In this document: piece after piece, positions 1 to 64,000 of the stretch
Numbering within the stretch: position 1 is the first letter of the stretch
How the letters are laid out: every line of letters begins with the position of its first letter
Source: Candidatus Minusculum obligatum
GTDB lineage: Bacteria; Patescibacteriota; Minisyncoccia; Phycocordibacterales; Phycocordibacteraceae
Assembly (NCBI GenBank): GCA_002331145.1
Contig: DCYT01000001.1
Coordinates: 90,002 to 154,001 of the forward strand
Length of the DNA stretch: 64,000 nt
Reading direction: 5' to 3'
Notes under the pieces: model-generated
Seen by the model: only the letters and a program-made list of their open reading frames with translations
Told to the model about the DNA's origin: nothing
The model's database searches: none
Position numbers and translations under genes: made by a program

Positions 1-1071
1 AAGTTCACTTAACTTCCCTTCAGGGATTCCAAGTAGATCAGCATGACGTACAGACCTACGAATAAGACGTCGCAGTATGTATCCAGCCTCAGTATTACTT
101 GGCATAACACCATCACCAATCATAAATGTTGCTCCTCGTAAGTGATCGAGTATCACACGGAAAGAATTCTCATTTCCAACATATGCTTTCCCTGAAAGCT
201 CTTCAATCTTTTCTCGTGTTGGTGTAAATACATCAACAAGAAATACATCAGGATTCCCAAGTGTTGCTGCAGTTATACGCTCAAGTCCTCCTCCGAAGTC
301 TACATTCCTTCGTGGCAGCGTATCGAAACTTCCATCCTCCTTCTTTAGGAACTCCATAAACACTGAGTTTCCAATCTCAATGAATTGTCCTGAGTCACTA
401 TTTGGATGCAATTCCTTATCTGCATAACTAGGATCTGCAAACTCTTCTCCAAAATCATAGAAGACTTCTGAGTCTGGTCCTCCAGGCTCTCCAGCTGGCA
501 TCTTATCTGGCGTACCAGACCTGCTCCACCAGTTCTTCTTCGCATCATAGAAAAAGATTCGCCCTCCCTGCATTCCTTTTGTATACCCATCTTCTTCAGA
601 CCCAATATGCACTTCCTTTGCTTCAATACCCTTTGATGCAAAAAGTTCCTTCCAGATCTCTACAGACTCAGTATCTTTTTCAATTCCTTCCCCTCCTTCG
701 TATACCGTTACGTAAATTCTATTTGGATCGAGCCCAAGCTCATCTACCAAGAATGAGAAAAACCATGGGAGCTGTTCTTTTTTGAAATAATCTCCCAAAG
801 ACCAGTTTCCAAGCATCTCAAAGAAGGTGGTGTGCCTATTGTCTCCAACCTCTTCAATATCATCTGCTCTAAAACACTTCTGAGAATCTACAAGCCTTGC
901 TCCTGCAGGATGTTCTTCTCCCAACAAATATGGAACAAGTGGCTGCATTCCTGAGCTTGTAAAAAGAGTTGTTGGATCATTCTCAGGAACAATAGGAGCA
1001 GAAGCGATCTCTGCATGATCGTTTCTCTTGAAAAACTCTAGATATTTTTCTCGTACTTCACTTACTTTCAT
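1..1071 (-). CDS. alaS: Alanyl-tRNA synthetase, N-terminal ~356 aa. The ORF runs off the window start; the start codon is at 1071.
   Basis: Manual translation of the minus strand from ATG at 1069-1071 gives MKVSEVREKYLEFFKRNDHAEIASAPIVPENDPTTLFTSSGMQP...CFRADDIEEVGDNRHTTFFEMLGNWSLGDYF, which matches the AlaRS catalytic-core motifs. There is no stop before position 1, which is presumably why it is absent from the complete-ORF track. Confidence 0.85.
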   Translation of the reverse strand, partial: MKVSEVREKYLEFFKRNDHAEIASAPIVPENDPTTLFTSSGMQPLVPYLLGEEHPAGARLVDSQKCFRADDIEEVGDNRHTTFFEMLGNWSLGDYFKKEQLPWFFSFLVDELGLDPNRIYVTVYEGGEGIEKDTESVEIWKELFASKGIEAKEVHIGSEEDGYTKGMQGGRIFFYDAKKNWWSRSGTPDKMPAGEPGGPDSEVFYDFGEEFADPSYADKELHPNSDSGQFIEIGNSVFMEFLKKEDGSFDTLPRRNVDFGGGLERITAATLGNPDVFLVDVFTPTREKIEELSGKAYVGNENSFRVILDHLRGATFMIGDGVMPSNTEAGYILRRLIRRSVRHADLLGIPEGKLSEL

Positions 1072-1073
1072 AC

Positions 1074-1307
1074 TTAAAATGGCAATAACTCAAGACCAAC
1101 AACCTCAAGAACGTATCCAATAACAATAAGAGCAAGTCCTAGAAGGACAAAGTTTCGCTCCTTATGATACTCAGTTACAACGGCGTCACTAATTTTGTGA
1201 TCTTTACTAATCTTTCCATGCAAAGCAAGAGCTGCAAGAATCACCATTACCTTTCCAGCAACAGTGAGTGTCATTCCCCAGAAAATTAGATTTTCTAACA
1301 TATCCAT
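1074..1307 (-). CDS. Small hydrophobic (2-TM) hypothetical protein
   Basis: The 77-aa ORF is tightly packed between alaS and the peptidase gene. It has two hydrophobic stretches. Confidence 0.45.
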   Translation of the reverse strand: MDMLENLIFWGMTLTVAGKVMVILAALALHGKISKDHKISDAVVTEYHKERNFVLLGLALIVIGYVLEVVGLELLPF

Positions 1308-1315
1308 AGAGTACG

Positions 1316-3064
1316 TTACTTTACAGCTTTTTCAAATGCTTCAATGTCTTCTTCGAGCGCCTTAAGCCCCTCCTTAAATACTTCTCCATCTTTAAATGAA
1401 AGACCGATGTTTTCAAAGATTTCCTCTGCCGGCATAGATCCTCCACTTGTTAGGAATGTATCAATCTGCTTTGCATACTCTTTATCCTTTTTATACCGGG
1501 CAAAAAGTGCACGAGATACAAGCTGTCCATATGTATAGGTGTATACATAGAAGAAGTTTCTAAAGTGACTAATATAAATATATGAGTACCCATCATCATC
1601 TGAAACAGATACTGCATCACCCAACTGATCTTTTAGGTGTTTTGTGAGCATTTTTGCAATATCTTCCTCTCCTACAAATCCATCTTCTCGAATCTTTGCA
1701 TGGAGCTCTCTCTCAAAATTATAAAAGGTTGTCTGCCGAGAAATAGAAGAGATATCGTTTTGAATTGAATTATGTAGAAGCAAGAGCTTATCTTCCTCCG
1801 GAAGCTCCTGAAGCAACTTCTCTCGAACTACAGCCTCAAAGAAAGTGCTGGCAGTCTCTGCTACTGCAGTTGAGTACCCCTCATACATTGGAGACTGTGT
1901 CTTACTTCGCTCTGAGTGAATAGCGTGCCCCATTTCATGCGCCAATGTTTCAAATGATCGTAGGTTATCTACATGATTTAAAAGAAGCATTGTTGGAATT
2001 CCAACACTGTGTGCGCAGAATGCTCCACCGCTCTTTCCTTTCTTTGGATATACATCTATCTGTCCATTATCTAAGAATCTTTGGAATGTTTCAGCGTAGA
2101 GAGGATTTACTTCTCCAAATGCATCCTTTACAAGCTCAATACTCTTTTCAAATGAAAATTCAGTACTAAACTTCCCAATATCTATATTCTTATCCTCGTA
2201 TCTAAGTTCTTCTCCTAGATACTTTGCTTTTGCTGCATAGAAGCGGTGCGAAAGCGAGAATGCCTTTGTTACCGTATCTGCAAGAGAATCAATGACTTCT
2301 TGCCTATTTTCATTCCCTCGAACAGTTGGCTCCTCTGGAGTTTTATATCCTCGAAGCTCTCCATTTATTTTGTGATTTGAAATAACAGCATTCATCTCAT
2401 GTGCTGACATTTCTCCCATGTCTTTTAGAACAGCAACAATGTTTGCCCATAGTTCTCTTCGCTTTTCTTTTGGAAGCTTATTGAGTTGCTCAAGCGCTTC
2501 AGGTAAAGGAAGATCTCCATCACTAAATGGCACCATTTTCTTTGCTTCAATAGTTGAAACCATACTCACCCAACGCCCGCGTGATACATCACTCTTAAGT
2601 GAAAGAATTTTCTCTTCTTTTTCTGAGAGAGTGAACTGAGCATTTTCAAATAGCTCCTTAAGGTAGTACTTATAGTGCTCAAGCTCTGGAGCATTTAAAA
2701 AGATCTCCTGCTGCTCTTTTGATGCGGCACCAAGCTCTACACCAAAGAAAAGAGTTTTGTTTCCTGCCTTTGTGTACCGCTCAGACAATTTAGACTCAAG
2801 AGCAAGTGCCTTAGTATTTGTTGCATCTAAGTCTCGAACAAAGAAAAGATAGTAGAGAGGTTTAACAAAAGCTTTCTTTGCTTCCTCTTCTTGCAAATCA
2901 AGAGCTTCTTTAAGAGCTTTTGGATCGGTTAGGAAACTTTTATCTTCAGTATATTTCTTCGCAAAAGATTCTTGAGAGCCTTCAAAAGCTTCCATGTCTT
3001 TTTCAATCTGAGGATCCTCAAGATTTTTGTAGTATAGATTTTCTAAATCCCAATTAGTCTTCAT
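1316..3064 (-). CDS. pepF: Oligoendopeptidase F-like M3 family metallopeptidase
   Basis: The 582-aa ORF carries an HEMGHAIH zinc-binding HExxH motif. Its length and context are typical of M3B PepF. Confidence 0.8.
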   Translation of the reverse strand: MKTNWDLENLYYKNLEDPQIEKDMEAFEGSQESFAKKYTEDKSFLTDPKALKEALDLQEEEAKKAFVKPLYYLFFVRDLDATNTKALALESKLSERYTKAGNKTLFFGVELGAASKEQQEIFLNAPELEHYKYYLKELFENAQFTLSEKEEKILSLKSDVSRGRWVSMVSTIEAKKMVPFSDGDLPLPEALEQLNKLPKEKRRELWANIVAVLKDMGEMSAHEMNAVISNHKINGELRGYKTPEEPTVRGNENRQEVIDSLADTVTKAFSLSHRFYAAKAKYLGEELRYEDKNIDIGKFSTEFSFEKSIELVKDAFGEVNPLYAETFQRFLDNGQIDVYPKKGKSGGAFCAHSVGIPTMLLLNHVDNLRSFETLAHEMGHAIHSERSKTQSPMYEGYSTAVAETASTFFEAVVREKLLQELPEEDKLLLLHNSIQNDISSISRQTTFYNFERELHAKIREDGFVGEEDIAKMLTKHLKDQLGDAVSVSDDDGYSYIYISHFRNFFYVYTYTYGQLVSRALFARYKKDKEYAKQIDTFLTSGGSMPAEEIFENIGLSFKDGEVFKEGLKALEEDIEAFEKAVK

Positions 3065-3617
3065 ATAATGACAGCTCTTTATCTAATGTTTCCTTATATA
3101 ACTCAACAATTTTACTCTCCCCTAATTTCTCCTTCACAATATCGTATACCGCACTGTGATACCAGATGTATTTTTTATCAAGGAGACCCAAGCTTTTCAC
3201 AAACATAAATCCCTGATCATTATGAATACGATACTTGGACTGCATATTGTGAATCTTATCTGCTGCTGCAATAAGTACAGCATCTACAGGACCATCTTCC
3301 AGCTTCTTAAGATAGATATCTTTTCGCTCCTTCCAGGGAATATTTCCCTTTGGTTCACTTACATTATCTACCAATTCGCTTACACGCTCTCCGAAAAACT
3401 TTATAAGTTCTTCATGCGTCATCTCAGTATCCTCTACCGTATCGTGTAAAAGTGCTGCAATAACGATGTCTTCATCTTCTGTGTAGTTAGACACTAACGA
3501 AGCCACTGAGAATGGGTGTGAAATATAAGGAAGCTCATCATGCTCCTTTCGAAATTGCCCATGATGATATTGACTTGCAATGCGAATCGCATTTTCTAAC
3601 CGTGGTGTGTATTTCAT
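3054..3617 (-). CDS. HD-domain metal-dependent phosphohydrolase (small RelA/SpoT-like HD protein)
   Basis: It has the H...HD...D pattern (ISHPFSVASLV...LLHDTVEDT). It overlaps neighbouring genes by a few nt, consistent with an operon. Confidence 0.65.
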   Translation of the reverse strand: MKYTPRLENAIRIASQYHHGQFRKEHDELPYISHPFSVASLVSNYTEDEDIVIAALLHDTVEDTEMTHEELIKFFGERVSELVDNVSEPKGNIPWKERKDIYLKKLEDGPVDAVLIAAADKIHNMQSKYRIHNDQGFMFVKSLGLLDKKYIWYHSAVYDIVKEKLGESKIVELYKETLDKELSLYED

Positions 3618-4216
3618 ACAAATTGTTTTAGTACTTTAAAATCTTCCTTTATTACGCTCTTTAGTTTTTGATTATATATAGATGCAGAAGGATGATAGAG
3701 CGCTACAATTTTAATTCTTTGTGCACCAACTTTCCCCTCAAAAACTGACCCATGCAGTTCAGAAATAGTTTTCTTCTCTATGTCTACACCATATCGATCA
3801 AAGAGATACTCCATTGCAAACCTTCCAAGTGCCACCACTACCTTGGGAGCAATGATTTCTATCTGCCTATCAAGATACGGAGCATACCATGCAATCTCTT
3901 CCTTTGTCGGATCCCTATTCTTTTGTGGTCGATCTTTTACAACACTTGTCACAAACACGCTTTCCCTATCAAGATTAATGCTTTCAAAAAGTTCATCTAG
4001 TATTTTCCCTGTCTGACCACAAAACGGACGTCCTGTCTCTGCTTCATTTTTTCCAGGAGCTTCACCAACCATAACTATCTTTGCATTTGTCCTCCCTTCT
4101 CCAGGAACTGGAAGATAGTTATTTTCTTTTCTATATGAATACAGCGGTGCTTTCTTTGCTTTGATGAGTTCTTTTCGAATTTCTTCTAATTTTTCTTTCT
4201 TTTGCTGAATATTCAT
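3614..4216 (-). CDS. Uracil-DNA glycosylase, family 4 type
   Basis: It has the GEAPG motif (VMVGEAPGKNEAETGRPFCGQTG) and a C-terminal HPS motif (ALYHPSASIY). The 4-nt ATGA overlap with the downstream HD gene indicates an operon. Confidence 0.8.
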   Translation of the reverse strand: MNIQQKKEKLEEIRKELIKAKKAPLYSYRKENNYLPVPGEGRTNAKIVMVGEAPGKNEAETGRPFCGQTGKILDELFESINLDRESVFVTSVVKDRPQKNRDPTKEEIAWYAPYLDRQIEIIAPKVVVALGRFAMEYLFDRYGVDIEKKTISELHGSVFEGKVGAQRIKIVALYHPSASIYNQKLKSVIKEDFKVLKQFV

Positions 4217-4224
4217 ATTTTTAC

Positions 4225-4260
4225 AACTACGTAGTTAATTACGTAATTAACTACGTAGTT
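4225..4260. promoter_or_regulatory. A perfect 36-bp palindrome built from three consecutive 12-bp dyads (AACTACGTAGTT / AATTACGTAATT / AACTACGTAGTT), 9 nt upstream of the udg start. It is a candidate operator or RNA hairpin.
   Basis: Read directly: aactacgtagttaattacgtaattaactacgtagtt equals its own reverse complement. A related triple dyad is at 48576..48611. Confidence 0.6.
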
Positions 4261-4513
4261 CTTTTTCAAGCAATTTTTTCTTCATTTCACTTCCTCCACG
4301 ATTGTATTCCCCCACAGAACCATCAGCTTTTATGACTCGATGGCAAGGAACAGTCTTATCGTAGTTATTTTTCATAATAGAACCAACAGCACGAGCAGCC
4401 CCTGGTGCCCCTGCTACAGCTGCTACTTGCCCATAGGAAAGAGTTTTTCCTTTTGGGATCTTTCGTACGACATCCCGGACTCTCTCTGTAAAATTATTTT
4501 TTGACCTTTCCAT
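4247..4513 (-). CDS. Minimal methylated-DNA-protein-cysteine methyltransferase (MGMT/Ogt C-terminal DNA-binding domain with the active Cys)
   Basis: It has the PCHRV active-site motif and an HTH (LSYGQVAAVAGAPGAARAVG). The start is set at the internal Met (MERSKNN), so that the overlap with the upstream ORF is only about 20 nt. Confidence 0.65.
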   Translation of the reverse strand: MERSKNNFTERVRDVVRKIPKGKTLSYGQVAAVAGAPGAARAVGSIMKNNYDKTVPCHRVIKADGSVGEYNRGGSEMKKKLLEKELRS

Positions 4514-5270
4514 CTTTATGTTTTTGTAAAAGAAGTTGTCCTGCAGCACTTCTATATGGGCAGTGCTCACAAAGCTCTCCTGACTCTGGAACTTCGTCAC
4601 TATCTAGCGTTTCTTTAATGGCAAGAAGTCGCTCTTCAATCCAATCAGTATTTCCTTCATATGCAATAACATCCATATCGAACTTAAGTTCTGCATCAAA
4701 CTCATCCTCTCCTTTTCTTCCATTTGCATAGACAAAGTATCCAGTATCAGAAACCTTGAATCCATTTTGTCGAAGCAGCCACTGATATACATCCATCTGC
4801 CGCTGGTACTGCTCTCCCCACCTCCCCTCAAGTGTTGGCTTCTCTTCTTTTGAAGTTGCCTTGTAGTCTACAACCATAAGTTCCCCTTCTTTATTTACCC
4901 AAATATCATCAACCGCTCCAAAGATTTCAAAACCAGTTGCCTCGTGGAAATGAGTAACTCCGGTAAAGTTCTCTCGCCATGTTTCTAGATCCTTGTGCTG
5001 GTATGGCACTGCATCAATATCAAACTCCTTCATTAAAGGATGCGGCTCTTCCTTCTCTCTATATGTATCAAACTCTTTCTTTAGAAGTGCGTCTACTGCC
5101 AAGTTAAGTGTAAAGCTTGGCATTCCAGGACGTGCTATCCCATGACGCTGGTCAATATAAAAACAACGAGGACACTCTCCAAAATAATCTATCTTTGTTC
5201 GACTTATTCTATGAGTTTTCTTTTGTCCTGGTGTGTAGTTCCAATTCTTATTTCGTATCTTATATGCCAT
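4494..5270 (-). CDS. Cas4/RecB-like PD-(D/E)XK nuclease with four Cys residues
   Basis: The Cys residues are N-terminal CPRC and C-terminal CEHC. There is a D...E-x-K core (GAVDDIW; LMVVDYK) and a QxxxY motif (GEQYQRQMDVYQW). Confidence 0.65.
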   Translation of the reverse strand: MAYKIRNKNWNYTPGQKKTHRISRTKIDYFGECPRCFYIDQRHGIARPGMPSFTLNLAVDALLKKEFDTYREKEEPHPLMKEFDIDAVPYQHKDLETWRENFTGVTHFHEATGFEIFGAVDDIWVNKEGELMVVDYKATSKEEKPTLEGRWGEQYQRQMDVYQWLLRQNGFKVSDTGYFVYANGRKGEDEFDAELKFDMDVIAYEGNTDWIEERLLAIKETLDSDEVPESGELCEHCPYRSAAGQLLLQKHKDGKVKK

Positions 5271-5273
5271 AGA

Positions 5274-6125
5274 TTATTTTTGCTCTTTATATGGCATTTT
5301 ACCTAAGTGCACAGCTTCCTGCAAAACTTCCTTTATATGATCCTTTGAAAGCCCCAAAGAAAGCACTGCCTCCTTATTCTTTTCCAAATCTTCACAGAGA
5401 ATAATTCCTTTTTGAATAAGAGATTGCTTCTGAGATCTTGAAAGTGTTGTGAGAGTTGTAATGGGAAATACCTCATACTTCATAATCAAATCCAGAAGTG
5501 AATTCTTTTCAGGGTAACTCCATCCAATAATATCGAGCCCCACACACTCAGCATACTCAACAGCATTCTTCGTGAATTTAGTATTTGTAATAAGCAATCC
5601 TTTATTTACCGGACAACTAGATGGATCCTCTGCTCGCTTCTCAAAAATGTCATTCATTCGAGCGTGTACGTAAAGCGCTGTTCGCACATTTGTTTTAAAT
5701 CCAATGCTGTTATGGAACTTCACCTCAACAGCAATACATTCCTCATCATTGCTTGCAACCACATCAAGCTCATGATTAATACACTTTCCAGGAACTACCT
5801 GGCGAAGTTTTGTTTTGTATCCCATCTTCTTATACAAAGCTCCCACAAAATCCTCAAATGGAAATCCTGTAGGTCCCAGATCAAAAAGAGCACGGCGAAG
5901 TGAGTACCTTGCAGCAGTTGGCCTGCTTTCCCTTCGAAGCTCTCTAAAAGCTGTTTTGTAAATTTCTGAGGTTGTAACACCAGATACAGCACCTTCTACA
6001 ACCTCACTTACAATCTGCTTTGCGAGTTTTTCCTCTGCTCCTGCATTTACAAGAGAGTTAATAAGCTTCTCCTCACGAAAGACTTCGCTTGTTCCATCAG
6101 CTTTTGTTACGTAAAAGTCGAGCAT
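5274..6125 (-). CDS. ATP-cone domain fused to a restriction-endonuclease-like (Mrr/PD-(D/E)XK) domain
   Basis: The N-terminus (MLDFYVTKADGTSEVFREEKLINSL) resembles an ATP-cone. The central region (IAVEVKFH...KTNVRTALYV) resembles a Mrr-type REase core. Confidence 0.6.
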   Translation of the reverse strand: MLDFYVTKADGTSEVFREEKLINSLVNAGAEEKLAKQIVSEVVEGAVSGVTTSEIYKTAFRELRRESRPTAARYSLRRALFDLGPTGFPFEDFVGALYKKMGYKTKLRQVVPGKCINHELDVVASNDEECIAVEVKFHNSIGFKTNVRTALYVHARMNDIFEKRAEDPSSCPVNKGLLITNTKFTKNAVEYAECVGLDIIGWSYPEKNSLLDLIMKYEVFPITTLTTLSRSQKQSLIQKGIILCEDLEKNKEAVLSLGLSKDHIKEVLQEAVHLGKMPYKEQK

Positions 6126-6131
6126 TGTGTG

Positions 6132-6548
6132 TTACTCCACAACGAGACTTGGCACAGGAATATCTACCCCATCAAATGTAAGGGCAAAGCTTGCAGCAAC
6201 ATCAACTTCCACATCAATAGAAAAGGCTCGCTCATCAATTACCTGTATACAAATGCCTCCTGTATCTACTGTTGTTAGGTCGATAAATACTTGCTCTGGA
6301 AAGCTCTCCGCAATGCGAATATTTTCATTCAACTCATGACATGGAGTTGGAAGCATTACCGCCCCTGAAATAGTGTGTATTCCATCATCAAAATCGTGTT
6401 CTATTTCATAGCTCTCTTCTTCTACAGCAGGAAGATTATCATCTATAACAACATCATCAGATGAACTCTTCTCTCCTGGCCAAAAGAAAAATATCCCAAG
6501 GACAATTCCTGCAATTACAACAATTCCTAATACCGCTCGTGTGTACAT
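6132..6548 (-). CDS. Membrane-anchored hypothetical protein
   Basis: There is an N-terminal TM segment (AVLGIVVIAGIVLGIFFFW). The start is set at the internal Met to avoid overlap with mnmA. Confidence 0.45.
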   Translation of the reverse strand: MYTRAVLGIVVIAGIVLGIFFFWPGEKSSSDDVVIDDNLPAVEEESYEIEHDFDDGIHTISGAVMLPTPCHELNENIRIAESFPEQVFIDLTTVDTGGICIQVIDERAFSIDVEVDVAASFALTFDGVDIPVPSLVVE

Positions 6549-6553
6549 ATCTA

Positions 6554-7600
6554 CTAGTATACGATAGTTCCCCCGCCCAAACATTCTTCTCCACGATACA
6601 AAACTAATGCCTGCCCTTCAGCTGGAACTTCGGGAAGATTTTCTTTAAAGGTTACAACTCCTTCAGGAGTAATGCTCTCCACAGCAACCTCAGGGCCATG
6701 ATACCTATATTGTGCAGTTAGATTGTTTCCTGCAGGAAATACATGTGTCCATGACATATTTTCGATACGAAGTGTTTTGGGAGTATTTTTTGCTTTACTC
6801 TTTTGTGGACCAACAGTAATGGTATTTTTATGAATATCCTTTGAGAGAACATACAGAGCTTCTTCTGAATTTTCTCTCGTCTCAAATCCATGACGCTGTC
6901 CCAATGTATAGATAACCGCTCCATTGTGGGCCCCAATAATCTCACCCTTTTCATTTAGAACATCTCCTGGAGTTGTTTTTATGTGCGTACTTAGAAACTC
7001 CTCCATATCAACATGACCAATGAAGCAAAGCCCTTGCGAGTCTCTCTTTTCTGCAACAGGAAGATCATATGCTCGTGCTTGCTTTCTTGTCTCTGACTTT
7101 TCTTTTATATCTCCTAGAGGAAAGAGAATATGAGAGAGTTCATTTTGTGTAAGTGTGTAAAGGAAATAACTTTGATCCTTTTTCCCATCAACACCCCGAA
7201 GCAATCTATAAATCCCCTTCTCTTCTTTTACCTGCGCATAGTGCCCCGTAGCAACTTTATCTACGCCCTTTTCCTTTGCCCAGTCTAGAAATGCACCGAA
7301 CTTAATATCTCTATTGCAAAGCGTGTCAGGATTTGGAGTTCTTCCTGCTTTGTATTCACTAATCAAATAATCAATAACTGATTCTTTGTAGTTTTTAGTA
7401 AGGTCGAGTGTTGTAAATGGAATACCAATATGCGCTGCTACCCGCATAGCATCTTGCCTATCTTCCTTCCATGTACATGGCACATTTTCTGGATACCATC
7501 CCTTAAGGAAAATACCAGCCACATCATGGCCTTCTTTATGCAGCTGAGCTGCTGTTACTGAGGAATCTACTCCTCCACTCATCCCAACAAACACTTTCAT
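6554..7600 (-). CDS. mnmA: tRNA 2-thiouridine(34) synthase MnmA
   Basis: It has the PP-loop motif (MKVFVGMSGGVDSS). The start is set at MKVFVG. Confidence 0.9.
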   Translation of the reverse strand: MKVFVGMSGGVDSSVTAAQLHKEGHDVAGIFLKGWYPENVPCTWKEDRQDAMRVAAHIGIPFTTLDLTKNYKESVIDYLISEYKAGRTPNPDTLCNRDIKFGAFLDWAKEKGVDKVATGHYAQVKEEKGIYRLLRGVDGKKDQSYFLYTLTQNELSHILFPLGDIKEKSETRKQARAYDLPVAEKRDSQGLCFIGHVDMEEFLSTHIKTTPGDVLNEKGEIIGAHNGAVIYTLGQRHGFETRENSEEALYVLSKDIHKNTITVGPQKSKAKNTPKTLRIENMSWTHVFPAGNNLTAQYRYHGPEVAVESITPEGVVTFKENLPEVPAEGQALVLYRGEECLGGGTIVY

Positions 7601-7638
7601 AGCGAGAAAATAGCATTTGTCGCTTACTTTGTACATTT

Positions 7639-8007
7639 TTGCTATGCTTAAGATACCAAGTAGTGGAGGTTGCTGTGGTGCGTTCTTTGCCAAGAAAACT
7701 CTCCGTTGATGTTTGGGACGAACTTTCCTTAAATGCTTTTAAAGCTACAGGAGAGAAAATAGCCCAAATAAAAGCTCCTATTGCTGAAAAACAGCAATGT
7801 ACGGTGAAAATATCGAAAACCCGAGAAGGGCGCGAAGTCCTTTGGCTTTTATTTCTAGTTAAAGGAGGTCGAGAATTTGGATTATCTCTTCCTCATATAT
7901 GGAAAGAGTATGAAGAAGGTGTGGTCGATTTTGAAGCTGGAGGAGAAGACGGTTTCCTGGATCAACGTGAGTTAGAAGAATATCTGAGGCTGTACCTTCA
8001 TCTATGA
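7639..8007 (+). CDS. Possible small hypothetical protein. It is the only plus-strand ORF in a 425-bp gap.
   Basis: A 122-aa ORF fills the gap between mnmA and mltG. I recognise no motif in it. Confidence 0.3.
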   Translation: MLCLRYQVVEVAVVRSLPRKLSVDVWDELSLNAFKATGEKIAQIKAPIAEKQQCTVKISKTREGREVLWLLFLVKGGREFGLSLPHIWKEYEEGVVDFEAGGEDGFLDQRELEEYLRLYLHL

Positions 8008-8024
8008 ATGTGCAGCCTTTTTCT

Positions 8025-8987
8025 TTAGTCTAAATAGAGTGCGCGATTTCTTCTGTGCCCATCAAATGTCTGTGCATAGTGCATAAGCCCATCATTTCCT
8101 GTTAGATAGAAAAGATACCCTGTCTCAATTGGATTTGCTGCAGCATAGAGAGAATCAATTCCAGGGTTGCTGATAGGTCCTGGAGGAAGTCCTCTGTACT
8201 TATACGTATTGTACGGAGAATCAATTTCAAGATCTTCTAGACTTGGATGGAATGTTTCTCTCTCAAAAATATATCCAAATACTGCATCTACCTGGAGTGC
8301 CATTCCAATATCAATCCGATCCCACAAAATTCCAGATACCTTTTGTTTTGTCTCAAGCTGACGAGCCTCTCGCTCCAAGATGGAAGCCATAATTACAATA
8401 TCTGAAAGTGGCTTATCAAACTCAATATCTTTTATTTGTCTTTGAAACTCTCCATGCATTGTATTTACAATTGTCTGCGCTGAGACATTGGGTACAAAGT
8501 TATATGTATCTGGGAAAAGGTATCCTTCTAAACCATCTGCTTTCTTTTTAAACTCCTCTGCACTTATGTGTGGGAACTTTGCCTCAATATCCTCTGCCAT
8601 CTCTCGAATGGTAAGTCCCTCTGCAAAAGTAATGGTTGTTGGCTCTACACCATGAACTCCTGTAGCAATACGATACGCGACAATAAGTGGCCCTACTTGA
8701 TTTGAAAAGAAATAATCTCCTGCTTTTAATTTATTTGAATTAAAGAATCCTCGTGTAATTCCTATGTACAGTTTTTTTGATTCAATAACATTTGCATCGT
8801 GCAAAATATCAGCAATCTGCTCTGTTGTTACCCCTAAGGGAATATTGATTGTTTCTCCTATTGGAAAATTCTTTGGCGCATCAAACACTGCTCCCCAAAT
8901 GAGTACAAGAATAGCAACTGTCAAAAGACCTGCCCCTATATAAACACGTCTAATACGCAGCAAAAATGAAATTATTTTCTGAATCAT
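8025..8987 (-). CDS. mltG: Endolytic murein transglycosylase MltG (YceG family)
   Basis: It has an N-terminal TM segment and YceG-like features (LKAGDYFFSNQVGPLIVAYRIATG). Confidence 0.8.
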   Translation of the reverse strand: MIQKIISFLLRIRRVYIGAGLLTVAILVLIWGAVFDAPKNFPIGETINIPLGVTTEQIADILHDANVIESKKLYIGITRGFFNSNKLKAGDYFFSNQVGPLIVAYRIATGVHGVEPTTITFAEGLTIREMAEDIEAKFPHISAEEFKKKADGLEGYLFPDTYNFVPNVSAQTIVNTMHGEFQRQIKDIEFDKPLSDIVIMASILEREARQLETKQKVSGILWDRIDIGMALQVDAVFGYIFERETFHPSLEDLEIDSPYNTYKYRGLPPGPISNPGIDSLYAAANPIETGYLFYLTGNDGLMHYAQTFDGHRRNRALYLD

Positions 8988-10255
8988 GTTGGCAAGTTTG
9001 CAGGAGGCTCTCCTGTTGATGACTGGATTCGTGGAAGCGTAGGAACTTCAATCGTTCGAGAAGGAATACGGAAAATTGTTGCAAGCTCTTCTACAGAAAG
9101 GACAAATGTATGGTCTACATCAGGAGCTCTAAAGAACCCTCGACGCTTATATTTTGTAAGGAGATGCGCTTTTACTTCGTCCTTCATTCTCTGACTCTCC
9201 CATGGATAGTCATCAAATTGCGTCATTCCTCCCTTTGGCTTAAATCCATTCAGGCTCTCTGAACTAAATTGCCTATATGCATTAATAAGTCCTGGAATCA
9301 TTGCCCCATTAAACTTATCCTGCTCTGCAATATAAATACCTCGCATCCCTACATCGTATGCAAGCTTGCTTGTATTTCTGTCCACTGCATCTACCGCACG
9401 CTTTTGATCTTCAGAGAGCATCACTGGCCCTTCACTTCCTTCAGCCTCCTTGGCTTCCTCTTTAATTTTTTTAATTTCTGCTGCCCCATCTTTCCTCCAG
9501 TCTTTTGTTGTTACCTGGATAACCATCTGAATCCATACTTGCTGCCCTTTCCCAACTGAACCCAAAAACTCAAGAACGTTTCCAAAAGGGTCTACCTTAA
9601 ACTCTTCTTTAGGATCTTTATCCAAACCATAGTCCACATATGTCTTAATTGGATATACATCATCTTTTGTAAGAGCATATTGCATTCCCCACACTCCATA
9701 CTTTTCTAAGTCAATTGGAAACCTAAGTGCATAATCATCCACCTCTACAATCTGAACTTCCGGGAACTGTCCATAGAAACTTGTCTCAATTGCATTTTGC
9801 ATCCCCTTCCTTCCCCACACAAAAAATCTAATCTGCCCTTCAAATGACACAAGCTCAAGAGAGTACGCTGGACGAAACTTTCCTAAAATGCTTCTATCCC
9901 AAAATGTTCCTTCTCCTCCTGCTCGGTGCATAGAAGCCAGTACTGTCTCCATAGCAAGTGGAGACTTTAGAACTTCTCGAGGAATCTTAAGCTCAAAAAG
10001 CTTTGTGTCTTGTTTACTCCACCAATATGCCTGGCGAAACTTCATCCACGTACCCCAGGTAATAACTCCAAGGAGTGGCGGTACCCACAGTGCCCAGAGA
10101 TGACCTGCAAGCAATACTCCCTGATACGTAGAATTTGGTGCTAGTGACCAAAGAATAAAAACAAATGCAAAAACAAGAACCGGTGCCACATAAAATGGAA
10201 TCGGTATCCCAACAAAGGTAAATACTGGTTCTTTTGCTGTACTAAAAACACCCAC
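8984..10255 (-). CDS. Large membrane-anchored hypothetical protein (GTG start)
   Basis: The 423-aa ORF has two N-terminal hydrophobic helices. The start codon is GTG when read from the sequence. I recognise no domain. Confidence 0.55.
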   Translation of the reverse strand: MGVFSTAKEPVFTFVGIPIPFYVAPVLVFAFVFILWSLAPNSTYQGVLLAGHLWALWVPPLLGVITWGTWMKFRQAYWWSKQDTKLFELKIPREVLKSPLAMETVLASMHRAGGEGTFWDRSILGKFRPAYSLELVSFEGQIRFFVWGRKGMQNAIETSFYGQFPEVQIVEVDDYALRFPIDLEKYGVWGMQYALTKDDVYPIKTYVDYGLDKDPKEEFKVDPFGNVLEFLGSVGKGQQVWIQMVIQVTTKDWRKDGAAEIKKIKEEAKEAEGSEGPVMLSEDQKRAVDAVDRNTSKLAYDVGMRGIYIAEQDKFNGAMIPGLINAYRQFSSESLNGFKPKGGMTQFDDYPWESQRMKDEVKAHLLTKYKRRGFFRAPDVDHTFVLSVEELATIFRIPSRTIEVPTLPRIQSSTGEPPANLPT

Positions 10256-10303
10256 GTTGGGCTTATGATAGCACTTACGTGGGTGTTTTTTACCTTCTCC
10301 TTA

Positions 10304-11341
10304 TTAGACTAGTGAATATGTCCCGTCTGTATTTCGCTTGAACACTTTTCGATCGTTTAGGTTTACAAGAATAGTATTGTCCTTCACGTATCGCTCCTTC
10401 TTTACTCGATCGATAATCTCTTCTCGAGTAAGTGGGCCTTCTCGCTCAATAAGCTCTCGTAGTACATCTCGTACAACTCCTGTCTTGTATCCCCACTCCT
10501 TAAGAGCGTAAAGTCCTCGTCCAACAAGAACAAATCGAGAGTCCTTAATTAGTTCATTGTGACATGTTGCAACATGTGCACGTCGATCAAATAGCTCAGC
10601 AATTGCAGATGCTACTTCGCTGAAGTGCATTGGAGATCCATGACGCTTCATTGCAAGATATGCAAAGTCTCGGATTCCTTTAGCTCGAATAGCAGAAGAA
10701 CTAACTCGTCCCCACTCTCCTAGGGGGTTTCGATCTAAATTCTTAAACATTGAAAGCCATCGCTTTAGCATCTCTTCCTTCTTATACTCTTCATTTAGAT
10801 CCTGAAGATTCTCAAGGAATCGATCAATAAGCTCTGCCTCGTTTAGGATTTCATCTCCAGGGATAGTCTTGTATAGACTCTGAAGTGCACCCTCAACAGA
10901 TGAAGCAACACTCTCATCTACATGCCATCGCGCTTTAAACTCTGGAGTCTCCTTTGCCTGTACAAAAAATTCACCAAGTACAAGTAGAAGGTGTACGTGG
11001 TTTTGAATACTTGGAGTTGACCCAACTGCATCAAGAAGATCGTTCTCAGAAACAATGCATCCCATATCCTTGATAACTCCCTGCAGTTCAGTAAATACAG
11101 CCTCATCAGTCTTCATCTGATCTGACTTTCGAATAGCATCAAGACTGTGATTCTCAATCTGTCGTACACGCTCACGTGTAATACCGTATTCCTGTCCAAT
11201 AGCCTCAAGCGTTGCTTGCTTCGTACTCTTTCCAAGTCCAAAACGAAGCGTCAAAACTTCTTTTGATCGCTCAGGTAGTGCAGACAGAAGGTGGCGAACC
11301 ACCTTCTTAGGGTCGTGCGCAAGTTGTATCTTGCTTGTCAT
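10304..11341 (-). CDS. Sigma-70 region-4-like HTH domain protein
   Basis: The N-terminal block (SKEVLTLRFGLGKSTKQATLEAIGQEYGITRERVRQIENHSLDAIRK) resembles sigma region 4. The remainder is unassigned. Confidence 0.6.
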   Translation of the reverse strand: MTSKIQLAHDPKKVVRHLLSALPERSKEVLTLRFGLGKSTKQATLEAIGQEYGITRERVRQIENHSLDAIRKSDQMKTDEAVFTELQGVIKDMGCIVSENDLLDAVGSTPSIQNHVHLLLVLGEFFVQAKETPEFKARWHVDESVASSVEGALQSLYKTIPGDEILNEAELIDRFLENLQDLNEEYKKEEMLKRWLSMFKNLDRNPLGEWGRVSSSAIRAKGIRDFAYLAMKRHGSPMHFSEVASAIAELFDRRAHVATCHNELIKDSRFVLVGRGLYALKEWGYKTGVVRDVLRELIEREGPLTREEIIDRVKKERYVKDNTILVNLNDRKVFKRNTDGTYSLV

Positions 11342-11375
11342 ATAAAGCTATTTGTACAGCACTCTTGACTTTCTG

Positions 11376-13760
11376 TCAAGTAATCAGGATGTTGATAATC
11401 CGGCCAGGTACAAAGATCACCTTTTTAATCTCTGAATCACCGATATAAGCGCTTAACTTATCGTTATTTTTTACTAATTCAAGTGCATCATCTTCACTTA
11501 TATCTTGAGCCACTTCTATAGCCCCCCTACTCTTTCCGCCTATTTGCACCGCCAACATTACTGTTGCAGCCTCCAAAACCTTAGAATCAGCTTCCGGCCA
11601 TTTTGCGTGATCAATAAATCCTTCTCCCCCTATCTTCTCCCACAACTCTTGAGAGACATGTGGCGCAAACGGAGCAAGAAGCAATAGCAATGTTTTGTAC
11701 ACCTCATCAGCTACAGACTCCTCTTTTTCAAGAATATTAATAAGACCCATAAGAGATGCTAGAGATGTGTGGAACTTTGCCTCTGGCAAATCACGACTCA
11801 CCTTTTCAATTGTTTTCTGAAGCTCAAGATTTACTTCATCTGTTACCTCTCCTCCAAGCTTTGAAGATAGTGTGTACACACGATCCAAGAATCGCCTGAT
11901 TCCTGCAATTGATTGTGGATCCCACGGATAAAATCCTGTCTCATTGTATGGGCCAATGAATGCTAGATAACTCTTGATAGTATCTGCTCCGTACTTCTCT
12001 ACTAAATCATCAGGGTTAATTACATTCCCTTTACTCTTGCTCATTTTATTTCCATCAGGCCCTAGGATAAGTCCTCTGTTCATTCGAACTCTAAACGGCT
12101 CCTCAGCTGGAACAACCTCCATATCGAATAGCGCCTTGTTAATGAATCGTGAATACAGCACATGAAGTGTTGTGTGCTCACTTCCTCCAGAATACCGATC
12201 AATTGGCATCCACTGCTTTAGAATATCTTTATCAGCTAGAGCATTCTCATTCTTTGGATCAAGGTATCGATAGAAATACCATGAAGAGTCCATGAAGGTA
12301 TCAAGTGTCTCAATCTCTGGCGTCCAGCCCTCTCCAAAAATCTTTTCTGTTCGCTCTTTAAGCTCTTCACTCTTTGCAAGTGGAGCTACTCCTGTAGGCG
12401 TAAAGTCCACATCCGTTGGAAGTGTCCATGGAAGATGCTCTTTCGGGATCGCATGAGGATTTCCTTCTGGATCGTACACAATAGGAATGGGACATCCCCA
12501 GTACCGTTGACGACCAATAGACCAGTCCCTTAGGCGATATGTTGTTTTCATTTCTCCTCCTGCAGCTTTCGCTAACTTCTCTCGGGCATTATGCGTTGTC
12601 TCAGTATCAAATTCTCCTGAGTTCATCAAAACTCCCTCTCCGCTATATGGAATCTCTTCTTCTTTCTTTGTGTCTACTACAGGGATAATTTCAAGATCAT
12701 ACTTTGTTGCAAATGCATGATCTCGCTCATCGTGCGCTGGCACCCCCATAACAACTCCTGTTCCATAATTTCCAAGTACATAATCTGCTACATACACAGG
12801 AATCTCCTTTTTAGAAATAGGATGAGTTGCTACAAGTGGAGTCTTCACTCCTGTCTTTTCTTTATTTGCCTCTCGATCTCGAGCGGGCTTGCTTACTGAC
12901 TTTAGAGCGTACTCTTTTACATCCTCTCCAAGATCCCACCCATCTTCGATAAGTTCTTTTGCTCGCTCTGGTGCGATAGTTACGAACGTAACTCCCATAA
13001 GAGTATCCGCCCGTGTTGTAAAGACACTAGTATTCCAACTCTTCCCATTGTGAGAGAGAACAAAAGGAATCTCAGCACCATGAGATCTTCCAATCCAATT
13101 GCGCTGTGCATCTTTAATTTCCTCCGGCCAATCAAGATCATCTAGATCATCAATCAAACGATCAGCATAGTCAGTAATCTTAAAGAACCACTGATTCATG
13201 AGCTTCTGCTCAACCAATGCGCCAGATCTCTCTCCTGTTCCATCAGGCAATACCTGCTCATTTGCAAGCACTGTCTTATCTACCGGATCCCAATTAACTG
13301 TTGCCTCCTTTTTATACGCAAGATCTTTTGCAAAGAGTTGTGTAAAGATCCACTGTGTCCATTTGTAATAGCCAGGATCTGCAGTTACAACCTCTCGATC
13401 CCAATCAAAACTATTTCCCATTGAACGTAACTGCTTATGCATTCGCTCAATATTTTGAAAGGTCCATTCCTTTGGATCTTCTCCATGCTTAATAGCTGCA
13501 TTCTCTGCAGGAAGTCCAAATGCATCAAATCCAATTGGATAGAGAACATCTTTTCCATTCATACGAAGATACCGCGCATAAATATCTGGCACCGCAAATG
13601 CAAACCAATGCCCGACATGTAGATCTCCTGATGGGTATGGGAATTCAACCAAAAGATACGCTTTGTCTTTTGCGCTTTCTGTGTCAACGGCATAGAGCCC
13701 AGCTTCCTGCCAGGCTTCCTGCCATTTCTTTTCTATATCTTTATGGTTGTAACCTTCCAT
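11376..13760 (-). CDS. leuS: Leucyl-tRNA synthetase
   Basis: It has the HIGH-type motif (HVGHWFAFAVPDIYARYLRMNGKDVLYPIGFDAFGLP) and the KMSKSKGN motif. It is 794 aa. Confidence 0.95.
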   Translation of the reverse strand: MEGYNHKDIEKKWQEAWQEAGLYAVDTESAKDKAYLLVEFPYPSGDLHVGHWFAFAVPDIYARYLRMNGKDVLYPIGFDAFGLPAENAAIKHGEDPKEWTFQNIERMHKQLRSMGNSFDWDREVVTADPGYYKWTQWIFTQLFAKDLAYKKEATVNWDPVDKTVLANEQVLPDGTGERSGALVEQKLMNQWFFKITDYADRLIDDLDDLDWPEEIKDAQRNWIGRSHGAEIPFVLSHNGKSWNTSVFTTRADTLMGVTFVTIAPERAKELIEDGWDLGEDVKEYALKSVSKPARDREANKEKTGVKTPLVATHPISKKEIPVYVADYVLGNYGTGVVMGVPAHDERDHAFATKYDLEIIPVVDTKKEEEIPYSGEGVLMNSGEFDTETTHNAREKLAKAAGGEMKTTYRLRDWSIGRQRYWGCPIPIVYDPEGNPHAIPKEHLPWTLPTDVDFTPTGVAPLAKSEELKERTEKIFGEGWTPEIETLDTFMDSSWYFYRYLDPKNENALADKDILKQWMPIDRYSGGSEHTTLHVLYSRFINKALFDMEVVPAEEPFRVRMNRGLILGPDGNKMSKSKGNVINPDDLVEKYGADTIKSYLAFIGPYNETGFYPWDPQSIAGIRRFLDRVYTLSSKLGGEVTDEVNLELQKTIEKVSRDLPEAKFHTSLASLMGLINILEKEESVADEVYKTLLLLLAPFAPHVSQELWEKIGGEGFIDHAKWPEADSKVLEAATVMLAVQIGGKSRGAIEVAQDISEDDALELVKNNDKLSAYIGDSEIKKVIFVPGRIINILIT

Positions 13761-14281
13761 TAATCTTTGAACTTTCGATACGCAATGATAAGTACGAGCA
13801 CGAGAGCCGCACCTACTGCGAGGATCTGTGTAAGTTGATCAAGATCCCCAAGATATCGCATTCCAGATGTAATAAGTAGCACCACTCCACCATATGAGAG
13901 TCCTGCCGCAACAATACTTGAACCTTTTAGGAACATTCCAAGAATAATTGCTGCTGCACCTACTACAAGAAGTATAAGGAATGAAGTTTGAGCATGATCC
14001 ACTCGAGCATCATCATATGCCATTGAGCATTCATAATTTAGATCACAGTACCCAAGAGGACCTTCTTTAGGAGCTGTTCCTTGGTATGCATTCCACTTTC
14101 CTTCATTTTCAAGACACTGAGATTCAGTTTCAATAATTCCTACATTCTCCCGCTCACAAAAATCATTAAATTCAGGCTCAGGAAATGCATAAGAGACACT
14201 AATAAATGAGAACACGTTTAGGAGCACTACAATTCCTATAAGTACTGCCCATCGAACGAATTTTGGTGGTTGATTTTCCAT
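13760..14281 (-). CDS. Multi-pass membrane hypothetical protein
   Basis: The 173-aa ORF has hydrophobic N- and C-terminal segments. Confidence 0.55.
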   Translation of the reverse strand: MENQPPKFVRWAVLIGIVVLLNVFSFISVSYAFPEPEFNDFCERENVGIIETESQCLENEGKWNAYQGTAPKEGPLGYCDLNYECSMAYDDARVDHAQTSFLILLVVGAAAIILGMFLKGSSIVAAGLSYGGVVLLITSGMRYLGDLDQLTQILAVGAALVLVLIIAYRKFKD

Positions 14282-14371
14282 ATACCTTCATAGTACAAGC
14301 TATATACAAAATGAAAAGCCCACCGTCTGCGTTCTGCAGTTGGTGGACTGTTTTGCGCGCTTTTGCGCGAC

Positions 14372-14842
14372 TTAAAGACTGTTGATCACTTCCAGGTAGC
14401 CTTCACGATTCTGGCGAACCAGATGTTGGATCTGGGTGGTCACATTGTGAATCCGACGACTAGCATCTTCGTGCCGGTCATACGGACCAGAAGACATCGT
14501 CTGAAACCACGTAATGTTGTTCCCGTGGAAATCATATACGTCGAAGTGAATTTCGACTTCTGTACGATTTCCTTCGTGACGATATTCTTGCTTCCGCACA
14601 ACGATGCGGAAGTCATGCCAGTCACCGCAGCTCACAAGGTAAGCGTCGGAGTCTTGAATGATCGCAGCCATTTCTTCCCGAGCGGCAGTGCTGTTCGTTT
14701 CCAAACAGACATACGCTTGAGAAGCGTTTCCATCAGCCCACGAATGTGGGGCGATTTTGGGCGAAACCATGATGATCAGAAAGATGACTGTCGCCACAAT
14801 AGCAAACAGAAAATCTTTTGGGGTCAGTTTTTGAAAGTTCAT
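14372..14842 (-). CDS. Signal-anchored hypothetical protein encoded on a short GC-rich insert
   Basis: The minus-strand ORF has an N-terminal TM segment (FLFAIVATVIFLIIMV) and a sensible composition, whereas the overlapping plus-strand ORF looks like a shadow. Hairpin terminators lie at 14318..14369. G+C is visibly elevated locally. Confidence 0.5.
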   Translation of the reverse strand: MNFQKLTPKDFLFAIVATVIFLIIMVSPKIAPHSWADGNASQAYVCLETNSTAAREEMAAIIQDSDAYLVSCGDWHDFRIVVRKQEYRHEGNRTEVEIHFDVYDFHGNNITWFQTMSSGPYDRHEDASRRIHNVTTQIQHLVRQNREGYLEVINSL

Positions 14843-14900
14843 TTTGCCCTCCCTAGGCAATACCACAACAGACTTTATTATACCATTCCTACGCTTACTG

Positions 14901-16001
14901 TCAAGAGTGTAGAAATACCATTACGTCCCCATCTTGCACTATATATTCCTTCCCTTCAGTACGAACTTTCCCTAATTCTCGTGCTTTTCCATAGCTCCCT
15001 GCTTCTAGAAGCTCTTCTGTTCCAATAACCTCAGCTCGAATAAACTTATCTTTAAAATCATTATGGATTGCAGCTCCTGCAATAGGTGCAGAACTCCCCT
15101 TTTTAATAGTCCACGCACGAGTCTCTGTGTCTCCTGTAGTAAAAAATGTCATGAGCCCCAAGATCTCATAACTCTTTCGAATAAGGTCAACAAGACCATC
15201 TCCCTGAGCTCCTAACTCTTGCCTAAATGAATCTTTGTCTTCATCTGCAACATCATTTAAATCACGCTCTGTCTGCGCATCCATAATTACATACTGCCCT
15301 CCCTGCTCCTTTATATAGTCAAAAGCCTTCTCTGCTCGCCCATCATTTAACTCCTGTAGGTTGTGTCCTCCAGTTTTTGTATTAAGCGCATAAAGCATTG
15401 GCTTGTATGTAAGAAATGCCATCTGCTTTACAAAAGGAGTCTCCTCTTCGGTAAACTCAAGAGCTCGAACAGGTGTACTCTCACGAAGAGCATGAAGAAT
15501 TTTCTTCATTACCTCCTCCTCTGCAACAGCATCCTTATCTCCCCGCTTTACATCTCGCTCCAACTTCTGCAAACGATTATTTACCTGCTCTAGGTCAGAG
15601 AGCATAAGCTCAAGGTTAATAACCTCCATATCTTTAATAGGATCAATGTCTCCTGATACGTGTGTAATATCAGAATCATCAAAGAAACGTACAGTATGCA
15701 AAATTGCATCTACCTCTCGAATATTAGAAAGGAACTTATTTCCAAGACCCTCTCCCTCTGATGCTCCCTTTACAAGCCCTGCAATATCTACAAACTCAAC
15801 AACCGCTGGAATTGTTTTCTCTGAATTTGAAAATTGAGAAAGTTTATCAATGCGAGAATCAGGAACAGGAACAACTCCAACAGAAGGATCAATGGTGCAG
15901 AAAGGATAGTTCTCTACCGCCACGTCATGTTTTGTGAGTGCACAAAAGAGCGTGGATTTTCCCACGTTTGGTAGACCAACGATTCCCATCTTAAGTGACA
16001 T
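14901..16001 (-). CDS. ychF: Ribosome-binding ATPase YchF
   Basis: It has the P-loop motif (MGIVGLPNVGKSTLF) and the C-terminal TGS region. Confidence 0.95.
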   Translation of the reverse strand: MSLKMGIVGLPNVGKSTLFCALTKHDVAVENYPFCTIDPSVGVVPVPDSRIDKLSQFSNSEKTIPAVVEFVDIAGLVKGASEGEGLGNKFLSNIREVDAILHTVRFFDDSDITHVSGDIDPIKDMEVINLELMLSDLEQVNNRLQKLERDVKRGDKDAVAEEEVMKKILHALRESTPVRALEFTEEETPFVKQMAFLTYKPMLYALNTKTGGHNLQELNDGRAEKAFDYIKEQGGQYVIMDAQTERDLNDVADEDKDSFRQELGAQGDGLVDLIRKSYEILGLMTFFTTGDTETRAWTIKKGSSAPIAGAAIHNDFKDKFIRAEVIGTEELLEAGSYGKARELGKVRTEGKEYIVQDGDVMVFLHS

Positions 16002-16017
16002 AGATGTAGGTTGTACT

Positions 16018-16269
16018 CTATCCTTGCAACTCTTGCAATTCTTTTTGGTACTTCTTCATTACCTCAATACTTGCCTTCATCTGGTCTTCTCCTCCTTTCT
16101 TTACCCGATGATTGATCTCTTCCCCAATTTTCTTAAACAAATCTGGGTTCTTTTGAACCATTTCAATCATCTTCTCCTGCTGCTCAGCAGGAACATCCTT
16201 CATCTGATGCTTCATCAACTGTCGTGTGAAAAAATTCTTTAACATGGCAGGAGTATAGCATGTAGACAC
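16018..16269 (-). CDS. Small charged hypothetical protein
   Basis: The 83-aa ORF is K/E-rich. Confidence 0.4.
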   Translation of the reverse strand: MSTCYTPAMLKNFFTRQLMKHQMKDVPAEQQEKMIEMVQKNPDLFKKIGEEINHRVKKGGEDQMKASIEVMKKYQKELQELQG

Positions 16270-16338
16270 AATGCAGAAATCCTTTACTAAAATCCTAATT
16301 TATTGTATTATTCTGCCATTAATTTCTAGGTAAAACAC

Positions 16339-17916
16339 ATGAAGTACGTAAGAAAAATTGCATTACTTGTGCGATCAATAGTTGCACGATTTAAGAGCGC
16401 TCGGCGTCGGACAAAGATCATTATCCTCGCTGTAGGGGCTTTTATACTTATTGGTATCGGAGCAAGCACTCTCTTTGGAGGAAGTAAGACTCCAGAAGAG
16501 CTTGCTAACGCAACTCCTATTGTTGAACTAAAGTCAGCACGAGAAATTGCAACAACACTTGATCCCCTACCACTTGTAGGGACAGTTCGATCTGCAACAG
16601 AGGCAACAATTCTAACTGAAGCAAGCGGACGAGTTATCGGTGTGTATCGATCACTTGGACAATTTGTTTCTCGAGGAGCAATTATTGCTGAGATTGAAAG
16701 CTCTTCAGAGCGAGCACAAGTACTTCAAGCTGAGGCAAACCTAGCTCGTGTTCTAGAATCTTCAGAAGATCAGCAAATTGAATCTGCTGCTGCAGGACTT
16801 GCAACTGCAAAGGAGTCTTCTCTTACAACACTTCTTTCAGCATATGCGACGGTGCAAAGCGCTATTCGCCAGGAAGCTGACCAGACATTTACCAACCCAA
16901 CAACAAGCGCTGCAGAATATGTACTTCTTACAAGCGATAGCGCACTAGAAAATACTATCGAGGGAGAGCGTGTTGGCATTCAACTTATTCTTTCACGACA
17001 GCAAAACTCTGGAGCAATACTAACAACAGAAAGTAACCTGGATGGAGAACTTTCTATTGCTATTGATGAGCTAAAAGACGTTCGAGCATACTTAGACCTT
17101 ATTGTTGATTCTCTAACAAAGGCTATTCCGGACAATACCTACAGCGCATCTGATATTTCTGGATTCAAAACAAGCATCAGCGCAGCACGTACAAGCGTAA
17201 CCACATCTATTAGCACTCTTGCTGCAAGCACTGAGACCCTTGCCGCAAAACGAGCTGCAAATGAGGTTGCGGAGAACAATCTAGAAAACAGTACTGCTGG
17301 AGAAAAGCGTCAGGATGTACTGCAGGCTGAAGCATCTCTTGCTGCGGCACGAGCAACACTTGAGAAGAAAATTATCCGCGCACCTTTTGCCGGATCACTT
17401 AATGCACTGAATATCGAGCTTGGACAGTTTGTTGGAGCGTTTGAGCCTGCAGCCACTGTTGCAAACAACAACTTGCTTGAGATTCGTGCATACGTGACAC
17501 AGCGCGACAAAGAATTTGTAGCACCAGGACTTGAAGTTGCATCACGAGATGGAATCACTGGAGTTATTACTTCTGTTGCTCCAGCACTTGACCCTGTTAC
17601 AAAGCGTATTGAGGTACGAATTGCACTCAATAATTCAGATGCCATTACCAATGGACAGTCTGTACGACTTCTTGTTGAGCGAACAAATGAAGAGGTAGAG
17701 GTTACAACTCCAGCTGTCCCTCTAACGGCAATTTCATTTATTGGAAATGATCCTCATGTTCTTACAGTGGATCAAGAAGAAACTCTTATCGCACTCCCTG
17801 TAGAGCTTGGCGTAATCCTTGGAGATCAGGTTGAGATTGAAGGAATTGATCTTGATACCAAAGTCGTCGTAGATGCTCGAGGATTCCTTGCAGGAGATAA
17901 GGTAGACGTAAAATAA
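16339..17916 (+). CDS. RND efflux periplasmic adaptor (membrane fusion protein)
   Basis: It has an N-terminal TM segment, coiled-coil-like A/E/Q-rich repeats and a beta-barrel-like C-terminus. It abuts the downstream RND permease, with the stop and start 2 nt apart. Confidence 0.75.
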   Translation: MKYVRKIALLVRSIVARFKSARRRTKIIILAVGAFILIGIGASTLFGGSKTPEELANATPIVELKSAREIATTLDPLPLVGTVRSATEATILTEASGRVIGVYRSLGQFVSRGAIIAEIESSSERAQVLQAEANLARVLESSEDQQIESAAAGLATAKESSLTTLLSAYATVQSAIRQEADQTFTNPTTSAAEYVLLTSDSALENTIEGERVGIQLILSRQQNSGAILTTESNLDGELSIAIDELKDVRAYLDLIVDSLTKAIPDNTYSASDISGFKTSISAARTSVTTSISTLAASTETLAAKRAANEVAENNLENSTAGEKRQDVLQAEASLAAARATLEKKIIRAPFAGSLNALNIELGQFVGAFEPAATVANNNLLEIRAYVTQRDKEFVAPGLEVASRDGITGVITSVAPALDPVTKRIEVRIALNNSDAITNGQSVRLLVERTNEEVEVTTPAVPLTAISFIGNDPHVLTVDQEETLIALPVELGVILGDQVEIEGIDLDTKVVVDARGFLAGDKVDVK

Positions 17917-17917
17917 T

Positions 17918-20900
17918 ATGTTTCACTTCTGGAATTTCTTTCTAAGCAAACGATCGTTTAGCTACCTGCTTATCGTAGCGCTTCTTTTCTTTGGATTTAC
18001 TTCTATTGTTTCAATTCCAAAAGAATCTTCACCTGAAGTTGTTGTTCCTATTGGAGTTGTAAGCTCTGGACTTCCAAATGCTAGCGCTGAAGATGTTGAG
18101 ACACTTATTACAAATAAACTTGAGCAGGAATTTCGATCATCTCTAGATGACGTAAAGCAAATCACTTCAACTACTCGTGAAGGTTCTGTTGGTGTTGTTG
18201 TTGAGTTTGAGGCAAGCGCTGATCTTGATACATCACTGCGAAAACTTCGAGACGCAGCGGATACTGCACGAAGTGAGTTGCCTGATGATGCATTTGATCC
18301 AGTTGTCTCTGAAGTAAACCTTGCAGACCAGCCAATTCTAACTGTTGCTGTTCTTGGATCTGTGCCAGTAGAAGAGCTAACAAAAGTAGCAAACTTTGTT
18401 GAAGAAGAGCTTGAAGGAGTATCTGGTGTTTCTAATGTAGACACTGTAGGAGTACGAGATGAAGAGGTGCAGGTAATTGTCTCTCAAGAATCTCTCAAGA
18501 CATATGGTATTGGCATCTCTGATGTTACAAGAGGACTAGCCTCAGCAAATACTTCAGTCCCTGTGGGAGATATTTCAATTGGGAATGCAAAGTATGCAAT
18601 TAAGTTTGAAGGAGATATTGAGTCTCCTGAGGATGTGGCAGGACTTCCAATTCTTGCAGTTGGAGGAGAGCCTGTATATGTACGAGATATTGCAGATGTG
18701 CGTGTTGGTCTTGCAAAGACACGTTCTATTTCTCGAGTGTCAGTAGAGGGAAGCCAGCCTCAAAACGCAATTTCGTTTTCAGTATATAAGCGAAGTGGCG
18801 GAGACATTACGTCTATTGCACGAGATGTACGAAACAAAGTAACTGAACTTGAAGAGACAAAGGAGCTACAAGGGCTTACTACTTTAATTACTTATGATAA
18901 TGGAGAGCTTGTGGAGGATGACCTTGTAAACCTTACGCGAACAGGAATCCAGACTATTTCTCTTGTGATCCTTATTCTTCTTGTTGCTATTGGATGGCGA
19001 GAGGCTCTTATTGCAGGACTTGCAATCCCTCTTTCATTCTTTATTGGGTTTATTGGACTCTATACATCTGGAAACACACTTAACTTTGTTTCTCTCTTCT
19101 CACTTATCCTCGCAGTTGGAATCCTTGTAGACTCTGCGATTGTAGTTGTAGAAGGAATCAATGGGCGCATGAAGGAGTGGCATGGAAAACTCCAAAGTGC
19201 ACGTGAAGCGCTTCGTGAGTACAGCTACCCTATTACAGCAGGAACACTTACAACCATTGCAGTATTTGCTCCCCTATTCCTCGTATCTGGAGTAACTGGG
19301 CAATTTATTGCATCTATTCCGTTTACGATAATCTTCGTACTTGCTGCATCACTATTTGTGGCCCTTGGTCTTATCCCTCTTATCGCCTCAACATTCCTTA
19401 AGCGACGAACAACAACAAAGTTTGGAAAACTTCAGGAAAAGAAGACTGAGGAGATTCGATCTTGGTACAAAAAGAATGTGCAGAAAATTGTAGGAAACAA
19501 GAGACGAGAGACTATCTTTATTTGGACTATTATCGCAATGTTCATTCTCTCATTCACGCTCCCTGCATTTGGTCTTGTGCGAGTTACATTCTTTGACCAA
19601 GGAGATGTAGACAACCTCTTTGTAGATATTGAACTTCCACAAGGAACAACACTTGCTCGAAGTAATCTTGAGGCACAGAAAGTAGAAGCAATTCTTCTAC
19701 AGGATTCTCGCATTGAAGACTTCACTACCGGAGTTGGAGTGGCAAGTCCATTTAATGGGTCAGGTTCTGCAGACTCAAAGTTTGCAAACATGCAGATTAC
19801 TCTTAAAGAAGATAGGAAGCAGACAAGTACTGAGATCCTCGAAGACATCCGCGCAAGCCTTGCACACATCACCACATCAGATATTCGTGTTGATGAGCCA
19901 AGTGATGGACCTCCTACAGGAGATGCCATTGCTCTCGAGCTTTCAGGAACAAATAATGATGACCTTATTGCAGCTGGAACTACTGTCCGGCAATTCCTTG
20001 AGGGAATTCCAGGAACTGCAAACGTACTTACAAGTGCACGAGACAATGTCGCGCAATTTGTACTTACCATTGACCGAGCAAAGGTTGTAGAGCTTGGACT
20101 CTCACCTCTTGCTGTAGCTGAGGTGCTTCGAACTTCTATCTCTGGAGTAGATGCAACATCAATCCCACAAAATGATGAGGATATTGATATTGTCGTAAAG
20201 ACAAACCTTGCAGCAGACTACACAGACCCTCACGAGACCAATCGAGCAACACTTGATGAGGTGCGGCAGCTAACAGTACAAGGGCCTAGGGGACCTGTGC
20301 TTCTTGGATCTCTTGTAACAGAGAGCTACGAAGTAAGTAATGCTGTTATCTCACACAAAGATGGAAAGCGTATCCTTACCGTATCTGCAGGACTCGCAAA
20401 AGATGGAAATACATACCAAATCCTTGGAGAGATTATGAAGGGACGAGAGAGTCTTGATCTCCCTGCTGGAGTGTCACTCAATATTGCAGGAGAGTCTGAC
20501 GAATCAAATCAGGCATTTGTTGAGATGCTTCTCTCACTTATCGTTGGAATTATCGCAATGCTTGCGATCCTTGTACTACAATTTAATTCATTCCGATATG
20601 CACTCTACGTGCTTTCAGTTGTTCCATTCTCACTTATTGGAATCTTCTTTGGACTTATGATTTCAGGACAGGCACTATCCTTCCCTTCTATTATGGGATT
20701 CATTGCTCTAACTGGAATTGTGGTAAATAACTCAATTATCCTTATCGATGTAATGAACAACATTCGTCGAAAGAATCCTGAGAAGTCTATTGATGAAGTT
20801 GTGCTTGAAGGAGCAACAGCTCGACTGCGACCAATTCTTCTTACTACCCTTACAACGGTAATTGGAATTATGCCACTTATCTTTGCTTCAGCACTGTGGG

Positions 20901-21052
20901 CACCACTTGCATGGGCAATTATCTTTGGACTTACCTTCTCGGTTGTTCTGACTCTTATCCTTATCCCAACAATCTATAGGCGTTGGCCAGGAATGCTTCC
21001 AGAGGAAAAGGAAGCAAAGAAACTCGCAGAAGAACAAGCAGTGCAGCATTAA
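17918..21052 (+). CDS. RND family efflux permease (AcrB/HAE1-like)
   Basis: The 1044-aa ORF has 12-TM architecture with two large periplasmic loops and typical TM4/TM10 regions. Confidence 0.9.
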   Translation: MFHFWNFFLSKRSFSYLLIVALLFFGFTSIVSIPKESSPEVVVPIGVVSSGLPNASAEDVETLITNKLEQEFRSSLDDVKQITSTTREGSVGVVVEFEASADLDTSLRKLRDAADTARSELPDDAFDPVVSEVNLADQPILTVAVLGSVPVEELTKVANFVEEELEGVSGVSNVDTVGVRDEEVQVIVSQESLKTYGIGISDVTRGLASANTSVPVGDISIGNAKYAIKFEGDIESPEDVAGLPILAVGGEPVYVRDIADVRVGLAKTRSISRVSVEGSQPQNAISFSVYKRSGGDITSIARDVRNKVTELEETKELQGLTTLITYDNGELVEDDLVNLTRTGIQTISLVILILLVAIGWREALIAGLAIPLSFFIGFIGLYTSGNTLNFVSLFSLILAVGILVDSAIVVVEGINGRMKEWHGKLQSAREALREYSYPITAGTLTTIAVFAPLFLVSGVTGQFIASIPFTIIFVLAASLFVALGLIPLIASTFLKRRTTTKFGKLQEKKTEEIRSWYKKNVQKIVGNKRRETIFIWTIIAMFILSFTLPAFGLVRVTFFDQGDVDNLFVDIELPQGTTLARSNLEAQKVEAILLQDSRIEDFTTGVGVASPFNGSGSADSKFANMQITLKEDRKQTSTEILEDIRASLAHITTSDIRVDEPSDGPPTGDAIALELSGTNNDDLIAAGTTVRQFLEGIPGTANVLTSARDNVAQFVLTIDRAKVVELGLSPLAVAEVLRTSISGVDATSIPQNDEDIDIVVKTNLAADYTDPHETNRATLDEVRQLTVQGPRGPVLLGSLVTESYEVSNAVISHKDGKRILTVSAGLAKDGNTYQILGEIMKGRESLDLPAGVSLNIAGESDESNQAFVEMLLSLIVGIIAMLAILVLQFNSFRYALYVLSVVPFSLIGIFFGLMISGQALSFPSIMGFIALTGIVVNNSIILIDVMNNIRRKNPEKSIDEVVLEGATARLRPILLTTLTTVIGIMPLIFASALWAPLAWAIIFGLTFSVVLTLILIPTIYRRWPGMLPEEKEAKKLAEEQAVQH

Positions 21053-21090
21053 AAATAAAACCCCACACAACTGTGTGGGGTTTTATTTTT
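21051..21090. terminator. Bidirectional rho-independent terminator between the RND operon and atpC
   Basis: The sequence aaaaataaaaccccacacaactgtgtggggttttattttt forms a 9-bp GC stem flanked by A and T runs. Confidence 0.8.
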
Positions 21091-21334
21091 ATAGAATCAC
21101 CGTCACCTGATTGTTTGAAATCTCAATGACACCAGCATGTTTAAACTCAATGTCATGCCTGTGCTCTTTTCCGTCATAGACAACAGCAGTACAAGGCACC
21201 ACAGGAGCTACAAATGGTTCGTGATCTGCAAGCACTGTTATTTCACCATCTACACACGCAAGTGTGAGTGAATGTGCATCACCTTCGTAGAGAGATTCTC
21301 CAACTTTAGAAATAGTAAGGTGAAAAGATTTCAT
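21089..21334 (-). CDS. atpC: F1 ATP synthase epsilon subunit
   Basis: It is 81 aa and is last in the atp operon. Confidence 0.8.
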   Translation of the reverse strand: MKSFHLTISKVGESLYEGDAHSLTLACVDGEITVLADHEPFVAPVVPCTAVVYDGKEHRHDIEFKHAGVIEISNNQVTVIL

Positions 21335-21335
21335 A

Positions 21336-23622
<2,287 letters not shown>

Positions 23623-23625
23623 GGT

Positions 23626-25170
23626 TTATGATCGATCCTTAAATGTCTTCACGAGCTCAGCTAGCTTCTTTGCAGAATCTTCACTGATCTCTTTATCTTT
23701 CTTGATTGCCTCAAGCACCATTACTCCCTCTCGAGCGAGGAAGGTCTTAAATTCTGCCTCAAGCTCTCGAACCTTTGCAGGATCAACATCATTTAGAAGA
23801 TCATCTCCTGCAGCAAATAGAATTGCAGCAATCTCCTCAAACGGCATAGGAGCTCCCTTATCCTGATTCATAAGCTCAGTCATTCTTCGCCCTGAATCAA
23901 TTCGATCCTTTGTATCTTTATCAAGATCTGATGCAAACTGCGCAAATGCCTCAAGCTCTCTAAACTGAGCAAGCTCAAGTCGCACCGTTCCTGACACCTT
24001 CTTAACCGCCTTTGTCTGAGCTGCAGACCCTACTCGAGATACAGACAGTCCTACGTTAATAGCTGGACGCAGTCCCTTGTTAAAGAGATCTGATTCAAGA
24101 TAAATCTGTCCGTCCGTAATTGAAATTACGTTTGTTGGAATGTATGCAGACACATCATTCTCTTGTGTCTCGATAATAGGGAGTGCAGTAAGAGATCCTC
24201 CTCCCTTATCTTTTGAAAGCTTTGCGGCTCGCTCCAAAAGCCTAGAGTGAAGGTAGAAAATATCTCCAGGATAGGCCTCTCGTCCTGGTGGACGCCGAAG
24301 AAGTAGCGAAAGCTGCCGATACGCTACCGCCTGCTTTGAAAGGTCATCATAGATAACAAGTGCATCTTGCCCTCGATCCATAAAGTACTCTCCAATGGCA
24401 GCTCCAGCGTACGGTGCAAGGTATTGAATAGCAGCAGGCTCAGCAGCAGAAGCGGTAACCACAATGGTGTAATCCATTGCTCCCTTTTCCTCAAGCTCAG
24501 CTACGATACGTGCTGTCTTTGATTCCTTCTGTCCAATAGCAACATAAATACAAATTGGTCGATTCTTTGGAGACTCATTCTTCTGATTAAGAATCGTATC
24601 AATAGCGATAGTTGTCTTTCCTGTATACCTATCTCCAATAATAAGCTCACGCTGTCCTCGACCAATTGGAATCATGGCATCAACCGCCTTAATTCCAGTA
24701 TGAAGAGGAACATCAACTGGAGATCGCTCAATCACAGAGTATGCATCGCGCTCAATAGGGACAAATGTTTTTGCTTTTGTCTTTCCTTTTCCATCTACTG
24801 CTTCAGCCAATGGGTTTAGTACTCGTCCGATAAGCTCATCACCCACAGGGAGTGACAGAAGCCTTCCTGTACGACGAACAAGCATTCCTTCGTACACTGT
24901 ATTGCTCTCCCCTAAAATAGCTGCTTTTACACCATCCTCCTCAAGGTTTAGTACAAGACCGTAAGTTAGAGAATCATCTTTTAGCGCAGCCTCAAGAGAC
25001 CTATCGTGCGTCTTATCAAAGAGCACCATCTCCATCATCATGGCATTTTGCAGCCCTTCGATTTCAACAATACCGTCTCCAGTACTCTTGATGTGACCTA
25101 CTTCCTCCTGATGCTTTACCGGGGTAAAGGTATCAATCTCTTTTTGAATTCTTTTAATAATTGCATCCAT
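23626..25170 (-). CDS. atpA: F1 ATP synthase alpha subunit
   Basis: It has the motif [15 protein letters not shown]. Confidence 0.97.
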
Positions 25171-25171
25171 A

Positions 25172-25528
25172 CTACTTTGTGATATTTCGATAAAGCTCCA
25201 TAAGCGACCTCTTGTAACTTGCGTCAGTTAGCACTCCGTCTTTGAAGTGCTGCCATCCACCGACTAAGTTTGGATCGATGGTCGCACCAACTTTTATTCC
25301 GGCTGCTTTGCGTGCAGCAACAACATCTTTCTTTCTTCCAACAATAAGTGTTTCCTTCCCTTTCTCTGCCCCACCTTTCTTTAAAGAAGCAAGGATTCCT
25401 GGCAAAAGTTTCTCGTGCCTTCTAGCTTTTATATACTTTAAAAACTTTGTAAGGACTTTCCCCTGCTCACTTGCAGTTTTCCCTTCTAGGGATTCTCTTA
25501 GAGCTGCTGCATAGGTGCGTGCATTCAT
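25172..25528 (-). CDS. atpH: ATP synthase delta (OSCP) subunit, unusually short at 118 aa
   Basis: It sits between atpF and atpA. Its N- and C-terminal ends resemble OSCP, but the middle is missing. Confidence 0.6.
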
Positions 25529-25529
25529 A

Positions 25530-25973
25530 TTATTTCTTCTCTAACACCTTCTCTGCTGCAAGGATAGAAAGTTTTGCAATTTCTTTCTCTGCATCCTTTC
25601 GAGCCTTCTTCTCTGTCTCTTTGGCTCGAAGCTCTGCATCTTTTGCAACTTTAGCCGCACGCTCCTCTGCATCTTTAAGAATCTTTCCTCGCTCGTCAGA
25701 TCCCTGCTGCTTTGCAGCAGTTACAACATCGTGCGCCTCAGTCTCGGCAGACTTTAGAATCTCTCCCTTCTTCTCTTCTACATCTTTTCGTATCTCCTCT
25801 GCAGCCTGCGCATCCTTAACACCCTTTGCAATCATCTCCTCTCGTCCACGCAACATAGAAAGCACTGGTTTATACAAGAAAAACCATAGTGCTCCTACAA
25901 GAATTCCAAAATTGATCACCTGCAAAATAAGCAGCCGCCAATCAATTCCAAATGCGTGAAAGAGTTCAGACAT
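25530..25973 (-). CDS. atpF: Fo ATP synthase b subunit
   Basis: It has one N-terminal TM segment followed by a long charged helix. Confidence 0.8.
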   Translation of the reverse strand: MSELFHAFGIDWRLLILQVINFGILVGALWFFLYKPVLSMLRGREEMIAKGVKDAQAAEEIRKDVEEKKGEILKSAETEAHDVVTAAKQQGSDERGKILKDAEERAAKVAKDAELRAKETEKKARKDAEKEIAKLSILAAEKVLEKK

Positions 25974-25976
25974 GAT

Positions 25977-26213
<237 letters not shown>

Positions 26214-26288
26214 CTAAACCTTAATAATTGATGGCCAATTTAAAGCCACGCATCGAATCACCACAATGATCCGATGTGTGGTCTCAAA

Positions 26289-27038
26289 TTAATGAGGCTC
26301 GGCTACTGCAATCTTTATAAAGAAGAGTGTCAGTAAGGCAAAAATTGCTGCCTGTATGAATCCCACAAAAAGCTCAAAGGCTAGAAGTGGAACAGGTACC
26401 AAAAGTGGCACAAATGAAAACACAACGAGAATCAAAACTTTCCCCGCGAAGATGTTTCCAAAAAGACGGAAAGAGAATGAAATCAGCCGTGCTAGTTCAC
26501 TAAAAAGTTCAATGATACCGACAGCAAATGCTAGCGGCGACTTAAAAGTAACAAATTTTCCTCCATACCTCAAAGCACCGAGGGTGATAATTCCAGCAGT
26601 TTCAATTGCAAGGAGTGCAATAATTGAAAGTGCGAGCGTAACATTGAGATCTGTATTGATTGGATAGAAAAATGGAAGGAAGTGTCCATGGTCTTCTATT
26701 CCAATTGCTCCAATAAATGGCAAAAGTCCAAACCAGTTTGCGGTAAGAACAAAAATAAAGATTGTCATTACAAGTGGGAATACCCACGCAACAAGTTTTT
26801 TATCGTATTCGAGTGTCTCTCGAACAAATGAATATGGAAATTCAATGATTCCCTCTACCGCAGCCTGAAGTTTTCCAGGAACAAGCTTTAAATTCCTTCC
26901 CAAAAAGTACGCACTTACAATAAGTAGCGCACTTACAACAATAGTACTCAAAAGCGTGTTGGTAATCGGCAAACCAAAAAGGTGCGTGAGCACCGTTGGT
27001 TCAAGATGAATCGCAATTTCTTTTGCCATTTCGCGCAT
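26289..27038 (-). CDS. atpB: Fo ATP synthase a subunit
   Basis: It is a multi-TM protein with a conserved Arg-containing penultimate helix. It is first in the operon. Confidence 0.85.
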   Translation of the reverse strand: MREMAKEIAIHLEPTVLTHLFGLPITNTLLSTIVVSALLIVSAYFLGRNLKLVPGKLQAAVEGIIEFPYSFVRETLEYDKKLVAWVFPLVMTIFIFVLTANWFGLLPFIGAIGIEDHGHFLPFFYPINTDLNVTLALSIIALLAIETAGIITLGALRYGGKFVTFKSPLAFAVGIIELFSELARLISFSFRLFGNIFAGKVLILVVFSFVPLLVPVPLLAFELFVGFIQAAIFALLTLFFIKIAVAEPH

Positions 27039-27074
27039 CAGTTTAACATGTACAGAACGTATGAGAAGTGGACA

Positions 27075-27112
27075 AAAAGCGAAAAATCCCCGGTAATACC
27101 GAGGATTTTTCT
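27075..27112 (-). terminator. Rho-independent terminator separating the DUF378 gene from the atp operon
   Basis: The stem aaaatcc...ggatttt has a 13-nt loop. A T-run follows on the minus strand. Confidence 0.6.
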
Positions 27113-27129
27113 AAAAGCAAAATTAGATG

Positions 27130-27324
27130 CTATTTCTTCATGAACATGTTGAAAAGCATGTACAGTGCTGAAATTCCTACGAGAATATATACAATATTCG
27201 CGATATTTCCTGCACCAAAAATCATTTCTACCAAGTTAAGGTTTGCAGCACCGATAAGTCCCCAGTTGATACCTCCAACGAAAACTAAAATGTATGCAAT
27301 CCAATCGAGAGCGTTCATTCGCAT
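27130..27324 (-). CDS. DUF378 family small membrane protein
   Basis: It has the signature WIAYILVFVGGINWGLIGAANLNLVEMIFG. The start is set at the internal Met. Confidence 0.65.
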   Translation of the reverse strand: MRMNALDWIAYILVFVGGINWGLIGAANLNLVEMIFGAGNIANIVYILVGISALYMLFNMFMKK

Positions 27325-27417
27325 ATGCGTTATGTGAATTTCCGGTAATACGACCACATATATTTTATCACGCAAGCACTAGAGCCTCATTTTGTCTAGA
27401 AAAGGAGGTGTATAACC

Positions 27418-27885
27418 CTAATTTAGGAAAAATAGACTTGCATTGAGGTATGTTGCAAACAACACCCAAAGTAAATACGGAATGAGAATAACTCCAGCAA
27501 TCTTTGAGATTTTGTAAAATCGCCTAATTATCTCTAGAAGCATCAAGTCTAGGATGATAATTACACCAAGTGCTAATCCTATATTCTGTTCTCCAAAGAA
27601 AATGATAGACCACGAAGCATTAACAAAGAGATGTGTGAAGAATAATGCCAATGCCCTTCTATAATTTTCACCCTTACTCTTCCAGACAAGATATGAGCTA
27701 ATACCCATAAGTGTGTAGAGAGTTGTCCAAACAGGACCAAATACCCAACTTGGAGGATTAAGTGCTGGTTTTATAAGAAAATCATACCAAGAATCAATAT
27801 TTGGCACTGTTGCGAAACTTCCTAAAATTCCAGCAGCTTGAGCTACAAGAATAAAGAAAAGAAGAATTACTGCTTGTTTAATCAT
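27418..27885 (-). CDS. TspO/MBR family tryptophan-rich sensory protein
   Basis: It has five TM segments and W-rich motifs (PPSWVFGPVWTTLYTLMG). Confidence 0.8.
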   Translation of the reverse strand: MIKQAVILLFFILVAQAAGILGSFATVPNIDSWYDFLIKPALNPPSWVFGPVWTTLYTLMGISSYLVWKSKGENYRRALALFFTHLFVNASWSIIFFGEQNIGLALGVIIILDLMLLEIIRRFYKISKIAGVILIPYLLWVLFATYLNASLFFLN

Positions 27886-27888
27886 GCA

Positions 27889-28464
27889 TTAAGTATACTT
27901 CTGTACTTCTTTCCTACGGAAACAATCAACAGAATGATCATTTACCATTCCTGATGCCTGCATATGTGCATAGACAGTAGTTGGTCCTAAGAATTTAAAT
28001 CCTCGCTTTTTTAAATCTTTTGCAAAAACGTCTGATTCTTTTGTTGTTGCAGAATAATCTTCTATCTTCTTTATATTGTTTTGTATTGGCTTCCCCCCTA
28101 CAAAACTCCACATGTACGTATCAAAGGTCCCGAATTCCTCCCGAATTTCCAAAAACTTCTTTGCATTGTTTATTGCAGACTCAATCTTTGCTCTATTTCG
28201 AATAATAGAGGAGTCTTGCAGCATTCGCTCCACATCTTTTTCTGTTAGCTTTGCAACTTTCTTTGGATCAAAGTTTTTAAAGTTTTTTCTATACCCATCT
28301 CTCTTTTTGAGTATTGTCTCCCAAGAAAGTCCTGCTTGTGCACTCTCAAGAGTTAGGAATTCAAAAATCTTATGATCATCATGCAATGGTACTCCCCATT
28401 CAGTATCATGGTATTCAACATAGAAATCTTTTTCGAGTGGTACCCAAGGACAACGCTTTTTCAT
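27889..28464 (-). CDS. tag: DNA-3-methyladenine glycosylase I
   Basis: The match CPWVPLEKDFYVEYHDTEWGVP...FEFLTLESAQAGLSWETIL starts at MKKRCPW, where the start is set. Confidence 0.85.
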   Translation of the reverse strand: MKKRCPWVPLEKDFYVEYHDTEWGVPLHDDHKIFEFLTLESAQAGLSWETILKKRDGYRKNFKNFDPKKVAKLTEKDVERMLQDSSIIRNRAKIESAINNAKKFLEIREEFGTFDTYMWSFVGGKPIQNNIKKIEDYSATTKESDVFAKDLKKRGFKFLGPTTVYAHMQASGMVNDHSVDCFRRKEVQKYT

Positions 28465-28521
28465 AAAGCATATAGTATCAAATATTAGAAAACACACCCC
28501 TGAAGGTGTGTTTTCCGCTTT

Positions 28522-28551
28522 TGTGGAGCAGTTAGGAGCTGGTTGGAATCT
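28522..28551. repeat. Repeat R1, carrying the Ra arm only (tgtggagcagttaggagctggttggaatct)
   Basis: It is identical to the right halves of R2 and R3. Confidence 0.7.
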
Positions 28552-28555
28552 ATAT

Positions 28556-28584
28556 TTGACAGTATCTAATATATACGTTATAAT
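28556..28584 (+). promoter_or_regulatory. Consensus sigma70-type promoter (TTGACA, 17-bp spacer, TATAAT) driving the small peptide gene
   Basis: The -35 element is at 28556-28561 and the -10 element at 28579-28584. An AAGGAGGTG Shine-Dalgarno sequence at 28606-28614 lies 9 nt before the ATG at 28624. Confidence 0.6.
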
Positions 28585-28623
28585 CAATAAGAATTTTAGA
28601 AGGGAAAGGAGGTGTAAATACTT

Positions 28624-28791
28624 ATGCCCTTCAATAAAGATTCTTCGGGAGAATTTCGTCATTCTTCCAGCGGGGTCATTTTGGCCATAACAGCCATTCT
28701 TGCCCTCATAATTATACTTGGCATCGCAAACCTTCCTCTTTTCTTAGAGGAATGGCGAGCTGAGAACTACGCATATTCCGAACAAAAATAA
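28624..28791 (+). CDS. A 55-aa single-TM peptide, MPFNKDSSGEFRHSSSGVILAITAILALIIILGIANLPLFLEEWRAENYAYSEQK. It is a candidate type I toxin-like or small membrane protein.
   Basis: It is not in the ORF track because it is shorter than 60 aa. It has a perfect promoter, a strong SD and its own hairpin terminator. Confidence 0.5.
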   Translation: MPFNKDSSGEFRHSSSGVILAITAILALIIILGIANLPLFLEEWRAENYAYSEQK

Positions 28792-28829
28792 CAACAAGGA
28801 CATGCGTGCCAAGAAACTGTTCACAACTT

Positions 28830-28864
28830 GCCACCCGCACATAATAGTGGGTGGCATATTTTAT
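28830..28864 (+). terminator. Rho-independent terminator for the small peptide gene
   Basis: The stem gccaccc...gggtggc is followed by atattttataat. Confidence 0.6.
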
Positions 28865-28878
28865 AATGTGCTCCGTTT

Positions 28879-28931
28879 GTTTTTTGGATAAATCCAAACT
28901 TTGTGGAGCAGTTAGGAGCTGGTTGGAATCT
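28879..28931. repeat. Repeat R2 (La+Ra): tttttggataaatccaaactttgtggagcagttaggagctggttggaatct
   Basis: It is near-identical to R3. It contains the dyad TTGGATAAATCCAA. Confidence 0.75.
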
Positions 28932-28932
28932 T

Positions 28933-29355
28933 TTAGCTCTGAGGAGAAATAAAATGATTATAAACTGGATACACTTGCGCAGAAATTACTTGTGAAATCA
29001 TACTTAGTTGAGCTGGTTTAATTTGCTCTCTCATTTCAAGGATTTTTTCATATGAAAAGAACTCACAGGCTGCAGTCTCTACACCATCTGAAGTTGGCTC
29101 CCCACTTTCAATGTGAGCATCAAATAAAATTACGATTCCTTGAGTCTTTTTTTGAGAAAAAATGCCAAGTAATTGCCCAAGTTTAATACCACAACCTGTC
29201 TCTTCTTTAACTTCCCGAACTAACGCATCAGGCATAAGTTCTTGGAAATCGGGACCTCCTCCTGGCAAAGTCCAGAGCTGCTGACGAGTTACATCCTTAA
29301 CGAGAAGAATTTTATCCTCTTTGTTCTTTATAAAAGCAAATACTCCTACATCCAT
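28933..29355 (-). CDS. NUDIX hydrolase
   Basis: It has the Nudix box (GGGPDFQELMPDALVREVKEETG). It is precisely bracketed by R2 and R3. Confidence 0.85.
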   Translation of the reverse strand: MDVGVFAFIKNKEDKILLVKDVTRQQLWTLPGGGPDFQELMPDALVREVKEETGCGIKLGQLLGIFSQKKTQGIVILFDAHIESGEPTSDGVETAACEFFSYEKILEMREQIKPAQLSMISQVISAQVYPVYNHFISPQS

Positions 29356-29373
29356 TAATGTAAGAGTATCAGC

Positions 29374-29426
29374 TTTTTTTGGATTTATCCAAACTTTGTG
29401 GAGCGGTTAGGAGCTGGTTGGAATCT
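29374..29426. repeat. Repeat R3 (La+Ra)
   Basis: The sequence tttttttggatttatccaaactttgtggagcggttaggagctggttggaatct differs from R2 at two positions. Confidence 0.75.
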
Positions 29427-30366
29427 ACAGGAACATAAAGAGACCTCCTTTTGTACCATCTAAATTAATTTCATAAATAGCAAACTCTTCTTTGGGCCCT
29501 GGCATACCTGGAGAACCGCTTGGCATACCTGCCATGCCAATACCTTTTATGGGAGGTCGCTCCGCAAGGAGCTTCTGCACAGCTTCTTCAGGAACATGAC
29601 CTTCGACCACATACCCTCCAATCGTCATGGTGTGACAGCTTCCAAGTTCACTTGGGACGCCAAACTGCTCTTTTATAGCAATAAGCTCATCTGTATTTTC
29701 TGCAACCACATCGTACCCTTTACCTTGGAGGTGTGCGACATACCCTGAACAACATCCACATGTGGGTGATTTATATACAGTTGCAATAACATCTTTTGCC
29801 TCAATCATCGCAGATTCACTAGAGCTAATCTCCCGATAAATGTCTCGCATTAAATTAATCTCTTCTGATTGATTTACGATAATTGCGTTAGCAAGAGTCA
29901 TTATCTCCTCGTACTTTGCAACAGGAAGCACAGTTTGTGCCATCATAATTGCACCCATGTGATGCATGGTCATGTCATGAAGAAATATACGGTCAAGAGG
30001 TTCTCCTGAAAGAGATTCAAGCTCTCGCATCATTGGCATATATACACCCTGATCCACATACTCCTCCCCATACCACGTCTGGTAATTTTCCTTCATTTGC
30101 GCAACCTCTTTTGTTTGTGTTGAGATAATGTTTTTTGAGAGAGAAACCATTCGCTCCACAGTCCCTCCTCGCTCAAGAACCTCTTGTGCTGTAGAAATAG
30201 CCTCTTCATGATGAGGAATCATATGCTCCAAAAACTCACGTTCATTTGAGAAGTTTGGAACCATCGCATGCTGTACCTGCTGTTTTTCAGTAAAAGAATT
30301 ATCCAGAAATAAAACTGCTACGGCGACTACAACTCCTCCTAAAAGAATCAATCCTGCTTTTTTCAT
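29425..30366 (-). CDS. Secreted or anchored DUF305 (ferritin-like, MIPHH...HHMGAI) fused to a DUF411/CopG-like Cys-rich metal-binding domain. It is a copper-homeostasis-type protein.
   Basis: The N-terminal domain has HxxH/HH motifs (MIPHHEEAI; MTMHHMGAIMMAQ). The C-terminal domain has TCGCCSGY...GSCHT...GMPSGSPGMPG. Confidence 0.7.
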   Translation of the reverse strand: MKKAGLILLGGVVVAVAVLFLDNSFTEKQQVQHAMVPNFSNEREFLEHMIPHHEEAISTAQEVLERGGTVERMVSLSKNIISTQTKEVAQMKENYQTWYGEEYVDQGVYMPMMRELESLSGEPLDRIFLHDMTMHHMGAIMMAQTVLPVAKYEEIMTLANAIIVNQSEEINLMRDIYREISSSESAMIEAKDVIATVYKSPTCGCCSGYVAHLQGKGYDVVAENTDELIAIKEQFGVPSELGSCHTMTIGGYVVEGHVPEEAVQKLLAERPPIKGIGMAGMPSGSPGMPGPKEEFAIYEINLDGTKGGLFMFL

Positions 30367-30426
30367 AGTTTCCCAATTCTACACTAATGAACAAAAGACG
30401 TTAAATTCATTTGCTACACTGTATGC

Positions 30427-30879
30427 ATGAATAATTATAGAAATCTTCTTTTTTCAATTGTGACAAGCTTTTTGGTGATGTACGCGCTTACCTATATTGC
30501 CGTATATACGTGGGGCGATATCTCTATCTTTAGCACCCGAAGCTTATACATGGCAATGATCATGATTGCTCCAATGATCATGATCATGATCATTTTTATG
30601 GGAAACATGTATAAAAACAAACAACTAAATATGAAGCTCTACGCATTTAGTGTTGGTTTATTTTTCATTTCTCTTTTTTTTATACGTGGACAAGTATTCG
30701 TAAATGACACACAATTCTTGCGTTCAATGATTCCCCACCACTCAAGTGCAATTACTATGTGCCGAGAAAGCTCTCTTTCTGACCCAGAGGTTATTGAACT
30801 TTGTGAGAGTATTATTACCGCTCAGCAACAAGAAATAGATCAGATGAATTCTATTTTGAAACGGCTAAAAGATAATTAA
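30427..30879 (+). CDS. Membrane protein with a DUF305-type domain
   Basis: It has three N-terminal TM helices, then MIPHHSSAITMCRE...ELCESIITAQQQEIDQM. It is divergent from the preceding gene. Confidence 0.6.
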   Translation: MNNYRNLLFSIVTSFLVMYALTYIAVYTWGDISIFSTRSLYMAMIMIAPMIMIMIIFMGNMYKNKQLNMKLYAFSVGLFFISLFFIRGQVFVNDTQFLRSMIPHHSSAITMCRESSLSDPEVIELCESIITAQQQEIDQMNSILKRLKDN

Positions 30880-30920
30880 AGTTTTAGCCAAAAAGAAAAC
30901 CTAGCAGTTGCTGGAATTTC

Positions 30921-30976
30921 TTTTTTTGGATAAATCCAAACTTTGTGGGGTTGATCGGAAGTTAGGTCGAACTTTT
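30921..30976. repeat. Repeat R4 (La+Rb hybrid): tttttttggataaatccaaactttgtgg | ggttgatcggaagttaggtcgaactttt
   Basis: Its left half equals R2/R3 and its right half equals R5. The switch point is at GTGG. Confidence 0.75.
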
Positions 30977-31066
30977 CTGAGCTTTGTGAGGAAGCTTCAG
31001 AGAGCTGACGAAAAGGCGCGGAAACCTCTCAAGGGCCTAGACGTCGACGATTGCTAATCGATCCAA

Positions 31067-32707
31067 CTAATGCGTCTGGGCAGCTTGAACCTTTCGCACT
31101 CTCTCCCAAAACGTCTCGTATGCCTCCCCAGCCCACTCGCTACGATACTCATCCGCCTGTGCAATCCAGTTTTGAGCTTCGGTACGAATTGGTTGCTCCA
31201 ACGCTAAAAGCTCCAACTGGGCTTGCAAACCTATCGAGGTCGTTTTCATCCATTGAAACGGAGAGTCTGTAAGTGTGCGATACATGACTGCTTTGGCACA
31301 CTCATCCATCACCGCAATGAACTCCTCAACTGAGGGATTCTTCTGAGCAGCAAGTAGCCGCACTTCGGCGATGTTTTTCCTCACCATCGCCCACTCGTAT
31401 GGAGCGGTCTTCTCAGTCCACCAGCGTTCAGTTTTTTCGTATTTTTCTTTGGCGGCATCAGCGTGCGAAAGCTCGCCGGAACGCCCCATCATCTCTTTGT
31501 GATAGTTTCCGTAATTATTGTAGACCTTCGGACAGAGCATGAAGCTCCGATAGTCCGACCCGTCCAGCTCGATCGAAAGCGCGTCATCAAGCGCACGCTT
31601 TGCCCCTTCGAGAAACTCGGGATCGCTTGTGAGTTGATATTTTCGAATGTGCGTTATTGCTGCATTGTTATAAGCATCCGCGGCCACCAACGCATCATCC
31701 CCAGCAAGCTCGGTTGTTAACTGGAACAAATCGCTCGCCCGATTAAGCTGAGTGATATCTCCACGCTCTCCCAAACGTCGATATGCTAGCCCCAGCGCGT
31801 TGGCCATTTCATGATTGAAATTTGAAGAGCTTTCAAATTTTTCCAGAACGCCGATCGCCTGCGATAGTCCATCTGTATCCGATGATCGCGTGCTGATTTC
31901 CTGGACGATATTGGCCATCGCCGCGACGCTGTTAGGATCTAGTTCAAAATCACCTTCGGAGATCCGGTCGACAACATCGGTAAGTCGCTCGATACGGTTC
32001 TCGATGCCGTAGCAAATCAGTCCTGATTGGAGGTACTTGTAGACTGCCTCATCTCGCTCGACAGCGGTGAGCTCTTCTGAATGATCGAGCACATAATCCA
32101 AATCACGATGCGCCCTCAGAAATTCCTGTCTACTGAAGTGTTGGTTCGCGGTATCAAATTTGGTTTGGATTAGATTCATATGCTCATTGGAACGGTTCCC
32201 GACGCTAGGCGCGTCACCGGTCAATGCCGGCAAAGTTTTTTCCAGCAGCTCAAGCTTTGCGAGCTCGTCTACGAGAGCAAGGTTCTGCTGAGCCATCGCT
32301 GAAAAAATGTCGCTGAAAATTGATTCTGGCAATCCTAGCCGATCGGCTGCCTGAATACGTGGAGACACCACCAACTCTGGAAATATCACGTTTAAATTTG
32401 CGATGTTATAGGTTTTGTTCTTCTCAACAAAGTCACCACCAGCCACCTTGGATTCGTCGTGGACAACTCCATCCTTTGAAACATTTCCCAGGATACCGGC
32501 AGAGACATCTCCCCCGGCTGCCACACCATGCTTGCTAGCGCGTTGAGTTGGCTGGTTGGACTTGTAAATCAAGTATGCAGCTAGGGCCGCGGCAACCAAA
32601 AAGAGGCCACCGACCACAACCAAACCTCGGATGCCGAAACTCCTGAAGAATTCTAACACATCGCTTTGCTGTAGAAATTCTAGCATGTAGCTCTCCGCAG
32701 ACTTCAC
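31067..32707 (-). CDS. Membrane-anchored hypothetical protein (GC-rich cargo, helical repeat-like)
   Basis: The 546-aa ORF has an N-terminal TM segment (LVVVGGLFLVAAALAAYLIY). Its composition is clearly more GC-rich than the host. Confidence 0.55.
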   Translation of the reverse strand: MKSAESYMLEFLQQSDVLEFFRSFGIRGLVVVGGLFLVAAALAAYLIYKSNQPTQRASKHGVAAGGDVSAGILGNVSKDGVVHDESKVAGGDFVEKNKTYNIANLNVIFPELVVSPRIQAADRLGLPESIFSDIFSAMAQQNLALVDELAKLELLEKTLPALTGDAPSVGNRSNEHMNLIQTKFDTANQHFSRQEFLRAHRDLDYVLDHSEELTAVERDEAVYKYLQSGLICYGIENRIERLTDVVDRISEGDFELDPNSVAAMANIVQEISTRSSDTDGLSQAIGVLEKFESSSNFNHEMANALGLAYRRLGERGDITQLNRASDLFQLTTELAGDDALVAADAYNNAAITHIRKYQLTSDPEFLEGAKRALDDALSIELDGSDYRSFMLCPKVYNNYGNYHKEMMGRSGELSHADAAKEKYEKTERWWTEKTAPYEWAMVRKNIAEVRLLAAQKNPSVEEFIAVMDECAKAVMYRTLTDSPFQWMKTTSIGLQAQLELLALEQPIRTEAQNWIAQADEYRSEWAGEAYETFWERVRKVQAAQTH

Positions 32708-32765
32708 TCAGAAGTAGCACGGGCATTTATCAAACGCACTTTGTGCGAACCTACGAGGGAAGAAC

Positions 32766-32935
32766 TGGGGATAAAGAACTAGCGCCTGAGAGATTATCTC
32801 AAGCGCTTGCTCGAACGATGTTTCGATCACGACTCTGCTGTGCCGTGAAATCTACTGGCCTGGTCACACGGCTCGTGTGCAAATTTCCAAGCCTTGACGT
32901 TAGTGGGGTTGATCGGAAGTTAGGTCGAACTTTTT
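32766..32935. repeat. Long direct-repeat copy 1 plus R5 (Lb+Rb). It is a diverged duplicate (~80%) of the ~140 bp immediately 3' of tRNA-Ala. The identical 30-nt core is ctcgtgtgcaaatttccaagccttgacgtt.
   Basis: It aligns with 33909..34049: tggggataaaga...ttcgatc...ggtcacacgNctcgtgtgcaaatttccaagccttgacgtt(a/g)gtgg. It is followed by the Rb arm shared with R4. Confidence 0.7.
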
Positions 32936-33000
32936 GGAAGTTCATCGAGAAGCAGCATCAGCTCGAAGGTAGGCAGCGCAGCGAGGGTAGATCTTGACTC

Positions 33001-33843
33001 CTAAGCCGAAGCTTCGTCCGGCTCGAACCCTTCAAATTCAATGATGATGAAGATCTTCTTTCCTAGATCAACGCGATCGATCTCAACCTGAAACGAATGT
33101 TCGGTGAGGTTTTGAATGTAGCCGGCATGATCGACATCAGATGGCTCAAATATCTTGTCCGCATCCCAGAACTGGGTCTCGCCACCGTCCTCTTTGACCC
33201 GAATTCGTTCGATTTTACGATCCGCGCTGACTTCAACCCGAAGGTTTCTGCACGGCGTTAGAGACGCGACCGTGATTGATTTCTGGTATGGCCCCTCACC
33301 TTTAGGAAACAAGTAGCTGTACGAATGAGTATAGACATCCCCTGCATAGATCGGCTTGGGAGGTTTCCAGTACACATTGTAAGCGTCGGGACGAGGTTGT
33401 TCCGTCTTGTCGATGGTTGCGTCAGATGTCTTGTAGCGCATGTCATCAAAAGACAATCCGACAGAACCGAACAGCGTATCAACCAGCTCCTCAGACGTCG
33501 CATCGCGATGGAATAACATGGTCTTGTCACAGCCTACGTTCCGCGATCCGTCCTCGTTGAAATGCCAACGCTGAACAACGTCATTGTAAACAAATGACGC
33601 TTTTTCGTGTCGGTTGTATGTGGTGCGAACGTCAAACATAAACCATGCTAAGAAGATAAGTAAAATCAACCATATAATCGTGGATCCCGCAAGGAACGCG
33701 AGGCTCGGCCCTCCGGTCTCGGACAAAAAGAGAATAGCTTGAACAAGTGCGATAGCTGTGAGAAAGAGCGCCACAATTGCAGCTGCGGTTTTTCTTGGCC
33801 GCAGTGCGCGCTGTACGAGAATGCTCTCAATGCGCCTCCACAT
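33001..33843 (-). CDS. Membrane hypothetical protein (GC-rich cargo)
   Basis: The 280-aa ORF has two N-terminal TM helices. It lies between the two long direct-repeat copies. Confidence 0.5.
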   Translation of the reverse strand: MWRRIESILVQRALRPRKTAAAIVALFLTAIALVQAILFLSETGGPSLAFLAGSTIIWLILLIFLAWFMFDVRTTYNRHEKASFVYNDVVQRWHFNEDGSRNVGCDKTMLFHRDATSEELVDTLFGSVGLSFDDMRYKTSDATIDKTEQPRPDAYNVYWKPPKPIYAGDVYTHSYSYLFPKGEGPYQKSITVASLTPCRNLRVEVSADRKIERIRVKEDGGETQFWDADKIFEPSDVDHAGYIQNLTEHSFQVEIDRVDLGKKIFIIIEFEGFEPDEASA

Positions 33844-33908
33844 CCTACGCGACCTTTCTCAGACCCACACGGCTTCAACGATAAACTGTTCACCTCATTC
33901 TTCGCAAT

Positions 33909-34049
33909 GTGGGGATAAAGACAATCGCCCAAGGTTTCACCCTGGGCGATTGTCGCTTCGATCTATCGATCGCGACTCTACTGAGCCGCGATTTTCACCA
34001 GCTTGGTCACACGTCTCGTGTGCAAATTTCCAAGCCTTGACGTTGGTGG
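33909..34049. repeat. Long direct-repeat copy 2 (the native tRNA-Ala 3' flank). It includes a hairpin (caatcgcccaaggtttcaccctgggcgattg) that is the likely tRNA terminator.
   Basis: See copy 1. It abuts or overlaps the tRNA 3' end. Confidence 0.7.
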
Positions 34050-34118
34050 ACTCGAGAGGAATCGAACCCCCGACCTCCTCAGTGCAAGTGAGGCGCTCTA
34101 GCCAACTGAGCTACGAGC
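34043..34118 (-). tRNA. tRNA-Ala (anticodon UGC) with an encoded CCA
   Basis: The minus-strand read is GGGCTCGTAGCTCAGTTGGCTAGAGCGCCTCACTTGCACTGAGGAGGTCGGGGGTTCGATTCCTCTCGAGTCCACCA. It has a G3:U70 pair, the anticodon loop CTTGCAC, and a T-loop TTCGATT. The T-stem contains two G-U pairs. Confidence 0.9.
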
Positions 34119-34141
34119 CCGTAAATGAGAGAATACAAGAC

Positions 34142-35065
34142 TTATCGCTTCAGCGCAAGGTCTTTTATGTGAGCCACAAACTCCTTTGAATTAGACCCGA
34201 TAGACTCTAATGCCTTTGAAAACAGTGATCCCTCATGGAATTTTGGAAGCGCATTTGCCTCTAAGAAATAAACTGTGTGGGGTGTAATAAGGAAATCAAT
34301 CTTCCCATAATGTCGCATGTTAAGAGCCTTAAATATCTCCTTGCTTGAGGCTTCAATCTCTTCTCTTTGTGTACGCGTAAAGTTCCCAGGACACCTCTCT
34401 ACCCACTCTCCATCAATCTTTTGGAGCTCTATTGGGGGAATCATATACAGAGGATTATCCCTAAATCCCTCAACTACATATACGCTTGCCTCCTTCCCTT
34501 TTATAAACTCCTCAAACTGTATTGGACCATGTTGTATAAGCTCCTCAGAAGCTCTATAGAGCTCCTCAGGCGTTGTTGCAATACGAACCCAGTGGCTTCC
34601 CTCTCCGTGCACACTTTTAACAACAAGAGGCAACCCCAAGTTTCGAACAGCAACAGCTCCCTGCATTTCAAGATCTTCTTCACTCTCACAAAGTACATAG
34701 CGCGCAATAGATACCCCATGCTCTTTCACTGTCTCCTTTGCGAGCACTTTATGTGAGCAGGTAAATGAAGGAAGTGCTGCAGACCCTGTATATGGAATTT
34801 TATGCTGACTTAGAAGCTTTTGCACTGTTCCATCTTCTCCATATGGACCATGCAGTGCATTAAATACAAGATCTACCATATTGAGCACTTTGTGTGGATC
34901 TGCTACTCGCCCACGATCAAACCACGTACCATCCTTATCTATATAGATATCTCTATGAGTCCCTGGAGACTCATAGAGATAATCTAAAACCAACTGACCA
35001 CTTTTAAGAGATGCTTTGTGATCTAGGGATGGTCCACCACGAAGTACAGCTACAGTGCTACTCAT
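34142..35065 (-). CDS. ddl: D-alanine--D-alanine ligase (ATP-grasp)
   Basis: The N-terminus (VAVLRGGPSLDHKASLKSGQLVLDYL) and the C-terminal ATP-grasp region (FLEANALP) resemble Ddl. Confidence 0.85.
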   Translation of the reverse strand: MSSTVAVLRGGPSLDHKASLKSGQLVLDYLYESPGTHRDIYIDKDGTWFDRGRVADPHKVLNMVDLVFNALHGPYGEDGTVQKLLSQHKIPYTGSAALPSFTCSHKVLAKETVKEHGVSIARYVLCESEEDLEMQGAVAVRNLGLPLVVKSVHGEGSHWVRIATTPEELYRASEELIQHGPIQFEEFIKGKEASVYVVEGFRDNPLYMIPPIELQKIDGEWVERCPGNFTRTQREEIEASSKEIFKALNMRHYGKIDFLITPHTVYFLEANALPKFHEGSLFSKALESIGSNSKEFVAHIKDLALKR

Positions 35066-35085
35066 AGTGCTAGTGTATCACTTTC

Positions 35086-36774
35086 TTAGAACTCCTCGAA
35101 GTCAGGAGGGATATTAACTGTTATTGATTCAGTAAATGTTTGCGTTGAAGCATCACACTCAATTGAGTACACACTTCGCTCAGTAATAGTTACATTTGCA
35201 GAACCATCGAGAGGATCATCTGTTGCGTTATTTACAAGAATACCAGGACCTACAATGTCACAACTATCAGTATCTTCTGCATGCCACACAACATTTACCA
35301 CCTCACCCTTTGGCACTCGAATAGAATCTGCCTCCCCATTCACGGTAATAGTAATATTTGGCTGTAGCACCTCAACATCTGCAAAGTCTCCTGCTCCACC
35401 ACAACTTACCTGATATGTTGCATCGCTTGTTGGCGCAACCTGCACACTTCCACTTGTCGAACCTCCTGTATTAAACCCAGTTCCAGTACATGAGCTTGCA
35501 GATGTAGAACTCCATGTAAGCGTTGTGCTCTCTCCTACAAGAATTTGAGTTGGAGATGCTGAAAGACTTGCTGTGGAATTTGAACCTCCACCATTTAGCG
35601 TCACTTCAACATTACATGTTGCAAATGTAGAAGCGTTTTCCGCATCAACATCAATACGTGCATTTTTTACCCCTATAGATCCGTATGTCTTTGCTACAGA
35701 AGCTGAACTTCCTGAAAGACTGTCTGTACCGCTCCATGAGTAGTTGGTAGTACCAATATTATTTTGAACGGTTGCAGTCCATGTCACTGACTGATTTACA
35801 GCAGGCTGCAGTGGACTTGGAGTACAACTTACTGAAAGCCCTCCCCCTGTTCCTGGGTTGTCTACCTGGAATGTAGTTATTGGACCACAGTTGTTTCCTT
35901 CGTTCTCCTCTGCAATCTCATTACCTGGATCGGCACATACACGCACTTGATGTCGTCCACTTGGTGGATTATTCCATGTATATGAGCCAGTCTTAAAGTT
36001 TCCTGCAGTTAGATTTGTAATTGCATTATTTACATCAATATTTTGATCAAAAGCTGAGCTGGCGTCTGAGTTGATTGCAATTTGCAACCGCATATCAATA
36101 CCTCCTGCAATATCAGACCCTCCAATATTCTGAATTGGTACCTCAAAGAGCATTTCTCCACCACCGTCTTGCTCTGTGGCAACTACTGTTCCAGCTGTTA
36201 GATCAGGGTCACCTCCTCCACCAACACAAGCTTCATTTGTTCCTGTTACTCCATACCCAGGGCCTCTAAATGAAAGCCATCCGATTGTTGCTGTTCGCTC
36301 ATTACTTCCTCCTCCCCATGCTTCTCCCTGCCAAGCACAACTAACCGCTTCAACTTGCACACGTGGTGTTCGCCCTAGATAAATCCAACCATCCCAATCT
36401 CCTGAATTTGAAACTCCACCTGCAAGCGCTTTTGCCCATCCGCTTACATGTCCGGTATTACTATCAAAACTTGCCTGACACGTACCGCTTGGACATCCTG
36501 CAGTATCTGCGCTATTAAAACTAATCCAACCAACATTTGAAGACCATGCATACCCTTCAATGTTTCCATTATTTTTAACTCCTACCCAGTATGAAGAATT
36601 CCCACACACCCCAGCATTCTCACAAGTAAGACTTACCCACCCAATTGTTGAAGACCATGCATACCCAGTAAGGTTTTTAGGTACTGATGGACTTGTTTGT
36701 GCCTGTGCTGAAACCGCACCTACAAATAAAGCACTTATGAAAAGTAGTGTGAATGTAAGAAGTGTTTTTTTCAT
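35086..36774 (-). CDS. Large secreted repeat protein with W-rich GYAWSS(T/N)(I/V)GW(V/I)S(L/F) repeats and Ig/CARDB-like beta domains
   Basis: It has a signal peptide (MKKTLLTFTLLFISALFVGAVSAQA), a thrice-repeated GW motif, and T/S/G/N-rich beta-strand-like segments. Confidence 0.65.
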   Translation of the reverse strand: MKKTLLTFTLLFISALFVGAVSAQAQTSPSVPKNLTGYAWSSTIGWVSLTCENAGVCGNSSYWVGVKNNGNIEGYAWSSNVGWISFNSADTAGCPSGTCQASFDSNTGHVSGWAKALAGGVSNSGDWDGWIYLGRTPRVQVEAVSCAWQGEAWGGGSNERTATIGWLSFRGPGYGVTGTNEACVGGGGDPDLTAGTVVATEQDGGGEMLFEVPIQNIGGSDIAGGIDMRLQIAINSDASSAFDQNIDVNNAITNLTAGNFKTGSYTWNNPPSGRHQVRVCADPGNEIAEENEGNNCGPITTFQVDNPGTGGGLSVSCTPSPLQPAVNQSVTWTATVQNNIGTTNYSWSGTDSLSGSSASVAKTYGSIGVKNARIDVDAENASTFATCNVEVTLNGGGSNSTASLSASPTQILVGESTTLTWSSTSASSCTGTGFNTGGSTSGSVQVAPTSDATYQVSCGGAGDFADVEVLQPNITITVNGEADSIRVPKGEVVNVVWHAEDTDSCDIVGPGILVNNATDDPLDGSANVTITERSVYSIECDASTQTFTESITVNIPPDFEEF

Positions 36775-36787
36775 AAAAATGCGCATA

Positions 36788-37420
36788 CTAATTTAAATCA
36801 AGACGAGGTCCGTTTCCTCCACCGTTATCATCATTACTTCCATTTCCACTGCTACCACCACTTGAATTACCACCAGTATCTCGAAGTGTATCTTCTCCAG
36901 CACTAAAGGTAAGGCCAGCATCACAAGTAAGCTTCAAATACTGACAGTAGTTTACTCCTGCACAGTCTCGCCCCTGCACTCCAGGACACTTGTCATGAGC
37001 TACATTTATCCACCCTTCTGATGCACGAGACCCAAGAACATTGTCACAACCTCTTCCAACTTCTTCCGGCTTTACATTTGCCTGAGTAACGTGAGGATTC
37101 CCCTCCAAAATAAGATACTCCCACCTACATGTTGTTGAAAGCGTTGATCCAGAAGGAGAAGGCCATGAGCTTCTACAATCACTCCCAATGCATACCTGAG
37201 AAGAACCCTTTACGTTATATCCACTTACATTTCCTGCACTAAGGTCTCCAACTTTTACTTGATCAACTGTTGATGTTTGAAGTGGGAGCTCAGCGTTATT
37301 TCCTGGGAAATTAGCTGTTGGCATGGCAAAAGATGCGGCCATTGCTGTCCCTGCCAAAAGAAGCATTCCTGCAATTAGCATTCCTGCACCAGTTTTTATT
37401 TCTGTAAGATTTTTACTCAT
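36788..37420 (-). CDS. Cys-rich secreted protein, paralog 1 of 3
   Basis: It shares the motifs C(I/L)GSDCRS(S/A/T)W and C-P-G-V-x-G-R-D-C-x-G-x-x-Y-C-x(5)-C-D-A-G-(I/L)-T with the next two genes. It has an N-terminal signal anchor. The start is set at MSKNLTEI. Confidence 0.65.
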   Translation of the reverse strand: MSKNLTEIKTGAGMLIAGMLLLAGTAMAASFAMPTANFPGNNAELPLQTSTVDQVKVGDLSAGNVSGYNVKGSSQVCIGSDCRSSWPSPSGSTLSTTCRWEYLILEGNPHVTQANVKPEEVGRGCDNVLGSRASEGWINVAHDKCPGVQGRDCAGVNYCQYLKLTCDAGLTFSAGEDTLRDTGGNSSGGSSGNGSNDDNGGGNGPRLDLN

Positions 37421-37421
37421 A

Positions 37422-38111
37422 TTAATTTGCTTGGAGTCCACCACTTTCATTATTATCATCTGGAGTCTCACAGTTAATATCATCCATGTCTGTTCGACCA
37501 TCATTATCGTTGTCTCGTCCATCAGAACATTGTGAATCTGGATTTGGATTAGCAATTGCAAAGCTTCCCTCCTCAAAAGTGATTCCAGCATCACATTCAA
37601 ATCGAATGTACTTGCAATAACTTGCCCCTGAACAGTCTCGCCCTGATACTCCTGGACAGTTATCAAATGAAACCATCATAAATCCAAGATCTTTTTCTTC
37701 TTGAGTAAGTTGGCCATCACAATTCTCTGCAAGACGCTCTTGGGTAATCCTGGTATTTTCATGAGCTGCACCTGGCTGCCCATCTACATCTGCAATAGTG
37801 AGCGTATGAACCTGACATGAAGTAGAAAACTCAGAGCTTCCTGAAGGCCAAGCGCTTCGACAGTCACTTCCAATACATACTTCATTCTGTCCTGTTACTC
37901 TGCTCTGACCAAAAAGATTGCGGACAGAAAGGCCGGCTTCTTTTACCTGGTTTGTAGAACCAATATGCAATGGAGCTGCAGGATTACTATTTGTAGGACC
38001 TGCTCCAGGATGTGTAAAGTTTGCAGCATACGCAACGATTCCAACAAAAAGACCTAAAAAGACTAGTGGTCCAAGAATGTATTGCGCTTTTGTGAACATT
38101 TCTTTTTTCAT
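37422..38111 (-). CDS. Cys-rich secreted protein, paralog 2 of 3
   Basis: It has the same two Cys motifs (VCIGSDCRSAWPSG; NCPGVSGRDCSGASYCKYIRFECDAGITF). Confidence 0.65.
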   Translation of the reverse strand: MKKEMFTKAQYILGPLVFLGLFVGIVAYAANFTHPGAGPTNSNPAAPLHIGSTNQVKEAGLSVRNLFGQSRVTGQNEVCIGSDCRSAWPSGSSEFSTSCQVHTLTIADVDGQPGAAHENTRITQERLAENCDGQLTQEEKDLGFMMVSFDNCPGVSGRDCSGASYCKYIRFECDAGITFEEGSFAIANPNPDSQCSDGRDNDNDGRTDMDDINCETPDDNNESGGLQAN

Positions 38112-38116
38112 AAAAA

Positions 38117-38698
38117 TTAATATCTTCCTGCCTGTGTGGTTATACCTGCATCACACTGCAATTGGATAAAGTAACAGTAACTTGCTCCTGCACAATCTCG
38201 ACTTGAAACACTTGGACAATTATCAAAACTTATAAGCATCCAGCCTGCTGCTCTATCTGCAGTTGAAATTTGCTGATCACACTTAGCTGCCATTTGCCCC
38301 ACTTGAACTGTTCCATTTTGATAGTGCGGAATGCCTGGAGAATCTTGAGGACTTGCAACAATACGCCTATTCACTGTACATGTTGTTGAAAAATCTGAAC
38401 CCTGGCTTCCCCACGTACTTCGACAATCACTTCCAAGGCAAAGTTCTGAAAGTGCAGTTAATTTCTCTGCAATAATATTATCTGCCCAAAGGTTTCCAGA
38501 CTTTGTTTGAGCTATAGCACTTGTATTGAGTGGTGCTGAGACATTTCCGTTTGGAGGATTACTTCCTGGCTCAGTAAAACTTCCTGACACAACCCCAACA
38601 AAACCAAAGAAAAGAATCATTGGAAGAGCTGTGGTGAAAAACACTTTTGCTGTAAAAATCTTTTTCATACTATTGATTGATTGCATTAAACTTCCCAC
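38117..38698 (-). CDS. Cys-rich secreted protein, paralog 3 of 3
   Basis: It has the motifs LCLGSDCRSTWGSQG and NCPSVSSRDCAGASYCYFIQLQCDAGITT. Confidence 0.65.
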   Translation of the reverse strand: MGSLMQSINSMKKIFTAKVFFTTALPMILFFGFVGVVSGSFTEPGSNPPNGNVSAPLNTSAIAQTKSGNLWADNIIAEKLTALSELCLGSDCRSTWGSQGSDFSTTCTVNRRIVASPQDSPGIPHYQNGTVQVGQMAAKCDQQISTADRAAGWMLISFDNCPSVSSRDCAGASYCYFIQLQCDAGITTQAGRY

Positions 38699-38924
38699 CT
38701 CGAGTTAAATCTCCTTGCGGTTGAGTCTCCGCAAATTCCTTTAGCTCTTCAAGTTTTGCAGCCTCCTCTCTTTCTTGGAACCAAGAAATGACTGACTGAC
38801 GAATAGGAGTAATGGCATAACCAAGAACAACAAGAAGAATTATTATTCCCAAAACAATACCTCCAATTTTCACAAGAGAACTCTCTTCTTGCGGAGCTTC
38901 TGTTGTTATCTGCTCTTCGTTCAC
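38670..38924 (-). CDS. Small single-TM protein, first gene of the secreted-protein operon
   Basis: The 84-aa ORF has a TM segment (IGGIVLGIIILLVVLGYAI). Confidence 0.45.
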   Translation of the reverse strand: MNEEQITTEAPQEESSLVKIGGIVLGIIILLVVLGYAITPIRQSVISWFQEREEAAKLEELKEFAETQPQGDLTRGGKFNAINQ

Positions 38925-38938
38925 AGATAAAGTATAGC

Positions 38939-40150
38939 CTACCTTTTTAAGTTATCCCTCCGTGATCTGTGGAAAGAAATCGAATACCTATGTGCTTCTG
39001 CATTTGCAAGAATAATATCTCCTTCTGGAGTTGAAACTCCTGGCAGTCCAATAATCTTTTTGGGTCTGTGATATTCATCTTTTGTTACGGCAACCACAGG
39101 AATTTGTAATCCTAATCTATCTAAAACTTTCAGTGCAGCATTTTTCTGCGCCACCCCTCCATCTACTACAATTACCTTCGGATATTCCCACTCAGGATGT
39201 CCAAAACGTCTTTCCAATAGTTCAGTTAGAGAACCCACATCATTATTCCCATGCTCTTTGATAAGAAACTTTCTGTAGTTTTTCTTTTCAACCTCCCCAT
39301 CTACAACAATTGTCATAACTCCAACCGTGTCTTGTCCACTTGTGTGCGCTACATCGTACCCTTCTACGCGTACACCGTGCACTCGTCGCAGGTCATTTTT
39401 AATAAGTGACACATCTTGAATATGAGTTAATGAGAACATTTGTCTCTTGTGCCGCTGTGCATCTTCAAAACGCTCCTCTTTTGCAGCTTTTTTCATCTCC
39501 TTCTCAAGCTCTTTGAGGATTATCTTCTTTTTTCCAGATAAAAAGAGTTCTATGTGGCGAATATTTCGCACATACTCAGTATGCGAAACATCCCGTGGAT
39601 ACCTTCCAATCTGCCTATTAAATTCTAAGTGTGCACCCTGATGCTTACTCTCTCTTGTTACTGCATTTTTTGTATCGTAAAAGGGAAAGATCTTTCGAAT
39701 AATATCGAGTGCTTTTTTAAGCGATGGCCCACTGGTAAATGGCCCATACTTATTTTTTACCAAATCTAATTTAAATGTAGTTCCCAGGTCTTTCCCACGC
39801 ACCGCCAAAACCCTTGGCCACTCTTCTTTTGTTACAACAGCATAGAGATAACTTTTATCGTCCTTTTCTTTTACATTATAAAAAGGTTGATGCTTTTTAA
39901 TTTTTAGAGATTCAAGAATAAGAGCTTCGAGAACTGAATCAGTTTCTTCATACAAAACTTCATCTGCCTTCGTAACCATGTCTACAATACGAGGACCGCG
40001 AGAAGAAATAACGTCATCATTAAAATAACTCCGCACTCTATCGCGAAGAGATGTTGCCTTTCCAATGTAGAGAATCTTTTTCTTTTCTAAAAATGTATAT
40101 ACACCGGGCTTATCAGGCAGATCAAAATTATTTAGATCCTTTCTTTGCAT
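38939..40150 (-). CDS. uvrC: Excinuclease ABC subunit C, short form (GIY-YIG + UVR + RNase-H-like endonuclease domain, no C-terminal HhH)
   Basis: It has the GIY-YIG motif (PGVYTFLEKKKILYIGKATSLRDRVRSYF) and the VEGYDVAHTSGQ region. It is 403 aa and overlaps the uvrA 3' end. Confidence 0.8.
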   Translation of the reverse strand: MQRKDLNNFDLPDKPGVYTFLEKKKILYIGKATSLRDRVRSYFNDDVISSRGPRIVDMVTKADEVLYEETDSVLEALILESLKIKKHQPFYNVKEKDDKSYLYAVVTKEEWPRVLAVRGKDLGTTFKLDLVKNKYGPFTSGPSLKKALDIIRKIFPFYDTKNAVTRESKHQGAHLEFNRQIGRYPRDVSHTEYVRNIRHIELFLSGKKKIILKELEKEMKKAAKEERFEDAQRHKRQMFSLTHIQDVSLIKNDLRRVHGVRVEGYDVAHTSGQDTVGVMTIVVDGEVEKKNYRKFLIKEHGNNDVGSLTELLERRFGHPEWEYPKVIVVDGGVAQKNAALKVLDRLGLQIPVVAVTKDEYHRPKKIIGLPGVSTPEGDIILANAEAHRYSISFHRSRRDNLKR

Positions 40151-42752
40151 GTTTTTTTAGTGTCTTTGCAAGGTATTTCCCTGTAAATGAGCTTGTAACT
40201 TTTGCCACTTCCTCTGGAGTTCCTTTTGCAATAACTACCCCACCATTTTCTCCTCCTTCTGGCCCAAAGTCCACAATATGATCAGCTGACTTAACTACAT
40301 CAAGATTGTGCTCAATAACAAATACTGAATTCCCTCGCTCTACAAGCTCTTGAAGAATAGTAATAAGCTTTGCAACATCGTCATAGTGAAGTCCTACTGT
40401 TGGCTCATCAAGAAGATACACTGTCTTTGTTTGAAGTGGACGGAAGAGCTCTGACGCAATCTTCACGCGCTGTGCTTCTCCACCAGATAATGTGGTTGCT
40501 GATTGTCCAAGTTTTAGATACCCAAGACCTACATCAAGCAATGCCTTAAGACGATCATTGATTGCAGGAATATCTTTATAGAATTCATATCCTTCCTCTA
40601 CGGTCATCTGAAGTACTTCATAGATATTCTTTCCTCTATATGTCACATCAAGCGTTTCTTTCATAAATCGCTTTCCATCACACACATCACACTTCACATA
40701 CACTGTTGGAAGGAAATGCATTTCTACCGCCACTGTTCCATTTCCCTGGCATGCTTCACAACGTCCACCTTTCACATTGAAAGAAAATCGTCCTGGCTTC
40801 CAACCACGAGCTCTTGCCTCACTTGTTGCAGCAAACAGGTCTCGTATGTGCGTGAATGCTCCTGTATATGTTGCAGGGTTAGACCGAGGAGTTCTTCCAA
40901 TTGGTGACTGGTCGATAAGCACTGCACGATTTACATACTCACTTCCCAAGAACTTTGCACAGTTGTGATGCGCTGCCTGCTTTGTTTTCCGATCAAATCG
41001 GCTCACCAAGTTTTTATGAACAACATCATATAAGAATGTAGATTTACCAGATCCTGACACACCGGTAATACAAACAAGCTTTCCAAGAGGAAGATCTACA
41101 TTTTGATTCACCATATTATGCTTGCTTGCCCCCACAATCTTCAAACTTCCCTTTTCTGCAGTTCGCCTTTTCTCTGGCACGGGAATCATTTTCTCTTCTC
41201 GAAGATACGCGAGAGTTCTTGATCCGCTTGTATTTTTCTTTGCAGTTAGCAAATCATCTAGATATCCAGAGACTACAATCTCTCCACCGTGCACTCCAGC
41301 TCCTGGCCCCACATCAATAAGATAGTCTGCAGCGTAGATAGTATCTTCATCGTGCTCTACTACGATAATGGTATTTCCAAGATCCCTTAGCTGCGTAAGC
41401 GTTTGGATCAAACGATCATTATCTCTTTGGTGTAGACCAATCGTTGGCTCATCAAGCACATACAGGGCCCCGACAAGACCTGATCCAAGCTGAGATGCAA
41501 GACGAATACGCTGCGCTTCTCCACCTGATAGCGTATTTGCCTTTCTATCAAGTGTTAGATAATCAAGTCCTACATTAAGAAGGAATGAAAGCCGTGCTCG
41601 TACCTCACGCAAGATTGGCTCTGCAATCTCTTCCTGCTTCTTTGTGAGATTTAAGTTATCAAAGAATTCTGCTGCATCTGTAATCGAAAGATGTGCAGCC
41701 TCTACAATATTTTTTCCAAGATCTTTTCCTTTTCCTCCCAAATAAACCCTTAATGCCTCGGGACGAAGTCGCTTCCCATCACACACTGCACAAACCTCAT
41801 CATCAAAAAGCGCAACTGTTCCAAGACCATTACACTCAGGACACGCTCCATATGGAGAGTTAAATGAAAATAGGCGAGGCTCAACATCTGGGAACCCTGC
41901 TCCATCGACAGGACAAATGAATTTTGCAGAAAGAGTCTCAAACTCTCCATTTGCATGACCAATCTTTACAAGACCTTCAGTCTCACGCAGCGCAAGCTCG
42001 AGCGCTTCAGAGAGTCGCTCCTTTGCACCACTTGGATCATTCTTAAATTCTGTTACATAAATCTCATCAACAAGACCATCGATATCATGTCGCTTTGTTT
42101 TGGTAAGGGTAATCTTGTCTCGAAGTGAATGTATTTTTCCATCAATCATCACGCGCTCAAATCCCTTCCCGAGCAAATCATAAAGTAGCTGATAGTACTC
42201 ACCCTTTCTTCCCACAACTACAGGAGCAAAAATTTGAATCTTTTGCTTGTTTAGTGGCACACCCATAACCTCTTCTGCCTTCTCTTCATCCGGAATAATC
42301 TTCTTTGTAACTAAAGTGATCATTTCATCTTTTGAAAGCTTCTCAATCTTTACGTCATCATCCAAACAATACGGCTGCCCTATACGAGCATAGAGCACTC
42401 GAAGGTAGTCATAGATCTCTGTAATAGTGGCTACCGTAGATCGAGGATTGTTTGACCTGCTCTTTTGATCAATTGAAATGGCAGGTGATAGTCCTGAAAT
42501 CTCATCAACCTCAGGCTTTTGCATTTGATGCAAGAATTGCCGCGCATAAGCAGAAAGAGATTCAACATAACGCCTTTGTCCTTCTGCAAAGATCGTATCA
42601 AAGGCAAGCGAAGACTTTCCAGAACCAGAGAGTCCTGAAATAACAACCATTTTGCCGCGAGGCATTGAAACGGTTACATTCTTAAGATTGTGGGTCTTTG
42701 CGCCCTTAACAACAATCTCATCTGATGGTTCATGTTTTTTATGATTTGCCAT
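40128..42752 (-). CDS. uvrA: Excinuclease ABC subunit A
   Basis: It has two ABC modules and zinc fingers. The N-terminal motif is [35 protein letters not shown]. The start is set at MANHKK. Confidence 0.95.
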
Positions 42753-42802
42753 ACGTATTGTCCCTACGAGCTGCTCATAGGGTTTGTATAGAAGCACTAT
42801 AC

Positions 42803-42828
42803 ACAAAAGGCTCCCTTTCGGGAACCTT
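42803..42828 (-). terminator. Hairpin terminator after the response-regulator gene (ggctccc-tttc-gggaacc)
   Basis: The stem-loop is followed by a T-run on the minus strand. It resembles the hairpin at 46435..46458. Confidence 0.5.
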
Positions 42829-42852
42829 AGTTGTCAACAGTGTAAAGAGAAT

Positions 42853-43239
42853 TTACGCTTCTTGGAAAAACTGATCAATCTTTGAAGTAATCTCCTCGAT
42901 TGCCACCTCAGCCTTTACCATGTAGTCATTTGCTCCAAGCTGCTTTGCCTTCTCTTGATCACTCTCCTGTGAAAGATTAGACACTACAATCACCGGAATA
43001 TCTTTAAGCTCATCTGTTCGAGCTCGAAGCTGCTCAAGCACCTCAAATCCTCCCATCTCAGGAAGCATGAGATCAAGCAAAATAATATCTGGCTTATACT
43101 CCTCTACATACTGAAGTGCCTCCTGCCCTGTTCCTGCATACATTGCTGTATACCTTCCAGAGAAAGTATTTCCAAGAAGGTTCTTCAGGATTGGGTCATC
43201 CTCTACCACCAAAACTGTTCGTTGTGTTTCGTCTGCCAT
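42853..43239 (-). CDS. Stand-alone response regulator receiver (CheY-like)
   Basis: It has the conserved residues D-D...D...K (LVVEDDP...ILLDLMLP...GANDYMVK). Confidence 0.85.
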   Translation of the reverse strand: MADETQRTVLVVEDDPILKNLLGNTFSGRYTAMYAGTGQEALQYVEEYKPDIILLDLMLPEMGGFEVLEQLRARTDELKDIPVIVVSNLSQESDQEKAKQLGANDYMVKAEVAIEEITSKIDQFFQEA

Positions 43240-43268
43240 AATGCGTTTATCCTATCATATATATACCT

Positions 43269-44372
43269 CTATGTTGCAACAGGCACTGAAAAGAAGAACG
43301 TTGTACCAATTCCTGCTTCATTTGCCTTAAAGTCGAGATCTCCTCCATGATCGCGCACCACATTTCGAGCAATATAAAGCCCCAGCCCATTCCCTCCATT
43401 TTGCATCTTTGCAGCTGCCTTGCCTCGATAGAACCGCTCAAAGATATTATTTCGCTCATTATCTGGAATCCCAATTCCAGTATCATGCACATATAGAAAG
43501 ACTCTTCCTCGGGCAGGCTCAAGAGAAATAGTTACCGAACCTTTTGGAGGTGTATAACGAATAGCATTTTCAATAAGATTGATGAGTACCCAGCGCAGTC
43601 GCTCCTTATCTGCTTTTACATCTGGGACATACTCTGGAGGTGTAAATCGAACGGTAACTTGCTGACGAGTAGCATGCTCTTGCAACTGCTCAATGGTTGT
43701 TCCGATAAGTTCAGGAAGTGATGTTGGCTCAAACTTATAGTTGTATCGCCCTGACTCAATGGCAGAAACATCAAGAAGTGTTCGCACAATTTGAATAAGC
43801 TGCTTATTTTTCTCAAGCGCATCTGCTACCACTGCCTTCTTTCCTTCTTCCATTGGCTCTTGCGCCATAGCTTCAAGCGCCCACCTAATACCAGTTAGCG
43901 GAGTACGCAATTGATGAGCTGCAGTTGAAATAAAGTCAGACTTAATTCGAGACATCTCCTCATCTCGAGCTCGAGCCTCCTCTACATGTTTTGCCATGGT
44001 AGTGAAGGTTTCAAAAATGTGATCAATCTCATGGGGCGCACCCTTGGGCTCTGGAATATCATCAGCATGCAGCCCACTTCCAAACTGCTGGATAACAGCA
44101 GAAAGAAGATTCAGCGGCTTTACTACCATCCTCTCAAGAATAATTACGATAATAATCGCAACAATAAGGAACGTAGCAACAGTAATAATTCCTTGGGCTA
44201 TGAGGATGTCTGTAAGCTGTTGTTGGAATTGTGGAGGAAGTGTATTTGTTCCAAGAAATCCTAAGATATTTTCTCGAAGGAGCTCTGACCCGAAATATAC
44301 TGAGACACCTGCAATAGCAAGTGCAAGCACCGCCAAAATTACGGAAAGCATCCGAAGCGAGATGTTCTTCAT
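43269..44372 (-). CDS. Sensor histidine kinase
   Basis: It has two TM segments, the H-box STAAHQLRTPLTGIRWALEAM, and N/G boxes (NLIENAIRYT; GTGIGIPDNERNNIFERFYRG). Confidence 0.85.
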   Translation of the reverse strand: MKNISLRMLSVILAVLALAIAGVSVYFGSELLRENILGFLGTNTLPPQFQQQLTDILIAQGIITVATFLIVAIIIVIILERMVVKPLNLLSAVIQQFGSGLHADDIPEPKGAPHEIDHIFETFTTMAKHVEEARARDEEMSRIKSDFISTAAHQLRTPLTGIRWALEAMAQEPMEEGKKAVVADALEKNKQLIQIVRTLLDVSAIESGRYNYKFEPTSLPELIGTTIEQLQEHATRQQVTVRFTPPEYVPDVKADKERLRWVLINLIENAIRYTPPKGSVTISLEPARGRVFLYVHDTGIGIPDNERNNIFERFYRGKAAAKMQNGGNGLGLYIARNVVRDHGGDLDFKANEAGIGTTFFFSVPVAT

Positions 44373-44393
44373 GCTTTTACTTTAGCATTTGCT

Positions 44394-46400
44394 CTACTTC
44401 TTTTTTGTTTCTGTCCCCGACTCTTCTAGAGTTGCAATCTGATCTCGAATAATCGCAGCCGTTTCAAAATCAAGACGCTCCACCGCAGCTTCCATTTGTT
44501 TCCGCTTCTCTTTTATATATTTCTTTGGGCTCTTCTTATATAGTTCCTCTTCCACCTTTAGAACTTCATCTACTGCTTTTTGATGATCGGTACGCAACTG
44601 CTCTGCAATATCCTTAATTTCCTTTTTAATAGTTTGCGGTGTAATACCATGCTCTTTGTTGTAGGCAAGCTGTTTTTCCCTTCGTCTATTCGTTTCTCCA
44701 ATAGCCTTGTCCAAAGATCCTGTCATATTGTCCGCATACAAAATTACCCGTCCATTTACATTTCGAGCAGCTCGCCCAATTGTCTGGATAAGTGATGTCT
44801 CACTTCGAAGGAACCCTTCCTTATCTGCATCAAGAATTCCTACAAGCTCTACCTCGGGCAAATCGAGCCCCTCTCGAAGCAAGTTAACTCCAACCAAACA
44901 ATCAAACTTTCCTTTTCTAAATTCTGAGAGGATAGTAATTCGATCAATTGTTTTTACATCGGAGTGTAGCCACTCTGCCTTTACACCTTTATCATTTAAA
45001 TACTCAGAGAGATCCTCTGCCATTTTCTTTGTAAGAGTTGTTACGAGTACTCGCCCCCCTCCTTTTACGACCTTCTCGCTCTCTTCAATAAAGTCTTGTA
45101 CCTGACCTATGTACTCTTTTGTCTCATTAACTCCCCTTATAACAATCTCAGGATCCAGGAGCCCTGTAGGGCGAATAACCTGCTCAACAGGATCTCCTGA
45201 ATGCTCAAGCTCATACTTTCCCGGTGTTGCAGATGTGTAGATTGTTTGATTAACCGCTTTTTCAAACTCCTCAAACATAAGAGGTCTATTGTCTTTTGCA
45301 GAAGGAAGTCTAAAGCCAAACTCAACAAGCGTATTCTTTCGAGACTGGTCTCCAGCATACATAGCACCTAGCTGAGGTACCGTAACGTGCGACTCATCGA
45401 TAACAGTAAGAAATCCTTCTGGGAAATATGAAAGTAATGTATACGGTGCTTCCCCCACCTTTCTTCCATCAAAGTGCCTAGAATAGTTTTCAATACCATT
45501 GGTATATCCAATCTCACGAATCAATGCCAAGTCATTTTGTGTTCGGCGCTTCAGTCGCTCACGCTCTAATGGCTTTGCTTCTCGCTCAAACTTTGCAAGC
45601 TGTTCTTCAAGCTCTACTTGAATGTCGTGAATTGCCCGCTCCCTCTCATCCTCAGGCGTTACAAAGTGCTTTGCAGGGAATACAAAATATGAATCGAGGT
45701 CTTTTAGGTTACTTCTTGAAATTGGATCTACCTGCGTAACAGCACTAACTTTCTCTCCTTCAAATTCAATACGATAAATTGTCTTTTCGTTTACCGGCAT
45801 AAGTTCAACACTGTTTCCAACAGCACGAAACTTTCCAGGCTCAAGATCTGCATTTGTGCGCTCAAAGAAAATACCCACAAGCTTTCGCACCAACTCACTG
45901 CGAGAGAGATTCTTTCCTTTCTCAATTGGGAGATGGAATTTTTTATACTCCTCTGGAGATCCAAGACCATAAATAGCAGATACTGACGCAACGATAATTA
46001 CATCATCTCTTGTAAGGAGCGCTTGGGTGCTCGCATGGCGTAGTCGATTAACTTCTGCATTAACCTGCGCCTCCTTCTCAATATATGTATCAGAACCTGG
46101 CATGTATGCTTCAGGCTGATAGTAGTCATAATAGGAAACAAAGTAATGCACAGCATTCTCTGGAAAGAACTCCCTATACTCTTGCGTTAGCTGTGCTGCA
46201 AGCGTTTTGTTGTGAGCTAAGATAATTGTTGGCTTTTGCACCTGCTCAATAACGTTCGCAACAGTGTAGGTTTTTCCAGATCCAGTAACACCCAAAAGCG
46301 TCTGGTGTTTCTTCCCAGACTTAATTCCCTTCACAAGAGATTTGATGGCCTCTGGCTGATCTCCTGCAGGTTCATATGGAGCATGAAGCTTAAATTTCAT
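44394..46400 (-). CDS. uvrB: Excinuclease ABC subunit B
   Basis: It has the motif GVTGSGKTYTVANVI and the C-terminal UVR domain. It is 668 aa. Confidence 0.95.
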   Translation of the reverse strand: MKFKLHAPYEPAGDQPEAIKSLVKGIKSGKKHQTLLGVTGSGKTYTVANVIEQVQKPTIILAHNKTLAAQLTQEYREFFPENAVHYFVSYYDYYQPEAYMPGSDTYIEKEAQVNAEVNRLRHASTQALLTRDDVIIVASVSAIYGLGSPEEYKKFHLPIEKGKNLSRSELVRKLVGIFFERTNADLEPGKFRAVGNSVELMPVNEKTIYRIEFEGEKVSAVTQVDPISRSNLKDLDSYFVFPAKHFVTPEDERERAIHDIQVELEEQLAKFEREAKPLERERLKRRTQNDLALIREIGYTNGIENYSRHFDGRKVGEAPYTLLSYFPEGFLTVIDESHVTVPQLGAMYAGDQSRKNTLVEFGFRLPSAKDNRPLMFEEFEKAVNQTIYTSATPGKYELEHSGDPVEQVIRPTGLLDPEIVIRGVNETKEYIGQVQDFIEESEKVVKGGGRVLVTTLTKKMAEDLSEYLNDKGVKAEWLHSDVKTIDRITILSEFRKGKFDCLVGVNLLREGLDLPEVELVGILDADKEGFLRSETSLIQTIGRAARNVNGRVILYADNMTGSLDKAIGETNRRREKQLAYNKEHGITPQTIKKEIKDIAEQLRTDHQKAVDEVLKVEEELYKKSPKKYIKEKRKQMEAAVERLDFETAAIIRDQIATLEESGTETKKK

Positions 46401-46423
46401 ATCACTACCTTACCTTTATATAC

Positions 46424-46459
46424 TAAAAAGAAAAGGCGGCTCCCATATGGGAACCGCCC
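46424..46459 (-). terminator. Rho-independent terminator of the GC-rich secreted-protein gene
   Basis: The stem ggcggctccc-atat-gggaaccgcc is followed by a T-run on the minus strand. Confidence 0.65.
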
Positions 46460-46480
46460 TTGTTTTGACTGCCGGCCGCG

Positions 46481-46990
46481 TTAGGCGGCTTCGGTCTGCC
46501 GAGGCTCGGTCTGAGCCGGACTGGTCGTCGTCTGAACCGTGAAGCCGCGGCGCTCGATGATATCGTCCACGACTTTCGAAACAGCGTTCTTGGCCGCCGA
46601 ACGATCGCCCAGGATGGTGCCGGTGAGGAAGTCGTAGACATCCTCATGACCCTTCGCCGCGAGATCTTCGATCACCTCGTTGAAGAGATCGTTGATCGCC
46701 GTAGAGTGATTGATCGCGAGCATCACCATCGACTGGGAGAATTCCGCGTCGGTCGTGAAGCGGGCCGTCAGCTCTTCCATCGAGACCGTGCCCTGACCCA
46801 GGGTCGCCCAGACGTCTTCAGCGAATTCCGGTTCGGAAGCTTCGATCGTCGGCGCGGTCGAAAGCGAAAGAACCGTAGCGAGCTTCAGAACGACTTCCGG
46901 GCCCTGGGCCGTAGCGTTGATCTGAGCGACGGCCGGCGTATTCAGAGCAGCGATGCAGACTGCAGTCAAAGAAAGAACAGTGCGCTTCAT
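46481..46990 (-). CDS. Secreted hypothetical protein on a GC-rich insert
   Basis: It has a signal peptide (MKRTVLSLTAVCIAALNTPAVAQ) and high local G+C. I recognise no domain. Confidence 0.5.
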   Translation of the reverse strand: MKRTVLSLTAVCIAALNTPAVAQINATAQGPEVVLKLATVLSLSTAPTIEASEPEFAEDVWATLGQGTVSMEELTARFTTDAEFSQSMVMLAINHSTAINDLFNEVIEDLAAKGHEDVYDFLTGTILGDRSAAKNAVSKVVDDIIERRGFTVQTTTSPAQTEPRQTEAA

Positions 46991-47119
46991 TTGGAATTCC
47001 TTTTCCATTTGAAAACTCGACTTTCGTCGAGTACCTGAACCATTTCAGGAATCAAGAAGATACCAGTATTAAAATATATGTCAAGGGGCAATTACAATAC
47101 TGCAATTGCCCCTAGAAAT

Positions 47120-47290
47120 TAGCTACGACAGACTCGCCCAACGCCCTTCCAGGCACAGTGTCCAGGATGTGAGATTCCGCCAAGCTTCTTATCGTCAGCA
47201 GCAAGCGCTTCCTTCCACTTTTGACGATCTTCCTCAGAGAGAAAATCTCCCTGTGGATGACGCTCGGAATTTTTCGTCTTCTTTCCCATC
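47120..47290 (-). CDS. Possible 56-aa basic protein (MGKKTKNSERHPQGDFLSEEDRQKWKEALAADDKKLGGISHPGHCAWKGVGRVCRS) on the same GC-rich insert
   Basis: The ORF was hand-translated. It is followed on the minus strand by a perfect 10-bp-stem hairpin (47084..47113). The competing plus-strand ORF looks like junk. Confidence 0.3.
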
Positions 47291-47346
47291 ACGCTCTCCC
47301 TTCTTTGTTCAAACCTTCGCCAAAGTACAACTTTTTACACCTTTAG

Positions 47347-48543
47347 TCAAACGTAGTACCGATCGCAAAACTCTTTCCTAAACTCTTCAAACCTTCCCTC
47401 TTTAATAGCTTCTCTCATGTCATCAACTAACTTCAAAATAAAGTAGAGATTATGCTGTGAGACAATCATTCCTCCAAGCATTTCTTTTGCCCTAAAGAGG
47501 TGTGCTAGATACGCACGAGTATATGGAGCAGATGGAGAATCAGGAAGGTCCTTCTCTATTGGATTCATATCCTCCTTGAAAGGTTCTTTTCTTAGATCAA
47601 TAGGTCCATCAAGTGTGTATGCTGTTCCGTTTCGGGCAAGACGTGTTGCTGCAACACAATCAAATGTATCAATACCACGTGCTACTCCCTCAAACATATC
47701 TGCTGGCTCTCCAATGCCAAGCAGGTGCCGAGGCTTATCCTCTGGCAAATGCTTAAGTCCCGCGTCGAGTGCTGGCCCCAAGTCTTCTTTACTAAAACTT
47801 CCGCCAATTCCATATCCATCAAAATTCATATCCCCCAATGTCTTTGAAGATTCTTCTCGAAGATCAGTGTGCCTACCACCTTGCACAATTCCAAAAATTG
47901 CCTGTTTGCTGTCTAGGTTTCTTCGGTGTGCATCAAGAGAACGCTTCGCCCACTTGTGCGTTCTGTTCATTGCTTCTCTTTGATAATCATAGTCCGCATC
48001 AGGAGATGTGCACTCATCAAAAGCAAAAAAGATGTCAGCTCCAAGATTGTGTTGAATCTCAACTGATCGCTCCGGCGTAAATCGATAGAGTGTCCCATCT
48101 ATATGAGATGTGAAGGAAACTCCCTCATCATCAACTATGGCGAGCTTCCCATGCTCATTTAATATTGCTTCATCAAATACTGCAGGAGTTCTACTTTGCA
48201 CCTCCTTTTTCTCTCCCATTTTAGAGACACTCTTATCAAAACCAGCGCCAAGACTAAATACTTGAAATCCTCCAGAGTCCGTAACAATGGGACCTGCCCA
48301 ATTCATAAACTTATGGAGTCCTCCATGCTTTTTAACAAGCTCATCTCCTGGCTGCAAAAAGAGGTGGTAGGTGTTTGCAAGCACTACTTGTGCACCAATA
48401 TCCTTTACCTCATGTGGATGCACTCCTTTAATAGTTGCTTTGGTTCCAACAGGAATAAACGCAGGAGTTTCAATATTTCCGTGCGCTGTTTCTATGATCC
48501 CTGCTCTTGCAGCACCATCTTTGTGTGTTTTTGCAAACTTCAT
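47347..48543 (-). CDS. tgt: Queuine/guanine tRNA-ribosyltransferase family (Tgt)
   Basis: It has the motifs IETPAFIPVGTKATIKG, VTDSGGFQVFSLG and FDCVAATRLARNG. I did not see the C-terminal zinc CxCxxC motif. Confidence 0.85.
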   Translation of the reverse strand: MKFAKTHKDGAARAGIIETAHGNIETPAFIPVGTKATIKGVHPHEVKDIGAQVVLANTYHLFLQPGDELVKKHGGLHKFMNWAGPIVTDSGGFQVFSLGAGFDKSVSKMGEKKEVQSRTPAVFDEAILNEHGKLAIVDDEGVSFTSHIDGTLYRFTPERSVEIQHNLGADIFFAFDECTSPDADYDYQREAMNRTHKWAKRSLDAHRRNLDSKQAIFGIVQGGRHTDLREESSKTLGDMNFDGYGIGGSFSKEDLGPALDAGLKHLPEDKPRHLLGIGEPADMFEGVARGIDTFDCVAATRLARNGTAYTLDGPIDLRKEPFKEDMNPIEKDLPDSPSAPYTRAYLAHLFRAKEMLGGMIVSQHNLYFILKLVDDMREAIKEGRFEEFRKEFCDRYYV

Positions 48544-48575
48544 ACCTGCACACTAGAGTGTTAGAGAAAAAATGC

Positions 48576-48611
48576 AACTACTGAGTTAACTACGTAGTTA
48601 ACTCAGTAGTT
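48576..48611. promoter_or_regulatory. Second perfect 36-bp triple-dyad palindrome (AACTACTGAGTT / AACTACGTAGTT / AACTCAGTAGTT), 33 nt upstream of the tgt start
   Basis: Read directly: the sequence equals its own reverse complement. The central 12-mer is identical to the outer 12-mers of the 4225..4260 element. Confidence 0.6.
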
Positions 48612-48636
48612 AGAAAAAAGCACCCGTACGGGTGCC
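48612..48636 (-). terminator. Rho-independent terminator of the FKBP gene
   Basis: The stem gcacccg-ta-cgggtgc is followed by TTTTTT on the minus strand. Confidence 0.65.
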
Positions 48637-48664
48637 AATCTCTCTATTATGATAAATATTCTGC

Positions 48665-49162
48665 TTACTTTACTTCAAGTAGCTCAACTTCGAAGACAAG
48701 TGTTGCACCCCCTGGAATTGGTCCGTATCCCTGGTCTCCATATCCAAGATCTGAAGGAATAACAAGGACACGCTGTCCTCCCACTTTCATTCCCGCAACT
48801 CCCTGATCCCAACCAGCGATTACCTGACCTGCTCCAAGCGTAAACTCAAATGGTGCACGCCCAACAGAACTATCAAATACAGTTCCATCTTCAAATGCTC
48901 CAGTGTAGTTCACAACAACAGTCTTCCCGGCAACAGCTTCAGCGCCATCTCCGAGAACCGTGTCTTCACTTATAAGTCCTGTTTCTGGATTCACTGAAGC
49001 AGTATTAAACGCCGTGGTTGCATTTGCAAGCTCTTCAGGTGATTCAATAGTTGAGACAAGAGGCTCAGTAAGTCCTCGCCCAAATCCTATGATTGAAAAG
49101 AATGTTACAAATGCGATCACTGCAACCAGCATCGCAATTCCGTGGTTTCTGCTTTTACTCAT
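48665..49162 (-). CDS. FKBP-type peptidyl-prolyl cis-trans isomerase (secreted or anchored)
   Basis: It has an N-terminal TM segment, then the region [17 protein letters not shown]...[36 protein letters not shown]. Confidence 0.85.
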
Positions 49163-49233
49163 ATATAGGCAGTATACGCCAAAACCATTCTCCTGCACTA
49201 GCAAGAGGTGAATTATGCGCTATAGTCTTGTAC

Positions 49234-49977
49234 ATGGAATTACAACTACTTATTGCAGGAGGAATTATTGCTTCAGCTTCATTAATTGGAGTAGTGACAA
49301 CACATGCACTCCTTGGGAAGTTTTTTACAAACAATATTCGATACTTGATAAGTTTTGCCACCGGAGTATTTATTGTACTTACCTACACACTTCTTGAAGA
49401 AGTTTTTCATGAAGGAGACATGCTCTACACAAGCCTTGCGATTGCCATTGGTTTTCTATTCTTTGCAGGACTTACTACTTTCCTCTCAAAAGCACATCAC
49501 CACCATGGACCCACACAAGAGCACTCTCACTCGTCTATTGATGCGAGGCGCATGCTTCTAGGAGACTCACTCCACAACATCGGAGACGGCATCTTGCTTG
49601 TGCCTCTTTTTATAGCAAGTCCCGTCCTAGGGGGTGCAGCTATTGTTGGAATTCTTATACACGAGATGGTTCAGGAAATTGCTGAATTCTTTGTACTAAA
49701 AGAAGCTGGTTACTCAACCAAGATGGCACTCTTCTTTAACTTCCTTACTGCCCTAACTATTTTCATTGGAATTGGTATTGGACTTCTTGTTACAGATATT
49801 GAAGGTGTTGTAATTCCTCTTCTTGCATTTACCGCAGGAGGATTCCTCCACATTATCCTTCGAGACTTTATCCCGAGTATCTTTAAATCGATTCATCATG
49901 AGTGCAAGCCTGTGCCACACATCATTTTCTTTGTAGCAGGACTCATACTTATGATCCTCGTAACTGGCGGGCACTAA
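49234..49977 (+). CDS. ZIP family metal (zinc) transporter
   Basis: It has His-rich motifs (KAHHHHGPTQEHSH; HNIGDG; HEMVQE). The start is set at MELQLL. Confidence 0.75.
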   Translation: MELQLLIAGGIIASASLIGVVTTHALLGKFFTNNIRYLISFATGVFIVLTYTLLEEVFHEGDMLYTSLAIAIGFLFFAGLTTFLSKAHHHHGPTQEHSHSSIDARRMLLGDSLHNIGDGILLVPLFIASPVLGGAAIVGILIHEMVQEIAEFFVLKEAGYSTKMALFFNFLTALTIFIGIGIGLLVTDIEGVVIPLLAFTAGGFLHIILRDFIPSIFKSIHHECKPVPHIIFFVAGLILMILVTGGH

Positions 49978-49987
49978 TATTAATTAA

Positions 49988-50022
49988 AAGAAGACCAGCT
50001 GTACGCTGGTCTTCTTTTTTAT
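49988..50022 (+). terminator. Rho-independent terminator of the ZIP gene
   Basis: The stem aagaagaccagc-gtac-gctggtcttctt is followed by tttt. Confidence 0.75.
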
Positions 50023-50178
50023 ATTTGGCCTGCCGAGCCTTGTTGCGCTACATTAGAGTGTATTGTACTTCTCCCTGAATATGCACAATACGGTAACGCA
50101 TAGAAACCCTAGCACAATGTCAATCACATGTAATTGTTTATTTCCATGTATAAACTGTGGAAAACTAACAAATACAGC

Positions 50179-51252
50179 TTAGTTAAGCTCTTTTTCTATA
50201 AAATTAGGTGATTTTTCGGCTTTTTTGAGTGTAAACACCACCCTTCCAAGCACTTGGTCTCTTTTCGTAACAACTTGCACACGCCATTTGCCCTCAAAAA
50301 TATTGCTCTTTTGCGTATATCCCCTAAAGCCACTATCTCTTCCTCCTGATATTGGGAAGCTTATTCTTCCTTGAGGAATCCATGCGTTACTCTCCGCATC
50401 AAAGTATTCCCATGAGTGAGCTATGTTTGTAGAAAGCCCTGTCGGAGCAAAGACGGCACTGTACATTGCAAGTGACTCTCCTTCTTCAAAATGAATAGTT
50501 GTCCCTGGAAGGATTTTCTCAAAGAAATTTTCTTTCTCTTCAACTCCAACAAATGTTTGCTCGCTCTTATATACATCGTGATAAATTCCTTTGTCTTTAA
50601 GAGCAAGCGGCACGGGAGGAATAATATTTGAGAAATAAAGGAGCTGAAGCAAGATAACAATGCTTCCGATACTAATACGAAGTCCGTTGCGAGAACAGTT
50701 CACTCTCTCTGGTACAAAAAGTTTTAAAAACTCAACAAGAAGGAAAATGGCAAATGCCGCAACTACATTTGCGAGAATAAATACCCATGCGCCAACTGCA
50801 CTTACCAATACAGGAATATACAGTGCAAAGAATGACGCGAGTGCTACAAATAGTACAGAGAACTGAAAGGCAAACTTTTGATATTTCTTTCTAAAGAATT
50901 CATTTCCAATAAGGAGACCTAGGAGGATGAGTACAAAAACAAGAGTTGTAGTAAACGATGCGCTCTTTATATAGAAAATAGTTAATGCACTAAAGAGTGC
51001 CCCAAATGACACCTGCATCAGTATAGGAGCTACAGTTCGTATATTCCCAAAGAACCAGCCTTTAAGATCCTTCCCTTCAATTATATTGATAAGAAGAATC
51101 CAAAGAACAATAAGCGAGGTATGTGTACCAAGCACCAACACTTCAAAGAAGTAGTCTATTCGAGTAAGAGTTAGAGCATCCCAAAAAAATCCAACAAGAA
51201 GAGCTCCTGCTGAAATTTTCTGCTGATGCTTTTTAATGAACTCTTTTATCAT
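50179..51252 (-). CDS. Polytopic membrane protein with a C-terminal soluble domain (hypothetical)
   Basis: The 357-aa ORF has about 7 TM helices, then a beta-rich C-terminal domain. Confidence 0.6.
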   Translation of the reverse strand: MIKEFIKKHQQKISAGALLVGFFWDALTLTRIDYFFEVLVLGTHTSLIVLWILLINIIEGKDLKGWFFGNIRTVAPILMQVSFGALFSALTIFYIKSASFTTTLVFVLILLGLLIGNEFFRKKYQKFAFQFSVLFVALASFFALYIPVLVSAVGAWVFILANVVAAFAIFLLVEFLKLFVPERVNCSRNGLRISIGSIVILLQLLYFSNIIPPVPLALKDKGIYHDVYKSEQTFVGVEEKENFFEKILPGTTIHFEEGESLAMYSAVFAPTGLSTNIAHSWEYFDAESNAWIPQGRISFPISGGRDSGFRGYTQKSNIFEGKWRVQVVTKRDQVLGRVVFTLKKAEKSPNFIEKELN

Positions 51253-51261
51253 TTAAAGTTA

Positions 51262-51296
51262 GTGTACTACAAAGCGCCTTGAGTAATACTCAAGGC
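51262..51296 (-). terminator. Perfect 12-bp-stem hairpin (aagcgccttgag-taata-ctcaaggcgctt) between genes
   Basis: Read directly. It lies after the stop of the 51306..51737 gene. Confidence 0.5.
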
Positions 51297-51305
51297 GCTT
51301 GTTAA

Positions 51306-51737
51306 TTAAAAGAATCCAGCACATTGGCGAATTCTGTTTGCTCGCTGGAAACCAGTCCCGTGAGCGTAATCTCCGCGCTGGCCATTTCTTAAGAAGTAAT
51401 TATATGCAGCAATTACTTCATTCCGTGGCGCATACTGTGCGGCCCAGCAGTCTGCTTCTGCTTCTGCAAACACTGGGTGTCGACGAGTTATTACATGTCG
51501 TAAGTTAACATGACCGAACTCGTGCGCTCTAAAAAAACCACAAACGAGAGCTCCTAACATCCGGCACTGGTTTGGATTGTAGATAATTACAACCTCTCCA
51601 GTATTAAGGCGAGTCACCATTGCAATGTCATTCAGTCTGACATCTGGTATCTCACGAGTCCTCCATTGCGCTTCTGCGGCCTGCGGAAGGGCAACAAATG
51701 AAAAGAACAAGGTGAAAAGAATAAAGAAAATTCTCAT
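51306..51737 (-). CDS. Small secreted HExxH protein (putative minimal zinc metalloprotease)
   Basis: It has a signal peptide and the HEFGHVNLRH motif. Its composition is somewhat GC-enriched. Confidence 0.5.
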   Translation of the reverse strand: MRIFFILFTLFFSFVALPQAAEAQWRTREIPDVRLNDIAMVTRLNTGEVVIIYNPNQCRMLGALVCGFFRAHEFGHVNLRHVITRRHPVFAEAEADCWAAQYAPRNEVIAAYNYFLRNGQRGDYAHGTGFQRANRIRQCAGFF

Positions 51738-51785
51738 TTAATCCTCCATCAAACTTTGATGACCATACAGTAAAACTCCCATAAT

Positions 51786-51816
51786 AAAAAGCCCCGAAAA
51801 TATTTCAGGGCTTTTT
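51786..51816. terminator. Bidirectional hairpin terminator (aaaagcccc...agggctttt) after the DEAD-box helicase
   Basis: Read directly. It is flanked by A and T runs. Confidence 0.6.
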
Positions 51817-51817
51817 A

Positions 51818-53125
51818 TTAATATCGCCTACGTCCTCCTCCGCTGTATGAACGTCGTGGTCGTGATGATGATTGTGGTCGACGATTAGATGATGGTCGTG
51901 CTGGTCGCTTCTGCTGTCCTGCTGAAGTTCCTCCGCCAATAAACGTAAACGCCTTTCCTGTCTGATCTCCACGTCCTGTTCGCCCAATTCGGTGAACATA
52001 ATCTTCATACGTCATTGGAAGATCGTAGTTGATTACGTGAGATACGTTAGGAATATCTAGTCCTCGTGCCGCAACGTCTGTTGCCACAAGAATATTAGAC
52101 TGATCCTCCTTAAAGCGTCGAAGAGCTCGCTGCCTTTGCGGGTGACTCTTGTCTCCGTGCAGTGCCTCACTCTTGAATCCTCGAGTAATAAGGTCTTTTG
52201 AAAGACGCTCAACCCCGTGCTTTGTTGCCCCAAAGACAATTGCTTTGTCACAATCTCGCTCATTAAGTAGATCGTGCAGCATTTCAATCTTCTCCTGCCC
52301 TTGTCCAATTCGAATAACATCCTGATCTACATTCTTTGATGTATCTCCAGTTGTAACTGAAATACGCACAGGGTTAGTAAGGAACTCTGAAATAAGTTTT
52401 TCAATATCCTTTGAAAGAGTTGCTGAGAAGAATAGCGTGTGACGCTTCTCATTCATTCCTTTTGCAATAAACCGCATGTCATTAACAAATCCCATATCAA
52501 GCATTCGGTCTGCCTCATCAAGAACGAGTGTCTCAAATGCAGCAAGCCTTATGCTCCGCCTTTCTACGTGATCTTTGATTCGCCCTGGAGTTCCAATAAT
52601 GAAATTGTTGTTGTTCTTAAGTTGCTTTAGCTGTGGACGCATTGGCGTTCCTCCAACAGTACATACAGAAGAAATATTCATTCCCTTTGTAAATCCCTTG
52701 AGCTCTTCATTAATCTGAATGGCAAGCTCTCGTGTAGGTGCCATTACAAGAACCTTTGTATATGGATTCTTAATTACCTTGGTAATAAGTGGGAGCAAGA
52801 ATGCTGCCGTCTTACCAGTACCTGTATTTGCAATACCTACTACATCCTCTCCATTTAAAACATGAGGAATAGCCCGATCCTGGATCGGTGTAGGATTCTC
52901 ATATCCTTTATCTATAATATTTTGCTTTAGCTCGGGAGCTAGATCAAAATCAACGAACTTATGCTCAGGAGTAAAGACAGCCTGCTCCTGCTTTGTTGCT
53001 ACTGCCTTGCTAACAAATTTAGCAGGGTCAATAAAAGTACCACGCTGTGGGCGCTTACCTCCTCTCCCCCCTCCACCACATGAAGAGCGCATCGGTCGTT
53101 TACTTGAAAACCGTTTCTTATACAT
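51818..53125 (-). CDS. DEAD-box ATP-dependent RNA helicase with an RG-rich C-terminal tail
   Basis: It has the Q-motif, AxTGTGKT, the DEAD box (VLDEADRMLDMGF), SAT and HRIGRTGR. Confidence 0.95.
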   Translation of the reverse strand: MYKKRFSSKRPMRSSCGGGGRGGKRPQRGTFIDPAKFVSKAVATKQEQAVFTPEHKFVDFDLAPELKQNIIDKGYENPTPIQDRAIPHVLNGEDVVGIANTGTGKTAAFLLPLITKVIKNPYTKVLVMAPTRELAIQINEELKGFTKGMNISSVCTVGGTPMRPQLKQLKNNNNFIIGTPGRIKDHVERRSIRLAAFETLVLDEADRMLDMGFVNDMRFIAKGMNEKRHTLFFSATLSKDIEKLISEFLTNPVRISVTTGDTSKNVDQDVIRIGQGQEKIEMLHDLLNERDCDKAIVFGATKHGVERLSKDLITRGFKSEALHGDKSHPQRQRALRRFKEDQSNILVATDVAARGLDIPNVSHVINYDLPMTYEDYVHRIGRTGRGDQTGKAFTFIGGGTSAGQQKRPARPSSNRRPQSSSRPRRSYSGGGRRRY

Positions 53126-53236
53126 TTTATTTACTTTTTTAACTTGCTCTAGTCCCAGAGATTTTCAGAGCAAAGTTCTTAAATCGTGAGAATTGAGTTA
53201 GCGAGAATATATAATATTTTTTATATTATGTCAATA

Positions 53237-55033
53237 TTATTTGCTTCCTGAGCGCTTTTCCCTTACTCGCTCTGATTCCTTTAGAAGCTGCTTCCGCAGA
53301 CGTACGCTATCAGGAGTAATCTCCAAATACTCATCACTATTCATAATCTCAAGCCCTCGCTCAATAGAAAGTGTAAGTGGTGGCACAAGGTCAACTGACT
53401 CATCAGAACTTGATGAGCGCATATTGGTTAGCTGCTTTCCTTTTGTAGGATTTACTGTCATCTCCTCCCCCTTTGCAGTATTTCCAATAACCATTCCCTC
53501 ATATACTTCAGTACCGGCTCCAATATATAGCTGCCCACGATCCTGAAGTCCCCACAGAGCAAATGCTGGAGTTTTTCCTTGCACCATTGAAACCATAGAC
53601 CCAACAGTCTTCCTTTGAATATCTCCTGCATATGGCTTAAAGCCAATAACACGTGATGCAAAAATTCCTTCTCCTCGTGTATCTACTACAAACTGGTTTC
53701 GATATCCAAGCAATCCTCGTGTGGGTCCTTCAAATGTAAGGCGTAGGATGGCATCTACATGCTCAAGGTTCTTCATCACAAAACCACGAACTCCAAGCTT
53801 CTCAATAACAACTCCTTGGAATTCCTCAGGTACATCGATAATTACTTCCTCAAATGGCTCCACCTTCTGACCCTCTTCCTCCTTAATAATTACCTGCGGC
53901 TGAGACACCTGAATCTCATATCCTGAACGCCGCATATTCTCAAGAAGAATTGCGATGTGAAGCTCTCCTCGTCCATATACTTTGAAATGATCTCCTGCAT
54001 CAAAATCAACCTTAAGTCCTACATTTACCTCAAGCTCACGCTCAAGATACTCTCTAATTTCTCGAGAAGTTACAGACTCACCTTCCTTCCCACGAAATGG
54101 AGAACTGTTTGCCATAAATGCTAGAGAGATCGTTGGCTCATCTACAGAAATAGCAGCAAGAGGCTCTACGCTCTCATCTGTAGTTACCGTCTCTCCAATA
54201 TCAATATTCTCAAGACCTGCAACAAGCACAATGTCTCCTGCCTTAGCTTCTTGTACTTCTACTCGCTCAAGACCATTAAATGAAAAGATCTTTGTTGTCT
54301 TTCCGGCCCGAGTCTCTCCATCTGGCTTTTTAATAAAAAGAGGATCTCCAAGCTTTAGTACTCCATCATATACTCGCCCTACTGCCATACGCCCAAGGAA
54401 GTTGTCATACGCTAGGTTAAATGACTGGAATCGAAGAGGCTTCTCTTCAAGCTCAGGACTTGATGCACTTGGTACGTGCTCAAGAATTGTATCGATAAGA
54501 GGAGTTAGATCCTTTGCCTCATCCTCCATCTTTTTCTTTGCAACTCCATCTCGTCCAATTGCGTACACTACTGGGAAGTTTGCCTGCTCATCACTTGCAC
54601 CAAGCTCATAGAAAAGCTCAAGCACCTGCTCCTCTGTTCGATCAGTGTCAGCGGCTGGCTTATCAATCTTATTGATAACAACAATAGGATTAAGCCCTAG
54701 GTCGAGTGACTTCTTTAGCACAAAACGAGTCTGCGGCATTGGCCCTTCTTGGGCATCAACAACAAGTAGCACGGTATCGATTGATCGAAGTACTCGTTCT
54801 ACCTCTGATCCAAAGTCAGCGTGGCCTGGAGTATCTACGATATTAATTTTTGTATCTTTATACGTAACCGAAGCATTCTTAGAGTAAATGGTAATACCAC
54901 GCTCTTGCTCAAGCGTGTTTGAATCCATTGATGAACCAGCTTTAACCGCGCCTGTCTGCTGCATAAGCGCATCAGTTAGCGTAGTCTTTCCGTGGTCCAC
55001 GTGGGCAATAATTGCAATGTTTCGAATTTCCAT
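53237..55033 (-). CDS. typA: Translational GTPase TypA/BipA
   Basis: It has the motif AHVDHGKTTLTDALM. Its 598-aa architecture is EF-G-like. Confidence 0.95.
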   Translation of the reverse strand: MEIRNIAIIAHVDHGKTTLTDALMQQTGAVKAGSSMDSNTLEQERGITIYSKNASVTYKDTKINIVDTPGHADFGSEVERVLRSIDTVLLVVDAQEGPMPQTRFVLKKSLDLGLNPIVVINKIDKPAADTDRTEEQVLELFYELGASDEQANFPVVYAIGRDGVAKKKMEDEAKDLTPLIDTILEHVPSASSPELEEKPLRFQSFNLAYDNFLGRMAVGRVYDGVLKLGDPLFIKKPDGETRAGKTTKIFSFNGLERVEVQEAKAGDIVLVAGLENIDIGETVTTDESVEPLAAISVDEPTISLAFMANSSPFRGKEGESVTSREIREYLERELEVNVGLKVDFDAGDHFKVYGRGELHIAILLENMRRSGYEIQVSQPQVIIKEEEGQKVEPFEEVIIDVPEEFQGVVIEKLGVRGFVMKNLEHVDAILRLTFEGPTRGLLGYRNQFVVDTRGEGIFASRVIGFKPYAGDIQRKTVGSMVSMVQGKTPAFALWGLQDRGQLYIGAGTEVYEGMVIGNTAKGEEMTVNPTKGKQLTNMRSSSSDESVDLVPPLTLSIERGLEIMNSDEYLEITPDSVRLRKQLLKESERVREKRSGSK

Positions 55034-55098
55034 AAAAAATACGGCCTTGGGGCCTGATTTCCCAAAGAGTACGTTAGAAGTGTACTAATGTCTAGGTG

Positions 55099-55515
55099 TT
55101 ATTGTTCTACCCGAGTAAATTCAAGAACTCCACCTCGATCTAGATAAATAAGAGTGAGTTTCTCTTCTGTCTTTTCTACCACCTTAAAGTAGAGAGACCC
55201 TTCTTCATCCATAAGCTCAAGGTACATTGCACCGTCTTCAATAGAATACGGGAAATCCACAAGTGAAGCATCTCCTAGGAAAGTAACCCATGGACCATTT
55301 GAAACCTCTTCTCCTTCATAGAGATCACTGTATCCTCCATTTTCATAAATGGTTCGTACAAAATTTGGATCTTCTATACTCTGCCAAACTCCTGCGAGTG
55401 AATCTGCTTCAAGCGGTGCATCCACCACCTGCCTCTCCTCAACAATTTTGTTTAGATAATAAAAACCTCCTCCAATTAGAATAATTGATACAACAAGAAT
55501 AATAAGATTCTTCAT
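55099..55515 (-). CDS. Membrane-anchored hypothetical protein
   Basis: The 138-aa ORF has an N-terminal TM segment. Confidence 0.5.
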   Translation of the reverse strand: MKNLIILVVSIILIGGGFYYLNKIVEERQVVDAPLEADSLAGVWQSIEDPNFVRTIYENGGYSDLYEGEEVSNGPWVTFLGDASLVDFPYSIEDGAMYLELMDEEGSLYFKVVEKTEEKLTLIYLDRGGVLEFTRVEQ

Positions 55516-55524
55516 ACCTATGTA

Positions 55525-56772
55525 TTATACATTCTTCCCCGCAATATATCCGCTGGTCCAGCAAAGCTGTAATGAGTACCCTCCTGTAGGTCGTGTGATA
55601 TTGAAAAGGTCTCCAGTAATAAATAGATTCTTTATTACCTTTGACCGCATAGTCTTTGTATCTATTTCAGTTAGTGGCACTCCTCCATCTGCAATAACAG
55701 CTTTCTCAGGATCCATAAGTCCTGAAATGACCAGAGGAATACTCTTTAGAAATTCAACCATTCCCTTTCGTTGCTCTTTTGTAACTGAGTGCACCTTTAT
55801 TTCTGTATCAATATTTGGGAAACGCGTTACAAGCACATCGTGCGTTCCAGCTGGAAGGAATCCCTTGAATACATTTGCTACATTTTTATTCTTATTCGCG
55901 TCAAAGAGTTCTTGGATCTTTGCATCGAGTGCCCCAAGGTCCAAATCTGGAAATAGATCAATATGCGCATTTACAATTCCTTCATGTAGAAGGTCTTGCA
56001 CTTTAGCTGCACTGTTTAGAATAGTTGGCCCAGATAAACCAAAATGTGTGAACAAAATCCTTCCACGCTTTGAGAACTTCTTTTCCTTTCCAAGGAGGAA
56101 TGTGATCTTTGCATCAGGTGCTGAGTTTCCTGACAAATCTCGAATCCACTTTTGTTCAACCTTTAGAGGAACAATGGTTGGCTTTGGCTCATGTGCTGTG
56201 TGCCCAAGACTTTCAAGCCAAGCAAATCCATCTCCTGTAGAACCAGTCTCGGGGTGCGAGACTCCTCCTGTTGCAAGGACAATAGATTCAGCTGCAAACT
56301 CCTGATCTCCAGCACGCACACGTGTGATTTTCCCACTTCGCTTCACAAGCTCTGTTACCTCAATCTTTTTTCTAACTTCTACTTTGTATTCTCGAAGCAA
56401 GTCCTCAAAAAACTTACACACGTCCTCTGCACTCTCTGATGCTGGAAATGCTCTATTATTTTCCTCTTCCATAATAGGGAGTCCGTTTGATTCAAAGAAT
56501 TCTCTTGTTTCTTTCATTCCAAACTGTGCAAATGGAGAGAAGAGGAATTTATCTGCTTCTCCAAAGTTTGAAAGCAGCTTTCGTGTATCTTCTTCAGTAT
56601 TTAAAATATTGCATCGTCCCCCTCCTGAGATTCGAAGCTTCTCACCAAGATTCTTATTCTTCTCAAGCAAAAGCACACGCTTTCCGCGCTTTCCTGCAAT
56701 AACTGCTGTCATCATTCCGGAAGCTCCTCCTCCGATTACGATGACGTCGTATGTATTTTTAGGTAATCCCAC
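55525..56772 (-). CDS. HI0933/BaiN-like FAD-dependent oxidoreductase
   Basis: It has the Rossmann GxGxxG motif (YDVIVIGGGASGMMTAVIAGKRG) and ISGGGRCNILN. Confidence 0.85.
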   Translation of the reverse strand: MGLPKNTYDVIVIGGGASGMMTAVIAGKRGKRVLLLEKNKNLGEKLRISGGGRCNILNTEEDTRKLLSNFGEADKFLFSPFAQFGMKETREFFESNGLPIMEEENNRAFPASESAEDVCKFFEDLLREYKVEVRKKIEVTELVKRSGKITRVRAGDQEFAAESIVLATGGVSHPETGSTGDGFAWLESLGHTAHEPKPTIVPLKVEQKWIRDLSGNSAPDAKITFLLGKEKKFSKRGRILFTHFGLSGPTILNSAAKVQDLLHEGIVNAHIDLFPDLDLGALDAKIQELFDANKNKNVANVFKGFLPAGTHDVLVTRFPNIDTEIKVHSVTKEQRKGMVEFLKSIPLVISGLMDPEKAVIADGGVPLTEIDTKTMRSKVIKNLFITGDLFNITRPTGGYSLQLCWTSGYIAGKNV

Positions 56773-56799
56773 GAAGTCACACTAACACTAATACCTTTT

Positions 56800-56835
56800 A
56801 ATAGAAAAGGCCCGACCAACAAGTTGATCGGGCCT
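56800..56835 (-). terminator. Terminator hairpin of the GC-rich ORF (ggcccga...tcgggcc)
   Basis: Read directly. A T-run follows on the minus strand. Confidence 0.55.
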
Positions 56836-56853
56836 TTGTGCGGCTGGAAACTG

Positions 56854-57183
56854 CTAGCATGCCGGACGGAAATCGTTCCGAGCTGCAAGGTAGTGCTCCC
56901 ACCCCTCGCTCCTAGACCACGGCCTCTCCAGCAGTCGCTTGAAAGCGACCGGGTGTTTGGAGAGGAACGAGAGGCCCTCATGGGCCCAGTAACGAACCTC
57001 ATCGGGGTAAGCCCACCCCTGAATCGATTCATCATGCAGTAGGCGCATGAGATTGCCGGCATGGTAGATGTTCTTCGCATAACGATAGAACAAAAACCAG
57101 CGAATTGCCGAGAGAGATTCGAAGCGCAGAAGATACGCCACGACCTCAATCATCACACGCTTAATCCAAGTTTCCTCGAACAT
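56854..57183 (-). CDS. Hypothetical protein on a GC-rich single-gene insert
   Basis: The 109-aa ORF has its own terminator. Its W/Y/H-rich composition is plausible. The competing overlapping ORFs look less protein-like. Confidence 0.4.
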   Translation of the reverse strand: MFEETWIKRVMIEVVAYLLRFESLSAIRWFLFYRYAKNIYHAGNLMRLLHDESIQGWAYPDEVRYWAHEGLSFLSKHPVAFKRLLERPWSRSEGWEHYLAARNDFRPAC

Positions 57184-57242
57184 AATATTTCTCCCCGTGC
57201 TAAAGATCCTATATTTTTATTATAACATTTATATTATTAATG

Positions 57243-57491
57243 TCAATTTATAAGTGAAAGTTTTTCTGCTCTCGTTAGTTTCTTTAGCTCTATCTCTCTA
57301 CGCATTGCATCCCCTTTATTATCAAAAGCTTCTTTGTAGACAAGCTCTACAGGTCTTCGTGCTTTTGTGTACTTTGCGCCAATCTTCTCAGAATTGTGCT
57401 CTAAAACTCTACGCTCTACATCTATTGTATAGCCAGTATATAAAGTGTTATCTGCACACTTAAGTATGTAGACAGTATGGTTCATTACCAA
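57243..57491 (-). CDS. GIY-YIG nuclease superfamily small protein
   Basis: It has the motif YILKCADNTLYTGYTIDVERRVLEHN. Confidence 0.75.
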   Translation of the reverse strand: MVMNHTVYILKCADNTLYTGYTIDVERRVLEHNSEKIGAKYTKARRPVELVYKEAFDNKGDAMRREIELKKLTRAEKLSLIN

Positions 57492-57499
57492 AGAATACC

Positions 57500-58993
57500 T
57501 TATTTCTTCTTCCCCAGATCAAGGACATCATCTATATGTATTTGATCCACAAACTCAGGTACATGAGATACAAGAATCATTGCCCCTTTATATTCATCTA
57601 GTGCTTTTGCAATTACCGGGATATGCCTAAAGTTAATGTGGTTTGTTGGCTCATCAAGAATGAGAAGCCCTGGCTCAATTATTTTAAGACGTGCAAAAGC
57701 AACAAGTCCTTTCTGTCCCTCTGAAAGGTTTCCGATCTTTGTTTTCATTATCTCTCCATCAAGCAAGAACCCTGCAGCAATTGATCGCATATCTTCTTGA
57801 ATCTTTTTGTCCATTGCATCCATAAGACAATCGAATACTGTCTGATCAAAGTCTAGGTTTGAGAAGTCTTGTCGGTAGTATCCAATCTTTACTCCCTTTG
57901 CCACCTCCTCACCAGCTGCCTCACCGGATGCAAGAGATTCAAGCAGTGTTGTCTTTCCAATACCATTTGGTCCGATGATCTGGAGGTGACTTCCTCGCTT
58001 AAGTGTAAGCTCACACTTCACATCCTTTGGCTTATGATCTTTTATTACCTTGTATGAAGTTAGCTCAAGTACATTAAGAGGAATGTCTTTCTGTGTAGGA
58101 ATTTCAAAATCTCGAATAGTTCTATCTTCTTTCCGTACATCAACTTTATTTTCTTCTGCAAGATCTACCTTCTCTCGCATACGCTTTGCAACCATACGCA
58201 TCTGCCCTCCTTTATTTGCAAAGAAGTTCGCCTTGTCTTTGTTTGCTTGAATTTCCTTTGAAAGCTGTGCGTTCTTTCTTTTCTCTTTCTCTACCCGTAC
58301 AGAAATCTCTTCTACCACATCGTTATAGTTTCCTGTGTACTGCTCAATACTTCGTGTCTGTGTATTTAAATAAAGCACTCCCTGTGTAAATGCATTAAGG
58401 AAGTCTGCATCATGGGAAATAACAATAACGGTCTTCTTATACGCTTTAAGAAAATCCGTTAGATGTTCAATTCCTTCTACATCTAGATTATTTGTTGGCT
58501 CATCAAGTAAAAGCACATCAGGATTCTGAATAAGAGCAGAAGCCAAAAGAAGCCTCGCCTGCTGTCCTCCAGAGAAACTTCCTACAAGACGATCTTTAAA
58601 CGTTTCTTTTACTTCTTTGTCTTTTGGAGAGAGATTTACAACCTCCAAGATTGCATCAATGCGCGGATCAATGTCATAGACCTTTTCACTAAAACACTTT
58701 GAAAAGAAGTCTCGAACTGTTATCTCAAGATCTTCTCGAGGAATAACCTGTCTTGATACTGCAATACTCGTACCATGTACGATATTTATTCTTCCTTCAT
58801 TTGGTGTGTGCTGTCCTGTTATAAGTCCAAAGAGTGTACTTTTCCCAGCACCATTTTGACCCATAAGGGTTAGCTTTGCTCCTCTTCGTATAGAAAAAGA
58901 CGACTCGATGAGAATCGGCTTATTAGCGGTGTGCTCGTATGAGACATCATTAAAATTGATGAGTGCTCCGTTACCTGACATAAGCGTGCACAC
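57500..58993 (-). CDS. ABC-F family ATPase (two NBDs, no TM segment)
   Basis: It has two Walker A motifs (GQNGAGKST; GPNGIGKTT) and two signature motifs (FSGGQQARL; LSEGQKGLV). Confidence 0.9.
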   Translation of the reverse strand: MCTLMSGNGALINFNDVSYEHTANKPILIESSFSIRRGAKLTLMGQNGAGKSTLFGLITGQHTPNEGRINIVHGTSIAVSRQVIPREDLEITVRDFFSKCFSEKVYDIDPRIDAILEVVNLSPKDKEVKETFKDRLVGSFSGGQQARLLLASALIQNPDVLLLDEPTNNLDVEGIEHLTDFLKAYKKTVIVISHDADFLNAFTQGVLYLNTQTRSIEQYTGNYNDVVEEISVRVEKEKRKNAQLSKEIQANKDKANFFANKGGQMRMVAKRMREKVDLAEENKVDVRKEDRTIRDFEIPTQKDIPLNVLELTSYKVIKDHKPKDVKCELTLKRGSHLQIIGPNGIGKTTLLESLASGEAAGEEVAKGVKIGYYRQDFSNLDFDQTVFDCLMDAMDKKIQEDMRSIAAGFLLDGEIMKTKIGNLSEGQKGLVAFARLKIIEPGLLILDEPTNHINFRHIPVIAKALDEYKGAMILVSHVPEFVDQIHIDDVLDLGKKK

Positions 58994-59014
58994 TACACTA
59001 CGTACTCTTTAGTA

Positions 59015-59347
59015 TCAATCTTGATATCTAAGAACTTCTTCTGCTAGGTCAACAAGTTGGCTACCACCCTCCATTGCATCCTCAGGTACTGACCACCAGT
59101 TTTTAATAACCACAGGATCTTTTTTGTCTTTTCTTGTGTATGAAAATTGCTTTGATCCTTCGCTCTCATACCTTTTCTGCACTTCAGAGTTTGTAACTTT
59201 AAAATACAACTGATCTTCAATTATTATCCCAAGTTGTTTATTTTGAACCTTTAGAAGTACACCTCCAAACATTCTCTTCACCTCTATATTTCCTAGAGGA
59301 GAAAGAAGGTCAAGAATGTAGTTTGTGAATTCCTTTGAGGTACTCAT
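59015..59347 (-). CDS. TfoX N-terminal-domain protein
   Basis: It has the KRMFGG core. It is 110 aa. Confidence 0.65.
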   Translation of the reverse strand: MSTSKEFTNYILDLLSPLGNIEVKRMFGGVLLKVQNKQLGIIIEDQLYFKVTNSEVQKRYESEGSKQFSYTRKDKKDPVVIKNWWSVPEDAMEGGSQLVDLAEEVLRYQD

Positions 59348-59509
59348 GTATATAGAATACCAAATCTGCTACCCGTTCAATGCCACTATTCGAACTTTAA
59401 ATGAGCCAGGCCTTGATGCGGCGAACGATAACGAGGTTGATAACGCGGACGCGGCATCTGCAAGGAAGAGGACGTAACGCCACAAGCGCACGACCTATTA
59501 CTCGGTAGA

Positions 59510-60832
59510 TCACTGCCCAGGTCGTCGTAAAATAACGTTCTGACGACTTCTAGCGACACAAATTCCGTTACGAATGGCGAAGCACTCAACATAGTGGTTG
59601 CCATTGTGCCTAGTGGATTCTGGGTCGTTTTTCGTTTGGTGATCTGTGATCTCTCCACGCGGTTGATCACAGCCATCGTCGTTCTTCACCTTCCATTTGA
59701 ATATGTCCGCCACGGGCGGATTTTGGCCGAGCCTGAATTCGATCTTTCGATCCACGTTTATCAGTCCTACTGCATCCAAGAAAAACGCCCGAAAGCCGCC
59801 ATCACGCGGTTGTACATGCCCGACGATTGAGAACTCGGCCTCAGTTAGAACTGGTATGCCCTGATCAAACAAAAACTCTTCTGACCCGCGCGCTCTTGGT
59901 CTTGGTGGAAGAGAAAGCAGATCTCCCACATCGTCGCCTTCATCAAATTTTTCCAACCCAACGAGAAATGCATCACGTGCTTGGATGATCAGGATTCTGT
60001 CCTGCTCATTTAGATCGTTGACGTAGTCGTCAATATTGCGATCTGAGTCGGCCCTATCAGGAAATTGGGGGTAGCGAACGAAATCTGGAACCCGTCGGAA
60101 GAACTCAAAGACAATATCGAACATCTCTGCTCGTGGGTTTTGCTGCACCCACGTTGTTATCGCCTGCTCCAGATGGAAGGACTTCAGAGCAAAGCTGTCG
60201 TTCCTTTCTTTGTGAGCACAGCGCCACCCCTTCACAAGCTTCACCGCTTTGCGAAAGTCATCGTTCTGGGCATTTGTTTGGCTGGCGATAGCTATGTATC
60301 CACGCGGGTCGGATTTGATCCAACCCATTTCGCGCTGCCCGCTCCTCACCGCCTCACGAATTTGTTGCCGTTCAACACGTGATGCTCGCGCGATCTCGGG
60401 AACAACATACGTGTCATCGCCAAACTCGTTCTGTCCATTGATGTAGGCTGGCACGACATCGACGCTGAACACCTCTTCTTCGCCGTCGAGAAAGCGGATT
60501 GTAACCGAGTGGGTTTGTCGTCCGATATGTACTTCATAATGAGTAGGATTTTCGTACTCAGCGCGCATCTGGCGCTCAAGGTCTTCCAGCGCCTGCGATG
60601 GGTCGTGATGTTCCCGGTCCCAGTTGCCCAATACGAAGAGCACATCAAGGTCGTGCAACGGGGTGATCGCCGTATATCGAGGGAAGGAACCGATTTGAAG
60701 CGAGTTCGCAACTCCTAGAACCTGCTGCACAGAGTTGTACACTAGACTTACAAAATCCCGCTCATCCTGGGTTGGGGTCAAATTATCGCGAACGTATGAC
60801 CGAAAAGCCGCGTTGAATGCATTTTTATTCAT
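59510..60832 (-). CDS. cGAS/DncV-like (SMODS/CD-NTase-type) nucleotidyltransferase, 440 aa
   Basis: It has an N-terminal helix, then GSFPRYTAITPLHDLDV (GS-x11-[D]h[D]h), a third acidic residue in VFSVDVVP, and KAVKLVKGWR. There is a C-terminal ~170-aa extension with a Cys-containing tail. Confidence 0.65.
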   Translation of the reverse strand: MNKNAFNAAFRSYVRDNLTPTQDERDFVSLVYNSVQQVLGVANSLQIGSFPRYTAITPLHDLDVLFVLGNWDREHHDPSQALEDLERQMRAEYENPTHYEVHIGRQTHSVTIRFLDGEEEVFSVDVVPAYINGQNEFGDDTYVVPEIARASRVERQQIREAVRSGQREMGWIKSDPRGYIAIASQTNAQNDDFRKAVKLVKGWRCAHKERNDSFALKSFHLEQAITTWVQQNPRAEMFDIVFEFFRRVPDFVRYPQFPDRADSDRNIDDYVNDLNEQDRILIIQARDAFLVGLEKFDEGDDVGDLLSLPPRPRARGSEEFLFDQGIPVLTEAEFSIVGHVQPRDGGFRAFFLDAVGLINVDRKIEFRLGQNPPVADIFKWKVKNDDGCDQPRGEITDHQTKNDPESTRHNGNHYVECFAIRNGICVARSRQNVILRRPGQ

Positions 60833-61337
60833 GGCCAGTTGTGATCATGCTCACGATAATATCGTTTAGAAGACGTCCACGGAAATTGACCAGAACAACA
60901 TTACGGTGCTGCTCGAGCTCCTGAATGGCATCGTTGTCGACACGGCCACCGGCTTGCGGCGCATACACAACCAGCGCTGTTCGATCCTTCTTCAGCTCCA
61001 AGATTCGTCGAAGACCGGCAAGGTTCCAATCTGGCCAATGAACAAGGAATGTTGTCGCCTCTTCTGCCCTCCCGGCGTCATTCAACATACTGACTGACAT
61101 AATATTTTTCTTAGTGAAGAGTTTCGTGTCGCCGAGAAGGTCAACGAGGCTTGTAAGCGTGGAGCCCTTGGCAAACACCACGATCTTCTTCCGCCGCAGT
61201 CCCTTCCCCAGCCGCCAAAGTGCAGGCAGGAACCCACTAAACGTCAAATAGCCAGCGTAAAGCGCACCGGCGATAGCGATTAAGATTCCGCCCCATCGAA
61301 AGTACGGAAGGGCCGCTTGTACGAATTCCATCATTGT
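60825..61337 (-). CDS. Membrane protein partner. It has an N-terminal ~26-residue hydrophobic segment (1-2 TM) and a C-terminal ~120-aa alpha/beta domain. It is an effector-like candidate.
   Basis: The start is at ATG 61337, where MMEFVQ is preceded by GGTGGT-N6, or at GTG 61376. It overlaps the NTase start by 8 nt. The strand pattern is IVVFAKG / TFLVHW / ALVVYAPQ / VVLVNF. Confidence 0.55.
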   Translation of the reverse strand, partial: TMMEFVQAALPYFRWGGILIAIAGALYAGYLTFSGFLPALWRLGKGLRRKKIVVFAKGSTLTSLVDLLGDTKLFTKKNIMSVSMLNDAGRAEEATTFLVHWPDWNLAGLRRILELKKDRTALVVYAPQAGGRVDNDAIQELEQHRNVVLVNFRGRLLNDIIVSMITTGHE

Positions 61338-61443
61338 TAAACCACCATACCATGGATTGTATTTTGTATTGCCCACACCAAGATGAGCTGCTTCGATCAG
61401 AAACGCAAAATATCAGCCTGATAGGTTCGACGGATGCCAGTCT

Positions 61444-61911
61444 GTGAGACTTGGCGGATTTGTTTCCCCAATCCCAGTCGAGTTGTTGGATTTGGCCGCA
61501 CAACGCCTTCTTGATTCACGCGCGTTGATCGACGGGTTCGAAACTTCGATACAAGCCCAGCATTTCTTTCTTTCGCTGGCCAGCGCGGCTGCGGTCGGCA
61601 AGTCAACGAAGCTCGCGGAGAGATTGACCTTCGCAGTCAGTGCGCACTGTCAGCAAGTGAAGCATCGACTGCCAATAGAGATCGCCATGGTGATCGGTGT
61701 AAGCGCGTCTGCCGCGCAACCCTCCGAGCAAGATGCCGATACTTGGCTCGGGGAGTACGCAACAAGGCTTGCTTTCGGAGTTAGAGAAACCGATGAAGCC
61801 AAAAGGTTGTTGGGCGTGATAAGCACGCTTTGCCGAGTACGCCCCTCTCTACGAGCACAGCTCAGCAAGTCGATTGTCGCTGCCCGCGCGGCTAGTTGGT
61901 TAGATGACTGA
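61444..61911 (+). CDS. Hypothetical protein (GTG start) on the GC-rich island
   Basis: The 155-aa ORF is only weakly supported, because GC-rich DNA yields many ORFs. Confidence 0.25.
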   Translation: MRLGGFVSPIPVELLDLAAQRLLDSRALIDGFETSIQAQHFFLSLASAAAVGKSTKLAERLTFAVSAHCQQVKHRLPIEIAMVIGVSASAAQPSEQDADTWLGEYATRLAFGVRETDEAKRLLGVISTLCRVRPSLRAQLSKSIVAARAASWLDD

Positions 61912-62217
61912 CTAGGATCTTCGCCCATAGCTGAGTGTTCCGCCTGGTGGCAACTCGAATGGGCGCTTTGTCGCTGATTGTGATTATCCGGCGGTGGAGC
62001 GGCATCGACATCGAACGTCCGCTTTCGGGATATACCTGACATTGAATACGCTCTGAGCGAGACGCAACTTGCGAATGCTCTGACCGGTCAAATTGCATGA
62101 TCTTGAATGAGGTAAATTTAGCACTCCAAATGGGATGCATACTCGGGCCGGGGCGCCGCAACGATGCGCGTATATCGCGCCTGAACAAGCCCATGTGGAT
62201 AGCGAAGCTATGGCACA

Positions 62218-62601
62218 ATGAGTGTGCCTTTGCCGCTAATTGCACAGGCCTATCCCTCTATGATCAACGCCAATGCCATTCGGCTTCGCGCCTGCCGCAG
62301 ACGCGGCGGGCTTGATCAAGTCGACCTCGCTTTTTTACTTGGCATCAGTCGTCACGCCGTCTCAAGGCTTGAACGTGGACTGGCAACGCCAAGTGCTGAA
62401 ATACTTATTCGTTACGAGCTAATTTTCGAAGTGCCGGCTGCAAACGTCCTACCCGACACCCGCATCCTCCTATCTGGACAAATACACGCTCGAGCGCAGC
62501 AAGCCTTAAGCCGATGCCGCCTGTCGAAGTCTGAGGCCGGTCGACAGAAGGCCATCTTTCTCCAGACGATGTGCGGACGGTTGGCTCGACCCAGCCAATG
62601 A
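62218..62601 (+). CDS. XRE-family helix-turn-helix transcriptional regulator
   Basis: It has the HTH region QVDLAFLLGISRHAVSRLERG. Confidence 0.5.
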   Translation: MSVPLPLIAQAYPSMINANAIRLRACRRRGGLDQVDLAFLLGISRHAVSRLERGLATPSAEILIRYELIFEVPAANVLPDTRILLSGQIHARAQQALSRCRLSKSEAGRQKAIFLQTMCGRLARPSQ

Positions 62602-63083
62602 CTCCCCTCTCAATTTGGGTGCTTGCGGTGGAACCCCACGCACACGGCCTAGCCTTCGCGGCGTTCGCAGCCGGTGGAGATCTCGTCGATTGGGGAAGCT
62701 ATGATGGACGCGATTGTGAGTGCAGCGCTATGCGTCAACGCTGCAGACGCTTGGTCCATGAACTTTCCCCTTCTATCGTTGGAATTGAAGATGTGGACCA
62801 GCCAGATTGCGTGCGTTCCAAGCGAATGCGCGACTTGTTGAGGTCGGTTCGCCAAGATGTCTTGGATAACGGTATAGCGGTCGTCCGCGTGCCGCGTCGG
62901 TTGATGCGCAAGCGTGTGAAGGGGTTGGATCGACATTCCTCTACACTCTACCACCTGAGTGACCGGTCTAGTGAGGTTCAGTACCTATCGGCGCACCGAT
63001 CCACCCGAGCGGTGCCGGTACGAAAGGCCATGCGTATCGGGTTGGCGGTCATCGCGACGAGGCGCAAGTCGAATATCTCGTGA
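62571..63083 (+). CDS. Hypothetical protein downstream of the XRE gene
   Basis: The 170-aa ORF overlaps the XRE gene end. No motif was recognised with confidence. Confidence 0.3.
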   Translation: MRTVGSTQPMTPLSIWVLAVEPHAHGLAFAAFAAGGDLVDWGSYDGRDCECSAMRQRCRRLVHELSPSIVGIEDVDQPDCVRSKRMRDLLRSVRQDVLDNGIAVVRVPRRLMRKRVKGLDRHSSTLYHLSDRSSEVQYLSAHRSTRAVPVRKAMRIGLAVIATRRKSNIS

Positions 63084-63315
63084 ACTTGGCTACCATCGGA
63101 GTTCGAAGGCTTATTCCTCAACCGGCCCTCTGAACCAACGTCAAGTCAGGTGTTCAACCTCGGTCAAAATTGCTCGACGAGGCTCTTCAAATTGGCCGGC
63201 TCCGATTAGCCCGTGATCGTCTGCCAAGATGCCTATCCGGCAGGCACAATTGAGGGGATTCGCCTGGTCTCTGGTTGTGATAGACTGTCTCCACACTAAT
63301 AGTCGGAGGCGGATA

Positions 63316-64000
63316 TGGACGATGCTGCAGGCAAAGCTGTAGCGATATGGATTCGCGTATCCACCGAAGACCAGGCGCGTGGCGAAAGCCCCGAGAACCA
63401 CGGACAACGTGCAAAGTTTTACGCGCACTCCAAAGGCTGGTCTGTGGAGCGCGTCTATGACCTCTCAGGGGTATCGGGACAGTCGGTGGCCAACCACCCT
63501 GAAGCCAAACGAATGATGGCCGACATCCAGAGCGGCGCGATCACAGGCCTTATCTTTTCCAAGCTCGCTCGGCTGGCCCGCAATACCAAAGAGCTACTCG
63601 ATTTCGCCGAGTTCTTTCGCGCCAAAGACGCAGATCTAATCTCACTCCAAGAAGCGATGGATACGTCATCGCCTGATGGCCGTCTTTTCTACACGATGAT
63701 TGCTGCAATGGCGCAATGGGAGCGAGAAGAGATCGCCGAACGTGTTGCGGCCTCCTTTCCCGTGCGCGCCAAACTAGGCAAGCCTCTCGGAGGCCAGACG
63801 ACGTTTGGCGATCATTGGAAAGATGGTGAGCTGGTTCCCAACCCCGATGAAGCACCCGTTCGCAAGCTCATCTATGAGTTGTTTGCCGAGCACAAACGCA
63901 AGAAGACCGTGGCTCGTCCCCTCAATGAACGCGGCTACAGGCCCCGTAAGGGCGCCAGGTTCTCCGACACCACGATCACTCGGCTAATCACCGATCCAAC
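63316..64000 (+). CDS. Large serine recombinase (resolvase/invertase catalytic domain + recombinase domain). The C-terminus is beyond the window.
   Basis: The ATG at 63316 is preceded by GGAGG. The protein begins [20 protein letters not shown] (catalytic Ser), followed by [13 protein letters not shown]...[31 protein letters not shown]. It is not in the ORF track because there is no stop within the window. Confidence 0.85.

What the first reader, a model, noticed from the sequence alone, without database searches (positions are those of the whole stretch)
4225..4260. Perfect 36-bp triple-dyad palindrome abutting the udg start and overlapping the MGMT-like gene's stop
Seen in sequence: the 36 bp are self-complementary and are built from three consecutive self-complementary 12-mers (AACTACGTAGTT, AATTACGTAATT, AACTACGTAGTT), each centred on TACGTA. 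The element ends 9 nt upstream of the family-4 UDG start codon. A second element with the same architecture and the identical central 12-mer lies upstream of tgt (48576..48611). Inference: this is a shared operator for a dimeric or tetrameric DNA-binding protein, with three tandem dyad sites at 12-bp spacing. Alternatively it is a long RNA hairpin (attenuator or RNase III site) coupling the MGMT-like and udg cistrons.
Basis: seen in the sequence. Interest (0 to 1): 0.6.

Follow-up and report, generated by a model that had tools for sequence, protein, structure and literature searches.

The report
Dispersed AbrB-type triple-dyad binding palindromes
The 36-bp palindrome next to udg is real, but it is one of at least eight conserved copies spread around this small marine Patescibacteria genome, and its sequence matches the operator that sits on the promoter of a tiny AbrB-type DNA-binding protein in related bacteria, so it is most likely a protein-binding site array and not a switch specific to udg and tgt.

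Summary
Window 4225-4260 and 48576-48611 are perfect 36-bp palindromes made of three 12-bp units (AAYT-N4-ARTT); about 1e-6 are expected by chance.

They are not specific to udg or tgt. A close relative (UBA3533) has at least 8 copies, and a 555-kb contig at about 80% identity has 7, all at orthologous positions. Most abut a stop codon. Five of eight lie between convergent genes and none between divergent genes.

The contact between E1 and the udg start codon comes from a strain-specific ~590-bp deletion. In relatives, udg has its own promoter and E1 sits at the 3' end of the MGMT gene.

The same 12-mer array lies directly on the promoter or 5' end of a ~60-aa AbrB/MazE/SpoVT-fold gene in three other lineages. 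Ten of the eleven family genes examined carry a 12-bp-periodic array there, with lineage-specific sequences.

Best reading (about 0.55): E1 and E2 are binding arrays for such a protein, placed at transcription-unit boundaries.

Main gap: the cognate gene was not found in the roughly 200 kb I could see of this lineage.

Rivals: a REP-like hairpin, or a mobile palindrome.

The parts
4225..4260 (.). E1: a perfect 36-bp palindrome of three 12-bp units, AACTACGTAGTT (4225-4236), AATTACGTAATT (4237-4248) and AACTACGTAGTT (4249-4260).
   Evidence: The identical 36-mer occurs at 5 sites in UBA3533 and several in Ga0316204_10000037.
4247..4249 (-). Stop codon (TAA) of the Ogt/MGMT-like gene (4247..4513 or ..4600, minus strand). 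The last 4 codons, ELRS, and the stop are encoded by E1.
   Evidence: The association of E1 with the 3' end of this gene is conserved in L032 and L084.
4214..4216 (-). Start codon of family-4 udg (3614..4216, minus strand), 8 nt from E1. This adjacency is specific to this strain.
   Evidence: Relatives have a 161-aa membrane ORF, a terminator and a TATACT promoter between E1 and udg.
48576..48611 (.). E2: a perfect 36-bp palindrome, AACTACTGAGTT (48576-48587), AACTACGTAGTT (48588-48599), AACTCAGTAGTT (48600-48611). It matches E1 at 30 of 36 positions, and the 6 differences form 3 symmetric pairs.
   Evidence: The same sequence is in UBA3533 at this site and at the ABC-permease site (L025, L028). 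The orthologous site in Ga0316204 carries an E1-like sequence (L066).
48612..48636 (-). Intrinsic terminator (GGCACCCGTACGGGTGCT plus a T-run) of the upstream FKBP-type gene, whose stop codon is at 48665-48667. It ends directly against E2.
48541..48543 (-). Start codon of tgt (47347..48543, minus strand), 32 nt downstream of E2.

Best explanation
E1 and E2 are two members of a dispersed, positionally conserved family of 36-bp arrays. Each array has three 12-bp units of the form AAYT-N4-ARTT.

In this sequence 'dialect', the arrays are the double-stranded DNA binding sites of a small (~60 aa) AbrB/MazE/SpoVT-fold protein that is widespread in Patescibacteria. Proteins of this fold bind DNA as dimers or tetramers, so the likely arrangement is one dimer per 12-bp unit, three side by side.

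Shown:
- In other lineages the same array lies on the protein's own promoter, the classical autoregulatory layout.
- In this marine lineage the array exists in at least 8 copies at fixed places. These places are almost always transcription-unit ends, abutting stop codons and often between convergent genes.

Inferred:
- The protein-occupied arrays act as boundary elements. They would block read-through or act as an operator for whatever lies downstream.
- E2 could therefore influence tgt.
- E1 could influence udg only in this strain. Here a ~590-bp deletion removed udg's own promoter and placed its ATG 8 nt from E1.
- Perfect whole-element symmetry is probably kept by hairpin-templated correction and/or the symmetry of the bound oligomer.
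For: 1. Copy number and context. Genome and metagenome scans with the central 20-mer found at least 8 copies in UBA3533 and 7 on one 555-kb contig.

2. Positional conservation. All 7 copies on that contig are at positions orthologous to UBA3533 copies. Flanks are about 82% identical (760/931), yet 4 of 7 arrays differ at 1 position or fewer. P(0 changes in 36 bp) is about 7e-4 per site.

3. A recurrent neighbour. All-vs-all BLASTP of ORFs near arrays from different lineages found one recurring family, a 60-64-aa protein whose gene starts 0-25 nt after the array in L010, L068 and L100.

4. Identity of that protein. It scores 37 bits against PF04014 (cut-off 24.7). The AlphaFold model has pLDDT 84.5, and its best PDB matches are MazE, AbrB-N, SpoVT and VapB with probability about 1.0. 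The family has 3309 clusters.

5. Arrays upstream of family genes. Of 11 family genes examined, 8 have a 24-nt palindrome with at least 11 of 12 pairs within 6-38 nt of the ATG. Two more have two-unit arrays overlapping the ATG. The background is 11 such palindromes in 101 kb, giving P of about 1e-15.

6. All these arrays have a 12-bp period. Their sequences are lineage-specific.

7. Proteins with the motif VRK[LI]TK go with AACT-N4-AG(T/C)T units. The arrays include the exact E1 and E2 units: AACTACGTAGTT (L010, L068), AATTACGTAATT (L115) and AACTACTGAGTT (L100).

8. A second operator of this type sits just upstream of the -10 box (TATACT) of another promoter in L115.

9. In several cases the array lies upstream of the -10 box. 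It would then not be transcribed, which argues for recognition at the DNA level.
Against: 1. No gene of the family was found in the window, or in about 200 kb of fetched DNA from this species and its relative (six-frame HMM search). The genome is larger than what I could see, so this is a gap and not an absence.

2. Placement at stop codons and in convergent junctions (5 of 8) is unusual for an operator. It is typical of REP-like hairpins.

3. Copies within one genome are identical over 36 bp, and the E1/E2 differences are strictly symmetric. This fits a hairpin-based or copying mechanism at least as well as it fits protein contacts.

4. E2's outer units are not individually dyad-symmetric.

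5. Binding was never measured. The roadblock or boundary function is pure inference.

6. Operator dialects differ even among proteins with similar N-terminal motifs (L107, L108, L110). The protein-site covariation is therefore only partial.
Confidence: 0.55

Rival explanations
1. REP-like extragenic palindrome acting through its own structure. The 16-bp stem with an ACGU loop forms in transcripts from either strand, or extrudes as a DNA cruciform, at the ends of transcription units. It stabilises 3' ends or dampens read-through without a dedicated sequence-specific protein.
For: - Stable hairpins: -18.2 and -21.2 kcal/mol, z-scores -5 to -7.
- Seven of eight sites lie within -14 to +9 nt of a stop codon, 5 of 8 are in convergent junctions against about 5% background, and none are in divergent junctions.
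- E2 followed by GCAUUUUUU passes the terminator scan.
- The symmetric differences between E1 and E2 keep the stem intact.
- From my own recollection of the literature, REP elements of E. coli share these placements. I did not check this here.
Against: - A generic hairpin does not explain why nearly the same primary sequence occurs in Spechtbacterales, Woesebacteria, Chlorobiota and Bacteroidota.
- It does not explain the 12-bp sub-periodicity, which persists where whole-element symmetry is broken (L006, L022, L023, L083).
- It does not explain the promoter position upstream of AbrB-type genes.
- Five sites already have a canonical GC-rich terminator next to the array.
- E1 has no U-tract.
- There are only about 8-10 copies per genome.
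- There is no Rfam match.
Confidence: 0.2
2. Selfish miniature mobile palindrome (a MITE, REPIN or RPE-like element) that was spread by a transposase and survives only where insertion is tolerated, at gene ends and convergent spacers.
For: - Dispersed copies are identical within one genome.
- Copies overlap and replace the last codons of genes (MGMT ..ELRS*, thrS ..PTT*, RNase H ..GTT*).
- The distribution across phyla is sporadic.
- A strain-specific deletion edge, and a jump in identity from 96% to 84%, lie exactly at E1.
Against: - All 7 copies in the relative at about 80% identity are at orthologous sites. There is no presence/absence polymorphism.
- There are no target-site duplications and no constant flanking bases.
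- No transposase or RAYT-like gene is seen in any flank.
- The one apparent in-frame 'insertion' (L027) turned out to be native coding sequence.
- There are no hits in phage or plasmid collections.
Confidence: 0.1
3. One reading: a shared operator through which one regulator co-controls udg and tgt, as a base-repair and base-exchange regulon.
For: - E2 is 32 nt upstream of the tgt ATG, downstream of the preceding terminator, and is conserved there in relatives.
- E1 is 8 nt upstream of the udg ATG in this strain.
- The arrays are operator-like elsewhere.
Against: - In UBA3533 and Ga0316204, udg is separated from E1 by a gene, a terminator and its own promoter.
- The six other copies flank unrelated housekeeping genes, and most have no downstream gene.
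Confidence: 0.07

Closest known systems
Autoregulatory operators of AbrB/MazE/VapB(SpoVT)-fold repressors, such as the mazEF and vapBC promoter palindromes and AbrB targets
   Same: The candidate binder has a small swapped-hairpin-type fold (Pfam PF04014; structural matches to MazE, AbrB-N, SpoVT and VapB). Palindromic sites overlap the protein's own promoter or 5' end. Several adjacent dimer sites are present.
   Different: - Most family genes here are stand-alone ~60-aa genes with no adjacent toxin. In two lineages the gene sits in a conserved housekeeping neighbourhood (cysS ... tatD).
- The sites are strictly 12-bp-periodic arrays of 2-4 units that form 24-48-bp perfect palindromes.
- In this lineage the array is dispersed to at least 8 non-promoter sites.
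MetJ metbox arrays (tandem 8-bp AGACGTCT palindromes bound cooperatively by repressor dimers); recalled from the literature, not tested here
   Same: Head-to-tail palindromic units without spacers, an ACGT core, and a variable unit number. One dimer per unit is the natural reading.
   Different: The unit is 12 bp, not 8. The protein fold differs (AbrB-type versus ribbon-helix-helix). MetJ sites are all at promoters.
REP/BIME extragenic palindromes of Enterobacteria and Pseudomonas; recalled from the literature
   Same: Palindromes of about 35-40 nt that are extragenic, close to stop codons and enriched between convergent genes. Copies evolve in concert within a genome.
   Different: - There are about 8-10 copies here, not hundreds.
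- The palindromes are perfect rather than imperfect.
- No RAYT gene was seen.
- The primary sequence is shared across phyla and has an internal 12-bp periodicity.
- The same sequence is used as a promoter operator elsewhere.
Low-copy chromosomal site families such as parS/ParB, matS/MatP and Ter sites; recalled from the literature
   Same: A handful of conserved, sequence-specific, often palindromic sites per chromosome, at fixed positions and independent of the function of neighbouring genes.
   Different: There is no sequence similarity to parS. No clustering could be assessed, and no partner of those protein families is implicated.

Membership tests
Operator of an AbrB/MazE/SpoVT-fold (PF04014) DNA-binding protein | A cognate protein with the AbrB-type fold exists and is genetically linked to the site. 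| tested here: met
   This holds in other lineages only. The gene starts 0-25 nt after the array in L010, L068, L100 and L115. PF04014 scores 37 bits against a cut-off of 24.7. Foldseek top hits are MazE, AbrB-N, SpoVT and VapB.
Operator of an AbrB/MazE/SpoVT-fold (PF04014) DNA-binding protein | The cognate gene is present in the genome that carries E1 and E2. | tested here: inconclusive
   A six-frame HMM search of the window and all fetched loci of this species and the Ga0316204 relative (about 200 kb) found none.
Operator of an AbrB/MazE/SpoVT-fold (PF04014) DNA-binding protein | The site overlaps a promoter or 5' end of a regulated gene. | tested here: inconclusive
   Met for 10 of 11 family genes elsewhere, and for a second promoter in L115. 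In this lineage only 3 of 8 sites have a downstream gene, and 5 of 8 are convergent.
Operator of an AbrB/MazE/SpoVT-fold (PF04014) DNA-binding protein | Direct, sequence-specific binding of the protein to the site. | not testable with these tools
   This needs EMSA, footprinting or DAP-seq.
REP elements / REPINs | A short extragenic palindrome at gene 3' ends and convergent junctions. | tested here: met
   Stop codons lie within -14 to +9 nt at 7 of 8 sites, and 5 of 8 sites are convergent.
REP elements / REPINs | High copy number (tens to hundreds per genome). | tested here: not met
   There are 8 matches in UBA3533, 7 on a 555-kb contig and 2 in this 64-kb window. No weaker copies are in the window. 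The scan required an exact 18-base core, so diverged copies could have been missed.
REP elements / REPINs | An associated RAYT (Y1 transposase) gene flanked by the repeats. | not tested
   None was noticed in the flanks. Flanking ORFs were not scanned against Y1 transposase models, and whole genomes could not be scanned.
Intrinsic (Rho-independent) terminator | A GC-rich stem followed directly by a U-tract. | tested here: not met
   Only 5 of the 16-17 stem pairs are G-C. E1 is followed by GUAAAAAU. E2 alone passes the loose scan, through GCAUUUUUU. Five sites have a separate canonical terminator adjacent.
MITE / TIR transposon remnant | Target-site duplication and insertion polymorphism between relatives. 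| tested here: not met
   There are no direct repeats at the edges. All 7 sites are shared with a relative at about 80% identity.
LexA / SOS box | A match to a known LexA motif upstream of SOS genes. | tested here: not met
   The Bacteroidetes motifs are GGA-N5-TCC and CTAA-N5-TTAG (PMC8565304). The array does not precede the uvrA, uvrB or uvrC genes that lie in the window.
parS centromere-like site | Similarity to the TGTTNCACGTGAAACA consensus. | tested here: not met
   No resemblance. The consensus is also absent from the window at up to 3 mismatches.

The most novel reading that the evidence does not exclude
A very small AbrB-fold protein, conserved across Patescibacteria and not described in the searched literature, recognises 12-bp-periodic palindromic arrays. 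In some lineages it has been recruited from simple autoregulation to mark the ends of transcription units genome-wide. There it would act as a sequence-specific, protein-based terminator, insulator or chromosome-boundary system in ultra-compact genomes.
Probability: 0.2. Interest if true: 0.75.

Novelty: new variant of a known kind. Interest (0 to 1): 0.55.

Why it matters
Almost nothing is known about gene regulation in Patescibacteria (the candidate phyla radiation). Full-text searches returned no paper pairing AbrB with Patescibacteria, and none describing this motif.

This analysis pairs a large family of ~60-aa AbrB-fold proteins (3309 clusters) with a recognisable operator grammar: 2-4 units at 12-bp spacing, with lineage-specific sequences. 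That gives a regulator-site system that can be tested directly by EMSA or DAP-seq on synthetic DNA, without cultivating the organism.

The dispersal of the array to conserved non-promoter sites in one marine lineage is unexplained. If it is functional, it would show how minimal genomes mark the ends of transcription units.

There is also a practical point. These perfect palindromes break assemblies and create scaffold gaps, which matters for the quality of metagenome-assembled genomes.

Tried and rejected
1. Eukaryotic look-alikes. About 40 metagenome hits in which AGTAGTTAACTACGTAGTTAACTACT sits inside CAGTGATGGGC... termini looked like transposase-binding repeats. They are eukaryotic hAT-type elements from gutless-worm host DNA. 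They have no bacterial gene density and carry a fragment of the hAT dimerisation domain. The resemblance is coincidental. L077 is also eukaryote-like.

2. L027 (Rikenellaceae). It looked like an in-frame insertion in a LuxC-type acyl-CoA reductase. Alignment with 13 homologues shows no insertion. NYVVNYVVNYVD is native sequence.

3. LexA/SOS box. Rejected.

4. parS. Rejected.

5. Rfam. No family matches the element.

6. BLAST of (AACTACGTAGTT)x3 against phage and plasmid collections gave nothing. The viral contig scan gave only 2 chance-like hits.

7. Restriction-site explanation (TACGTA or GTTAAC). TACGTA is not avoided, 14 observed against about 12 expected.

8. Synteny breaks at the arrays. 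The apparent break at the clpP site is a fast-evolving homologous gene at 41% amino-acid identity. Only the comF-like site and the E1 deletion are real differences. Misjoins at 36-bp repeats in low-k assemblies cannot be excluded for UBA3533 and the CESG contigs.

9. Covariation at positions 2 and 35 (A/T). All four combinations occur at roughly the frequencies expected from the marginals, so there is no evidence for covariation there.

10. P0160, P0227 and P0234 as candidates for this genome's own family member. Their contigs have a tetranucleotide correlation of only about 0.5 with the window, against 0.85-0.92 for same-lineage DNA, so they belong to other organisms.

Full report
OBSERVATION

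Window 4225-4260 (E1) reads AACTACGTAGTT AATTACGTAATT AACTACGTAGTT. Window 48576-48611 (E2) reads AACTACTGAGTT AACTACGTAGTT AACTCAGTAGTT. Both are perfect 36-bp palindromes.

The window should contain about 1e-6 such palindromes by chance. In 200 Markov simulations the longest arm was 12 bp, against 18 bp observed twice. AACT-N4-AGTT occurs nowhere else in the window.

All genes near both elements are on the minus strand.
- E1 encodes the last four codons and the TAA stop of an Ogt-type MGMT gene. It ends 8 nt before the ATG of a family-4 udg.
- E2 lies directly after the intrinsic terminator of an FKBP-type gene and 32 nt before the tgt ATG.
- E1 and E2 share 30 of 36 positions, and the six differences form three symmetric pairs.

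The element is real. An independent JGI contig spans E1 identically. It does break assemblers: Logan contigs end inside it, and UBA3533 scaffolds have N-gaps inside copies.

A DISPERSED, CONSERVED FAMILY, NOT A UDG/TGT ELEMENT

The source is a marine (Tara Oceans) Patescibacterium. I scanned public genomes and metagenomes with the central 20-mer AGTTAANTACGTANTTAACT. This found 8 copies in the close relative UBA3533 (about 96% identity) and 7 copies on one 555-kb contig, Ga0316204_10000037 (about 80% identity).

All seven copies on that contig sit at positions orthologous to UBA3533 copies:
- the MGMT gene 3' end;
- the FKBP|tgt spacer;
- the thrS 3' end;
- the 3' end of an RNase H gene;
- the 3' end of a comF-like gene;
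- the 3' end of an ABC-2 permease gene;
- the spacer after clpP.

Flanks are about 82% identical (760 of 931 aligned positions), yet four of the seven arrays differ at one position or fewer. An eighth, degenerate copy abuts the rpsR stop codon.

Seven of eight sites lie within -14 to +9 nt of a stop codon. Five of eight are in convergent junctions, against about 5% of junctions in the window, and none are in divergent junctions. There are no target-site duplications.

The tgt and ABC-permease sites carry the E2 sequence in the window lineage but an E1-like sequence in the relative. The sequence therefore changed symmetrically at a fixed site.

THE E1-UDG CONTACT IS RECENT

In both relatives the order is:
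1. the MGMT gene;
2. E1;
3. a 161-aa membrane ORF;
4. a terminator;
5. a TATACT promoter 6 nt before the ATG;
6. udg.

The window strain, and the independent contig L001, have lost about 590 bp. That loss includes udg's own promoter. One edge of the deletion lies exactly at E1, and identity to UBA3533 drops from 96% to 84% across E1. The conserved partner of E1 is therefore the MGMT 3' end.

In this strain udg has no Shine-Dalgarno sequence and no promoter of its own. Its expression must depend on read-through across E1. The hairpin of -18 to -20 kcal/mol, or a bound protein, could then matter locally. This last point is inference.

WHAT BINDS IT

Near-identical arrays occur in other phyla:
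- Spechtbacterales: (AACTACGTAGTT)x3, twice.
- Woesebacteria.
- A Chlorobiota metagenome-assembled genome: ATCT...AGAT, twice.
- Several Bacteroidota.

The 12-bp unit is kept even where whole-element symmetry is broken (L006, L022, L023, L083). A generic hairpin does not predict this.

I compared all ORFs near arrays from different lineages by all-vs-all BLASTP. Exactly one family recurred: a 60-64-aa protein whose gene starts 0-25 nt after the array in L010, L068 and L100.
- In L010 the order is TGgTATAAT, 11 nt, the array, 25 nt, ATG.
- In L100 and L115 the third unit contains the ATG.
- In L068 the third unit forms the TATAAT box.

The protein belongs to Pfam PF04014, MazE/AbrB/SpoVT. Its AlphaFold model has pLDDT 84.5 and best matches MazE, AbrB-N, SpoVT and VapB. 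The family comprises 3309 clusters. Most named members come from Patescibacteria, and some lie on Bacteroidota-like contigs. NCBIfam has no model for it.

ARRAYS UPSTREAM OF FAMILY GENES

I fetched the upstream regions of eleven family genes.
- Eight have a 24-nt palindrome with at least 11 of 12 pairs within 6-38 nt of the ATG.
- Two more have two-unit arrays that overlap the ATG.
- One, the second gene of an operon, has none.

Only 11 such palindromes occur elsewhere in 101 kb, which gives P of about 1e-15.

All arrays are 12-bp periodic, and their sequences are lineage-specific:
- TAGTACGTTC-type, a 48-bp perfect palindrome (L101).
- GCACGTCC-type (L106).
- GGCATTAATGCC-type (L107).
- TTACTGAATTAATTCAGTAA (L108).
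- GCCGTTATTAATAACGGC (L110).
- AACTCCTGAGCT AACTCTTGAGTT AGCTCAGGAGTT (L105).

Proteins with the motif VRK[LI]TK go with AACT-N4-AG(T/C)T units. Those arrays include the exact units of E1 and E2. Proteins with RTHK[LI]TV go with ACGT(T/C)C units.

In L105, L106 and at a second promoter in L115, the array lies upstream of a -10 box. It is probably not transcribed there, which points to recognition as double-stranded DNA.

INTERPRETATION

E1 and E2 are written in the operator dialect of VRK-type AbrB-fold proteins. The simplest reading is that they are binding arrays for such a protein, with three dimer sites at 12-bp spacing. In this lineage the array has been multiplied to at least 8 fixed sites at transcription-unit boundaries. 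A role as protein-occupied roadblocks, insulators or operators for downstream genes is inferred, not shown.

The main weakness is that no family gene was found in the window or in about 200 kb of this lineage's DNA. Three candidates from Tara samples belong to other organisms by tetranucleotide signature.

Rivals that remain open:
- A REP-like structural hairpin. It explains the placement and the symmetry, but not the cross-phylum sequence, the 12-bp periodicity or the promoter use elsewhere.
- A mobile palindrome. Positional stability and the absence of target-site duplications argue against it.
It is contradicted for udg by the orthologous loci and remains open only as a local effect on tgt.

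LITERATURE AND NOVELTY

Full-text searches found no paper with this motif, none linking AbrB to Patescibacteria, and none on transcription-factor regulons in the candidate phyla radiation.

The kind of system, an AbrB-fold autoregulator with a palindromic operator, is known. The new parts are the family-wide 12-bp array grammar and the dispersal to conserved 3'-end sites.

Noticed in passing
window 59510-64000; L116, L117, L118: GC content jumps from about 42% to 54-62% at about 60.8 kb. The order is: a CBASS-like SMODS/AGS_C gene (59510-60832, minus strand) with a small partner, an XRE HTH gene (62218-62601), a large serine recombinase, and then at least 10 kb of high-GC DNA with T2SS/type IV pilus genes. 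The same junction is present in three independent assemblies, so this is probably an integrated foreign island.
   Followed up: partly
L101 3430, 5413, 5880, 8171, 8617: Another Tara Patescibacterium carries a different family of dispersed perfect 24-30-bp palindromes (AACCTT...AAGGTT), with five copies in 12 kb. This is in addition to the 48-bp operator palindrome upstream of its AbrB-like gene.
   Followed up: no
L012 5046-5440: A stretch of about 390 nt without a credible ORF lies between efp and the degenerate array. It ends in an intrinsic terminator. It is probably a non-coding RNA, but it has no Rfam match at E <= 0.01.
   Followed up: partly
L031 5709 / L086 7469: A solo AACTACGTAGTT unit lies inside a coding region (it encodes N-Y-V-V) and is conserved between the two related genomes. 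In Rikenellaceae, a LuxC-type acyl-CoA reductase natively encodes NYVVNYVVNYVD with the full triple-unit DNA sequence.
   Followed up: partly
L015, L017, L028 (UBA3533); L002, L003 (Logan): Scaffold N-gaps and contig ends fall exactly inside copies of the palindrome, so the element is a systematic breakpoint for assemblers. Joins at these repeats in low-k assemblies may be chimeric.
   Followed up: partly
window 3052-4216 versus L032: Identity to UBA3533 is 96% on the MGMT side of E1 but 84% on the udg side. This suggests that a recombinational replacement, or a strain mixture, ends at the palindrome.
   Followed up: no
L108 369-3173: One member of the AbrB-like family sits directly upstream of an Eco47II-type restriction endonuclease, a cytosine methyltransferase with a MerR-type HTH domain, and Vsr. 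It may act there as the controller protein of a restriction-modification system.
   Followed up: no
window 21050-21091: A perfect hairpin with 20-nt arms (TAAAAATAAAACCCCACACA / TGTGTGGGGTTTTATTTTTA) lies at a convergent junction. It is an ordinary bidirectional terminator and is unrelated to E1 and E2.
   Followed up: no
window 5274-6125 and 4494-5270: The genes next to E1 encode an ATP-cone plus Mrr-type nuclease-domain protein and a PD-(D/E)XK Cas4-like protein. With the MGMT gene and udg they form a small DNA-repair or nuclease cluster.
   Followed up: no

What the first reader, a model, noticed from the sequence alone, without database searches (positions are those of the whole stretch)
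28520..34120. Array of single-cargo cassettes 3' of tRNA-Ala, separated by hybrid att-like repeats that all switch arms at a GTGG core
Seen in sequence: five repeat junctions are R1 28522, R2 28879, R3 29374, R4 30921 and R5/long repeat 32766-32935. A sixth junction is the native tRNA-Ala 3' end at 34043. Each junction is a left arm, then (T)GTGG, then a right arm, and adjacent junctions share arms pairwise. R2 and R3 are La+Ra, R4 is La+Rb, R5 is Lb+Rb, and the tRNA junction is Lb+Rc, where Rc is the reverse complement of the tRNA acceptor/T-arm. Right arms Ra, Rb and Rc resemble one another (GTTAGG...TCGAAC/TGGAATC). A 30-nt perfectly conserved core (ctcgtgtgcaaatttccaagccttgacgtt) is embedded in ~80%-identical 140-bp copies of the tRNA 3' flank. 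Segments between junctions each carry one or two genes. These are a promoter-equipped 55-aa TM peptide, a NUDIX hydrolase, a DUF305-DUF411 protein plus a DUF305 protein, a 546-aa protein and a 280-aa protein. Composition is heterogeneous: AT-rich for the first three segments and GC-rich for the last two. Inference: repeated site-specific insertions into the tRNA-Ala 3' end generated hybrid attL/attR-type sites. This would be a decayed tandem island or an integron-like accretion array, with the integrase now absent in cis. An 11-mer of the same tRNA end (gttggtggact) recurs at 14339..14349 beside another GC-rich insert.
Basis: partly seen in the sequence, partly recalled or inferred. Interest (0 to 1): 0.8.

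Follow-up and report, generated by a model that had tools for sequence, protein, structure and literature searches.

The report
Swappable gene-cassette array beside tRNA-Ala
Next to a tRNA-Ala gene in a tiny marine bacterium (Patescibacteria) lies a row of one- or two-gene cassettes separated by conserved ~55-bp recombination sites; related genomes carry different cassettes at the same spot and some carry a serine recombinase there, so this is a working gene-swapping platform, similar in spirit to an integron or the staphylococcal SCC island but built differently.

Summary
Five cassettes (380, 495, 1547, 1958 and 1143 nt) lie between the Tag glycosylase gene and tRNA-Ala(UGC). They are separated by two-armed junctions that change arms at T-N-GTGG, the reverse complement of the tRNA acceptor end. 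The repeats occur nowhere else in the 64-kb window, and an independent assembly reproduces the locus.

Eight related lineages have different contents at the same tRNA-Ala site:
- two essentially empty sites;
- arrays of two to at least nine cassettes;
- two islands whose tRNA-proximal gene is a large serine recombinase (LSR) with an ORF that runs across the core.

Cassette D recurs, with its own arms, at another array position. Its arm type also occurs in an unrelated GC-rich contig, again abutting an LSR ORF. No tyrosine recombinase was found, and the sites do not fold like integron attC sites.

Best reading: an array built by site-specific accretion of recombinase-less cassettes, mobilised in trans, most likely by LSRs. 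That makes it SCC/CIME-like at integron scale. LSR catalysis is inferred, not shown.

Details that do not hold:
- Lb is a cassette arm, not the native tRNA flank.
- The 11-mer at 14339 is at chance level.
- The LSR at 63316 is only 25% identical to the tRNA-Ala-associated one.

The parts
34044..34120 (-). tRNA-Ala(UGC), the anchor of the array. Its CCA, discriminator and last two acceptor bases (+ strand TGGTGG, 34044-34049) form the shared core.
   Evidence: ARAGORN; Rfam tRNA model 66.8 bits
33905..34045 (-). Lb arm of cassette E, the tRNA-proximal junction Lb|Rc. It comprises a 30-nt invariant block (34015-34044) and a structured leader of about 110 nt that ends in a long hairpin followed by TTTATCCCCA.
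   Evidence: identical 30-mer in L010 junction J4
32903..34045 (-). Cassette E (1143 nt, GC about 0.50): Rb arm, 280-aa membrane-anchored protein of unknown function (33001-33843), Lb arm.
32766..32935 (+). Junction R5, Lb'|Rb. GTGG at 32903.
30945..32902 (-). Cassette D (1958 nt, GC about 0.50): Rb arm, 546-aa protein (31067-32707; called as 539 aa elsewhere), Lb' arm. The same unit is bounded by Lb and Rb at a different array position in UBA3533 (L010). It is also present in L007.
30880..30976 (+). Junction R4, La(long)|Rb. GTGG at 30945. The La here carries two hairpins.
29398..30944 (.). Cassette C (1547 nt): DUF305-DUF411 protein (29425-30366, minus strand) and DUF305 protein (30427-30879, plus strand). 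The same gene pair is the terminal unit of the locus in L027 and L026.
29375..29426 (+). Junction R3, La|Ra. GTGG at 29398.
28903..29397 (-). Cassette B (495 nt): NUDIX hydrolase (28933-29355).
28880..28931 (+). Junction R2, La|Ra. GTGG at 28903.
28523..28902 (+). Cassette A (380 nt): consensus promoter (TTGACA, 17-nt spacer, TATAAT; 28556-28584), 55-aa transmembrane peptide (28624-28791) and terminator hairpin (28829-28856).
28488..28551 (+). Junction R1, L0|Ra. This is the distal end of the array. L0 is a terminator-like hairpin just upstream of the Tag glycosylase gene (27889-28464, minus strand).

Best explanation
**What it is.** The locus is a tandem array of small integrative cassettes, built by site-specific accretion at the 3' end of tRNA-Ala(UGC). 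The host is a marine Patescibacteria genome close to Wolfebacteria/UBA3533.

**Cassette anatomy.** In tRNA-sense orientation each cassette starts with a P' arm and ends with a 28-nt P arm. The P' arm is La (a TTGGATnnATCCAA hairpin) or Lb (a 30-nt invariant block plus a structured leader). The P arm is GATTCCAAYCA-N12-YCCAC (Ra/Rd types) or GTTCGA-N18-CCAC (Rb type). A circular cassette would therefore carry one P|P' site of about 55 bp.

**How the array forms.** Recombination at a short core (YCCAC-N-A, spanning the acceptor end, the discriminator and the CCA) joins the circle to the tRNA end or to an existing junction. Every junction in the array is then the P arm of one cassette fused to the P' arm of the next. 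That is exactly the La|Ra, La|Rb, Lb|Rb, Lb|tRNA pattern seen here.

**Likely catalyst (inferred).** The most likely enzyme is a large serine recombinase supplied in trans. LSR-bearing elements with the same arms occupy the tRNA-proximal slot in relatives. The window's five cassettes have no recombinase of their own, like ACME/COMER beside SCCmec, or like CIMEs. The empty site in relatives is tRNA|La, and cassette P' arms are La-like. The tRNA-proximal junction probably therefore stays competent for further insertions.

**What is shown and what is inferred.**
- Shown: the discrete units, the arm switching at the core, the variation in cassette content and order between relatives, and LSR genes at the junctions.
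- Inferred: that LSRs catalyse the exchanges, and the position of the crossover dinucleotide (somewhere in GTGG).
For: 1. **Junction pattern.** The junctions and their exact repeats are confined to the locus.
2. **Variation between relatives.** The same Ddl / tRNA-Ala ... Tag / TspO / ATP-synthase locus holds different contents.
   - Nothing but one gene: L006 (GrpB) and L022 (308 aa), where the junction is tRNA|La(long).
   - Three units: L024.
   - Two units: L027.
   - At least nine single-gene cassettes of 370-1183 nt: L026.
   - Six different small cassettes: L007, whose flank is 95% identical to the window.
   - An array of more than 11 kb: L005/L010.
3. **Cassette D is a discrete unit.** In L010 it is bounded by Rd|Lb and Rb|La. 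In the window it is bounded by Rb|Lb and La|Rb. The sequence switches exactly at GTGG.
4. **LSR genes sit at the junctions.**
   - In L005/L010 the gene next to the tRNA is a 520-aa LSR (Resolvase 7e-33 plus Zn_ribbon_recom). Its last 18 codons are tRNA antisense. Its element ends in an Ra arm identical over 28/28 nt to the window's Ra.
   - A 56%-identical LSR has the same arrangement in L016.
   - In the unrelated GC-rich contig L017, three Rb/Lb-type junctions flank a homologue of the D protein. The third junction lies inside the 3' end of another LSR ORF.
5. **Fixed site geometry.** All 22 Ra/Rd arms and all 8 Rb arms are exactly 28 nt from the distal hexamer to CCAC. This holds across genomes whose Ddl is only 58% identical.
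   - That length is about the 25-bp attP half-site of serine integrases.
   - The distal hexamers GATTCC and GTTCGA also occur in the tRNA arm, 10 and 6 nt closer to the core. This recalls the shift of the zinc-ribbon-domain (ZD) binding motif toward the centre of the site in attB relative to attP (PMC3783163).
6. **Short shared core.** Only 4-5 nt are shared between all partners, and the flanking position N varies. This fits a 2-nt serine-recombinase crossover better than a 6-8-nt tyrosine-recombinase overlap.
7. **No tyrosine recombinase.** None appeared in the window ORFs that were checked. None appears in the gene tables of any related locus.
Against: - No LSR of the tRNA-Ala-associated clade lies in the 64-kb window. 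The LSR at 63316 is only 25% identical.
- Five of the eight arrays show no recombinase within the DNA held.
- The junctions have no significant dyad symmetry around the core (P 0.29-0.98).
- The distance from CCAC to the La hairpin varies by 3-5 nt. That is loose for a protein half-site.
- The similarity between the LSR-side arm (Lz) and La is not significant (P=0.14).
- Canonical serine integrases recombine only attP with attB. Insertion at internal junctions, and cassettes A and B lying distal to C, need either relaxed specificity (as in CcrAB) or extra processes such as homologous replacement.
- No circular form or empty-site read was examined.
Confidence: 0.6

Rival explanations
1. The cassettes are moved by a different, still unidentified recombinase encoded elsewhere in the genome. 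Candidates are a tyrosine recombinase acting like an integron integrase, or a single-strand HUH/Y1 enzyme that reads the La hairpin and cuts after CCAC. On this view the LSR elements are just further passengers that happen to target the same tRNA end.
For: - Most arrays have no LSR in the DNA held: the window, L007, L024, L026 and L027.
- Each cassette begins just after a CCAC and ends in its own CCAC, with a subterminal hairpin on one side. This is reminiscent of IS200/IS605 ends.
- The spacing between the hairpin and the core is variable.
- The junctions show no dyad symmetry.
Against: - The LSR element in L010 ends in exactly the same 28-nt Ra arm as the small cassettes.
- LSR ORFs cross the core in three independent contexts and two arm families.
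- The right arms have no hairpin, and the sites do not fold like attC.
- No tyrosine recombinase or TnpA-like gene appeared in any locus (and the gene tables).
Confidence: 0.2
2. The junctions are inert relics of past insertions, or are conserved terminator/insulator modules. On this view present-day differences between genomes arise from deletion, duplication and homologous recombination between the 50-60-bp repeats and the conserved flanks, with no ongoing site-specific exchange.
For: - La(long) contains terminator-like hairpins followed by promoters.
- A truncated Ra lies next to Tag in L007, which shows that deletions happen.
- Seven contigs of 0.2-1 Mb carry the same proteins, and no alternative neighbourhood was displayed for them.
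Against: - The 28-nt geometry and the distal and core blocks of the arms are conserved in genomes whose Ddl is only 58% identical, while the cargo is entirely different. This implies selection on the sites themselves.
- Arm switching falls exactly at the core in every hybrid junction.
- The same arm family occurs in an unrelated GC-rich host.
- Intact LSRs are present at junctions.
Confidence: 0.12
3. This is a classical tandem tRNA island or tycheposon-type accretion made by tyrosine integrases. The integrase genes would since have decayed, and Ra/Rb would be degraded partial tRNA copies.
For: - Tandem integrations at tRNA genes with partial tRNA repeats and degenerate elements are well documented (bioRxiv 10.1101/2020.12.28.424599).
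- The right arms carry T-loop-like hexamers.
Against: - No tyrosine integrase or fragment of one was seen in nine loci.
- Identity with the tRNA is limited to 4-7 nt plus one hexamer at a shifted distance. It is not a contiguous 3' tRNA segment.
- The arms are conserved as 28-nt units, not as decaying tRNA copies.
Confidence: 0.05

Closest known systems
Staphylococcal cassette chromosome (SCC/SCCmec) composite islands and their tandem recombinase-less cassettes (ACME, COMER, defence cassettes), mobilised by the large serine recombinases CcrAB/CcrC. Source: bioRxiv 10.1101/2023.03.17.533233, read.
   Same: - The array sits at the 3' end of one conserved gene.
- An att site lies at every junction.
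- One recombinase-bearing element lies beside cassettes that have none and are moved in trans.
- The recombinase is an LSR.
- Cargo includes defence and metal-tolerance genes.
   Different: - The target is a tRNA-Ala acceptor end, not rlmH.
- The host is a Patescibacteria genome of about 0.6 Mb.
- Cassettes are much smaller (220 nt to 2 kb, mostly one gene) and can number nine or more.
- Sites are about 55 bp with two long conserved arms, in at least two interbreeding arm families.
- The LSRs are single genes whose ORF spans the core.
- Mobility has not been demonstrated here.
Integron cassette arrays, including CALINs (clusters of attC sites lacking an integron integrase).
   Same: - The scale and logic match: many single-gene cassettes separated by conserved sites of 50-60 bp.
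- The array is anchored at one fixed chromosomal point.
- Content differs between close relatives.
- Many arrays have no recombinase nearby.
   Different: - There is no IntI-type tyrosine recombinase.
- The sites do not fold as attC hairpins.
- The crossover is at GTGG, not at G|TTRRRY.
- Genes lie in both orientations and often have their own promoters.
- The anchor is a tRNA end, not attI.
Site-specific accretion of ICEs/IMEs with CIMEs (cis-mobilisable elements), and tandem tRNA islands such as tycheposons. Sources: PMC5704250 listed; bioRxiv 10.1101/2020.12.28.424599 read.
   Same: - Successive integrations occur at one att site.
- Newer elements push older ones away from the target.
- Integrase-less derivatives remain flanked by att sites.
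- The setting is marine, streamlined genomes.
   Different: - Those systems mostly use tyrosine integrases, with contiguous partial-tRNA repeats of 15 nt or more.
- Their elements are kilobases long and carry replication or transfer modules.
- Here identity with the tRNA is about 5 nt, the units are minimal, and the only recombinases seen are LSRs.

Membership tests
Integron | IntI-type tyrosine recombinase gene next to the array, with attI | tested here: not met
   No Phage_integrase hit in the window ORFs that were checked. None appears in the gene tables of the related loci. The anchor of the array is a tRNA end.
Integron | attC sites: imperfect palindromes that fold as a single-strand hairpin spanning the site, with R''/R' boxes and a crossover at G|TTRRRY | tested here: not met
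   Single-stranded DNA folds give only the 6-bp La hairpin (free energy -3.5 to -5.7 kcal/mol, z-score -1.1 to -2.4). The arms switch at GTGG.
Integron | Array of mostly single-ORF, promoterless cassettes in one orientation | tested here: inconclusive
   Single-gene cassettes are present: window cassettes A, B, D, E and nine in L026. Orientations are mixed, however, and cassette A has a 12/12 consensus promoter.
SCC-like LSR composite island | Large serine recombinase encoded by at least one unit of the array | tested here: inconclusive
   Met in relatives L005/L010 and L016, and in L017 for the b-type arms. Not met in this window's array. The window's LSR at 63316 is only 25% identical.
SCC-like LSR composite island | Insertion at the 3' end of one conserved gene, with an att repeat at every junction and recombinase-less cassettes present | tested here: met
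   The target is the tRNA-Ala acceptor end, not rlmH.
SCC-like LSR composite island | Recombinase-dependent excision and circularisation of cassettes | not testable with these tools
   This needs raw reads, PCR or a recombination assay.
Serine-integrase att sites | Sites of about 40-50 bp, half-sites of about 20-25 bp, and only a short common core around a 2-nt crossover | tested here: met
   Conserved arms are 23-30 nt, the right arms are fixed at 28 nt, and the common core is YCCAC. The comparison figures come from PMC3783163.
Serine-integrase att sites | Imperfect dyad symmetry of each site about the crossover | tested here: not met
   The best dyad scores are not above those of shuffled sequences (P 0.29-0.98).
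Tyrosine-integrase tRNA island / tycheposon | Tyrosine integrase, plus direct repeats that are contiguous copies of the tRNA 3' part | tested here: not met
   No such integrase was found. Identity to the tRNA is 4-7 nt at the core plus one displaced hexamer.
REP/MITE-type dispersed repeat | Copies scattered at unrelated loci across the genome | tested here: not met
   All copies lie inside the array, both in the 64-kb window and in the loci of the relatives. Whole genomes were not scanned.
IS200/IS605-type single-strand transposon | Y1 TnpA gene and subterminal hairpins at both ends | tested here: not met
   No TnpA gene was found. A hairpin exists only in the La arm, and none in Ra or Rb.

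The most novel reading that the evidence does not exclude
A family-wide, integron-scale gene-cassette platform in Patescibacteria. It is anchored on the acceptor end of tRNA-Ala and driven by large serine recombinases acting in trans on 55-bp two-armed sites. The P arms imitate the tRNA T-loop and acceptor end at a displaced distance. One arm family (Rb/Lb with its structured leader) is shared with LSR elements in unrelated GC-rich bacteria. If so, this is an independent invention of the integron principle on serine-recombinase chemistry, and a route for cross-phylum gene flow into ultra-small genomes.
Probability: 0.4. Interest if true: 0.8.

Novelty: new variant of a known kind. Interest (0 to 1): 0.62.

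Why it matters
Patescibacteria have tiny genomes of about 0.6 Mb and are thought to have few mobile elements and little capacity for gene exchange. This locus behaves as a dedicated slot where single accessory genes are swapped between close relatives. The cargo seen includes metal-handling DUF305/DUF411 proteins, NUDIX, acetyltransferase, methyltransferase, defence ATPases and unknown membrane proteins.

If serine recombinases do the swapping, three things follow:
- It would be a compact, naturally modular LSR system with defined sites of about 55 bp.
- It would have several cross-reacting arm families, which is of interest for understanding LSR site recognition and as a source of new integrases.
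- It would show that the "one anchor, many cassettes, recombinase in trans" design has evolved outside integrons and staphylococcal SCC.

Tried and rejected
- **Viral contigs.** Scans for the Lb core, Rb and Ra gave no hits.
- **Rfam.** Only the tRNA was found, both on the window (gathering thresholds) and on the locus (E-value up to 5).
- **attC-like folding of junctions.** Rejected.
- **Dyad symmetry around the core.** Not above shuffled sequences.
- **An inverted TCCAAAC/GTTAGGA motif noticed by eye.** Dropped for the same reason.
- **Whole-arm similarity** between Ra, Rb and the tRNA arm, and between the LSR-side arm and La. Not significant.
- **The 11-mer at 14339.** It is part of a terminator hairpin and at chance level.
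- **A 12-mer (ACCAACGTCAAG) at 63134-63145, upstream of the window's LSR.** About 0.34 matches are expected by chance and the GTGG core is not intact. It was treated as chance.
- **The window's LSR as the catalyst.** It is only 25% identical to the tRNA-Ala LSR and 23% to the L017 LSR.
- **L008 from the metagenome scan.** A chance 20-mer match inside an LptD-like gene.
- **Exact-protein look-ups** for the Tag gene and the 546-aa ORF as I delimited them. Nothing was found because the gene calls use different starts.
- **An internal junction in L016** at about 8654. Plausible but not established.

Full report
**1. Checking the observation**

tRNA-Ala(tgc) lies at 34044-34120 on the minus strand. 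To its 3' side there are five further junctions, each a left arm, then T-N-GTGG, then a right arm:
- R1: GTGG at 28523, L0|Ra.
- R2: 28880-28931, La|Ra.
- R3: 29375-29426, La|Ra.
- R4: 30922-30973, La|Rb.
- R5: about 32766-32935, Lb|Rb.
- The tRNA junction itself: Lb|tRNA.

The arms match only inside this locus in the 64-kb window, and none is expected by chance. The 30-nt Lb block is exact at 32872-32901 and 34015-34044.

Start-to-start spacings define five units of 380, 495, 1547, 1958 and 1143 nt. Pfam confirms the NUDIX, DUF305-DUF411 and DUF305 proteins. The 546-aa, 280-aa and 55-aa products have no hit. The 55-aa peptide sits behind a perfect TTGACA/17-nt spacer/TATAAT promoter. GC content rises from 0.375-0.413 (28-31 kb) to about 0.50 (31-34 kb).

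An independent JGI contig (L003) is 100% identical over window 24000-33987. The array is therefore not an assembly artefact.

**2. The locus in relatives**

The flanking genes (UvrABC, CARDB and Ddl on one side; Tag, TspO, DUF378 and ATP synthase on the other) identify the same locus in other marine Patescibacteria. The GTDB hits are UBA3533 and Ca. Wolfebacteria NORP156. The content between tRNA-Ala and Tag differs in every lineage.

| Locus | Relatedness to the window | Content between tRNA-Ala and Tag |
|---|---|---|
| L006 | Ddl 85% | tRNA fused directly to La(long), a two-hairpin flank, then GrpB. An essentially empty site. |
| L022 | Ddl 89% | tRNA fused directly to La(long), then one 308-aa gene. 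An essentially empty site. |
| L024 | Ddl 84% | NUDIX, methyltransferase and HD units, separated by two Rd'\|La(long) junctions |
| L027 | Ddl 76% | A SWEET plus Ddl-like unit, one Ra\|La junction, then the DUF305 pair next to Tag |
| L026 | Ddl 58% | At least nine single-gene cassettes of 370-1183 nt, separated by conserved sites |
| L007 | Flank 95% nt identical | Six different small cassettes, some non-coding, between Tag and cassette D |
| L005/L010 | Ddl 98% | More than 11 kb, including an LSR element |

The conserved site in L026 reads GATTCCAACCACCTCCACACCGCTCCAC|AGACTTTGGATTTATCCAAAA.

Cassette D is bounded by Lb and Rb in both the window and L010, but it sits at a different position in the array. 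In L010 its Lb is joined to an Rd arm, in the window to an Rb arm. The sequences part exactly at GTGG.

**3. Which arm is native**

In L006, L022, L024, L026 and L027 the tRNA is followed by La. In L005 it is followed by the end of an LSR gene. Only in the window is it followed by Lb. Lb is therefore the proximal arm of cassette E, not the native tRNA flank. The native attB is most simply tRNA|La(long).

Whether CCA is encoded depends on the adjoining arm. It is encoded in the window, L005 and L022. It is not encoded in L006, L024, L026 or L027. This places the exchange at or next to the discriminator.

**4. The recombinase**

In L005/L010 the gene next to the tRNA is a 520-aa large serine recombinase (Resolvase 7e-33 plus Zn_ribbon_recom).
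- Its ORF crosses the core, and its last 18 codons are tRNA antisense. Joined to Ra, as in a circle, it would encode 513 aa.
- The 6.3-kb element also carries an AriA/PtuA/OLD-like ATPase.
- The element ends in an Ra arm identical over 28/28 nt to the window's Ra, followed by La(long).

A 56%-identical LSR has the same arrangement at tRNA-Ala in the more distant L016. That island holds a second LSR.

The D protein has only three relatives in the protein database. One of them, at 39% identity, lies in GC-rich contigs that carry conjugation-type genes (L017-L019).
- Three junctions of the Rb/Lb type (GTTCGA-N18-CC(C/T)AC, then an Lb-like leader) flank it.
- The third junction lies inside the 3' end of another LSR ORF.

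LSR ORFs thus span the core in three contexts and for both arm families. No tyrosine recombinase was found in the window ORFs that I checked. None appears in any gene table.

**5. Site anatomy**

- All 22 Ra/Rd-type arms from six genomes have the same 28-nt geometry: GATTYYAAYYA-N12-YCCAC. All eight Rb-type arms are GTTCGA-N18-CCAC, also 28 nt.
- GATTCC and GTTCGA are overlapping hexamers of the tRNA T-loop region. In the tRNA itself they lie 18 and 22 nt from the end of CCAC. In the cassette arms they are therefore displaced outward by 10 and 6 nt.
- For serine integrases the attP half-site is 25 bp. The zinc-ribbon-domain (ZD) motif lies 5 bp closer to the centre of the site in attB than in attP (PMC3783163). 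The resemblance is suggestive only.
- The common core is no more than YCCAC, and the next base varies. This suits a 2-nt serine-recombinase crossover better than a 6-8-nt tyrosine-recombinase overlap.

Against this reading:
- There is no significant dyad symmetry.
- The CCAC-to-hairpin spacing varies from 3 to 5 nt.
- Whole-arm similarities (Ra-Rc, Rb-Rc, Ra-Rb, Lz-La) are not significant.
- The sites do not fold like attC.

**6. Mechanism proposed**

A circular cassette carries one P|P' site. Recombination at the core with the tRNA end, or with an existing junction, inserts it. Each junction is then the P arm of one unit fused to the P' arm of the next, which is the observed pattern.

Cassette P' arms are La-like, as is the empty site. 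The tRNA-proximal junction probably therefore remains a usable target, so units accumulate. LSR-bearing units would supply the enzyme, and the others are moved in trans.

Under strict proximal insertion the order of arrival in the window would be A, B, C, D, E. However, the DUF305 pair is the terminal unit in L026 and L027, whereas A and B lie beyond it in the window. Exchange at internal junctions, or homologous replacement, must therefore also occur.

LSR catalysis, the crossover position and ongoing activity are all inferences.

**7. Comparison with known systems**

- **SCC composite islands.** These are the closest working analogue. CcrAB mobilises tandem recombinase-less cassettes flanked by att sites (bioRxiv 10.1101/2023.03.17.533233).
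- **Accretion with CIMEs, and tandem tRNA islands such as tycheposons** (PMC5704250 listed). These share the accretion logic.
- **Integrons.** The array matches these in scale and logic, but it fails their defining tests: no IntI, no attC fold and a different crossover.

Literature searches found no description of such arrays in Patescibacteria, or of tRNA-Ala-anchored LSR cassette arrays. The library is not exhaustive.

**8. Verdict**

- Lb is a cassette arm.
- The 14339 match is at chance level.
- The 63316 LSR is probably unrelated to the array.

I rate it a new variant of a known kind. My confidence is about 0.9 that this is a site-specific cassette array with real turnover, and about 0.6 for the full LSR-in-trans model.

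Noticed in passing
window 59390-64000: GC-rich island (GC 0.52-0.57) that starts just after a TfoX_N gene. It carries a CBASS-type oligonucleotide cyclase (59510-60832, PADLOC E 8e-192, SMODS plus AGS-C), an HTH regulator (62218-62601) and a large serine recombinase that starts at about 63316 and runs off the window. It is probably a separate LSR-borne defence island.
   Followed up: partly
window 32763-32905 and 33905-34046 (minus strand); L010 1935-2078; L017 8255-8392 and 9682-9819: The Lb arm is a conserved structured element of about 140 nt. It has a 6-bp CACACG/CGTGTG hairpin, a GGCTCAGTAGAGTC hairpin, and a long terminal hairpin with compensatory changes (9 pairs among 5 sequences) followed by (G)TTATCCCCA. 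It lies upstream of unrelated genes (280 aa, 546 aa, 79 aa, P0122) in hosts of about 41% and about 55% GC. It has no Rfam match. It could be a leader or regulator, or part of the att site.
   Followed up: partly
L007 6098-6449, 6450-6716, 7327-7549: Three mini-cassettes of 220-350 nt. They are GC-rich, have no convincing ORF, and each has a strong GC hairpin next to its right arm. They could be small-RNA or remnant cassettes.
   Followed up: no
window 34044-34049, compared with L006, L022, L024, L026 and L027: Whether tRNA-Ala has a genomically encoded CCA depends on which arm is joined to it. ...TCCACCA occurs in the window, L005 and L022. ...TCCACAAA or ...TCCACAC occurs in the others. Insertions therefore rewrite the tRNA 3' tail.
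   Followed up: partly
window 63134-63145: A 12-mer, ACCAACGTCAAG, identical to the tRNA-end/Lb joint lies 170 nt upstream of the window's LSR gene. About 0.34 such matches are expected by chance, and the CCAC core is not intact. It is probably a coincidence.
   Followed up: partly
window 46481-47008: A 175-aa signal-peptide ORF with GC 0.52 and no Pfam hit is wedged between UvrB and Tgt in a genome of about 0.42 GC. Hairpins lie on both sides. A 178-aa ORF occupies the same place in L024.
   Followed up: no
window 14282-14900: A 164-aa ORF (14372-14866, GC 0.48, no Pfam hit) lies directly downstream of YchF and is followed by two terminator hairpins.
   Followed up: yes
L016 4440-11505: In a more distant relative the tRNA-Ala island is 7 kb long and has two outward-facing LSR genes (536 aa and 521 aa). 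Its distal junction (TTTTTGTGTGGACCTGACTATAGCAAGTTGGAACG) lies next to a tRNA-Pro(CGG) terminator. A possible internal junction lies at about 8654.
   Followed up: partly
window 4494-6125: Adjacent PD-(D/E)XK/Cas4-like and ATP-cone plus Mrr_cat restriction-endonuclease-like genes. They are possible defence genes, unrelated to the finding.
   Followed up: no

What the first reader, a model, noticed from the sequence alone, without database searches (positions are those of the whole stretch)
28556..28864. Consensus-promoter, strong-SD, terminator-bounded 55-aa transmembrane peptide: candidate type I toxin-like module inside the array
Seen in sequence: there is a perfect TTGACA-17-TATAAT promoter and an AAGGAGGTG Shine-Dalgarno sequence 9 nt from the ATG. 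The 55-codon ORF has one predicted TM helix (VILAITAILALIIILGIANLPLFL) and a GC-stem/T-run terminator. The ORF is absent from the supplied track because it is shorter than 60 aa. Established knowledge: short, highly expressed single-TM peptides flanked this way are typical of type I toxins (Hok/Fst/TisB-like), which are held in check by antisense RNA. Inference: the opposite strand (28700..28900) could encode the antisense partner. On an island, this would be an addiction module.
Basis: partly seen in the sequence, partly recalled or inferred. Interest (0 to 1): 0.55.

Follow-up and report, generated by a model that had tools for sequence, protein, structure and literature searches.

The report
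Orphan membrane peptide gene cassette
A tiny, fully equipped gene for a 55-residue membrane-spanning peptide with no relatives in any database is the only cargo of a 380-bp unit in a strain-variable array of cassettes beside a tRNA gene in a Patescibacteria genome. It has the look of a type I toxin, but nothing yet shows toxicity or an antisense partner.

Summary
These are a perfect TTGACA-17-TATAAT promoter, AAGGAGGTG 9 nt before the ATG, a 55-codon ORF with one strong transmembrane helix, and a GC-stem/T-run terminator. The signals stand out in this genome. Perfect promoters occur 3 times against 0.1 expected, and almost no other gene has a Shine-Dalgarno sequence.

The unit lies exactly between two copies of a 32-nt box. 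Five such boxes, all on one strand, form an array next to tRNA-Ala. A sister strain (Patescibacteria UBA3533, 95% identical flanks) has entirely different cassettes at this locus and lacks the peptide.

The peptide is an absolute orphan. Two exhaustive protein searches returned only itself, and no Pfam, NCBIfam, PADLOC, PHROG or PDB match was found.

It meets the generic type I toxin criteria of size, a transmembrane helix, a polar/aromatic C-terminus and a highly structured mRNA. It fails the criteria of homology, paralogy and long flanking intergenic regions. The only antisense promoter candidate scores at chance level, and toxicity cannot be tested here.

Verdict: a real, self-contained small membrane-peptide gene carried on a mobile mini-cassette. 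The type I-like toxin reading is the most specific one (about 0.35-0.4) but is unproven. Interest is moderate. The surrounding array is more unusual than the peptide.

The parts
28488..28515 (.). Bidirectional terminator-like hairpin between the Tag start (28470) and the left box. On the minus strand it is the first terminator-like site downstream of the cassette.
   Evidence: 13-pair stem on the minus strand at 28516-28487 and 11-pair stem on the plus strand. Absent from the sister strain.
28520..28551 (+). Left 32-nt 'A box' TTTGTGGAGCAGTTAGGAGCTGGTTGGAATCT, the left cassette boundary.
   Evidence: 3 copies with 1 mismatch or fewer, 0 expected. Also.
28556..28584 (+). Sigma-70-type promoter TTGACA-17-TATAAT (12/12). 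It starts 4 nt after the box.
   Evidence: 3 perfect sites in the window against 0.10 expected.
28599..28632 (+). Predicted 5' stem GAAGGG (28599-28604) / CCCUUC (28627-28632) that encloses the SD and the AUG.
   Evidence: MFE and centroid structures. Prediction only; no covariation test is possible.
28606..28614 (+). Shine-Dalgarno AAGGAGGTG, 9 nt upstream of the ATG.
   Evidence: an outlier; other genes in the window lack an SD.
28624..28791 (+). 55-codon ORF. The peptide has a polar N-terminus (residues 1-17), a transmembrane helix (18-41) and an acidic/aromatic C-terminus (42-55).
   Evidence: Orphan status.
28785..28812 (-). Candidate antisense promoter TTGGCA-16-(TGT)TATTTT. The inferred start near 28778 would give an RNA complementary to the ORF.
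   Evidence: 9/12 match at chance-level frequency. Weak candidate only.
28829..28866 (+). Intrinsic terminator: a 10-bp stem (7 G-C), an 8-nt loop and a TATTTTATAA tail.
28880..28899 (.). Conserved palindromic hairpin TTTTTTGGATAAATCCAAAC that precedes most boxes.
28900..28931 (+). Right 32-nt A box, identical to the left one. It ends 2 nt before the stop codon of the convergent Nudix gene (28933-29355, minus strand).

Best explanation
The locus is a real, autonomous mini-gene. Its own consensus promoter drives a structured mRNA of about 275 nt (about 28591-28866). Its unusually strong ribosome-binding site directs synthesis of a 55-residue bitopic membrane peptide. That peptide is the sole cargo of a 380-bp cassette bounded by two identical 32-nt boxes, in a strain-variable tandem array anchored at tRNA-Ala in a Patescibacteria chromosome.

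The mechanism I consider most likely is that the peptide inserts into the cytoplasmic membrane as a single helix and acts as a type I-toxin/holin-like membrane perturbant. Its synthesis would be restrained at the RNA level in two ways. One is the 5' stem around the SD and AUG. The other is antisense transcription across the cassette, either from the weak internal minus-strand promoter or by read-through from the convergent Nudix cassette. This would make the cassette costly to lose.

Shown: the expression signals, the ORF, the transmembrane helix, the orphan status, the cassette boundaries and the strain variability.

Inferred: that the peptide is made, its membrane insertion and topology, RNA-level control, toxicity and addiction.
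For: - Perfect promoter, SD and terminator at the stated coordinates, in a genome where such signals are rare.
- The ORF frame scores best of the six frames, in the range of the other foreign array genes.
- Strong transmembrane segment and a single-helix model.
- Generic type I toxin criteria met: 70 aa or fewer, a transmembrane helix, and the polar/aromatic C-terminal tail EEWRAENYAYSEQK (PMC2887945; PMC5961336).
- The mRNA length and peptide size are close to the C. difficile type I modules, which have mRNAs of about 300 nt and toxins of 50-53 aa (PMC5961336).
- The mRNA folds far better than shuffles (z -5.3; -3.5 without the terminator), with a stem enclosing the SD and AUG.
- No terminator-like site lies on the minus strand between 29339 and 28516, so Nudix read-through would be antisense to the whole gene and end at the 28516-28487 hairpin.
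- The cassette is inverted relative to its neighbours and carries its own promoter. In chromosomal integrons, promoter-containing cassettes of this kind are the toxin-antitoxin cassettes that stabilise arrays (10.1101/2022.08.03.502626).
- The cassette is absent from the 95%-identical sister strain, so it is recently gained or lost accessory DNA.
Against: - No homologue of any kind exists, so purifying selection, family membership and conservation of an antisense RNA cannot be assessed.
- The peptide matches no known toxin family.
- There are no paralogues or tandem copies.
- The flanking distances of 153 and 141 nt are below the Fozo thresholds, leaving no room for a separate sRNA gene.
- The antisense promoter candidate is at chance level, and no antisense terminator lies within the cassette.
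- In the predicted fold the SD sits mostly in a loop and is only weakly paired.
- A consensus promoter plus an optimal SD predicts high constitutive synthesis, which would be dangerous for a toxin without a strong antitoxin.
- The C-terminus is acidic (net -2), not lysine-rich as in the C. difficile toxins (PMC5961336).
- The 17-residue polar N-terminus is long for this class.
- Most small membrane proteins are not toxins.
Confidence: 0.38

Rival explanations
1. A benign small membrane protein. The peptide is made constitutively and acts without toxicity, for example as a modulator of a membrane transporter or sensor, an immunity or entry-exclusion factor, or an envelope component useful to an episymbiotic cell. 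No antitoxin would exist.
For: - The same evidence that the gene is real.
- Unrestrained expression signals fit a harmless product.
- No convincing antisense promoter or terminator and no trans-complementary sequence in the window.
- Small single-pass proteins have many non-toxic roles (review PMC12648545).
- The acidic C-terminus and long polar N-terminus are atypical of the lysine-rich toxins (PMC5961336).
Against: - No partner gene lies in the cassette.
- Neighbouring cassettes (Nudix, DUF305-DUF411) are unrelated acquisitions and differ in the sister strain, so a conserved protein partner is not evident.
- The extreme mRNA structure and the inverted, self-promoted arrangement are not explained by this reading.
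Confidence: 0.32
2. Decaying or neutral relic. The cassette would be the remnant of a larger integrated element, and the ORF would be a young or fortuitous orphan with no selected function.
For: - Absolute orphan status.
- Codon score below 98% of housekeeping windows.
- The array looks like an accretion of reduced elements without a recombinase nearby.
- The cassette is dispensable, since it is absent from the sister strain.
Against: A perfect promoter, a perfect SD at ideal spacing, an intact ORF and a strong terminator occurring together are improbable in decaying DNA. The ORF frame is clearly the best of the six.
Confidence: 0.17
3. A structured non-coding or dual-function RNA gene. The functional product would be the roughly 275-nt RNA, and the ORF would be incidental or secondary. 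The sister arrays carry apparently non-coding cassettes with their own promoters in the same way.
For: - Fold z-scores of -5.3 and -3.5.
- The UBA3533 arrays contain a plus-strand cassette with TTGACA-17-TAGATT, a GC-rich stretch of about 165 nt with no ORF and a terminator (L005 437-745). They also contain GC-rich cassettes without convincing ORFs.
Against: - A 9-nt SD at ideal distance from an ATG opens a 55-codon frame that encodes a textbook transmembrane helix.
- No Rfam family matches, even at E<=1.
- No similarity to the sister-strain RNA-like cassettes.
- GC content is 43%, typical of coding DNA here and not GC-rich like those cassettes.
Confidence: 0.1

Closest known systems
Chromosomal type I toxin-antitoxin modules of Firmicutes-type organisms (C. 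difficile CD2517.1/RCd8, CD2907.1/RCd9; B. subtilis txpA/RatA, bsrG/SR4)
   Same: - The product is a small single-transmembrane peptide of 50-59 aa.
- The mRNA is about 300 nt and highly structured, with its own promoter and terminator.
- The location is in mobile or prophage-like DNA next to repeat arrays (PMC5961336).
- The C-terminal tail is polar.
   Different: - No sequence homology.
- No demonstrated convergent antisense RNA; only a chance-level promoter candidate.
- The C-terminus is acidic rather than lysine-rich.
- The polar N-terminus is 17 residues long.
- The RBS is only weakly paired in the predicted fold.
- The whole cassette is only 328 nt between the boxes.
hok/sok, fst/RNAII and other plasmid addiction type I systems
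   Same: The concept is the same: a membrane-active peptide of about 50 aa on mobile DNA whose loss would be penalised. The N-polar / transmembrane / C-tail layout is similar to Hok (own knowledge).
   Different: - No match to any Pfam family, even at E<=10.
- No long 5' UTR, leader ORF (mok-like) or 5'-3' pairing element identified.
- No strong antisense promoter.
Promoter-containing toxin-antitoxin cassettes of sedentary chromosomal integrons (Vibrio cholerae)
   Same: It is a self-promoted cassette inside an array of otherwise unrelated cassettes bounded by conserved recombination-type repeats. The proposed role is to stabilise the array (10.1101/2022.08.03.502626).
   Different: - Those are type II (protein-protein) systems bounded by attC sites and served by an IntI integrase.
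- Here there is no attC-like structure and no integrase in the window, and many neighbouring cassettes appear to have their own promoters.
Tandem tDNA-anchored genomic islands / cis-mobilizable elements (e.g. Dehalococcoides ssrA-GIs)
   Same: This comparison concerns the surrounding array.
[quoted passage not shown]
- The array is anchored at a tDNA and is hypervariable between strains.
- Some units lack an integrase (PMC3146451; PMC5704250; PMC4383910).
- A relative of one array gene lies beside a large serine recombinase.
   Different: - The units here are far smaller, 0.38-2 kb against about 10-30 kb.
- The boxes are not copies of the adjacent tRNA-Ala; only about 9 nt match.
- The boxes come in three types (A, B, C) and contain internal 10-11-nt duplications.
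- No recombinase was found in the 64-kb window.

Membership tests
Type I toxin-antitoxin system | Small protein, generally 70 aa or fewer (PMC2887945) | tested here: met
   55 aa.
Type I toxin-antitoxin system | Predicted transmembrane region | tested here: met
   Kyte-Doolittle 19-residue window of 2.98 at residues 17-35. Single helix over residues 15-53 in the AlphaFold2 model.
Type I toxin-antitoxin system | C-terminal cluster of polar, charged or bulky/aromatic residues | tested here: met
   The tail is EEWRAENYAYSEQK (W, Y, Y and 6 charged residues), net charge -2. It is acidic, unlike the lysine-rich C. difficile toxins (PMC5961336).
Type I toxin-antitoxin system | Long flanking intergenic regions (>400 nt upstream, >250 nt downstream; PMC2887945) | tested here: not met
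   153 nt to the Tag start (28470) and 141 nt to the Nudix stop (28933).
Type I toxin-antitoxin system | Cis- or trans-encoded antisense RNA antitoxin that pairs with the toxin mRNA | tested here: inconclusive
   - One minus-strand promoter-like site at 28812-28785, a 9/12 match at chance frequency.
- No internal minus-strand terminator.
- Read-through from Nudix is possible.
- No trans-complementary stretch longer than 12 nt in the window.
- Transcription itself is not testable here.
Type I toxin-antitoxin system | Growth arrest or death on overexpression, rescued by the RNA | not testable with these tools
   Requires an experiment.
Type I toxin-antitoxin system | Toxin mRNA structure that sequesters the ribosome-binding site | tested here: inconclusive
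   A 6-bp stem (28599-28604 / 28627-28632) encloses the SD and AUG, and the whole-mRNA z-score is -5.3. The SD itself is only weakly paired, and no homologues exist for covariation analysis.
Known toxin families (Hok/Gef, Fst/Ldr, TisB, Ibs, TxpA/BsrG etc.) | Sequence homology to family profiles | tested here: not met
   No Pfam hit even at E<=10. No NCBIfam, PADLOC, PHROG or PDB hit. Only a self-hit among 1.84 billion representatives.
Type I toxin-antitoxin system | Frequent tandem or dispersed paralogous copies | tested here: not met
   No paralogue in the window or in any genome. This feature is common but not obligatory.
Integron cassette array | attC sites (R''-L''...L'-R' imperfect inverted repeats of 50 nt or more) at the 3' end of each cassette | tested here: not met
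   The boxes are non-palindromic 32-mers with an internal direct 10-nt periodicity. Only a 16-nt hairpin is adjacent. The folds are not significant for most copies, and the sequences were inspected.
Integron cassette array | IntI-type tyrosine integrase and attI next to the array | tested here: not met
   Genes flanking the array are the ATP synthase operon, DUF378, TspO and Tag on one side. On the other side are tRNA-Ala, Ddl, a CARDB protein, UvrABC, a histidine kinase and TGT. ORFs elsewhere in the window were not all scanned.
tDNA-anchored tandem islands / cis-mobilizable elements | Array anchored at a tRNA/tmRNA gene, with all repeats in the orientation of the gene's 3' end | tested here: met
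   tRNA-Ala lies at 34044-34120 on the minus strand. All five boxes are on the plus strand within 5.6 kb of it. The same 85-nt flank precedes the tRNA, a B box and a C box.
tDNA-anchored tandem islands / cis-mobilizable elements | Direct repeats are copies of the 3' part of the target tDNA | tested here: inconclusive
   - Only about 9 nt (TTTGTGGAC against TTGGTGGAC) match tRNA-Ala.
- Read in reverse complement, the boxes look like T-loop / T-stem / acceptor blocks with internal duplications.
- A box profile finds the tRNA 3' end plus flank as its next-best hit at E 0.011, but that profile includes flank-bearing copies.
tDNA-anchored tandem islands / cis-mobilizable elements | Strain-to-strain variability of content between conserved flanks | tested here: met
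   L003/L002 (UBA3533) match window 23511-28465 at 95% and 30923-31592 at 90%. Between those blocks they share only the boxes.
tDNA-anchored tandem islands / cis-mobilizable elements | Cognate integrase (tyrosine or serine recombinase) | tested here: not met
   None next to the array. A 39%-identical homologue of the 546-aa array gene lies beside a 507-aa serine recombinase in L007, but no boxes are present there.

The most novel reading that the evidence does not exclude
The peptide cassette is a type I-like addiction module with no sequence relatives. To my knowledge it would be the first such module in the Patescibacteria/CPR. It would stabilise a previously undescribed, integron-like accretion array. 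In that array, mini-cassettes of 0.4-2 kb (protein genes, small RNAs and this peptide) would be exchanged at tRNA-3'-end-like 32-nt boxes by a recombinase encoded elsewhere in the genome.
Probability: 0.12. Interest if true: 0.72.

Novelty: new member of a known kind. Interest (0 to 1): 0.36.

Why it matters
If the peptide is a type I-like toxin, it would extend RNA-controlled membrane toxins to the ultra-small, episymbiotic Patescibacteria. It would also give a genetic handle, a stabilising cassette, on a hypervariable locus in organisms that are almost intractable.

Independently of toxicity, the locus shows that this lineage keeps a compact hot spot next to tRNA-Ala where very small, self-expressed cassettes turn over between strains that are 95% identical. 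That is a mode of gene flux not documented for these reduced genomes.

If the peptide is simply a benign orphan, the finding is ordinary: one more unannotated small membrane protein missed by a 60-aa ORF cut-off.

Tried and rejected
1. Homology searches for the peptide all returned nothing but the query itself. They covered the word-indexed search of 5.8 billion clusters, exhaustive HMMER over 1.84 billion representatives, Pfam at E<=10, NCBIfam, PADLOC, PHROGs and PDB. They also covered viral contigs, plasmids by tblastn and phages by blastn.
2. Looking up contigs that encode the peptide, Tag, TspO or Nudix to find alternative array states gave only the same genome, or contigs broken at the boxes.
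3. Boxes as true tRNA genes or known RNAs: rejected. ARAGORN and Rfam find only tRNA-Ala.
4. Boxes as CRISPR repeats: rejected. The spacing is 380-1958 nt and the units contain genes.
5. Boxes as integron attC sites: rejected. There is no R''/L''-L'/R' symmetry and the length is too short.
6. The 103-nt duplication (32816-32918 / 33959-34061) as a DGR template/variable repeat pair: rejected. The differences are not adenine-specific. It is a shared leader and flank of two paralogously arranged genes.
7. Boxes as promoters (TTGGAA as a -35 element): a -10-like element follows at the right distance in only some copies, so the pattern is not consistent.
8. Type IV / Flp pilin-like prepeptide (G17 followed by a hydrophobic stretch): rejected. 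There is no E5 or EY motif and no Pfam hit.
9. Signal peptide with cleavage after GIA: not excluded, but the 24-residue hydrophobic span and the 17-residue n-region argue for a membrane anchor.
10. L004 (a metagenome hit to the box pattern) is a chance match inside an FAD-dependent oxidoreductase-like ORF.
11. The 280-aa array protein is not related to the 278-aa protein of L007.

Full report
**1. The observation**

- TTGACA (28556-28561), a 17-nt spacer and TATAAT (28579-28584) form a 12/12 sigma-70 consensus.
- AAGGAGGTG lies at 28606-28614, 9 nt before the ATG at 28624.
- The ORF 28624..28791 encodes 55 residues.
- A hairpin of 10 pairs (7 G-C) at 28829-28856 is followed by TATTTTATAA.

These features are not background noise.
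- Perfect TTGACA-N16-18-TATAAT sites occur three times in the 64-kb window against 0.10 expected from shuffles.
- Among 31 other ORF starts in the window, none has more than a 5-nt Shine-Dalgarno-like match, so a 9-nt SD is a clear outlier in this genome.

The hydrophobic segment is a strong transmembrane candidate. The best 19-residue Kyte-Doolittle window scores 2.98. AlphaFold2, run on the single sequence, models one continuous helix over residues 15-53 with pLDDT above 90 across the core.

The ORF frame has the best codon-usage score of the six frames and exceeds every off-frame window of real genes. It scores below 98% of in-frame housekeeping windows, in the same range as the two foreign-looking genes of the array.

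The 257-aa minus-strand ORF that overlaps the 5' end of the peptide gene (27889..28662) is an artefactual extension of Tag. The glycosylase domain starts at residue 14 of the 193-aa version. Synteny with the sister strain ends at the ATG at 28470.

**2. Context: a strain-variable cassette array at tRNA-Ala**

The peptide unit lies exactly between two identical 32-nt boxes, TTTGTGGAGCAGTTAGGAGCTGGTTGGAATCT, at 28520-28551 and 28900-28931. A third copy with one mismatch lies at 29395-29426. A second box type (B) lies at 30942 and 32900.

A profile search finds five units in the window, all on the plus strand between 28.5 and 32.9 kb, and none elsewhere. Most are preceded by the palindrome TTTTTTGGAT-NN-ATCCAAAC.

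The units delimit the following cassettes:
- the peptide (380 nt start to start);
- a Nudix gene (495 nt);
- a DUF305-DUF411 gene plus a DUF305 gene (1547 nt);
- a 546-aa gene of unknown function (1958 nt);
- a 280-aa gene that abuts tRNA-Ala at 34044-34120.

All protein genes but one run on the minus strand, so the peptide cassette is inverted relative to them.

The same boxes occur in only one other organism in the public collections, the Patescibacteria MAG UBA3533 and metagenome contigs identical to it. Its contig L003 matches the window at 95% identity from the ATP synthase operon to the Tag start codon (window 23511-28465). It matches again at 90% from the hairpin and B box into the 546-aa gene (30923-31592). 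The roughly 3 kb in between shares nothing but boxes. The array is therefore a turnover hot spot, and the peptide cassette is strain-specific accessory DNA.

The window is inferred to come from a Patescibacteria genome of at least about 0.6 Mb. The peptide is on record on a 602,686-nt contig.

**3. What the boxes may be (inference)**

An 85-nt sequence that precedes tRNA-Ala's 3' end also precedes a B box in the window and a third box type (C) in UBA3533. The boxes therefore occupy the position of a tRNA 3' end.

Their first 9 nt (TTTGTGGAC/G) resemble the tRNA-Ala end (TTGGTGGAC). Read in reverse complement, the A box parses as T-loop end / T-stem / acceptor strand / discriminator, with an internal 10-nt duplication.

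This is the anatomy of att-type direct repeats left by elements that integrate into tRNA or tmRNA genes (PMC4383910). The closest described analogue is the set of tandem ssrA islands of Dehalococcoides. [quoted passage not shown]

In keeping with this, the only distant homologue of the 546-aa array gene (39% identity) lies in an ICE- or plasmid-like region. That region also encodes a 507-aa serine recombinase, an rve integrase and a TrwB-type coupling protein.

No recombinase lies next to the array in the window. The boxes are not copies of the adjacent tRNA, and the units are an order of magnitude smaller than known islands. The mechanism therefore remains open. Integron attC sites, CRISPR repeats and known RNA families were tested and rejected.

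**4. What the peptide is**

It is an absolute orphan.
- The word-indexed search of 5.8 billion clusters and the exhaustive HMMER scan of 1.84 billion representatives returned only the query.
- There is no hit in Pfam (even at E<=10), NCBIfam, PADLOC, PHROGs, PDB, viral contigs, plasmids or phages.
- It has no paralogue and no complementary sequence elsewhere in the window.

It also means that no test of selection or covariation is possible.

**5. The type I toxin hypothesis**

In favour:
- Its size and the predicted 275-nt mRNA resemble the C. difficile modules found beside CRISPR arrays, which have toxins of 50-53 aa, mRNAs of about 300 nt and structured mRNAs with masked ribosome-binding sites (PMC5961336).
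- The predicted mRNA folds much better than dinucleotide shuffles, at -85.6 against -60.2 +/- 4.8 kcal/mol (z -5.3). Without the terminator, z is -3.5. A GAAGGG/CCCUUC stem encloses the SD and AUG.
- On the minus strand there is no terminator-like site between 29339 and 28516. Transcripts of the convergent Nudix cassette would therefore read antisense through the whole peptide gene and stop at the strong hairpin at 28516-28487.
- Self-promoted cassettes in chromosomal integron arrays are typically toxin-antitoxin modules that penalise cassette loss (10.1101/2022.08.03.502626).

Against:
- There is no family homology and there are no paralogues.
- The flanking distances of 153 and 141 nt are far below the Fozo thresholds (PMC2887945).
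- The only internal antisense promoter candidate, TTGGCA-16-TGT-TATTTT at 28812-28785, matches 9/12, and sites of that quality are no more frequent here than in shuffles (6 against 6.5).
- No antisense terminator lies inside the cassette.
- The SD is only weakly paired in the predicted fold.
- The C-terminus is acidic rather than basic.
- A consensus promoter combined with an optimal SD, in a genome that otherwise hardly uses SDs, predicts very high synthesis. That is risky for a toxin without a strong antitoxin.

**6. Verdict**

I put about 0.75 on the peptide being genuinely made. Given its mobile context, I put about 0.38 on a type I-like, RNA-restrained membrane toxin. The rivals are a benign small membrane protein (about 0.32), a relic (about 0.17) and a primarily non-coding RNA (about 0.10).

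As a kind of thing it is a new, family-less member of a known class, namely small single-pass membrane peptides and candidate type I toxins. The more unusual object is the array that carries it.

Noticed in passing
window 28499-32932 (units at 28499-28552, 28880-28931, 29374-29427, 30922-30974, 32872-32932); L003 4980-8035; L005 379-3561: This is a tandem array of mini-cassettes of 0.38-2 kb bounded by 32-nt boxes of three types (A, B, C), mostly preceded by the palindrome TTTTTTGGAT-NN-ATCCAAAC. It is anchored at tRNA-Ala and fully different between two strains with 95%-identical flanks. The boxes look like tRNA/tmRNA 3'-end (mid-T-loop to acceptor) att repeats with internal 10-11-nt duplications. 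No recombinase lies nearby. The boxes were found only in this lineage (window genome and UBA3533).
   Followed up: partly
window-wide; e.g. starts at 28470, 29355, 30366, 35065: Almost no gene in the window has a Shine-Dalgarno sequence; the best match is 5 nt or fewer in 31 ORFs. Several cassette genes start within about 25-30 nt of the hairpin or box, which suggests leaderless or SD-independent initiation in this organism. The peptide gene's perfect SD is therefore foreign-looking.
   Followed up: partly
window 32740-32815 and 33895-33958; L007 9770-9815: A conserved leader element, a GC-rich hairpin followed by (T)TTATCCCCA, lies upstream of the 546-aa and 280-aa genes. It also lies upstream of the 39%-identical homologue in a distant ICE-like contig. 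It may be an attenuator or other cis-regulatory RNA. Together with an 85-nt flank it explains the 103-nt duplication 32816-32918 / 33959-34061.
   Followed up: partly
L003 5000-5340, 6130-6440, 6480-6696; L005 437-745: The sister-strain arrays carry GC-rich cassettes without convincing ORFs, each with its own promoter and terminator. Examples are TTGACA-17-TATACT on the minus strand at L003 ~6690 and TTGACA-17-TAGATT at L005 ~506-534. These are candidate novel small RNAs with no Rfam match at E<=0.1.
   Followed up: partly
L001 2547-2659 (+): A LOOT RNA (Rfam RF03000, 65.6 bits) lies about 2.9 kb from the second UBA3533 array. Between them is a 615-aa ORF that I judged, from reading its sequence only (no domain search), to look like an ATPase of the OLD/ABC type. 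This would hint at a defence-island neighbourhood.
   Followed up: no
window 31067-32707 (-) and 33001-33843 (-): Two array genes have about 50% GC against about 42% for the genome and have no Pfam, NCBIfam, PADLOC or PHROG family. The 546-aa protein has only three homologues in 5.8 billion clusters, one of them in an ICE/plasmid-like context with a serine recombinase, an rve integrase and TrwB.
   Followed up: partly
window 29425-30366 (-) and 30427-30879 (+): One cassette holds a DUF305-DUF411 fusion and a divergent DUF305 gene. I read these as metal (copper)-related from my own knowledge of the domains. The stop codon of the fusion gene lies inside the A box.
   Followed up: no
window 28744-28857 (-): A 37-codon antisense ORF (MPPTIMCGWQVVNSFLARMSLLLFLFGICVVLSSPFL) with a hydrophobic C-terminal half starts inside the terminator hairpin and overlaps the 3' end of the peptide ORF. 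GGAG lies 13 nt upstream. Its codon score is poor and only a sub-threshold DUF6728 hit was found (E 0.23). It is probably spurious.
   Followed up: partly
window 14877-14904 (-) and 57219-57246 (-): These are the only other two perfect TTGACA-N16-TATAAT promoters in the window. What they drive was not examined.
   Followed up: no
hairpins at window 28884, 29379, 30926; L003 6432, 6701, 7309, 7989; L005 753, 1312, 3516: The central dinucleotide of the palindrome occurs as AA, TT, AC or GT, that is, two alleles each in both orientations relative to the box. This pattern is reminiscent of crossover sites of serine recombinases, which cut at a central 2-bp overlap (own knowledge; a lead only).
   Followed up: no
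L002 ~707-992: A run of N in the UBA3533 MAG contig sits between two B boxes. The identical metagenome contig L003 has a single B box there and no gap, so the N-run with the duplicated box is probably a scaffolding artefact.
   Followed up: yes
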